A stretch of DNA of 32,000 nt from contig NC_010628.1 of NCBI RefSeq assembly GCF_000020025.1, forward strand, positions 3,690,001-3,722,000. The letters run 5' to 3'. The DNA comes from Nostoc punctiforme PCC 73102 (GTDB lineage: Bacteria; Cyanobacteriota; Cyanobacteriia; Cyanobacteriales; Nostocaceae). This document shows positions 1 to 32,000 of the stretch, piece by piece. A program made the position numbers and the translations under genes. The notes under the pieces were generated by a model. It saw only the letters and a list, made by a program, of their open reading frames with translations. It did not search any database and was not told the origin of the DNA. Each line of letters starts with the position of its first letter. The first letter of the stretch is position 1.

Positions 1-581
1 ATGGACTCGCCACCGGAGCGATTTTTGGATCGCTGTTTGGTTCTCTGTTGGCTTTACTTACGGGTGTGGGTGTGTTGTTCATTCCCTTTTTGGGAACCGT
101 AGTAGCAGCAGGCCCTTTGGGAGCAGCATTATTAGGAGCGGCAGGTGGTGCTTTATATGGTTCCTTGGGAGCAGGTATTGGATCTGCCTTAATCGCAATG
201 GGTATGCCGGAGGACAAAGCTGCTATTTACGAAACACGCCTGAAAGCAGGTGAGTTTTTACTGGTCGCGGAAGTGCCACAAGAACAAGCAGACGAAGTTG
301 TCTCACTGTTAGAAAGTGCGGGTGCGGAAGAAGTCGCTATCACTGACATGAAGATTCCCCGTCAACCAAAAGGTGAACTGGCAGATAATGAGCAGATTTC
401 ACCAGAAATTAGAGCAAATCTGTCGGACGACGCGCAAAAAACTTTTGTTGATACCTACAATCGGTCGTTCAGAGAAGCCAATGGAAAAGATAATGCCTTG
501 ACTAAGGCTTGGGATCGGGTGAAACAGGTGTTCGATCGCGACGAAAAAGGCACTTATTCCAGGTCTAAAGTCAGATCGTAA
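1..581 (+). CDS. General-stress-type membrane protein (Gly-zipper hydrophobic segment, YflT/GSP17M-like region, C-terminal ChaB-like domain). The 5' end lies outside the window.
   Basis: The frame is open from the window edge (codons from nt 3: GLATGAIFGSLFG...), so the ORF-track TTG at 48 is internal. A Gly/Ala-rich hydrophobic stretch is followed by GMPEDKAAIYETRLKAGEFLLVAEV, a motif shared with ORF 8052-8606. The tail ISPEIRANLSDDAQKTFVDTYNRSF...KAWDRVKQVF fits the ChaB pattern (LP..AQ..Y..FN....AW..VK). Confidence 0.6.
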   Translation, partial: GLATGAIFGSLFGSLLALLTGVGVLFIPFLGTVVAAGPLGAALLGAAGGALYGSLGAGIGSALIAMGMPEDKAAIYETRLKAGEFLLVAEVPQEQADEVVSLLESAGAEEVAITDMKIPRQPKGELADNEQISPEIRANLSDDAQKTFVDTYNRSFREANGKDNALTKAWDRVKQVFDRDEKGTYSRSKVRS

Positions 582-594
582 ATTTCCAGAGTTG

Positions 595-826
595 CGATCC
601 AGAGCAAACGCTGAGGTTGTTGAAAGACGCTCGCACTCAACTTAAGTTGGCTCAAGAACTGGGCTACGCCAGAAGTAATCCTGAGTATGCAGAACTTGAG
701 CAGGCAATCAAAAATCTGGAGCGGCAAGTTAAGGCAAGTGAGAAAACCACAGACGCATTTGCCAAGCTTCAGGAAAGATTCTCTAGTTTCTTCAATAAGG
801 TATCCGCAGCCATCAATCCAGCTTAA
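595..826 (+). pseudogene. C-terminal remnant of a YfdX-like gene (first, truncated copy of the tandem array)
   Basis: LLKDARTQLKLAQELGYARSNPEYAELEQAIKNLERQVKASEKTTDAFAKLQERFSSFFNKVS aligns almost residue for residue with the last ~70 aa of ORFs 985-1842 and 2086-3060. DNA homology begins about 14 nt after the stop of the upstream gene. No N-terminal part is present. Confidence 0.6.
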
Positions 827-837
827 TGAAGGTAGAA

Positions 838-984
838 GGCAGGTGGTCACTGAGCGTAGCCGAAGTGAGGCAGAAGGCAGGAGTTAGTTATTCTTACCCT
901 TTCCCCGTCTCTAGTCTCCCTCATCTCCCTTGTCCCATACTTCAATCGAGGCGCAAAACAAGTTAACAAATCAGGAGAATAATT
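838..984. repeat. Duplicated intergenic spacer of the YfdX array, copy 1
   Basis: It starts GGCAGGTGGTCACTGAGCGTAGCCG...GAAGTGAGGCAG and ends CTTCAATCGAGGCGCAAAACAAGTTAACAAATCAGGAGAA just before the start codon. The same ends occur at 1860-2085. The middle is C-rich low complexity. Confidence 0.7.
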
Positions 985-1842
985 ATGAACGCCCAAACAT
1001 CGAATCCACAAGATAATCGCGATCAGCAAGAAGATGCTCGTAATCAGCAAGAGATTGACAACGAGAGACAAAAGGCAACAGATGAAGCTCAAAGATGCGT
1101 AGATCAAGAAGCAGTTTCCGCGCTCAAAGAAACTCGAAATGCAATTAATGCCATTGACCAGGGAAATACTCAAGAAGCACTTCAAGCTTTAGAACGAGCA
1201 ACAGGAAAACTTGAAATTCTAGTAGCACGATACCCTGAACTGGGTTTTGTTCCTGTGTCGGCTCAAGTAAATATAATCGATCTTGCTCCTGACGATTCTA
1301 ATGAGATTGAGCAAATTCGTAATCAAATTAAGAGTACTGTGAATGAGGATGATTTTCGTACTGCTCGTCAACTGTTGAACAGCCTGGTGAGCGAGATTCG
1401 CACAACAATCTTTAATCTGCCACTAGCGACATATCCTGATGCTATGAAGGAAGCAGCCCGGTTGTTGAACGAAGGTAAAACCGATGAAGCCAAAACGGTG
1501 CTGCAACTTGCCCTCTCAACCCTAGTGGTGACAGAAGTTGCTCGACCCCTACCGCTGCTTAGAGCCGATATTGACATAATGAGTGCAGTTGCTATAGCAG
1601 ACAGCGATCGCGAAGGAACGCTGAGGTTGCTGGAAGATGCTCGCAACCATCTCAGGTTGACTCAACAACTGGGCTATGCCAAAGGCGATCCTGAGTATGC
1701 AGAACTTGAGCAGGCAATCCAAGATATCGAGCGGCAAGTTAGGGCAAACGAGAGAACCGCAGACCCATTGAGTCGGCTCCTGGAAAAATTCTCTAGTTTC
1801 TTCAAACGTATATCCGGAACCGCCCCCGCCCAACCAGCTTGA
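985..1842 (+). CDS. YfdX-like helical-repeat protein, copy lacking a signal peptide
   Basis: 285-aa ORF with AGGAG 8 nt upstream of the ATG. It is a paralog of 2086-3060 (ALERATGKLEILVARYPELGFVPV..., NLPLATYPDAMKEAARLLNEGKTDEAKTVLQLALSTLVVTE). The YfdX assignment comes from recalled helical-hairpin motif patterns. The N-terminus is polar and acidic with no hydrophobic signal. Confidence 0.6.
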   Translation: MNAQTSNPQDNRDQQEDARNQQEIDNERQKATDEAQRCVDQEAVSALKETRNAINAIDQGNTQEALQALERATGKLEILVARYPELGFVPVSAQVNIIDLAPDDSNEIEQIRNQIKSTVNEDDFRTARQLLNSLVSEIRTTIFNLPLATYPDAMKEAARLLNEGKTDEAKTVLQLALSTLVVTEVARPLPLLRADIDIMSAVAIADSDREGTLRLLEDARNHLRLTQQLGYAKGDPEYAELEQAIQDIERQVRANERTADPLSRLLEKFSSFFKRISGTAPAQPA

Positions 1843-1859
1843 TGAAGGTGAAGGTACAA

Positions 1860-2085
1860 GGCAGGTGGTCACTGAGCGTAGCCGTTGGCGTAGCCTCTCG
1901 TACAGAAGTGAGGCAGGAGGCGAGAAGAGAATAGGGAGATAGGGAGAATCAAGAGTAATTTTAGTCTTTTCTGCTCTGCCCCTCCGCCCCCCTGCTCCCT
2001 CTGCTTCCCCTGCTCTTCTTGCCCCTCCGCCCCCTACCTTCTTCAATCCAGGTGCAAAACAAGTTAATAAACCAGGAGAACGATC
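1860..2085. repeat. Duplicated intergenic spacer of the YfdX array, copy 2 (expanded C-rich tract)
   Basis: It shares both ends with 838-984. The interior is CTCCGCCCCCCTGCTCCCTCTGCTTCCCCTGCTC-type low complexity. Confidence 0.7.
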
Positions 2086-3060
2086 GTGAACCAATATCAC
2101 AGATTCTTTAGAAGGCTGCAAGTCCTGTTCGTGGGTATTCTTTTTTCCTCGCTTTTATTCATCGCTCCCGTTCATGCAGTTGGCTCTGCTGCGGTATCTC
2201 CTGAAAGATTGAATCAGCTTGATACTAGTCTTCAGCAGGAGATTGAAAAGGAGAGGCAACAGGCAACAGCTGAGGCTGAAAGTAAACTGGATCGAGAAGC
2301 GATCGCCGCAATTGAAGAAACTAAAAAAGCGATCGCTGCCATTGAGCGGGGAAAGACTCAAGAAGCAATTGCTGCCCTAGAACGAGCAACTGGAAAAATT
2401 GACATTCTAGTAGCACAATACCCTAAACTAGCTCTAATTCCGGTGGCGGCTCAGGTAGCGATAATCGATTTTGCCCCTCAGGATTTTAATTTGGTTGAGC
2501 GAATTCGCAATCAAGTGAAGGGTGTTGCAATTGCAGAAGATTTTCCGGCGGCTCGCGAACTGTTGAACAACCTGATAAGCGAGATTCGCACAGCAATCGT
2601 CAATCTGCCATTAGAGAGATATCCAGATGCTACCAAGCAGGCAGCTCGGTTGTTGAACGAAGGCAAAATTGATGAAGCCAAAGGCGTGCTGCAACTTGCG
2701 CTCTCAACTTTAGTGGTGACAGAACAAGCTCGACCCCTGCCGCTAGTCAAAGCCCATACCGATCTAGTGACTGCGGTTACTTTAGCAGAGAAGGATCGCG
2801 ACGCAGCACAGAGGTTGCTAGAAGATGCTCGTGCCCAACTCAAGTTAGCTCAAGAACTAGGATATGCCAGAGGCGATCGCGAGTATGCAGCATTTGACAA
2901 AGCAATTAAAAATCTAGAGCGGCAAGTTAAGGCACGTGAGAACACAGCAGGCGCATTTGCCAAGCTTCAAGAACAATTTTCTAGTTTCTTCAACCGAGTA
3001 TCCGAAGTCGTCAAACCAGGTGATTCCTCAAATAGGGCAGAAGCCAGGAGACGCGATTAA
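2086..3060 (+). CDS. YfdX-like helical-repeat protein with an N-terminal signal peptide (predicted exported)
   Basis: 324-aa ORF with a GTG start at the position homologous to the ATG of copy 985, AGGAG upstream. The N-terminus RFFRRLQVLFVGILFSSLLFIAPVHAVGSAA is a classical signal peptide. The stop codon lies in the centre of the palindrome at 3049-3068. Confidence 0.6.
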   Translation: MNQYHRFFRRLQVLFVGILFSSLLFIAPVHAVGSAAVSPERLNQLDTSLQQEIEKERQQATAEAESKLDREAIAAIEETKKAIAAIERGKTQEAIAALERATGKIDILVAQYPKLALIPVAAQVAIIDFAPQDFNLVERIRNQVKGVAIAEDFPAARELLNNLISEIRTAIVNLPLERYPDATKQAARLLNEGKIDEAKGVLQLALSTLVVTEQARPLPLVKAHTDLVTAVTLAEKDRDAAQRLLEDARAQLKLAQELGYARGDREYAAFDKAIKNLERQVKARENTAGAFAKLQEQFSSFFNRVSEVVKPGDSSNRAEARRRD

Positions 3061-3107
3061 TCGCGTCTGTACAAGAATTAGAAGTAGAGACGCGATTCAT
3101 CGCGTCT
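3049..3107. repeat. Two copies of a 20-nt dispersed palindrome (AGACGCGATTAATCGCGTCT at 3049-3068, AGACGCGATTCATCGCGTCT at 3088-3107)
   Basis: The first is a perfect 20-nt palindrome and the second has one central mismatch. A degenerate relative (TACAGACAAGGGTTAATCGTGTCTCT) sits at 7229-7254. This repeat type is common in filamentous cyanobacteria. It could act as a terminator or RNA hairpin between yfdX-like and cbpA-like. Confidence 0.7.
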
Positions 3108-3183
3108 GTATAAGAGTGAGGAGTTTTATCTCCCCCTGCCCCTCTGCCCACCCGTCCCATCGCGTTAATTTCAAGAGGTGCTG

Positions 3184-4191
3184 ATGGTTGCAGCAACCGA
3201 TTTCAAAGATTATTACGAAATTCTGGGTGTCAGTAAGAACGCCACTCCGGAGGATATCAAAAAAGCCTACCGGAAATTGGCACGGAAATATCACCCGGAC
3301 TTAAATCCTAACGATAAGCAAGCCGAAGCGCGGTTCAAAGAAATTAACGAAGCTAATGAAGTGCTGTCCGACCCAGCAAAACGCCAGAAGTATGACCAGT
3401 ATGGTCAGTACTGGCAACAGGCTGCGGCGGGTGCACCTCCACCCAGAGGGGCGGGTACACAAGGCTATGACTTTAGCCAGTATAGCAACTTTAATGATTT
3501 CATTGATGAATTGCTGGGAGGGTTAGGTCGCAGTGGCGGTCGTACAAGGCAGCGCGGAGCTAATTATCGCACTACAAGAAGACCAGAAGGATTCCGGGAC
3601 TACGTAGATTTTGGGTATGGAGAAGACCCCTCCAGCCGCTTCACTGATATTCCCGCACAGGATACGGAAGCGGCGATCGCTCTCACTTTTTCTGAAGCAT
3701 TTCATGGTACACAGAAGCGCCTACAAATTGATGGGGAAACCATCACTGTTCGTATTCCGCCGGGTGTGAAACCGGGAAGCCGCATTCGGGTAAAAGGCAA
3801 AGGACAGATGAGTCCTTTTAACCAGCAACGCGGCGATCTTTATCTGTCGATTGAATTATTGCCTCATCCTTTCTTCAAATTTGAGGGCGACAATCTTGCC
3901 TGTGAAGTACCTGTCAGCCCAGAAGAAGCAGTGCTTGGCGCACAAATAGATGTTCCTACGCCCGATGGCAAGGTAACGATGAAGATTCCGGCTGGTGTGG
4001 ATTCCGGCCAAGCACTGCGGCTACGTGGCAAGGGCTGGCGCGATCCAAAAGGCAATCGTACCGCTTTGATTGTGCGGTTAAAAATTGTAACACCCAAAGA
4101 TTTGAGTCCCCAAGAAAGAGAGTGCTATGAAAAATTGCGACAAGTTAGCAGTTTTAATCCCCGTCAAGGCTTAGAAGAGGTGCGGTTATGA
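3184..4191 (+). CDS. cbpA: CbpA-type J-domain co-chaperone (J domain plus DnaJ C-terminal domains, no Zn-finger)
   Basis: [34 protein letters not shown]...[24 protein letters not shown] is a J domain with HPD. The C-terminal beta-sandwich repeats are present ([24 protein letters not shown]..., [23 protein letters not shown]) and there is no CxxCxGxG. The ATG at 3184 is preferred over the GTG at 3178 because AAGAGG lies 5 nt upstream. Confidence 0.85.
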
Positions 4192-4505
4192 TTTCTAACC
4201 TGAGCTTGTCTAGTGTGGTTTGGTCAGAAGCAGGCGATCGCCTTTATAGTTTCGAACAAGTCGCTTACCTCACCCAAACCTCGGTTTTATTACTAGAACG
4301 ATTTGCCCGCCTGGGACTAATTGAACCTGTAGGAATCATGCTGCGCCGACAGGATATGTTTCGCGTTGTGCAGATTCAAAGGTTGCACCGCGATCTGAAC
4401 TTGAATTGGGTCGGAGCAGCAATGGTGCTAGATATGGTAACTGAAATTGACCAACTCAAGGCGCAACTGCGTGCCTACCGTGCTGAATTACAAATTCGTA
4501 ATTAA
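4188..4505 (+). CDS. cbpM: CbpM-like chaperone modulator (MerR-type HTH)
   Basis: 105-aa ORF whose ATG overlaps the cbpA-like stop (ATGA at 4188-4191), implying translational coupling. Size, position and the [31 protein letters not shown]-like segment match the cbpA-cbpM arrangement. Confidence 0.65.
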
Positions 4506-4549
4506 GAGCGTTAACAAAATAATTTATTTCTCAGCTAAGGGGCACGATT

Positions 4550-7192
4550 ATGCAACCAACAAATCCCGAGCAATTTACCGAAAAAGCCTGGGAAGCCCTT
4601 GTTCGTACTCCCGAAATTGCCAAACAGTTTCAGCATCAGCAGATTGAGAGCGAACATTTGATGCTAGCGCTACTGGAACAGGAAGGACTCGCCAGTTCTA
4701 TTTTCAACAAAGCCGGGGTAAATGTTCAAAAACTACACGAGCGCACTATCGACTTCATCAACCGTCAGCCCAAAGTATCGGGGGCTAGCAGTGGTTCGGT
4801 ATACATCGGACACAGTTTAGAGAGGCTGCTCGATCGCGCCGAACAATACCGCAAAGAGTTTGGTGATGAATATATTTCTATTGAACATTTAATACTTGCC
4901 TTTGCCAAAGACGATCGCTTTGGTAAAGGGTTGTTTCAAGAATTTGGACTGGATGAAAAAAAACTCCGCAACATCATTCAACAGATTCGAGGGAGTCAAA
5001 AAGTGACAGATCAAAACCCGGAAGTTAAATATGAAGCGCTAGAAAAATACGGGCGCGATTTAACCCAATTGGCACATGAGGGCATACTCGACCCAGTGAT
5101 TGGACGAGATGAAGAAATTCGCCGCACGATTCAAATCCTTTCTCGTCGGACTAAAAATAACCCCGTGCTGATTGGTGAACCCGGTGTCGGTAAAACGGCA
5201 ATTGTAGAAGGATTAGCGCAGCGCATTGTCAGTGGTGATGTCCCGGAATCATTGCGCGTTGGCATAGCCGGCCGTAGGCATCGCAAACTAATAGCTTTAG
5301 ACATGGGTGCGTTAATTGCCGGAGCCAAATACCGGGGAGAATTTGAAGAACGCCTGAAAGCTGTCTTAAAAGAAATCCAAGAAGCACAGGGACAAATCGT
5401 CTTGTTCATTGACGAAATTCACACTGTAGTTGGTGCGGGTGCAACGCAAGGATCGATGGATGCTAGCAACTTGCTCAAGCCGATGCTCGCTCGCGGCGAA
5501 CTGCGCTGTATTGGTGCCACCACGCTAGATGAATACCGCAAGTACATTGAAAAAGATGCGGCTTTGGAACGTCGTTTTCAGCAGGTATATGTCGATCAGC
5601 CCAGTGTGGAAGATACCATCTCAATTCTGCGCGGTTTGAAAGAGCGCTACGAGTTACACCACGGCGTGAAGATTTCTGATAGTGCGTTAGTTGCGGCAGC
5701 TACTCTGTCTGCGAGATATATTAGCGATCGCTTCCTACCCGACAAAGCTATTGATTTGGTGGATGAAGCTGCGGCTAAACTAAAAATGGAAATTACTTCC
5801 AAACCAGAAGAATTAGACGAAATCGATCGCAAAATTCTGCAACTGGAAATGGAGCGGCTGTCACTGCAAAAAGAAACAGACAGTGCTTCCAGAGAGCGTT
5901 TAGAACGGCTGGAGAGAGAACTTGCAGAGTTAAAAGAACGCCAAGATGCCCTCAATGCTCAATGGCAAGCAGAGAAGCAAATCATCGATCGCATTCGCCA
6001 AATTAGACAAGAGATTGAGCGTGTCAATGTAGAAATTCAGCAAGCCGAACGCGATTACGACCTCAACCGGGCAGCAGAATTGAAATACAGCAAACTCACT
6101 GAGCTGCAACGACAACTAAAAGAAGCCGAAGCGCGACTAGCCCAAATCCAGACTAGCGGTAAATCTCTGTTGCGCGAAGAAGTCACCGAAGCTGACATTG
6201 CCGAAATTATCTCCAAGTGGACGGGTATTCCGGTGAGCAGACTGGTTGAATCGGAAATGCAAAAACTCTTGCATCTGGAAGAAGAGCTACATAAACGTGT
6301 GATTGGTCAGGACGAAGCTGTAAGAGCTGTTGCCGATGCAATTCAACGTTCCCGTGCTGGGTTGGCAGACCCGAATCGTCCCATTGCTAGCTTTATTTTC
6401 TTAGGCCCGACCGGGGTGGGAAAAACAGAACTGGCAAAAGCTTTAGCGGAATATCTGTTTGATACCGAAGATGCACTGGTGCGGATCGATATGTCCGAAT
6501 ACATGGAGAAACACGCTGTTGCCCGTCTCATCGGTGCGCCTCCAGGTTACGTGGGCTATGAAGAAGGCGGACAACTCACCGAAGCGATTCGCCGCCGACC
6601 TTATTCTGTAATTCTGTTTGACGAAATTGAGAAAGCTCATCCTGATGTATTCAACGTCCTGCTGCAAATCCTGGATGATGGTCGCCTAACTGATTCTCAG
6701 GGACGCACAGTAGATTTTAAAAATACGATCGCGATTATGACCAGCAATATTGGTTCAATATACATTTTGGATGTGGCAGGAGACGATAGCAAGTACGAAC
6801 AAATGCGCGATCGCGTCATGGAAGCAGTGCGAGAAAGTTTCCGCCCCGAATTCCTCAACCGCATTGATGAAATCATTATTTTCCACAGCTTGCGGAAGGA
6901 CGAGTTGCGCGAAATTGTCAAACTACAAGTGCAGCGTTTAGAGGAGCGACTGCGCGAGCGTAAACTCTCGCTCAAAATCTCCGACCAGGCTCTCGATTGG
7001 ATTGTTCAGGTCGGTTATGACCCAGTTTACGGTGCTCGTCCCCTGAAGCGGGCGATTCAGCGAGAACTAGAAACTCCGATTGCCAAAGCGATTCTACGCG
7101 GCGAGTTCCACGAAGGTGACACAATCTACGTCCATGTGGAACACGAACGACTGGTGTTGAAGCGCTTATCACCTGAACTGGTCAATGCTTAG
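4550..7192 (+). CDS. clpB: ATP-dependent chaperone ClpB (class I AAA+ disaggregase)
   Basis: 880 aa. It has a Clp N domain, NBD1 Walker A GEPGVGKT and Walker B LFIDEIH, a long coiled-coil M domain, and NBD2 GPTGVGKT / [10 protein letters not shown]. It is near-colinear with recalled Nostoc ClpB apart from a short insertion at 5258-5281. Confidence 0.97.
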
Positions 7193-7297
7193 AGGGGGCA
7201 GAGGAGCACAAGGGAGAGATAACTCTTGTACAGACAAGGGTTAATCGTGTCTCTCTTTCAAGATTTAACAACATATCAAAACATTTTTGGAAAAGCT

Positions 7298-7858
7298 ATG
7301 ACTTCTGAAGATTTTAGAGAAACCAGAACAAATTCAGCATTGCCAATTGTCTTAGGTGTTTTGATGATTCTGCTGGGAATTGCAGCGATCGCAGAACCAT
7401 TTATTGCCACTATTGCCATCACAATCGTATTCTCCTGGACTTTAATTATTGCTGGCATCGTCCGAATTGTTCATGCATTTCAATCACGTCACAAACGAGG
7501 CTTCTGGACAACACTAGTAGTTGGTATTCTATACGTAATTGGTGGGATTTTGTTGATTAGCAACATCTTTGGTGCTGCACTCTCTCTCACCTTAGCTTTT
7601 GGATTTATCATTTTTATTGAGGGTGTATTGGAGGTGATTGCAGCATTTGAAATGCGTCGAGATCCAAACTGGGGTTGGGTACTATTTAGCGGAATCATGG
7701 CTATTATTCTAGGGATTTTTATTCTCTATCAATGGCCTGTCAGCGCAGTTTGGGTATTGGGAGTATTTGTAGGGATTAATTTTTTGTTGACGGGTGTTTG
7801 GATGATCATGCTTTCATTAGCTTCTCGTAGTCTTCCTGACCATAGGGCAAGAGTTTAA
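7298..7858 (+). CDS. hdeD: HdeD-family (DUF308) acid-resistance-type membrane protein
   Basis: Six hydrophobic helices in the repeated GILLI..G......P pattern typical of HdeD/DUF308. The ATG at 7298 is preferred. The ORF-track TTG at 7226 falls inside a dispersed-repeat copy. Confidence 0.7.
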   Translation: MTSEDFRETRTNSALPIVLGVLMILLGIAAIAEPFIATIAITIVFSWTLIIAGIVRIVHAFQSRHKRGFWTTLVVGILYVIGGILLISNIFGAALSLTLAFGFIIFIEGVLEVIAAFEMRRDPNWGWVLFSGIMAIILGIFILYQWPVSAVWVLGVFVGINFLLTGVWMIMLSLASRSLPDHRARV

Positions 7859-7860
7859 AG

Positions 7861-7883
7861 CAGTTATCAGTTATCAGTTATCA
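7861..7883. repeat. STRR-type heptamer tandem repeat (CAGTTAT x3)
   Basis: CAGTTATCAGTTATCAGTTATCA lies immediately after the hdeD-like stop. Confidence 0.85.
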
Positions 7884-7885
7884 AA

Positions 7886-7918
7886 GTTTGAGTTGGGGTC
7901 TAAATCTCCAACTCAAAC
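7886..7918 (+). terminator. Perfect 11-bp stem hairpin downstream of hdeD-like (possible terminator)
   Basis: GTTTGAGTTGG-ggtctaaatct-CCAACTCAAAC. No U-tract follows, so its function as an intrinsic terminator is uncertain. Confidence 0.35.
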
Positions 7919-8051
7919 GTAGCACGCAATAGTGGTGAGGAACTTTGACTCCCAACTGAAAAAAAGTTTACTGTTAACTATTTACTAATTTGTTGAAATA
8001 ACTTTCGGTTTTATTGGTGAGCTAGTGCTGCCTCACTGAAATAAGGATAAT

Positions 8052-8606
8052 ATGATTACAACAGATAACAAGCACGCTGTTGGAGTATTTACTAACCGTA
8101 AAGCAGCGGAGCAATCAGTTAATGAATTGAAAGCCTCAAGCTTTCCAATGGAAAAAGTTGCGATTTTTGCAAAATTTGCAGATCGCATAAATCCTATTGG
8201 CGAAGTATCAGTCAGTTCGCGTATCAACAATCAAAGTGTAGATACAACTGGAGCAGTTGGTGACGCTTTAACTACAAGTTTTTGGGGAAGCGTATTAGTT
8301 GGTCTTAGCAGTTTGGTACTTCCTGGCGGTATTGGAGTAATAATTGCAGTCGGTTCGGTTGGAACAGCATTCATTATCAGTGTAGCGGGTGTTGCAGTTA
8401 GTACTATAGCTACAAATCATTTAGTAAAGGTGCTAGCTAGTTTAGGTATTCCTGAAGACCGAGCTAGACGTTATTGCGATCGCATCCAGTGCTGTGAATA
8501 TTTACTAGTACTAAAAGGCAAAGATGAGGAGATTCAAAATGCTGAAGTCATTTTGAAGAAGCATGATATTAACTATTGGGGTATCTATGAGCTACCACAG
8601 GTTTAA
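8052..8606 (+). CDS. General stress protein 17M (YflT)-like membrane protein
   Basis: N-terminal HAVGVFTNRKAAEQSVNELKASSFPMEKVAIFAK (YflT-like), a Gly-zipper hydrophobic segment, and C-terminal GIPEDRARRYCDRIQCCEYLLVLKG. This is the same architecture as ORF 1-581 without the ChaB tail. Confidence 0.6.
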   Translation: MITTDNKHAVGVFTNRKAAEQSVNELKASSFPMEKVAIFAKFADRINPIGEVSVSSRINNQSVDTTGAVGDALTTSFWGSVLVGLSSLVLPGGIGVIIAVGSVGTAFIISVAGVAVSTIATNHLVKVLASLGIPEDRARRYCDRIQCCEYLLVLKGKDEEIQNAEVILKKHDINYWGIYELPQV

Positions 8607-8798
8607 ATAAGCCTTCTTGGGTGGCCGCCGAGATACGGATACCGTTGGCGAAATATTGCTTAACAAAAAAACGGTGGATTTACCGTGTATTACTTGGAGA
8701 AGATAGATATTCCTTTCCGTGTGTTACACGGGAGAAAAAAATTAAGTTAGCTGCCTCAGTAATCAATAAATTAGAAGGAATACCTGTGGAGGCAGTAT

Positions 8799-9060
8799 AT
8801 GTGCTTACATCCCGAAGAAATTCCTCCTATTCCTGATGAAACGGTACGTGTAGCCAAAGCCGCATTCCCCAAAGGTAATTTATATATGCGACTGCGTGAT
8901 GAACTTGGAGTCTTTTATAAGGATGAAGATTTCGCATCACTGTATCCACAACGGGGTCAGCCAGCGCAAGCACCTTGGCGGTTGGCGATGATACTGGTGA
9001 TGCAATATCTAGAGAATTTATCTGATAGACAAGCAACTCTTGCAGTGCAAGGGCGGATTG
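8799..9060 (+). pseudogene. IS1182/IS5-superfamily transposase, N-terminal fragment only
   Basis: PDETVRVAKAAFPKGNLYMRLRDELGVFYKDEDFASLYPQRGQPAQAPWRLAMILVMQYLENLSDRQA matches the conserved InsH-type N-terminal domain. Similarity stops at ~9060, where base composition changes abruptly. Confidence 0.7.
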
Positions 9061-9165
9061 AGCGAAGGTGCTTCTGCGCCTTCGGTGGGTGCAGACCGTG
9101 AGAAGAGTCGGCGCGAAAAACAAACACTTGTCCAGGGCTTGTTCGAGAATGTTGCAAGGAGAATC

Positions 9166-10008
9166 ATGGACGACAATCAAGAACGACAAGACTTCGATCT
9201 AACCGAAAGCGATGAGCAACTCACCGTGGACGAAAAAACACTACTTGACGAACTCAGTATTGTCGGTGCTGCTCGCCGAAAATTCTTGGGGCAAAACATG
9301 GCTGCGGCACTCGGCACCTTCGCCTTCCACTTGCTGGCTAAAGAGGAGGTCTTTGCCACGCTCGCCGCTTCGCCCGACGCAGTGTTCGCTTCGACCGCTG
9401 GGGTGGAAAACGCCGTTAAGATCCTGTTGAAAATCAACGGCTCTACTCAACGCCTGGAAGTGGATTCGCGCACGGTGCTGCTCGATGCTCTACGCGAAAG
9501 ACTTGGATTGACCGGCACCAAAAAAGGGTGCGATCAAGGACAGTGCGGTGCTTGTACAGTGATCGTTGACGGACGCCGCGTGCTTTCGTGTCTGACACTT
9601 GCCGCGAGCTGCGAGGGAAAAGAGGTGACGACCATCGAAGGGCTGGCTGACGGCGACAATCTTCATCCGATGCAGGCGGCGTTCATCAAACACGACGGCT
9701 TCCAGTGCGGCTACTGCACGCCGGGGCAGATATGTTCGGCAGTGGCGCTTTTGCAGTAAGCCAAAAACGGCGACGCGAGTCACGTCACTAACAATTTGCG
9801 GATGAGTCCCCAGAATTTAGAAATCTCTGATGAAGAAATCAGAGAACGCATGAGCGGCAACATTTGCCGTTGCGGCGCTTATCCGGGAATCGTTGCGGCA
9901 ATCAAAGAAGTTCATGCCGGACGCGAAACAGCCCAAGCCTGGCATTTTGCAAGCGATGAAGAAATTGCCATTGCATTCAATGAGGGCAAAGCCGATGAAA
10001 TCGCTTAA
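9166..10008 (+). pseudogene. (2Fe-2S)-binding small subunit of a xanthine dehydrogenase/aldehyde oxidoreductase family enzyme (PaoA/YagT-like, Tat signal), interrupted by an in-frame TAA
   Basis: Twin-arginine motif AARRKFLG. Cluster motifs CDQGQCGACTV, FQCGYCTPGQ and, after the stop, MSGNICRCGAY. The TAA at 9757-9759 is in the same frame as the downstream part (ORFs 9040.. and 9796.. are both frame 1), so this is a nonsense mutation and not a frameshift. Confidence 0.8.
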
Positions 10009-10261
10009 ATATTCTAGCGCAACCGACGCGGCAAACGCCATTCGCACTGTTTCCGCTAATGAAACGGCACAGTTTCTCGCAGGCGGGACAAATTTGATTG
10101 ATTTGATGAAAGAATATGTCGAGCGCCCCAGCGAACTTGTTGACATCTCACGTTTGAATCTAGCGCAAATTAGCTCGACCTCGAACGGAATTTTTATCGG
10201 CGCGCTAGCCAAAAATACTGATACGGCTAACCATGCGCTCGTCCGGCAAAATTACCCGCTT
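9995..10261 (+). pseudogene. FAD-binding medium subunit (PaoB/CoxM-like), N-terminal ~88 codons only
   Basis: MKSLKYSSATDAANAIRTVS...AQFLAGGTNLIDLMK...LVDISRL...IGALAKNTD is the typical start of the FAD-binding subunit. The ATG overlaps the upstream stop. Homology ends at ~10260, at the junction with the IS110 fragment. Confidence 0.7.
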
Positions 10262-11222
10262 TCAAGAAACCGTATTTGCTTCGGGCTGAGGAACAAGCTC
10301 AAAACCTAAAGCTAGAGCCTTTTTTTGGAGGCTATTGATAACCCGTTCTTGGTAACGTTGCTCATAATAATCCATGCCAATATCTTGATAGTTATCTCCA
10401 GATGTCCAAAGTCGATAGAAAATTCGTGCCAGCTTATGAGCAGTAGCAGTGATATCTTTGGGCGTACCAAGGCGAGAACGTAAGCGACGATAAAAAGCAC
10501 GACTCGGCAGAATTGCTCTTGCCAGCTGTTTGTGCCGCCATCCGGAAAGCATTGGCAGCAGAGTTAACCACCAAGCGAGTTTGAGAACTTTTCACTTTAC
10601 CCCCAGTGATGCGATTGCAAGGGCAAAGACCAAGCCAGGAAGTAAAGTTTTTAACAGTTGGGAATCGGGTAGGATCTAAACCAAGCTCAGAAATAAGGGT
10701 TTGTACGGTAAGGATACCAAGACCATCAATGGCAGTAAAATCCACGCCACTAATTCGGTAAAGATGGGTACGTAAATCAAAAGCGGGTTCATTGCCTTGA
10801 GGTTTATTGCGGGGGTGCTTTGGTTGCGGAAGCGGAGATTCATCGAGATTAACTTTGTCACTAAATTGAGCCAAGCACTCCTGTATTTGGCGATCGCAAG
10901 CGGCTATCTGAGCTTGATAGACATCATAAAGTTGTAGTTCCTGTTGAAGTACAAAAATATGCTCATTGCGATAATCACCATTTAAAGCAGCAGCAATTTC
11001 TGTTTCAGAGCGTTTAGTACGGTGATGTCTTTTCGCTGCCAAAATTTGTGGGTCTGTTTCTCCAGCAACAATTGCTCGAATAATTGCCATCCCAGTAGTA
11101 CCAGTGATATCGCTAACCACCTTATGCAGTTGCACGTTCATCTGGGTTAAAGCTTTTTGCATCCGTTGAATATGAACACAAGCACTTTTGATAAGACTAT
11201 CCCGGTGGCGGATATAACTCAA
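10262..11222 (-). pseudogene. IS110-family transposase, lacking the N-terminal catalytic (DEDD) domain and frameshifted near 10540
   Basis: HIQRMQKALTQMNVQLHKVVSDITGTTGMAIIRAIVAGETDPQILA... and, in a second frame, AFYRRLRSRLGTPKDITATAHKLARIFYRLW match the C-terminal (Transposase_20-type) half of IS110 transposases. The two ORFs 10434-11222 and 10262-10552 overlap in different frames. Confidence 0.8.
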
Positions 11223-11289
11223 TACGGTTCAGTTAAGCCTAAAAGTTGTGTAAATTAAGGATTGTAATCAAGACTAGAAAGAAACTGTA

Positions 11290-11628
11290 GTGGATCTCAA
11301 AGACTTCTCGCTGGTGTCTCCAATTATACTTAGCAGTGATTTGCTAAAAGCGATAGAGACAGCCATACCTGCAACTGCTATTGAGCAAGCGATAAGCCTA
11401 CGGCAGGCTTCGCTTACCGCTACCAGTAAGGCCAATGAAGAAAGAAATCGTTCTTTGCCAGCACATTTGGTAGTTGGACTGGTGATAGCAATGAGCTTGT
11501 GGTCGAGAGATTCGATGCGAGATGTACTCAAAAACTTAGTTGATGGTCTTTCTGTGGCATGGATAAAAGTTGGGAAATATTGGCGAGTACCCTGTAAATC
11601 AGCAATTACTCAAGCTCGGCAACCCTAG
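11290..11628 (+). pseudogene. IS4-family transposase, N-terminal domain fragment
   Basis: The pattern ...NEERNRSLPAHLVVGLVIAMSLWSRDSMRDVLKNLVDGL...PCKSAITQARQ matches the IS4 N-terminal domain (R.LPA..VV......L.......V...L......P..SA...AR). No DDE domain follows. Confidence 0.55.
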
Positions 11629-11689
11629 CTGTCTAATTGGTATGTAAAGCAGGTAAGCTGAAAAAGAATCTACCAGCAGCAAAAGAAGC

Positions 11690-11904
11690 GTGATAGTAAA
11701 GAAGCCACGTCATCACCCACAACGAAGTTTTCCTGATGCCCAACGTATAATTGTGGAATGTGAGTTAAATAAATGTATCCATTGTGACAATAATTTAGTT
11801 AACCGCAGAGCCTGGCACATGCGTAAAACCGTTCAAACCATGAGTTTAGCAGTGTTTGTAGCAGGTAAAAGCAAAGAATGTAAGAATCGGCTCCGTACGC
11901 ACTT
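11690..11904 (+). other. Unclassified Zn-ribbon-containing ORF fragment, possibly IS-derived, cut by the IS701-like element
   Basis: IVECELNKCIHCDNNLVNRRAWHMRKTVQTMSLAVFVAGKSKECKN has CxxC...C spacing. The reading frame runs into the left inverted repeat at 11905. I cannot assign a family. Confidence 0.2.
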
Positions 11905-13361
11905 TACCCCTCTTCTGTCACTTTCCGAGTATTCTTAATAAAAGGATTAAAAGAAAAAACTCTGGAAGGTAAGCAGGGCAATGGATGTAGAATTACAGAT
12001 CCTAAAACATTTGGCAAGAGATGCCCACCCAACAGTTGCAATCGTAGATGGATATTGTGCAGAGTATAAAGACTTATTCAAAGAAGTAAGAAATTATGAG
12101 TGTTTCAAATATTTACATTTAGGAATAATTTCACCAATAAAAAGAAAATCATTACCAGAAATAGCTAAGGTTGTGAGTATCAACTCAGCGAGCGTCATTA
12201 CATCATTTTATAGCTAATTCAAATTGGTCAATAAATGAATTAAAGCTCCGAAGATTAAATCAAATCAAGAGAGCATTAAATGGAAATGCCATTACCGTAG
12301 TAATAGATGAAACAGGAGATAGAAAAAAAGGTAAAAAGACCGATTATGTAGCAAGACAATATCTAGGGAGTGTAGGAAAAATAGATAATGGAATAGTTAC
12401 AGTCAATGCCTATGGAGTTTATTGTAAAATAACATTTCCATTAAGTATAAAAATATTTAAACCTAAAGGAACGCTAAAAGAATCAGATAAATACAAAACG
12501 AAAATAGAGTTAGCATCAGAAATTATTACAGAATTAATTGAATCAGGCTTTAATATTGAATTGGTGCTGGCTGATAGTTTATATGGCGAAAGTAGCCAAT
12601 TCATTCAAAAATTAACTGAATATAAATTAGCTTATGTTGTAGCGATTTCGTTGTAATCATGCGGTCTGGCTGCCAGCCAGTCAGAGGGTTAGGGCTAATA
12701 AGTGGTGTAAATTTGAGAGAACATTTAGTAATGAAAAATCAGAGACTAGGTATATTAGAGAAATAATTTATGGCAAAAAAAGAGCCACAACTTACTGGGA
12801 AATAACTACCGACCCAGAAACCATGCCTGAAAATTCTACCTCCTTTGTAATGACGAATCTTCAAGGAAATTTGAAGAAGACTTTAGGGGACTTATATGGA
12901 TTAAGAACCTGGGTTGAATATGGGTTTAGACAGTGTAAACAGGAACTAGGCTGGACAGATTACCGTTTCACTAATTTCCTACATATTGAGAGATGGTGGG
13001 AGATTATTTTTAGTGTTTATACAATGATTAGTTTAAATTCTCCAGTCTTCTTAGGCTTCAATCAATCTCGTCAACTTGAGACTGACGCACAAGAAAATAG
13101 TGATGTTGATTTTTCTAATCATCCACAATGGAATCATGAATCTGGATGGAAGAATACTTTAAATAATTTGCGTCTTATTATCCAACCACTTTTACTATTT
13201 TGGTTAATTTATCCCTGGTTAGGTATTTTCCCAAATTCAGATTTGTTACTGGGATTCAATCATTTAATTGCCGCAATGAATCAATTTAAACCCTGTTTTG
13301 CTTCTGGATGATTTAGCTTCTTTACTAATTGGTTATTCCGGAGAGTGACAGAAGAGGGGTA
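11905..13361 (+). mobile_element. IS701-family-like insertion sequence (~1.46 kb) bounded by terminal inverted repeats
   Basis: Left end TACCCCTCTTCTGTCACTTTCCG (11905-) and right end, reverse complement, TACCCCTCTTCTGTCACTCTCCG (-13361) match at 22 of 23 positions. The interior encodes an IS701-type DDE transposase. No matching direct repeat is visible in the flanks. Confidence 0.8.
11981..13311 (+). pseudogene. IS701-family DDE transposase, broken by two frameshifts (~12185-12217 and ~12648)
   Basis: Three frames together give CFKYLHLGIISPIKRKSLPEIAKVV / HHFIANSNWSINELKLRRL...VVIDETGDRKKGKKTDYVARQYLGSVGKIDNG...LADSLYGES / NHAVWLP...YIREIIYG...TWVEYGFRQCKQELGW. Removing one T from the TTT run at ~12646-12648 restores AIRCNHAVW. 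Confidence 0.8.
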
Positions 13362-13977
13362 TCTGCATTGTCTGCGGCATTTCCCATCGGCACAGTCAGT
13401 TGAATTTGCCATGCTCGCGCACCTGCATCGCGGATATGCTCGTAGATGCGAGGGAATTCAGGAGCAGACAGACGGTTGATTTGGGTATTGCAACCGAAGG
13501 GGATGCCGACTTCTTTGAGGTAGCTCATGGTTCTGAGTCCAGATTTCCAAGAGCCTTTTTTCCTCGGAGGCGATCGTGAGTTGTTTCCATCCCATCTGTA
13601 GAAACAGAAACTTTAGCAATTCCCGCTTCTTTTATCCGGTGTGCCATCTCCAGCGAGATGCCGTATCCCCCGGTAGTCATACCACAGAGCATACCAGTCT
13701 GGGTAATGGCTTTTGCAATCACAAGCCAGTCTGGACGTAAAAAAGCTTCTCCTCCAATGAGAGTTACTTCTTTAATACCAACATAGGCTAACTGCTGAAC
13801 AAGATTAAGAGCTTCTTCAGTAGAAAGTTCTTTATCTCGTGCTTGTCCCGCCCGCGAACCACAGTGACTACAAGCAAGGTTGCATTTCAGAGTGATTTCC
13901 CAAACGGCATAACTGGTTCGATGGTGCTTGTCAGACACTGTTTTGCCTAGCGTTTTAGCATTGGGTTCGGAAGTCAA
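13362..13977 (-). pseudogene. Radical SAM (SPASM-class-like) peptide maturase, frameshifted at an A6 run (~13548-13553) and 3'-truncated by the IS701-like element
   Basis: The CNLACSHC (CX3CX2C) cluster motif follows YAVWEITLK. Also present: GGEAFLRPDW, TTGG, VSVSTDG...HDRLRG. Reading GGAAAAAAGG with one extra A gives RGKKGSWKSGLRTMSYLKEVGIPFGCNTQINR, joining ORFs 13525-13977 and 13325-13528. The protein sequence ends at ...PMGNAADNAD, where the IS inverted repeat begins, so no C-terminal Cys-rich SPASM region remains. Confidence 0.8.
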
Positions 13978-14015
13978 AAGCTCTTATGGATTTATTAACT
14001 AGACGAAAGCCATTG

Positions 14016-14285
14016 TTAATAAAGCTCGGTTGGTAAACCGTACATAGCAATTGATGCTCTTCCACCAGCGATCGCCTCAAGTTGAGCTTCATTGAGTTCC
14101 CCACCAATTGAGGTTGTCTCTGAAATTTCAGCGCTAGCAGCTTCCCATTCTCTTTGAGTAAAATAATATCCTGCTGCTTGTAAGAAAGTTCCACGTTCTT
14201 CTATTGGAGAGCTTTCAACTTGAGTGCAGAAATCTTCATCTGTTGTCACTCTCTGATAAAAAGCTTTTGCGCTTTCAATAGACAT
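14016..14285 (-). CDS. Nif11-like leader peptide RiPP precursor, core RASIAMYGLPTELY
   Basis: MSIESAKAFYQRVTTDEDFCTQVE...FLQAAGYYFTQREWE...ELNEAQLEAIAGG is a typical Nif11-type leader ending in the double-glycine cleavage motif, followed by a 14-aa core. The stop lies 38 nt upstream of the radical SAM gene on the same strand. Confidence 0.85.
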   Translation of the reverse strand: MSIESAKAFYQRVTTDEDFCTQVESSPIEERGTFLQAAGYYFTQREWEAASAEISETTSIGGELNEAQLEAIAGGRASIAMYGLPTELY

Positions 14286-14456
14286 ATAATTTCCACTTAT
14301 TAATACCTAAAAGATTAGGAAAAACAAGGTACAACTATAATGCACAATTTTTAGTTAAGACTATGTTTTTTTTCGTTTTGGTTTGTGCCATTATGAATTC
14401 ACTGTAGTTTATGTAAAATAGGATATTTGTTCAGCAACCATTTCATATAGAGGAAT

Positions 14457-15065
14457 TTAACTTACTTTTAACCGTCCTACCATCCACTCAAACCTTTTTG
14501 CCGCGAGCCCCACACAGTCTAAAAGGTTATCATTTAATTCATCCTCGTATTCTACATCTTTCGATAACGTTAAACCTTTACTATAAACCCGCCTACCATA
14601 ACCAAGCTGACTCAGCATTCCTTGCAATCTTTGAGAAAGCAAAGTTGCAATAACTTGATAAAAACGAGATGCAAATCCTATATCTTGCTGTAACTTTGCT
14701 GCTAATTGCTGTCGTTCAATTGACAAAATAATTGAATCTTCAATAGCTTTAACCGTTGCTAAAGGCAGCCGCCCATCAATGAAGGGTGTTTCGCCGATGA
14801 TTTCGCCTTTGCACAATCTTGCTATTTCTCTACCAGAAAGTTCAGTACCTTCTATAGCAGCAAAAGCACGAGCTAAGGGGTTACGCTCATTATCATCAAT
14901 AGACAAAGACATTGCTCCATCTAAAAGAATATACAGCCCATCCACAAGCCCTCTTTCACGGATTAGTACGGTGTTAGTAAGAATTTTTTTAATTTTACCA
15001 CAAGTCGTCATCCAATCGATGTCACTATCATGTAATCCTCCTAAAACAAATAGGACATCTCTCAA
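14457..15065 (-). CDS. Cyclic-nucleotide-binding-domain protein. This is the surviving second domain of a tandem cNMP-binding protein whose 5' part (15066-15335) is frameshifted and truncated by the ISKra4-like element.
   Basis: cNMP-binding fold motifs are present (LIRERGLVDGLYILLDGAMSL, GEIIGETPFIDGRLPLATVKAIEDSIILSI). Upstream, in two frames, lies a paralogous domain: SGEVIGEFPLVGNRLTATTVKAVEKSLVMSISQQKLSVKLQQDI / FASRFYRAIAIIFSDRIQ. There is no start codon before the TTG at 15065. Homology runs up to the IS end at ~15336. Confidence 0.6.
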   Translation of the reverse strand: MRDVLFVLGGLHDSDIDWMTTCGKIKKILTNTVLIRERGLVDGLYILLDGAMSLSIDDNERNPLARAFAAIEGTELSGREIARLCKGEIIGETPFIDGRLPLATVKAIEDSIILSIERQQLAAKLQQDIGFASRFYQVIATLLSQRLQGMLSQLGYGRRVYSKGLTLSKDVEYEDELNDNLLDCVGLAAKRFEWMVGRLKVS

Positions 15066-15288
15066 AGGTTGGCTTTGTGCTAAATTGCTACGTCCCTGTT
15101 GATTGATAGCGCTTTGAATTCTATCGGAAAATATAATTGCGATTGCACGATAAAAACGTGAAGCAAAACAATATCTTGCTGCAATTTTACTGATAATTTC
15201 TGTTGTGAAATCGACATTACTAAAGATTTTTCTACAGCTTTTACAGTTGTAGCTGTCAGACGATTCCCTACTAATGGAAACTCTCCTA

Positions 15289-16426
15289 TTACCTCGCCAC
15301 TGGATAATCTGACAATCTCTCGACTGAAGACTTCATGGGAGCATCCCAGTTTTTATTTAGTGAGCAAAGATTAATCCATTGAGATAAGCTCTGGCGTTGA
15401 GCTAAGACTTGAGGAACGTTATCAGATTTCCATTGTGCGCCAGAAATTTTGGTTCGACGGTCAATCTGTTTGACAGTAGACTCAATAGCACCAGAACCAA
15501 TGGAACAGATTTGTTCTGCTTGATAATATTGGTAATTGACAATCCGGTGTCGATGTTTCTCAAGATAAGTACAGAAATTAAAAGCTTGTTTTAGCTGACA
15601 GTCAGCAAAGACAGCGATAGCATCATCAACTTTTCCTTGCCAGAGAAGGATTTTAGCCTGATTGAGCCGTTGATTAGAACCGCCAATCTTGTGTAGGTTT
15701 TCCATCAGATGAAACCAATCAAGTACTTCCCGACGCTGGTGTTCGGGAGCAAAATCGCGGACAATATTCCAAATACCGTCATGGCCATCGCCAAGACAGG
15801 TCAAGATAGGAGCAATTGATTGGCTTTTGACCCAATCAATTACAAGACTATTTTCTTGAAATGAGGCAGCAATAGCTTGTTTTTCATGTAAGCAGGTAGC
15901 TTTATAACCCTTCCAATCACAGACTTGTCCCTTGATTGTACGAATGCGTATATTTCCTCCATCCACACTCAATTCTTCCACAGTTGATTCTACTTGCGGT
16001 AATTCAAAATTTTGACGATGCACTAATCGTTGCTGCACACTTTTTGATACTTCTACACCAGTTAAATATTCAATATCTTCTGCCGCACGTTGATACGATA
16101 CCGACGCGCTGATTCGTAAGCAACAAGCTTCTAAATATGGACTCAATTGATTATGGGGTCTAATTTCTAGCTTTTGTGCTTGAGAGTTTGTAATTGGCAG
16201 TTCTCCAATAATACTTTTTATTTTTCGTTTGTATCCTCTGCTTTCTCCTGTGGCATTTTCGATAAAAAAACCCTACTTCTGGCATTACATGCTTCCGCAT
16301 TTGAGAGCGTACTACTTCTTCTATTTTTGCCAAACTTGTGAGTTGCTCACCCGTAGTACTTTTGTACAGTATCTTTGCTATTGCACGAGAATATTCTTTT
16401 ATCTGTTGTTCTTCTTCAGGAGTCAT
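15289..16426 (-). pseudogene. ISKra4-family transposase, split by a frameshift near 16150
   Basis: The 285-aa ORF has LTCLGDGHDGIWNIV, VLDWFHLMENLHK and IGSGAIESTVKQIDRRTKISGAQW, which are motifs I recall for ISKra4-type transposases. The 88-aa ORF 16160-16426 supplies the N-terminus in another frame. The reading frame runs through the left IR into flanking DNA. Confidence 0.7.
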
Positions 16427-16554
16427 TGATACACCTAGTCTTGATGACTTTATTATCCCTTCCTGATATCCCCTTACTTCCTGACTTCCGTTTTCTGTAA
16501 CAATCCTTCCCTGTTATTTATTTGTTTTGGAATAATAAAAACTGGGATGCACCC
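15337..16554 (-). mobile_element. ISKra4-family-like insertion sequence (~1.2 kb) with terminal inverted repeats
   Basis: GGGAGCATCCCAGTTTTTATT (15337-15357) against the reverse complement of AATAAAAACTGGGATGCACCC (16534-16554) matches at 20 of 21 positions. The interior encodes an ISKra4-type transposase. The flanking sequences belong to two unrelated genes, and no target duplication is seen. Confidence 0.75.
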
Positions 16555-17803
16555 TTTGTATACAAGCTCATTTCTGCCAAAACCTCCCGGCAAAACAAAT
16601 TTAAATCAATCGGTTTTAGTTCGTACTGTAGTTTTCCAGCTTCTACACTTTCGATAATAAGAACTTCATCCGTGAATTGGTTTATCTGCTCAACTGCTGT
16701 TTGAAGATTCTGCAAACACTGTAATTTCTTTTCCTCACTCCAATGGTGACTATGACGTTTCAATAAGCTAGTTGAATATGAAATAATATTTAAAGGGTTA
16801 CGAAATTCATGGAAAATCATAGAGGTGAAGTACGCTCTATCTTCAGCAAGTTGTTTTTCTTGCTGTATAATTCGGCGATTCTCTTCTTTTGCTTGTTGGG
16901 ATTCAGTAATGTCCCGAAAGCTCCATACTGTGCCAATAATTTCTTCAGCGAGTCGCAGAGGTTTACTGTATTGCTCGAAAAACCTCCCATCTTTCAATTC
17001 TAAAATATCACAGCTTACAAAATCTATTTGGCTATCAAATTGGTTGACATTTCTGCAAAATCTTTCTGGATTTTTAACCTGGTTCTTATAAAAAGTCAGA
17101 TATTGATTATGATTGGATAAAGTAATAATAGAATCTTGAATATGCCACATCTGGGAAAATTTTGATTAGAGCTAATAATATCTCCATTATATCTGATAGC
17201 AATAACCCCATCAGCAATAGATTCTAGAGTTGCTTGAAGTAACGAAAGAGAATTCTCCAGTTTTACTTTTTCCGCCTCGCACTCTGCCCTCTTGTGAAAT
17301 AATTGCTGATTGACGTACCTTGATTCACTTAGAAACTTTTCTTCTTTACATTCTAATACTTGATTAGATTTATCTAAGCTGAATAAAGCTTGTTTGCGTT
17401 TGCTGATATCTCGGATCAGGATACAAACATACTCTTTAGCTTCATATTCCATATATGTAGCAGAGATTTCCACAGAAAAATATTGTCCTTTTAAAGTTTT
17501 ATATAGAGATTCAAAATATAAGAAACCTTGTTGTTTGATACTATTCCAATAATTTGGCCAAACTTCTAGCGGAAAGTCTAGTATTATATTATGTATAGTC
17601 CTAGAGACTAATTCTTCATAAGGATACCCTACCAAACTACAAGCTGCATAATTAACGTATATAATCTGTGCATTTGACGTTATCCAGAAAACTGCATCTG
17701 TTAAACGTTCCATTAAAAATCTGTTAAATAGCAACTCTTCTTCTAATGGCAACATAGCGAATTTAGATGTTTGTAGCTCAGAAAAACTATTTTTGAGAAT
17801 CAT
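16555..17803 (-). pseudogene. PAS-domain sensor histidine kinase, frameshifted (~17151-17156) and lacking the HATPase domain (cut by the ISKra4-like element)
   Basis: Two PAS-like segments are present (AVFWITSNAQIIYVNYAACSLVGYPYEEL..., ADGVIAIRYNGDIISSNQNFP/QMWHIQDSI...). A HisKA H-box FTSMIFHEFRNPLN follows. The sequence ends ...EVLAEMSLYTKG at the IS boundary, before any N/G1/G2 boxes. Confidence 0.75.
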
Positions 17804-18627
17804 AAATTTTGAGCGTAGTAATTTATAACGAACGTGAGTTAGACTAGGCAAGATAGGAATTATACATATAGAACTCCGATTTTATTTTTTAAAATCTCCT
17901 GAGACTGAAAAGCCCGTTTATCAAGATTCCATCTGAAATATTGCTCATAAATCAAACATGAGTTTTATATATTTAAAGTATTACGTGTATAGTATCTATC
18001 GAAATTCTTAATGCCTTGTTCACACAGAATCAAATAGGCATTTTCTGATGAGATCAGCTAACCTCTTATAGAACCCATTTGACAATCTCTTCGCTTTCAA
18101 CAGAACAGGGAGCTGCAATTAGTGCTACAGGATGGCTTTGACCAAACAAAGATAATAGTTTCGGAGAGTGTAGACACTTTTTCGCTGCTGAGTTCACCAT
18201 TGCAAAAAACCGAAATTCCATAATTACTTAGCCTAAAAAGCAAGAAACTAATTAACAATCAGTAGTTTTACTGTTGCCGATGCGTTACACAATATCTGAC
18301 ATATTCATGCCACACATCGACCTTTTCTGCTTGTTTACGTGCAGTTTTCACGCCTGGAGAATGCAAGAATGCGATCGCCTGATTGCAGAAAACTGCATAA
18401 TTAGCGAATATTCTCTTGCCTATCATCCAAAGATGCAGTTCTATTAGATACTCAAATAATCTATATGAAAGCCCATCCTATGAGGAAAAACTACAAACTA
18501 CATAAGTGTTTGCAGTATATTTTTGAACTTCCGCTTTATAAAGTATTAGTTTTTATGTATTGTTAGTAGATAGCAACTATCTTGATTATGGTTTACTATA
18601 CCCAAGTGCTGCGAGTGGAGATATACA

Positions 18628-20789
18628 ATGTCCAGTTTGAGTGGATGGGTTGCTTTGTTTGGTATTGCCATAGTTAGCGTTAGTACTTTCTCTTGGAACT
18701 GTGCTAATGCTCAAATTACTTCAGATGGTACTCTACCGACTAACTCTAGTATTCAAAAAGAAAGCAACACTTTTAATATCAGAGGAGGAACTCAATCTGG
18801 AGGTAATTTATTTCACAGCTTTGGGGAGTTTTCTGTTCCTACTGGCAATACTGCAATATTTAATAATGCTGCGGATATTCAGAACATTATTAGTCGGGTC
18901 ACGGGAAATTCAATATCTAATATTAATGGATTAATTACTGCTAATAGCACAGCTAACCTATTTCTAATTAATCCAAATGGTATTGTTTTTGGTCAAAATG
19001 CGCGTTTGGATATTGGCGGTTCGTTTTTAGCAAGTACGGCAAGCAGTTTGAAGTTTGCAGATGGCTTTGAATTTAGCGCTATAAATCCTCAGTCTGTACC
19101 TTTGCTGAGTATTAATGTGCCAGTAGGTTTGCAGTATGGGGCAAATCCGGGAAATATCCTTAATCAATCCCAAGCCTTCGATAGTAGTGGTGAAATCGTT
19201 GGTTTTCAAGTTAAGCCAGAGAAAACCCTGGCACTGGTGGGGGGTGATGTTGTGATAGAAGGGGGGTTTCTTGTTGCCCCATCAGGACGGATTGAGTTAG
19301 GGAGTGTTGCTGGTAACAGTTTCGTAAGCCTGAAACCAAATGATACTGGCTATACTCTAGGTTATAAGGGCATTGAGAACTTTAAAGATATTCATCTAAC
19401 GCAAGAAGCTTTTGTAGCTACTGATGGAGACAGTGGCGGTAGTATTCAGGTGCAGGGTGCCAATGTAATACTTGCAGACGGGTCGCAAATTTCAGCAGTT
19501 ACTTTAGGTGAAGGCACAGGAAAAGGTTTGACGGTGAATGCCACTCAGAGTCTGCAACTGATTGGTACTTCTGCTGACGGTCTATATTCCAGTGGCTTAT
19601 TTTCTTCAACTTATGGCACAGGGGCAAATGGAAACTTAACAATTAACACTCGTGATTTGCTTATTCGAGATGGGGCAGTAGTTAGAGCAGGGACTTTTGC
19701 GGCAGGAAAGGGGGGGACTTGACGGTCACAGCCGACTCTGTGCAACTGATTGGTACTTCTACTGACGGTCTATATCCCAGCGCCTTATTCACTTCATCTG
19801 ATAATGGCACCACCGGAGATGCCGGGAACTTAACGATTGACACTCGTGATTTGCTTATTCGGGATGGAGCACAAGTTAGTGCTGGCACTTCTGGTGAAGG
19901 AAAAGGGGGAAATTTGTCTCTCACTGCTGACTTTGTGGAACTGATTGGTATCTCTGCCAACGGTCGGGCTTCTAGCGGCTTGTTTGCCAGCGCTGTAGGA
20001 ACAGGAAAAGCGGGAGACTTATTAATTACTACACAGCAGTTGCTTATCTCTAATGGAGCAGTGGCTACAGTCAGCAGCCGTGGAGAAGGTACGACGGCAG
20101 GTAACATTGTTATTAGTGCTAACTCTGTGCGCTTAGACAACGGTCAGATTACGGCACAAACTCTCTCTGGCAATGGTGGTAATCTCAACTTCAACATTGC
20201 TGACTTATTGATGCGTCATGGCAGCAAAATTTCGACCACCGCAGGTACAGCGCAATCAGGTGGCAACGGTGGTAACATGAAGATCGATTCAAGATATATC
20301 ATTGCTATCCCCGAAGAAAACAGCGACATCACAGCTAACGCTTTCACAGGAACCGGTGGAAAGGTCGAAATCAATTCTCAAGGTATCTTTGGTATCGAAT
20401 CGCGGACAAAACCAACCGAAAAAAGTGATATTACCGCCAGTTCAGAACTTGGGGTTTCAGGTGTAATCAATATTAAAGCACCCGATACAAGTTCCATTCA
20501 AAATAGCTTCACCGAATTACCCCCAGTTATTGATACCAACGCACTCATCGCCAATAGTTGCATTTCACGCGGTACTAAACGGCAAGAAAACTCTTTTACA
20601 ATTACAGGTTCCGGTGCTTTGACCCCCAATCGTCCTGGGGTTTTGGTTTCTAACTACACAACTGGTGAGGTGAGAGGCGTGGAAACTACATCCCGTCCCT
20701 GGAAAAAAGGCGATCCGATTATCGAACCGACTGGTCTATATCGCCTGAATAATGGGCAGTTGCTATTGAGTCGAGAATGTTCTAACTAA
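18628..20789 (+). pseudogene. Filamentous-hemagglutinin-N-terminal (TPS) domain exoprotein, TpsA-like, split by a frameshift at a G7 tract (19710-19716)
   Basis: A signal peptide is followed by the TPS domain (NIRGGTQSGGNLFHSFGEFSVPTGNTAIFNN...ISRVTG...ANLFLINPNGIVFG). Then come ~63-aa beta-helix repeats (GKGG.LT..A..V.LIGTS.DG...). An eighth G would give GKGGDLTVTADSVQLIGTS, joining ORFs 18628-19722 and 19719-20789. Confidence 0.85.
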
Positions 20790-21404
20790 TGTGAGTTTAA
20801 GTTTTTCCTTCTCTATCAGTGATAGGTTAAGGCTATGGTATCTGTGACAAAATAGTTTACCACCACCCACGCCGATTGCATCACCAATCCTTGAGGTGCA
20901 GCAAGATGGGGCAAGCATTGCACGGCAAAAAGGAAGAGCATTTTTTACACCCAAAAAGTAAATTGGTTTATTGCGATCGCAATAATTTAGCCCATCCATT
21001 GAGTCTACAGTGGCGCATCTGTCACGAGTTGAGCAATGTCATATTCATATTCTCAAACTCCAACACCACGCCGCGACGCTCACCACTCTTGCCCAAAGTA
21101 TTGCCCATTTCCTCCAACAGCGATGGCGCTGTTTCGCCCGCCGTAGGCGATCGATCGCCAGCCGCAAGCAGAGGCTAAAAATGCTTTTAAAAACCTCAAA
21201 GTAAGAAACTTTAGAACTTAGGTTTTTACTTGGGTTGCCACAATGGAGTGATATCAAGGTTTCCAGCAGTAGATACGGCAATTAAACCTACGTCGGTATG
21301 GTTTACACCCCTTCAATTTTTGTAAATGTATCGTAACATTTATTTATATAAAGCAATATTTGCTTAACTTAGCAAACCAAATAAAAGAGTAAGTAATAAA
21401 AGCG

Positions 21405-21602
21405 ATGAATCAACCCATTGAATTATCTTTAGAACAAGAATTTAGCCTTAGAACTTTCTCCGATCAAGTGCAGCAGATGTCCCGTGAACAAGCTCAAGAG
21501 TTCTTGCTGATGCTGTATAAGCAGATGATAGTTAGAGAAGCGACTTACCAAGAATTGCTCAAACATCAGTGGGAAGTTGATTCAGATTCAATCTTGGGCT
21601 AA
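21405..21602 (+). CDS. nblA: Phycobilisome degradation protein NblA
   Basis: MNQPIELSLEQEFSLRTFSDQVQQMSREQAQEFLLMLYKQMIVREATYQELLKHQW is nearly colinear with recalled Nostoc/Anabaena NblA (MNQPIELSLEQQFS...VREATYQELLKHQW). 65 aa. Confidence 0.9.
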   Translation: MNQPIELSLEQEFSLRTFSDQVQQMSREQAQEFLLMLYKQMIVREATYQELLKHQWEVDSDSILG

Positions 21603-22368
21603 AACAAACTTGCTCCCGTCACTTTAAACGACTCAGAAGATAACGAACACACAAATGTCTTTTTCAAGGGCAAGGCAATAGAATTGTATACTAGGCTTTT
21701 CAGTGTTATCAACAATTGAGCAAAACTTTTCCATCGACCTGTAAAGCTAGAAATTCTCAAATTGCCATTGTTTAACAAATAATTATAAAGATCGTGCAAA
21801 GATTTTAATTAAAATCTAGACATCTAAACTGATATTTGATATCTAATAAGTATCTGGCTAATTTAGATAGTTCCTATTTCCAAGCCAAATACCCACGGGC
21901 AATGGCCCATAAAAAAGCATAAAGATTCTTTCTCCTAATCCCTGTCAATTCTTACCTATTTTTGACCTAATGCGACTTAGGCATTAAACCGACCAAATTA
22001 TCAACTTTTAGTTTGGGGGATTCCAATTTGACTTTATCAACCTTTATTTAGCAATGTCTACGCTAAATGCTTGCCAACGCTACTGATAAAGGATGCTCGA
22101 GATTAGCCTGAAACTAGTTGTTTTTGTGAATCCAAATACTTAGATATTAGGACAGGCTTAGGACGTAGATAGCCTGAGATGGTTGGATAAGTAATAATTG
22201 CAAGCAAATCAAAATGAGATTTGTAATCAAAAATTTGCAATTCCTCAAAGTGATATAAAGTATGCCGAAAGCATTAACTTTCGGTGAATTTTTGTGCGTT
22301 TAAACAGCATTAACAGCAACTTGAGAACTTAGATTGACTTCAAAAATCGATTCAGGTAGGAAAAAGTT

Positions 22369-25300
22369 ATGGCAAATATCATTGGAACCAAGGCAAATGA
22401 CATTTTACAGGGCACTAACAGTGCAGATACGATTGATGGTAAAGCTGGAAATGATACCATCATAGGGGGTGGAGGCAACGACACCTTAACAGGTGGGGGC
22501 GGCAAAGATACATTTATTTACAGTTTAGACGATAACGTTAATACCATTACCGATTTCGGTGGTGTAGGTAAAGGGACAAATCCCTCCGCAGCAGTCCAAG
22601 CCGAAGTGGATACCGTCCAATTTGAAGGCTCCAGTGTTAGAAATATGCTGCTTACTCAGAACGGCAACAATCTGGAAATTACCTTTGATGGGCTAGATAT
22701 TGTAATAGCTGATACAAAGGTCATACTGGAAAACTTCAAATTAGAAAACTTAGATAACCTTAAAGCTTCTGGAACTACTAGGCCAGCCATTGGTAATATC
22801 CTATTTTATGGAGAAACTAGCATCACCGATAGTTTTGATGTGTTTGATGCTAATTCTACTCAAACGAGCCTGTTCAACAGAAACACTGTTACCTTCCTCA
22901 ATGACCTAGACAATAATATTACAGGTTTTGATAACTCAGATGATGTAGTCAATGGTCAGGGGGGTAATGACAAAATCGATGGCTTAAGTGGTGACGACTT
23001 GCTGCGAGGTGGTGCAGGCAATGATACCCTCATTGGTGGTCTGGGTAATGACACCCTTGTTGATAATAGTGGCAATAACTCCCTTATTGGTGGTATTGGT
23101 AACGATATATTGCGTGTTGACTCTTCAACAGGTGCTAACACCCTCATCGGTGGCACTGGTGACGATACATTGAGCGCTCAAGGTTCACAAAGTAATAATT
23201 TACTCCTTGGCGGTGATGGCAATGATTATCTTAATTCCGGTGAGTTTCCTAACCTAGTCGATACTGTTGCTTCCTTAGGCAATAACACCCTCAATGGTGG
23301 TGCTGGTAACGATACATTGCGTGCTGACTCTCCAAAAGGCAATAACTTACTGTCTGGGGACGATGGCAATGATTATCTTAGTGCCTCTGGTAGTACTGGT
23401 TTTAGAAGGCAAAGCTACTATGACGACTTTGAATTTACACCTTTAGGCAATAACACCCTCAACGGTGGTGCTGGTGACGATACATTGCGTGCTGAGTATT
23501 CAGCAGGGGATAACCTACTGTCTGGTGGCGATGGCAATGATTACCTCTCCATCTCTGGCTCTGTCATCAGGTACAACGGTGGAGATAGTTTTTACCTAAC
23601 CACAGGCAATAATACTCTCAACGGTGGCGCTGGCGATGATACATTGCATGCTGAGTATTCAACAGGGGATAACCTACTGTCTGGTGGCGATGGCAATGAT
23701 TTCTTCTATGTAAACACTTTATCCCAAACAGTAGATGGGGGTAAGGGTGACGATTTGTTGTCTGTTGATTACAGTAATGCTACAGTAGGTATTACAACAA
23801 CAACATTCAATGCCGCTACAAACAAGGGAGAAATTACGGCGGGCAGCGATCGGGTTAGTTACAACAATATTGAACGATTAAATATCTTAGATACAGCCTA
23901 CGATGACAACATTGTGGGGAACGATGGCAACGATACGTTTTCCTTGGATAGTGGTGGTAAAGATACTATTGATGGGGGCAAGGGTGACGATTTGTTGTCC
24001 GTTGATTATAGCAGTGCTACAGAAGGTATTACAACAACATTCAATGCCGCTACAAACAAGGGAGAAATTACAGCAGGTAGCGATCGGGTTAGTTACAAGA
24101 ATATCGAACGATTAAATATCTTAGGTACAGGCTACGATGACAACATTGTGGGGAACGATGGCAATGATACGCTCTCCACGGGCTATGATGGCCAAGATAC
24201 TATTGATGGAGGTAAGGGTGACGATTTGTTGTCCGTTGATTACGGTAGTAATACAGTAGGTATTACAACAACATTCAATGCCACTACAAACAAGGGAGAA
24301 ATTACAGCGGGTACTAATCGGGTTAGTTACGAAAATATCGAACGATTAAATATCTCAGGTACATTCTACGATGACAACATTGTAGGGAACGATGGCAACG
24401 ATACGCTCTCCGGCGGCTATGGCGATGATACCATTATTGGCGGTGCAGGTAATGATATCCTTACAGGTGGGAATGGTAACGACATCTTAACTGGTGGCAT
24501 CGGTAATGATAAATTTGTTTACAACTTGTTAGAAAGCAGCTATAACATTGGTACAGACATAATTACAGATTTTGGTGGCATTGGTAAAGGCTTAAATCCC
24601 TCAGCAGCAGTGATTGCCTCCTTAGACACTTTGCAATTTATAGATGATAGTAGTTTCCATCTATTCACTGCTCAAAATCTGCAACTAACTCAAAATGGTA
24701 ACAATGTAGAAATCACCTTTGAAGATTCATTCAATGCCAATAATGGCAAAGTCATTCTCCAAAATTTCAAACTAGAAAACCTGGATAATCTGCCAGCAAC
24801 TTCTTCACAACCAGCAGCTATTGGCAATATCCTGTTTGCTGGACAAACTAGCATCACTGACAGTTTTGATGTGTTTGACGCTAATTCCACTCAAACTAAT
24901 CTGTTCAACAGGAACACTGTTACCTTCCTCAATGACCTCGACAACAACATTACGGGTTTTGACAACTCCAATGATGTTATCAATGGTCAGGGAGGTAACG
25001 ATATCATTGACGGCTTGAGTGGTAACGATCTTTTGAGAGGTAATGCAGGAAATGATACTCTCATTGGTGGTGCGGGAAATGATACTCTTATTGGCGGTGG
25101 GGGAAATAATAATCTTGACGGTGGTAGTGATGACGATACATTGAGTGCTAGCGGTTCAACAGGCAATAATATTCTTAATGGAGGTACAGGTAACGATACA
25201 TTGAGTGCTAGCGGTTCAACAGGCGATAACCTGCTCTTTGGGGGCGATGGCAACGATTCTCTAGACATTTCTGGCGGCTACTACAGCGACGAGTTTTCCT

Positions 25301-26451
25301 CCTCCGACTCTCGCTCTTTAGGCAATAACACCCTTAATGGAGGTGCAGGTAACGATACATTGAGTGCTAGCGGTTCAAAAGGCAATAACCTGCTCTCTGG
25401 AGATGATGGCAATGATTTTCTTTATATTTTTGGCGGCTACTCCAATTACCCCTCCTCTTCCGACTATCGCTCTTTAGGCAATAACACTCTCAATGGAGGT
25501 GCAGGTGACGATACATTGAGTGCTAGCGGTTCAAAAGGCGATAACCTGCTCTCTGGAGATGATGGCAATGATTCTCTTTATATTTCTGGCTACGAGGACG
25601 ACGAGACCCAGTACCACGAATACAGCGACTCTCGCTCCTTCGGGAATAACACTCTCAATGGAGGTACAGGTAACGATACATTGAGTGCTAGCGGTTCAAC
25701 AGGCGATAACCTGCTCTCTGGAGATGATGGTAATGATTCTCTAGACATCTCTGGCTACTTTGAATCCCCTATTGACTCTCGCTCCTCCGGGAATAATACT
25801 CTCAATGGAGGTGCAGGTGACGATACATTGAGTGCTAGCGGTTCAAAAGGCAATAACCTGCTCTCTGGAGATGATGGTAATGATTCTCTAGACATCTCTG
25901 GCAGCTATTACAGGGACTACGGCGACTCTCGCTCCTTCGGGAATAACACCCTTAATGGAGGCGCAGGTGACGATACATTGAATGCTAGCGGTTCAACAGG
26001 CGATAATCTACTGTCTGGTGGCGATGGCAATGATTATATCTCCGTCTCTAACGCCTCTGGTAAGAATACACTCATTGGTGGTAATGGCAATGATATCCTG
26101 ACAGGTGGCAACGGAAATGATAGCCTTTATGGAGGGTCTGGTACTGATACCTTTGTTTTCAATAGTTTCAATGAAGGTAGCGATCGCATTTTTGATTTCG
26201 ATGCCACTAATGAAGTGATTCGAGTATCGGCTACTGGTTTTGGTGGAGGCTTATCACCAAGTGTACTCAAAACTAGTCAATTTACAATCGGAACATCTGC
26301 AACCACTGGTCAAGAGCGATTTATATACAACAGCGCGACAGGTGGATTGTACTTTGACCAAGATGGTAGTGCGTCTGGGTTTACTCAGGTAAAATTTGCC
26401 CAGCTATCTACTGGGTTGTCACTAACCAACAACAATTTTGTGGTTGGTTAA
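22369..26451 (+). CDS. Giant RTX-type calcium-binding repeat protein (1360 aa), probable type I secretion substrate
   Basis: Dozens of GGxGxDxL nonapeptides (GGAGNDTLIGGLGNDTL...). No N-terminal signal peptide. The C-terminal ~110 aa (DTFVFNSFNEGSDRIFDF...GGLYFDQDGSASGFTQVKFAQLSTGLSLTNNNFVVG) resemble RTX C-terminal secretion regions. AGGAAAAAG lies just upstream of the ATG. Confidence 0.9.
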   Translation: MANIIGTKANDILQGTNSADTIDGKAGNDTIIGGGGNDTLTGGGGKDTFIYSLDDNVNTITDFGGVGKGTNPSAAVQAEVDTVQFEGSSVRNMLLTQNGNNLEITFDGLDIVIADTKVILENFKLENLDNLKASGTTRPAIGNILFYGETSITDSFDVFDANSTQTSLFNRNTVTFLNDLDNNITGFDNSDDVVNGQGGNDKIDGLSGDDLLRGGAGNDTLIGGLGNDTLVDNSGNNSLIGGIGNDILRVDSSTGANTLIGGTGDDTLSAQGSQSNNLLLGGDGNDYLNSGEFPNLVDTVASLGNNTLNGGAGNDTLRADSPKGNNLLSGDDGNDYLSASGSTGFRRQSYYDDFEFTPLGNNTLNGGAGDDTLRAEYSAGDNLLSGGDGNDYLSISGSVIRYNGGDSFYLTTGNNTLNGGAGDDTLHAEYSTGDNLLSGGDGNDFFYVNTLSQTVDGGKGDDLLSVDYSNATVGITTTTFNAATNKGEITAGSDRVSYNNIERLNILDTAYDDNIVGNDGNDTFSLDSGGKDTIDGGKGDDLLSVDYSSATEGITTTFNAATNKGEITAGSDRVSYKNIERLNILGTGYDDNIVGNDGNDTLSTGYDGQDTIDGGKGDDLLSVDYGSNTVGITTTFNATTNKGEITAGTNRVSYENIERLNISGTFYDDNIVGNDGNDTLSGGYGDDTIIGGAGNDILTGGNGNDILTGGIGNDKFVYNLLESSYNIGTDIITDFGGIGKGLNPSAAVIASLDTLQFIDDSSFHLFTAQNLQLTQNGNNVEITFEDSFNANNGKVILQNFKLENLDNLPATSSQPAAIGNILFAGQTSITDSFDVFDANSTQTNLFNRNTVTFLNDLDNNITGFDNSNDVINGQGGNDIIDGLSGNDLLRGNAGNDTLIGGAGNDTLIGGGGNNNLDGGSDDDTLSASGSTGNNILNGGTGNDTLSASGSTGDNLLFGGDGNDSLDISGGYYSDEFSSSDSRSLGNNTLNGGAGNDTLSASGSKGNNLLSGDDGNDFLYIFGGYSNYPSSSDYRSLGNNTLNGGAGDDTLSASGSKGDNLLSGDDGNDSLYISGYEDDETQYHEYSDSRSFGNNTLNGGTGNDTLSASGSTGDNLLSGDDGNDSLDISGYFESPIDSRSSGNNTLNGGAGDDTLSASGSKGNNLLSGDDGNDSLDISGSYYRDYGDSRSFGNNTLNGGAGDDTLNASGSTGDNLLSGGDGNDYISVSNASGKNTLIGGNGNDILTGGNGNDSLYGGSGTDTFVFNSFNEGSDRIFDFDATNEVIRVSATGFGGGLSPSVLKTSQFTIGTSATTGQERFIYNSATGGLYFDQDGSASGFTQVKFAQLSTGLSLTNNNFVVG
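23734..24440 (+). repeat. Three tandem ~78-79-aa (234-237 bp) repeats inside the RTX gene
   Basis: DGGKGDDLLSVDYS.AT.GITTTFNAATNKGEITAGSDRVSY.NIERLNI.GT.YDDNIVGNDGNDT occurs three times, starting at 23734, 23971 and 24205. Confidence 0.9.
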
Positions 26452-26576
26452 TCGGAGTTAGTGCGGGAGTAAGTCATCAAGTGGTCAGGTTTGCGGGGTG
26501 CTATTTTTTAGCATCTCGCATCTGTTTTGCTCAATGCAAATTTTTTTGGTCAGCGATCGCAACTTTCTCACGCCAT

Positions 26577-27315
26577 CTATTCAGTCCATTGCGGCGCATC
26601 TGTCACCAGTTGAGCAAACAAGTCCGGTTCAAAATCCTCAAACTTTAGCATCACATCCATCGTTCATCACTCGTCAGTGTACTGAGTAATTCTTTAACGG
26701 CTTCCACCCCGGATTCAAACCCCTTAATCGCCAAATGAGCATAATATTCTACCCTCTCCCACCAAGAATCACTGAGTTCTGCATCTGTGTCCATACCCCC
26801 CCGATTATTATCTCCATCTTCATGTTTTGGGGGTGTGGACGGCGATGAAGAAGGCAAGGGGGCAGGGGTGCAGGGGTGCAGGGGTGCAGAGGAGATATTT
26901 GTACTACTTTTCCCCTCTGCTCCTCGGCACAAGCGTACCTCTGCTCAACACCATACTGAGATTGCATTCTAGCCGCATAAGCCGCCTGAAGTTCCTGCTC
27001 CTGGTGGCGTTTTCTTTCCCTGTCTTCCCGTTGCCTTTGGCGATAATCCAGCACCTTCTGGATAAACTCGACATTCTCAGTATTCAACCGATAATACCGA
27101 ATCCTCTGCCCATCCTCCAATGACCGCCGCGACTCAGTAGACAAACCCAGTTGCGAGAGGAATTGTCCTAAAATCCACAAAGCAGATTCCGATAGTGGGA
27201 TAGTAAGATTCAGAATTCCCTTAACGTGAGATGCGTTGCGCTTTGAGAAATCAGCCAAAGCCTGAATCATCGCCTCGTCCCCTTTTATCTCAACCCCAGC
27301 CATTAGATCCATCAA
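26577..27315 (-). pseudogene. 3' remnant of a plasmid/mobile-element-type gene (replication/primase-helicase-associated C-terminal region suspected), with at least two frameshifts
   Basis: Three frames together read ...ALADFSKRNASHVKGILNLTIPLSESALWILGQFLSQLGLSTESRRSLEDGQRIRYYRLN...YRQRQREDRERKRHQEQ / ...WWERVEYYAHLAIKGFESGVEAVKELLSTLTSDERW / VMLKFEDFEPDLFAQLVTDAPQWTE*. No N-terminal catalytic part is present. The family call rests only on vague recall of cyanobacterial plasmid Rep C-termini. Confidence 0.4.
26862..26889. repeat. Octamer tandem repeat (GCAGGGGT x3, plus a partial copy) within the remnant gene
   Basis: GCAGGGGTGCAGGGGTGCAGGGGTGCAG. The 8-nt unit is not a multiple of 3, and the reading frame changes across this tract. 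Confidence 0.8.
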
Positions 27316-27391
27316 GACTGCCCTGATACCATTTCACGAAAAGAATGAAACAAATCCAAACCCTGAAAGCCTCACTAGGTAAGACTTTCTT

Positions 27392-27418
27392 AATTACGAA
27401 CTACGAATTACGAATTGG
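27392..27418. repeat. STRR-type heptamer repeat (AATTACG-like, ~4 units)
   Basis: AATTACGAACTACGAATTACGAATTGG has 7-nt periodicity. Confidence 0.7.
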
Positions 27419-27441
27419 TATGAGTCCCAAACGATGACGCA

Positions 27442-27663
27442 TCAACCACGCGGTAGAATGATTACTCCAATCAGTGCAAATGGCCAAGCGCTCTCTTCCG
27501 ATTTATCGCGTTCGGCAACCACAGAGGGCGGCAGGACAAATTCTCGCCCCTGGTCATCAGTGACCATTTCCCCCGGATCTGCCAATATTGCTTCAAGTGC
27601 GACAATCTTTTTAATTAAGCGTCCCCCATCGTCTTTTTCCACAAGTTCAGGGGTTACGCTCAT
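27442..27663 (-). CDS. Hypothetical small protein (73 aa)
   Basis: Supported only by an ORF with plausible composition (MSVTPELVEKDDGGRLIKKIVALEAILADPGEMVTDDQGREF...). It is divergent from the 27756 gene. No family recognised. Confidence 0.3.
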   Translation of the reverse strand: MSVTPELVEKDDGGRLIKKIVALEAILADPGEMVTDDQGREFVLPPSVVAERDKSEESAWPFALIGVIILPRG

Positions 27664-27755
27664 CCCATAAGTATCCTGTATGAATTCTTGATTAAATCGA
27701 AAAAACCGTCCAGTCTTAGTACAATTTGATTAGACATAGGTAAGCGTGATCTTCC

Positions 27756-28151
27756 ATGACTCCAGCAACCGATATTCGTAGAAGAGCGATCGAACTGATT
27801 GAGCAGTTGTCAGAAGAGCGGTTAACTGCGGTAGTTCAATTATTAGAGTTTCTGTCTGAACCCTCTAAGTTTGCTGCATCCAATCCGATTGAGTTAGCCC
27901 TGGTTGAAGTCATCCAACGTCGTCTGCCTCCTAATGAGCAGAAACGACTAGAAGAGTTACGCAAACGCGGTGAGTGGGGAGAACTTACCGACATGGAACA
28001 TGAAGAATTGATCCAGTATGAGGATCAGCTAGAACAGTGGAGGGTAGAACGTCTGGAAGCTCTTATGGAATTAGCAAGGCTAAGGAATATGGATGTGCTG
28101 ACCTTGAATCGTCAATTGGTGTCGGAATCGAAGTTATTCCATGCCGTTTGA
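27756..28151 (+). CDS. Small helical acidic protein, antitoxin-like partner of the downstream HNH nuclease
   Basis: 131 aa. The N-terminal AIELIEQLSEERLTAVVQLLEFLSEP resembles DUF2281-type antitoxin N-termini. The remainder is charged and coiled-coil-like. The stop overlaps the HNH start by 11 nt. Confidence 0.5.
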   Translation: MTPATDIRRRAIELIEQLSEERLTAVVQLLEFLSEPSKFAASNPIELALVEVIQRRLPPNEQKRLEELRKRGEWGELTDMEHEELIQYEDQLEQWRVERLEALMELARLRNMDVLTLNRQLVSESKLFHAV

Positions 28152-28576
28152 ATCTGAGAGAGTATCTGCTGCAATGCGACGGACAGTAGCCAGTAGAGCC
28201 AGAAATCTTTGTGAATATTGCCGATGTCCAGAAGAATTTTCTCCTGACAGCTTCACTATAGAACACATCAAACCGCGTCAGGCAGGTGGAGAAACGATTG
28301 TAGAAAATTTAGCTTGGTCGTGTTCTGGCTGCAATGGTCGAAAGCATACCAAAACCAGCCATTGCGATCCAGAAACAAAACTTGAGGTGGGACTGTTTCA
28401 TCCTCGTCAGCAGCTTTGGTCAGAGCATTTCAGCTGGAACGATGATTTTACACAAGTTATTGCTAAAACTTCCTGTCTGTGGTCGAGCAACAGTGTCAGC
28501 TCTGCAATTAAATCGGGTTGGAGTCGTTAACTTGCGTCGCCTTTTGACCTCGGCGGGACTGCATCCACCGCCATAA
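28141..28576 (+). pseudogene. HNH endonuclease, C-terminal part shifted by a 1-nt insertion (~28469-28472)
   Basis: CEYCRCPEEFSPDSFTIEHIKPRQAGGETIVENLAWSCSGCNGRKHTKT is a complete HNH/Zn motif. After ...FTQVIAKT the conserved tail PVCGRATVSALQLNRVGVVNLRRLLTSAGLHPPP continues in the +1 frame (ORF 28334-28576). Confidence 0.75.
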
Positions 28577-28671
28577 AAATGTTGGTAGTGGTAAATATCT
28601 AGCGATCGCCAATTCTCATTTTGAGGTTTCATGACAGAATGGCACGCTTGAAAAGCCGAAACACTTGCGGT

Positions 28672-29572
28672 TTAAGCAGTTTGCAATTGTTTGCGTAATT
28701 CATGCCGGGGTTTGCTCATTAAGGGGTAAGCTTTCGGGCGACGTTTACGGACTCGTGGTTCATTTCTCGCAGGACGGTCGGGAACAGCCTTGTGAGCGAT
28801 AACTTTAAGTTGCATTGCAATAAATTTGAAGACGTTTTGTTGAAGTTGCGGCTAACAATTCGGGAATAAAGTTATTTAAATGATGGCAAGTAGCTTGCAG
28901 TGATAGGCGCAATGGAGGAGTACGGTAAGTAGTACCTGACGACCACATCAAACCACGAAGTAGATTGTAAGCAAGCAAATAAACATAAATTTCTTTGCGT
29001 ACCATTGAAGGAGTTTTACAGCGTAAAACATCCATTCCCAGAGTAGTTTTTAGATGTCTCAAATCTATTTCAACATCCCAACGTTTACCGTAAAGCCCAA
29101 CAATATCCAGAGTTGAATAAGTTGTTATATCTAAGAGAGTAGTAATTAAACTAACTTGTTCAGTACGAAAGCCAGGAACAACAATGTAATAATAAATTTC
29201 TCGTAGATTTATGGTTAAAGGTAGAGCATAAAATTCATCTTTACTCAATCCCTTTGGACATTTTTCAGGCTTATACCAAGTTACCAGCTTGTCACAACTT
29301 CCAACAATTTTACCTTTACGCATGGACGTTTTTCGAGCTTGACAATAAGAACTTGTATCTGTTGATGGAAGTTCTACTTCTTGTCCAGCCAAATAAGAAA
29401 TGACTTTACTTACTGTATTGTGACAACTTTTATCAGTATCCAAAACCTGAGACAAAAACGCCCAAATCGTTACTATTGGGTCAAACAATTGTCGATAATA
29501 TCTAATTTTTAGTTCCTTCATGGCTTGCTCAATTACACTTGTTGGTAATAGCTCTTTAAAAGGTAATCCCAA
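28672..29572 (-). pseudogene. IS4-family transposase with an internal deletion of the catalytic core and a frameshift near 28820
   Basis: The N-terminal ~80 aa (...SSYCQARK) joins directly to the C-terminal third (YGKRWDVEIDLRHLKTTLGMDVLRCKTPSMVRKEIYVYLLAYNLLR). The tail IAMQLKVIAHKAVPDRPARNEPRVRKRRPKAYPLMSKPRHELRKQLQTA* lies in another frame, ending at 28672. Confidence 0.7.
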
Positions 29573-29868
29573 GCTTTGACCAAATTTATCAAGAGAGAAT
29601 TTGTACTCGTAGTGTCACAGTAGATTTATGTTGTTGGCTTATTCGTATCAATGAAAGTATTTCATGAACGAGTAAGCTTTTCCTATCTCTAAAAAATTTT
29701 TGAACAACTTGTACATCTTTGCACTGCTTCTGTCAGGCACAGCGATCGCAGTACTGCATCAAAGATAATTGCCTGCCCCATACCAAGACCTTCACCCTTC
29801 AATAGCTGTAGCGCCTATCCCACATAGCTTAGAGCTTTTCTTACTGCCATTCGGCTATAACCCTTGAA

Positions 29869-30324
29869 ATGTCGTTAATTTTTGGTCAGGGTATGATTCA
29901 CAATTTGGTCATCCAGGGGGTAAAAGCACAGGAAGATTTGTTGTGGTGTCGTTCTAGAATAATCGCTCAACAATCTCTTTCCAAAAGATTTTTAGTTTTC
30001 CCTTCTGAATTATTTGAGCGTGTCTTTAAAGATTTACTACCTCAGTTACAACTTAATTGGCAGAAACGACTTAGGCGACCACTGCCAGATAGTGTTAAGT
30101 TTGCATTGCATAATTTTGACCGAATTTGGATAGCTGATGGGTCAACGTTAGAAGCTTTATTCCGCAAGCTAAAAAGCCTGGAAAACTTGAAGGTAGGGCA
30201 ATTAGCAGGTAAGATTTGCACAGTTATTGATTTGGTTAATCGTTTACCTGTCGAGGTTTAGTTTCACACTAACCCTGCTGCATCAGAGACTAATTTTGAG
30301 GCTCAATTGCTAAATCTACTGCCC
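29869..30324 (+). pseudogene. IS4-family transposase N-terminal fragment with an in-frame TAG (30259-30261)
   Basis: FDRIWIADGSTLEALFRKLKSLENLKVGQLAGKICTVIDLVNRLPVEV*FHTNPAASETNFE.QLLNLLP. The TAG sits where such transposases have Trp (TGG). Similarity ends at ~30325, so most of the DDE domain, including the second Asp and the Glu, is missing. Confidence 0.6.
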
Positions 30325-30489
30325 TCTGCCTTCCCCCAAGCGAGATCACCAAAAGTTGCCAAGAACCACATTATGATTCAAAGCATAGGTTTCTTCCCTT
30401 TTAACATGAGTTCCTTTTACCCAAACCAATTAGCTCATTGCCAACATTTTCCATTAGCGATTAACCGAGAAATATTGGAAATTGTCCCA

Positions 30490-31824
30490 TCAATCAGCAA
30501 CACTAAAATTTTCTTTGGTAGCGGTTTTGTCTAAAATTCGCAATGGGGTATAGAAAAAGCTAAACAATGTTACTAAAAACTGGAGTATTCCTAGCAATAT
30601 GAATAATAATCCAATACCTCGCCCTGCTCCAGTACCAATAATCCTACCAATGCTACTAGCTAATGGGCCACTGTTAGATAAAAGTGGTTCAAATACATAA
30701 TCAGCTAGCGGTCCTGCTAGGAGATAAGCAAGTGGTAATGATGAGCCAGCAATTATTCCCTGGAGAGCAAAGACTCGTCCTTGCACATTAGTTGGTACTG
30801 TACTTAACATCAAGACTTCACTACAGCTAGCAATAAATGGAAAGCAGAACAACCCACCAAAGACTGCTACTGCAATAAGTTGTGGTGAGGGGTACAATCC
30901 TGCAAATACTATACAAACTCCTAGTAGAAGTCCGAAGCCCAAGATGCCGTAAACTCGACGTTTTGGGCCTCCCCAAACACTCATCACAAGACTACCAACC
31001 AACGTACCAATACCAGCAATGCTTAGTATAGTTCCAACTGTTGCGGAGGAAACAAAAGCTAGAAGCATAGGTATGATAAGTATACTGACTATTCCTACCA
31101 GAAAATTACTAATAGCGAAATATATTAGAAGTCCTAAAAGACCAGGACGTGTAACGATATAATTCCAACCATACATCACATCCCTTTTTAGAGAACCTAG
31201 CCCTTGTTTACCTTCATTACTATTTTTACTAGTAGTTTTGCGTTTGGGAAACCTAACAATCAAGAGGGCTGCTAAGGAGCAGAGGTAAGTTGCAAAGTCA
31301 ATCAGAAGTACACCCTGAAGTTGGAATTTGAAAACCAGTATTCCTGCCAGTGCTGGAAGAAAAAGTTCTGACGCAGATTCGCCAATTTGTACTAATCCAC
31401 TGGCATTACCGAGGTTCTTTTTGGGAACAAGTAAAGCAGTAGTTGTAGCACCAGCTAGCTTCTGGAAGACGTTGCAAACTGAGATGATAGAAATGGAAAT
31501 ATAAATATGCCAAATCTGAATTGTACCAGTGAAAAGTACTAGTGTAATAAATAGCGTAGCCAATGCTGATCCAGCGTCACTAAGTATCATTGTCCAACGA
31601 CGATCCCAGCGATCTACTAATGCACCAGCAATTGGTGATATTAACAAACCAGGCAACGTAGTAAATAAAGCAGTAAGTGTAAATTGGGTAACTGACTTTG
31701 TTTGCTCATAGACCCAAAAATCAAGGGCAAAGCTAGTAAGCCCTGAACCAATAAGAGATATGAATTGTCCGAACCAGACAATGATAAAAACCTGTAATTT
31801 CCGGTTTATAGCATATCTCTTCAT
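30490..31824 (-). CDS. MFS transporter (EntS/macrolide-efflux-like MFS_3 type)
   Basis: About 12 predicted hydrophobic helices. The motif GALVDRWDRRWTMI lies after TM2. The ATG at 31824 is preceded by AGGAGGAAAGG, so the ORF-track start at 31878 is rejected. Confidence 0.8.
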   Translation of the reverse strand: MKRYAINRKLQVFIIVWFGQFISLIGSGLTSFALDFWVYEQTKSVTQFTLTALFTTLPGLLISPIAGALVDRWDRRWTMILSDAGSALATLFITLVLFTGTIQIWHIYISISIISVCNVFQKLAGATTTALLVPKKNLGNASGLVQIGESASELFLPALAGILVFKFQLQGVLLIDFATYLCSLAALLIVRFPKRKTTSKNSNEGKQGLGSLKRDVMYGWNYIVTRPGLLGLLIYFAISNFLVGIVSILIIPMLLAFVSSATVGTILSIAGIGTLVGSLVMSVWGGPKRRVYGILGFGLLLGVCIVFAGLYPSPQLIAVAVFGGLFCFPFIASCSEVLMLSTVPTNVQGRVFALQGIIAGSSLPLAYLLAGPLADYVFEPLLSNSGPLASSIGRIIGTGAGRGIGLLFILLGILQFLVTLFSFFYTPLRILDKTATKENFSVAD

Positions 31825-32000
31825 CCTTTCCTCCTGTTTTAAATAAATAGAGAGCAAATCTGAAAATGGAATCCCCAAAAAGCATTCCTCAAATTATGAT
31901 AAAACTCACATAAAAATTCCTAAAAAGCTTATTCTGTAGAACTTTTAATGAAGCCAATAATTGTAGAAAGTGTTTAATTTATGTAGGGTTGTGGTTTTTC

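What the first reader, a model, noticed from the sequence alone, without database searches (positions are those of the whole stretch)
13362..14285. Nif11-leader RiPP precursor with an M-Y-G core next to a radical SAM maturase: candidate splicease-type (or new Tyr-directed rSAM) locus, caught mid-inactivation
Seen in sequence:
- An intact 89-aa ORF has a textbook Nif11-type leader ending in ...EAIAGG and a 14-aa core, RASIAMYGLPTELY.
- The core has no Cys and only single Ser and Thr residues, so sactipeptide, ranthipeptide and lanthipeptide chemistry is unlikely.
- 38 nt downstream on the same strand lies a radical SAM gene with the CX3CX2C motif (CNLACSHC).
- That maturase has a 1-nt deletion in an A6 run. 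Its 3' end, where SPASM auxiliary-cluster cysteines would be, is replaced by the inverted repeat of an IS701-like element at 13361/13362.

Established knowledge:
- Cyanobacterial Nif11/NHLP-leader precursors are processed by diverse maturases.
- One radical SAM family, the spliceases (PlpX type), excises tyramine at X-Y-G motifs to leave alpha-keto-beta-amino acid residues.

Inference: the MYG in this short core is the modification site. The alternative is a Tyr-based cyclophane or ether crosslink using Y7 or Y14.

No PlpY-like partner, protease or exporter remains in the window. The downstream part of the operon was probably lost to the IS.
Basis: partly seen in the sequence, partly recalled or inferred. 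Interest (0 to 1): 0.78.

Follow-up and report, generated by a model that had tools for sequence, protein, structure and literature searches.

The report
Broken spliceotide gene cluster remnant
This is a decayed copy, in Nostoc punctiforme, of a well-known cyanobacterial peptide pathway in which a radical SAM "splicease" cuts tyramine out of an X-Tyr-Gly motif; the small precursor gene is intact, but its enzyme has been destroyed by a frameshift and a mobile element.

Summary
Window 14016-14285 (-) encodes an intact 89-aa Nif11-leader precursor with core RASIAMYGLPTELY. It is identical to WP_012409503.1 of Nostoc punctiforme PCC 73102. Thirty-eight nt downstream lies the N-terminal 206 codons of a radical SAM gene. 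That gene has lost one A from an A7 run and is cut after ...NAD by the inverted repeat of an IS701-family element (11905-13361).

The splicease reading is supported:
- The fragment belongs to NCBIfam TIGR04103. It is 75-79% identical to the characterised spliceases PlpX and PcpX, which themselves score 677 and 731 bits on TIGR04103.
- The precursor aligns with PlpA2, with AIAGG..AMYG in register.
- In 80 related loci, 89 of 93 upstream Nif11 precursors carry YG in the core, and 67 loci have a PlpY-like ORF directly after the enzyme.
- The nearest intact ortholog (L038, 91-96% identical) has the layout cNMP gene, precursor, 433-aa enzyme, PlpY.

In this window the SPASM half and plpY are absent. 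The upstream transport-associated gene is also cut by an IS. The frameshift recurs in at least 10 independent assemblies.

Verdict: an inactivated member of the known type I spliceotide family. There is no new chemistry, and interest is low.

The parts
14016..14285 (-). Intact spliceotide precursor gene (PlpA-type). It has a Nif11 leader ending LEAIAGG and the 14-aa core RASIAMYGLPTELY, with the predicted splice site M-Y-G.
   Evidence: ORF. TIGR03798 at 65.5 bits and Pfam Nif11. Exact match to WP_012409503.1 / ACC81516.1 of Nostoc punctiforme. 52% identical to PlpA2 with AIAGG..AMYG aligned.
13362..13977 (-). Pseudogene remnant of the splicease (plpX-type radical SAM, TIGR04103). Only the N-terminal 206 codons remain, including the CX3CX2C motif (CNLACSHC). 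They are read in two frames, and the SPASM half is missing.
   Evidence: TIGR04103 at 389.6 bits over model positions 1-190 of 412. tblastn shows two frames, 13926-13555 and 13561-13352. 91-96% identical to the intact ortholog in L038. 75% and 79% identical to PlpX and PcpX.
13556..13561 (-). A6 run where one A has been lost relative to orthologs (A7). This is the frameshift site.
   Evidence: DNA alignment with L038 and four other orthologs. The same split ORFs occur in at least 10 independent assemblies.
11905..13361 (+). IS701-family insertion sequence (1457 bp) whose right inverted repeat truncates the splicease gene. Its own transposase is broken over three frames. There is no target-site duplication.
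   Evidence: 23-nt inverted repeats at 11905-11927 and 13339-13361. NF033540 IS701 hits on three ORF pieces. Three-frame translation. Flanks are CACTT and TCTGC.
14457..15336 (-). Remnant of the cyclic-nucleotide-binding 'bacteriocin-type transport-associated' gene that precedes the precursor in intact loci. It is 5'-truncated and frame-shifted.
   Evidence: TIGR03896 at 226.9 bits (cut-off 161). blastn gives 92% identity to L038 7668-8554, and codons 1-71 have no counterpart. Translation.
15289..16426 (-). ISKra4-family transposase ORFs (split) of the element that cuts the upstream accessory gene. The element's boundary lies at about 15337.
   Evidence: NF033572 transpos_ISKra4 at 251.5 bits. 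ORFs.
10434..11904 (.). IS debris on the far side of the IS701 copy: an IS110-family fragment (10434-11222, -) and an IS4-family N-terminal fragment (11290-11628, +). This sequence sits where the rest of plpX and plpY should be.
   Evidence: NF033542 IS110 at 109 bits over model positions 126-298 only. Pfam Nterm_IS4 and NF033592.

Best explanation
The region is the remnant of a type I (cyanobacterial, PlpA/PlpX/PlpY-type) spliceotide biosynthetic locus in Nostoc punctiforme PCC 73102.

In the intact ancestral system the Nif11-leader precursor would be bound by the radical SAM/SPASM splicease together with a small PlpY partner. The enzyme would excise a tyramine equivalent (C8H9NO, -135 Da) from Tyr7 of the core at the M-Y-G motif. 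That leaves an alpha-keto-beta-methionine residue. The leader would then be removed at the GG site by a bacteriocin-type exporter. The product would be a roughly 13-residue ketoamide peptide of the protease-inhibitor type.

In this genome the pathway is dead:
- the splicease gene carries a 1-nt deletion;
- it is truncated at codon 206 by an IS701-family element;
- plpY and the SPASM half are absent;
- the upstream transport-associated gene is cut by an ISKra4 element.

Only the precursor ORF is still intact.

Shown here: family membership, orthology, the conserved motif and the lesions. Inferred: the chemistry at MYG, by homology to PlpXY and PcpXY, and that the truncated enzyme is inactive.
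For: - Family: the window fragment scores 389.6 bits on TIGR04103 over the half of the model that is present. The full-length ortholog in L038 scores 861.6 bits against a cut-off of 725.
- Link to characterised enzymes: machine-read PlpX and PcpX sequences from the supplement of PMC9484694 score 677 and 731 bits on TIGR04103 as the top family. They are 75% and 79% identical to the window fragment. PMC11002830 places PlpX in IPR026482.
- Precursor: 52% identical to PlpA2, with the leader end and AMYG aligned.
- Motif conservation across 80 related loci: 89 of 93 Nif11 ORFs lying up to 1.5 kb upstream of the enzyme have YG in the core. 161 of 231 core Tyr residues are followed by Gly, against 17.6 expected. 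The residue before Tyr is Leu 79 times and Met 39 times.
- Partner gene: 67 of 80 loci have a PlpY-like ORF (LLPRSAW..Q..YL...KAKQALD) directly after the enzyme. The L038 Y protein hits PlpY and PcpY at E about 3e-8 in a 6-sequence database.
- Synteny with L038: cNMP gene, precursor, enzyme, at 81-92% nucleotide identity.
- Lesions. They are reproduced in independent assemblies.
- Published chemistry: tyramine excision at XYG, including MYG sites (PMC11414181; PMC5995677; PMC11626197).
Against: - No experiment exists on this precursor. Splicing at MYG is inferred by homology only.
- The PlpX and PcpX sequences used are machine-read from a PDF and contain errors, so the identities are lower bounds.
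- I could not scan the rest of the N. punctiforme genome. The 3' half of the gene plus plpY could sit elsewhere next to another copy of the IS, and the missing target-site duplication is compatible with IS-mediated rearrangement.
- Evidence against such a relocated copy is weak. Among the 120 best of 713 PlpY-like proteins, none came from the 8.23-Mb chromosome or from the many N. punctiforme runs.
Confidence: 0.9

Rival explanations
1. The orphan precursor is still matured, in trans, by a second intact splicease/PlpY pair (or another maturase) encoded elsewhere in the N. punctiforme genome. The precursor gene would then be functional rather than a relic.
For: - The precursor ORF is intact and identical in all 23 contigs read (the index lists it in 61 blocks of the collection).
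- Some genomes carry two TIGR04103 loci: L076 and L078 in one Nostoc genome, and L007 and L028 in one Moorena genome.
- PlpXY tolerates diverse substrates and is leader-independent (PMC11414181; PMC5995677).
Against: - No second splicease or PlpY from the 8.23-Mb N. punctiforme chromosome appeared in any protein search. Those lists are incomplete, however.
- An 89-codon ORF can stay open by chance for a long time after its partner dies.
Confidence: 0.1
2. The radical SAM enzyme is a new Tyr-directed crosslinking maturase (cyclophane or ether bond on Y7 or Y14) rather than a splicease.
For: - The core has two Tyr residues and an aromatic C-terminus.
- SPASM radical SAM enzymes that crosslink aromatic residues exist (established knowledge).
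Against: - The enzyme is 75-79% identical to two enzymes shown to excise tyramine.
- It belongs to the same equivalog model, with twice the score of the next family.
- The conserved element of the cores is Y-G. A spaced aromatic motif is not conserved.
Confidence: 0.02
3. The precursor is a lanthipeptide substrate of one of the LanM enzymes of N. punctiforme. This was generically expected for the strain's eight Nif11-type peptides by Haft et al. 2010.
For: PMC2887384 expected the eight N11P peptides of PCC 73102 to be processed by four LanM-like enzymes.
Against: - The core RASIAMYGLPTELY has no Cys, so no lanthionine can form.
- The gene sits directly upstream of a splicease gene in a conserved operon.
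Confidence: 0.01
4. The locus is actually functional. On this view the frameshift is a sequencing error in a homopolymer, and the gene continues beyond a simple IS insertion.
For: Homopolymer indels are common assembly errors (established knowledge).
Against: - The 150-aa plus 67-aa split is present in at least 10 contigs assembled from different runs.
- Beyond the IS lies another IS fragment, not the rest of the gene. No SPASM half or plpY is found in the 32 kb.
- Even without the frameshift, the ORF ends in the IS inverted repeat.
Confidence: 0.01

Closest known systems
plp cluster of Pleurocapsa sp. PCC 7319 (PlpA1-3, PlpX, PlpY), the founding type I spliceotide pathway (Morinaka et al., Science 2018; summarised in PMC5995677 and PMC11002830)
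   Same: - Nif11-type leader beginning MSIESAKAFYQR and ending LEAIAGG.
- An A-M-Y-G site a few residues into the core (PlpA2), and a YGLP context (PlpA1 ...PLYGLPI).
- The radical SAM enzyme is at least 75% identical over the 193 residues that survive.
- Gene order is precursor then X, followed by Y in orthologs.
   Different: - Here the X gene is frameshifted and loses everything after residue 206, and Y is absent.
- No PoyD-type epimerase or NHLP precursors lie in the window.
- The core is short (14 aa) with a single site.
pcp cluster of Pleurocapsa sp. PCC 7327 (PcpA, PcpX, PcpY)
   Same: - PcpX is the closest characterised enzyme, at least 79% identical.
- PcpA is spliced at an MYG site (PMC11414181).
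- Locus L018 (Hydrococcus rivularis) has a near-identical PcpY and a precursor with AMYG and PMYG.
   Different: PcpA has a long Pro-rich core with two splice sites. The window core has one site. The window enzyme is a pseudogene.
Intact orthologous locus L038 (Nostoc sp. P9121 bin 11); also the 420-aa ortholog of Nostoc/Anabaena sp. PCC 7120 (BAB73728.1, P0123)
   Same: - Same synteny: TIGR03896 cNMP gene, precursor, TIGR04103 enzyme.
- 81-92% nucleotide identity, enzyme 91-96% identical, precursor 67% identical.
   Different: - L038 keeps the full 433-aa enzyme (861.6 bits), a 71-aa PlpY-like ORF overlapping its stop, and NHLP precursors plus HlyD downstream.
- Its core is IIKSRYPGPVALYGIFPIPYDTI, with LYG where the window has MYG.
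Type II binary spliceases (RhaX/RasX, RcsX of Rheinheimera; PMC11626197, PMC11414181)
   Same: The same reaction at XYG (MYG in RcsA, LYG in RasA). The products are ketoamide protease inhibitors.
   Different: These systems lack a Y protein and use a helix in the leader instead. The relatives of the window enzyme almost all have a Y gene (67 of 80), so it is type I.

Membership tests
Spliceotide pathway, type I (PlpA/PlpX/PlpY) | The radical SAM maturase belongs to the PlpX family (NCBIfam TIGR04103 / InterPro IPR026482) and has the CX3CX2C motif. | tested here: met
   The fragment scores 389.6 bits over model positions 1-190 of 412, against 181.7 for the next family. CNLACSHC is present. PlpX and PcpX themselves hit TIGR04103 at 677 and 731 bits. 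Identity to them is 75% and 79%. The whole-protein cut-off of 725 cannot be reached by a half gene; the ortholog L038 reaches 861.6.
Spliceotide pathway, type I (PlpA/PlpX/PlpY) | The maturase has a C-terminal SPASM domain with auxiliary Fe-S cluster cysteines. | tested here: not met
   The gene ends at codon 206 in the IS inverted repeat. No match to residues 195 onward of relatives exists anywhere in the window. The domain is present in orthologs. The window copy is therefore a pseudogene of a member and not a functional member.
Spliceotide pathway, type I (PlpA/PlpX/PlpY) | The precursor has a Nif11 or NHLP leader and a GG cleavage site directly upstream of the maturase. | tested here: met
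   TIGR03798 at 65.5 bits. The leader ends in AIAGG. The gap to the maturase ORF is 38 nt.
Spliceotide pathway, type I (PlpA/PlpX/PlpY) | An X-Tyr-Gly splice motif in the core, conserved among orthologous precursors. | tested here: met
   MYG lies at core positions 6-8. 89 of 93 neighbouring precursors in 80 loci have YG. 161 of 231 core Tyr residues are followed by Gly, against 17.6 expected. Met is the second commonest residue before Tyr (39 of 161).
Spliceotide pathway, type I (PlpA/PlpX/PlpY) | A small PlpY partner (truncated RRE) encoded directly downstream of X. | tested here: not met
   No PlpY-like sequence is in the window (tblastn with the L038 Y protein). It is present right after X in 67 of 80 related loci. 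None was found from N. punctiforme among the top 120 PlpY-like proteins.
Spliceotide pathway, type I (PlpA/PlpX/PlpY) | [quoted passage not shown] | not testable with these tools
   This requires co-expression and MS. It has been shown for PlpA, PcpA, RcsA and RasA in the literature.
Sactipeptide / ranthipeptide / lanthipeptide | Cys residues in the core to form thioether links. | tested here: not met
   The core RASIAMYGLPTELY has no Cys. Sactipeptide and ranthipeptide maturase models score far lower: SkfB 89 bits and StsB 75 bits, and PapB 54 bits for the full-length ortholog.
GDL-motif peptide radical SAM/SPASM maturase (TIGR03913), the second-best family | Best match to TIGR03913, with an adjacent GDL-motif peptide. 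| tested here: not met
   TIGR03913 scores 181.7 bits against 389.6 for TIGR04103 on the fragment, and 417.8 against 861.6 for the ortholog, below its cut-off of 591.75. The precursor is Nif11-type.
IS701-family insertion sequence | Terminal inverted repeats flanking a DDE transposase of the IS701 family, with a target-site duplication. | tested here: inconclusive
   23-nt inverted repeats, 96% complementary. Three ORF pieces hit NF033540, each below the cut-off because the transposase is split over three frames. No target-site duplication.

The most novel reading that the evidence does not exclude
The intact orphan precursor may be kept because it is still spliced in trans by another splicease of N. 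punctiforme. Together with its closest relatives it may define a short-core spliceotide subclass, with a single site in a conserved Y-G-[L/A]-P-x-x-L-[Y/F/W] context, that has its own protease target. A model cyanobacterium would then make a natural spliceotide. Reviews say that no native spliceotide end product has yet been isolated (PMC9811515).
Probability: 0.08. Interest if true: 0.4.

Novelty: new member of a known kind. Interest (0 to 1): 0.15.

Why it matters
It matters little for discovery. The chemistry (tyramine excision at XYG), the enzyme family, the Y partner and the precursor type have all been described since 2018. The family is very common: at least 585 loci were found in one scan of species-representative genomes.

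The result has three modest uses:
- It corrects the expectation that this Nif11 peptide of N. punctiforme is a lanthipeptide substrate.
- It shows that the spliceotide locus of this model strain is dead, so the strain is not a native producer from this locus.
- It gives a clean example of IS-driven decay of a RiPP cluster in which the small precursor gene outlives its maturase.

The survey of 80 loci also documents how tightly YG is conserved and which residues precede it.

Tried and rejected
- Searched the papers library for 'TIGR04103' and 'radical SAM maturase 3': no papers.
- Looked for PlpX/PcpX or RasX sequences in the supplements of PMC11414181 and PMC11626197: none are held. PMC10533398 holds only plasmid names. 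Machine-read sequences were finally found in PMC9484694, file 14.
- Searched solved structures with the full-length ortholog. No splicease structure exists; the best match is SkfB at 89 bits.
- Tried to find the missing 3' half of the gene or plpY elsewhere in N. punctiforme:
  - A protein search with the C-terminal half of the L038 enzyme gave nothing from the 8.23-Mb chromosome.
  - A PlpY profile search also gave nothing from that chromosome.
  - The one near-identical Logan PlpY (P0345) comes from unrelated samples.
  - These lists visibly omit known full-length proteins such as P0123, so absence is only weak evidence.
- One call failed because the coordinates contained a stop codon.
- Considered programmed or transcriptional slippage at the A run as a rescue. 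Rejected as irrelevant, because the ORF would still end in the IS repeat at codon 206.
- Considered that contig L083 showed an uninterrupted upstream gene. Rejected: its 297-codon ORF is the same open frame seen in the window, running off the contig end.

Full report
**What is in the sequence**

On the minus strand, window 14016-14285 is an intact 89-codon ORF. It reads MSIESAKAFYQRVTTDEDF...ELNEAQLEAIAGG followed by RASIAMYGLPTELY.
- It matches the Nif11 leader models well above threshold: TIGR03798 at 65.5 bits against a cut-off of 32.3, and Pfam Nif11 at 50.6 bits.
- Thirty-eight nt after its stop, a TTG at 13977 opens a radical SAM ORF containing CNLACSHC. A GTG at 13938 is an equally plausible start.
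- tblastn with 120 relatives shows that homology runs in one frame from 13926 to 13555 and in another from 13561 to about 13352. Nothing else in the 32 kb matches the C-terminal 140-220 residues of these proteins.

**The lesions**

- Frameshift. A DNA alignment with the closest ortholog (L038) shows GGAAAAAAAGGC there and GGAAAAAAGGC here. One A has been lost from an A7 run, at window 13556-13561.
- Truncation. The restored protein reads ...TVPMGNAADNAD and then TPLLSLSGITN-stop, where relatives read ILLQPYELL. The break coincides with a 23-nt inverted repeat, with arms at 11905-11927 and 13339-13361. The repeat bounds a 1457-bp element whose ORF pieces hit the IS701 transposase model.
- State of the IS. 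Its transposase is itself spread over three frames. There is no target-site duplication (flanks CACTT and TCTGC). Its left neighbour is an IS4 fragment, followed by an IS110 fragment. The other half of the gene was therefore removed or moved by later IS-mediated events, and is not simply displaced by 1.5 kb.
- Reproducibility. The 150-aa plus 67-aa split is found in at least 10 contigs assembled independently from different sequencing runs. It is a real feature of the strain.

**Source organism**

The precursor is an exact match to WP_012409503.1 / ACC81516.1. That protein is named 'Nif11-like leader peptide family natural product precursor [Nostoc punctiforme]' and lies on an 8,234,322-bp contig. 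The 150-aa fragment clusters at 90% identity with 420-aa proteins named 'nif11-class peptide radical SAM maturase 3' from Nostocaceae, including BAB73728.1 of PCC 7120.

**What the enzyme is**

- The restored 206-residue fragment scores 389.6 bits on NCBIfam TIGR04103 over model positions 1-190 of 412. This is twice the score of the next family, TIGR03913 at 181.7.
- A scan of species-representative genomes found at least 585 loci encoding relatives, of which 80 were fetched.
- The closest, L038 (a Nostoc MAG), is 91-96% identical at the protein level and 90.5% at the DNA level over the fragment. It encodes a 433-aa protein that scores 861.6 bits on TIGR04103, against a cut-off of 725.

**Link to characterised spliceases**

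- A review states that PlpX belongs to IPR026482, a then-uncharacterised SPASM radical SAM subclass (PMC11002830).
- For a sequence test I took the machine-read PlpX, PcpX, PlpY, PcpY, PlpA1 and PlpA2 sequences from supplementary file 14 of PMC9484694.
- Despite reading errors, PlpX and PcpX hit TIGR04103 at 677 and 731 bits as their top family by far.
- They are 75% and 79% identical to the window fragment.
- The window precursor is 52% identical to PlpA2. The alignment places LEAIAGG-RASIAMYG against LEAIAGG-AVAAMYG.
- The literature shows that PlpXY and PcpXY excise a tyramine equivalent (-135 Da) at XYG, natively with X = Met or Leu, and that PlpY is a small gene directly downstream of plpX (PMC5995677; PMC11414181; PMC9811515; PMC11626197).

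**Is YG conserved?**

In the 80 loci I collected all Nif11-like small ORFs with an iterated profile.
- Of the 93 lying up to 1.5 kb upstream of the enzyme on the same strand, 89 have YG in the core.
- 161 of the 231 core tyrosines are followed by Gly, against 17.6 expected from composition.
- The residue before Tyr is Leu (79), Met (39), Ile (15), Ala (11) or Val (8).
- The closest relatives of the window precursor have short single-site cores in a similar context: ALYGLPRDL, PVYGLPPNL, AIYGLPPKLF.
- A PlpY-like ORF, with consensus LLPRSAW.SQ.AYL..L.KAKQALD, follows the enzyme directly in 67 of the 80 loci. The L038 copy (71 aa, overlapping the enzyme's stop) matches PlpY and PcpY. L018 carries a near-identical PcpY.

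Both fail to apply.

**State of the locus**

- Synteny with L038 is TIGR03896 cNMP-binding 'bacteriocin-type transport-associated' gene, then precursor, then enzyme, then PlpY.
- In the window the upstream gene lacks its first roughly 71 codons and abuts an ISKra4-family element.
- The surviving island, about 13362-15336, is bounded by IS elements on both sides. This explains why public short-read assemblies give roughly 2-kb contigs for it.
- No exporter, protease or PlpY is nearby.
- A truncated enzyme that lacks the end of the barrel and the whole SPASM domain is expected to be inactive. This step is inference.

**Open point**

I could not establish whether the strain has another intact splicease that could act on the orphan precursor. 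I also could not establish whether the missing half lies elsewhere in the genome. Two protein searches and one look-up gave no sign of either, but these lists are incomplete.

**Verdict**

The thing itself is an inactivated member of a known and very widespread family. It does not point to new Tyr chemistry. Haft et al. 2010 generically assigned the strain's Nif11 peptides to LanM enzymes. For this Cys-free peptide that assignment should be replaced by 'spliceotide precursor, orphaned'.

Noticed in passing
window 14457-15336 (-) and 15289-16426 (-): The gene upstream of the precursor is a TIGR03896 'bacteriocin-type transport-associated' cyclic-nucleotide-binding protein (227 bits). It has lost its first ~71 codons to an ISKra4-family element, whose own transposase is split into two ORFs. 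It is also frame-shifted near 15070-15220 relative to the L038 ortholog. NCBI nevertheless lists 228-aa and 283-aa proteins for it.
   Followed up: partly
window 10310-13361: A pile of IS debris: an IS110-family fragment (10434-11222, model positions 126-298 only), an IS4 N-terminal fragment (11290-11628), and the IS701 copy (11905-13361) with its transposase in three frames and no target-site duplication. This suggests repeated IS-mediated rearrangement or deletion at this site.
   Followed up: partly
window 9040-9759 and 9893-10309 (+): Xanthine-dehydrogenase-type genes: a 2Fe-2S subunit and an FAD-binding subunit. The FAD-binding ORF stops after 138 aa (Pfam model positions 3-89 of 170), just before the IS110 fragment, so it is probably truncated too.
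   Followed up: no
window 16518-17150 and 17096-17851 (-): A PAS-domain histidine kinase appears split into two overlapping ORFs in different frames, possibly another frameshifted gene.
   Followed up: no
window 18628-20789 (+) and 22369-26451 (+): A TPS (two-partner secretion) domain protein is followed by an overlapping 356-aa ORF with no Pfam hit. Further on lies a 1360-aa protein made largely of RTX calcium-binding repeats (343 bits).
   Followed up: no
window 985-7192 (+): Two tandem YfdX-family paralogues (985-1842, 2086-3060) are followed by DnaJ (3178-4191) and ClpB (4550-7192), forming a chaperone-type neighbourhood.
   Followed up: no
loci L022, L049, L050, L062, L068, L073, L075 and window 14016-14057: Short-core precursors related to this one share the context Y-G-[L/A]-P-x-x-L-[Y/F/W]: window MYGLPTELY, IYGLPPKLF, LYGLPRDLRW, VYGLPPNLTW, PYGLPPNLFF, IYGAPSGLW. 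Most other loci instead have long Pro-rich cores with repeated QP(L/M)YGV(V/I) sites.
   Followed up: partly
L038 12332-12823 (-), 13292-13567 (+), 13894-15339 (+): The intact orthologous locus also carries two NHLP-leader precursors and an HlyD-family gene downstream of PlpY. None of these has a counterpart in the window.
   Followed up: partly
(protein search outputs): The homolog searches listed only proteins shorter than about 400 aa. They omitted known full-length 420-433-aa family members, such as P0123 and the L038 protein, that are 85-93% identical to the query. Absence from these lists is therefore weak evidence.
   Followed up: no
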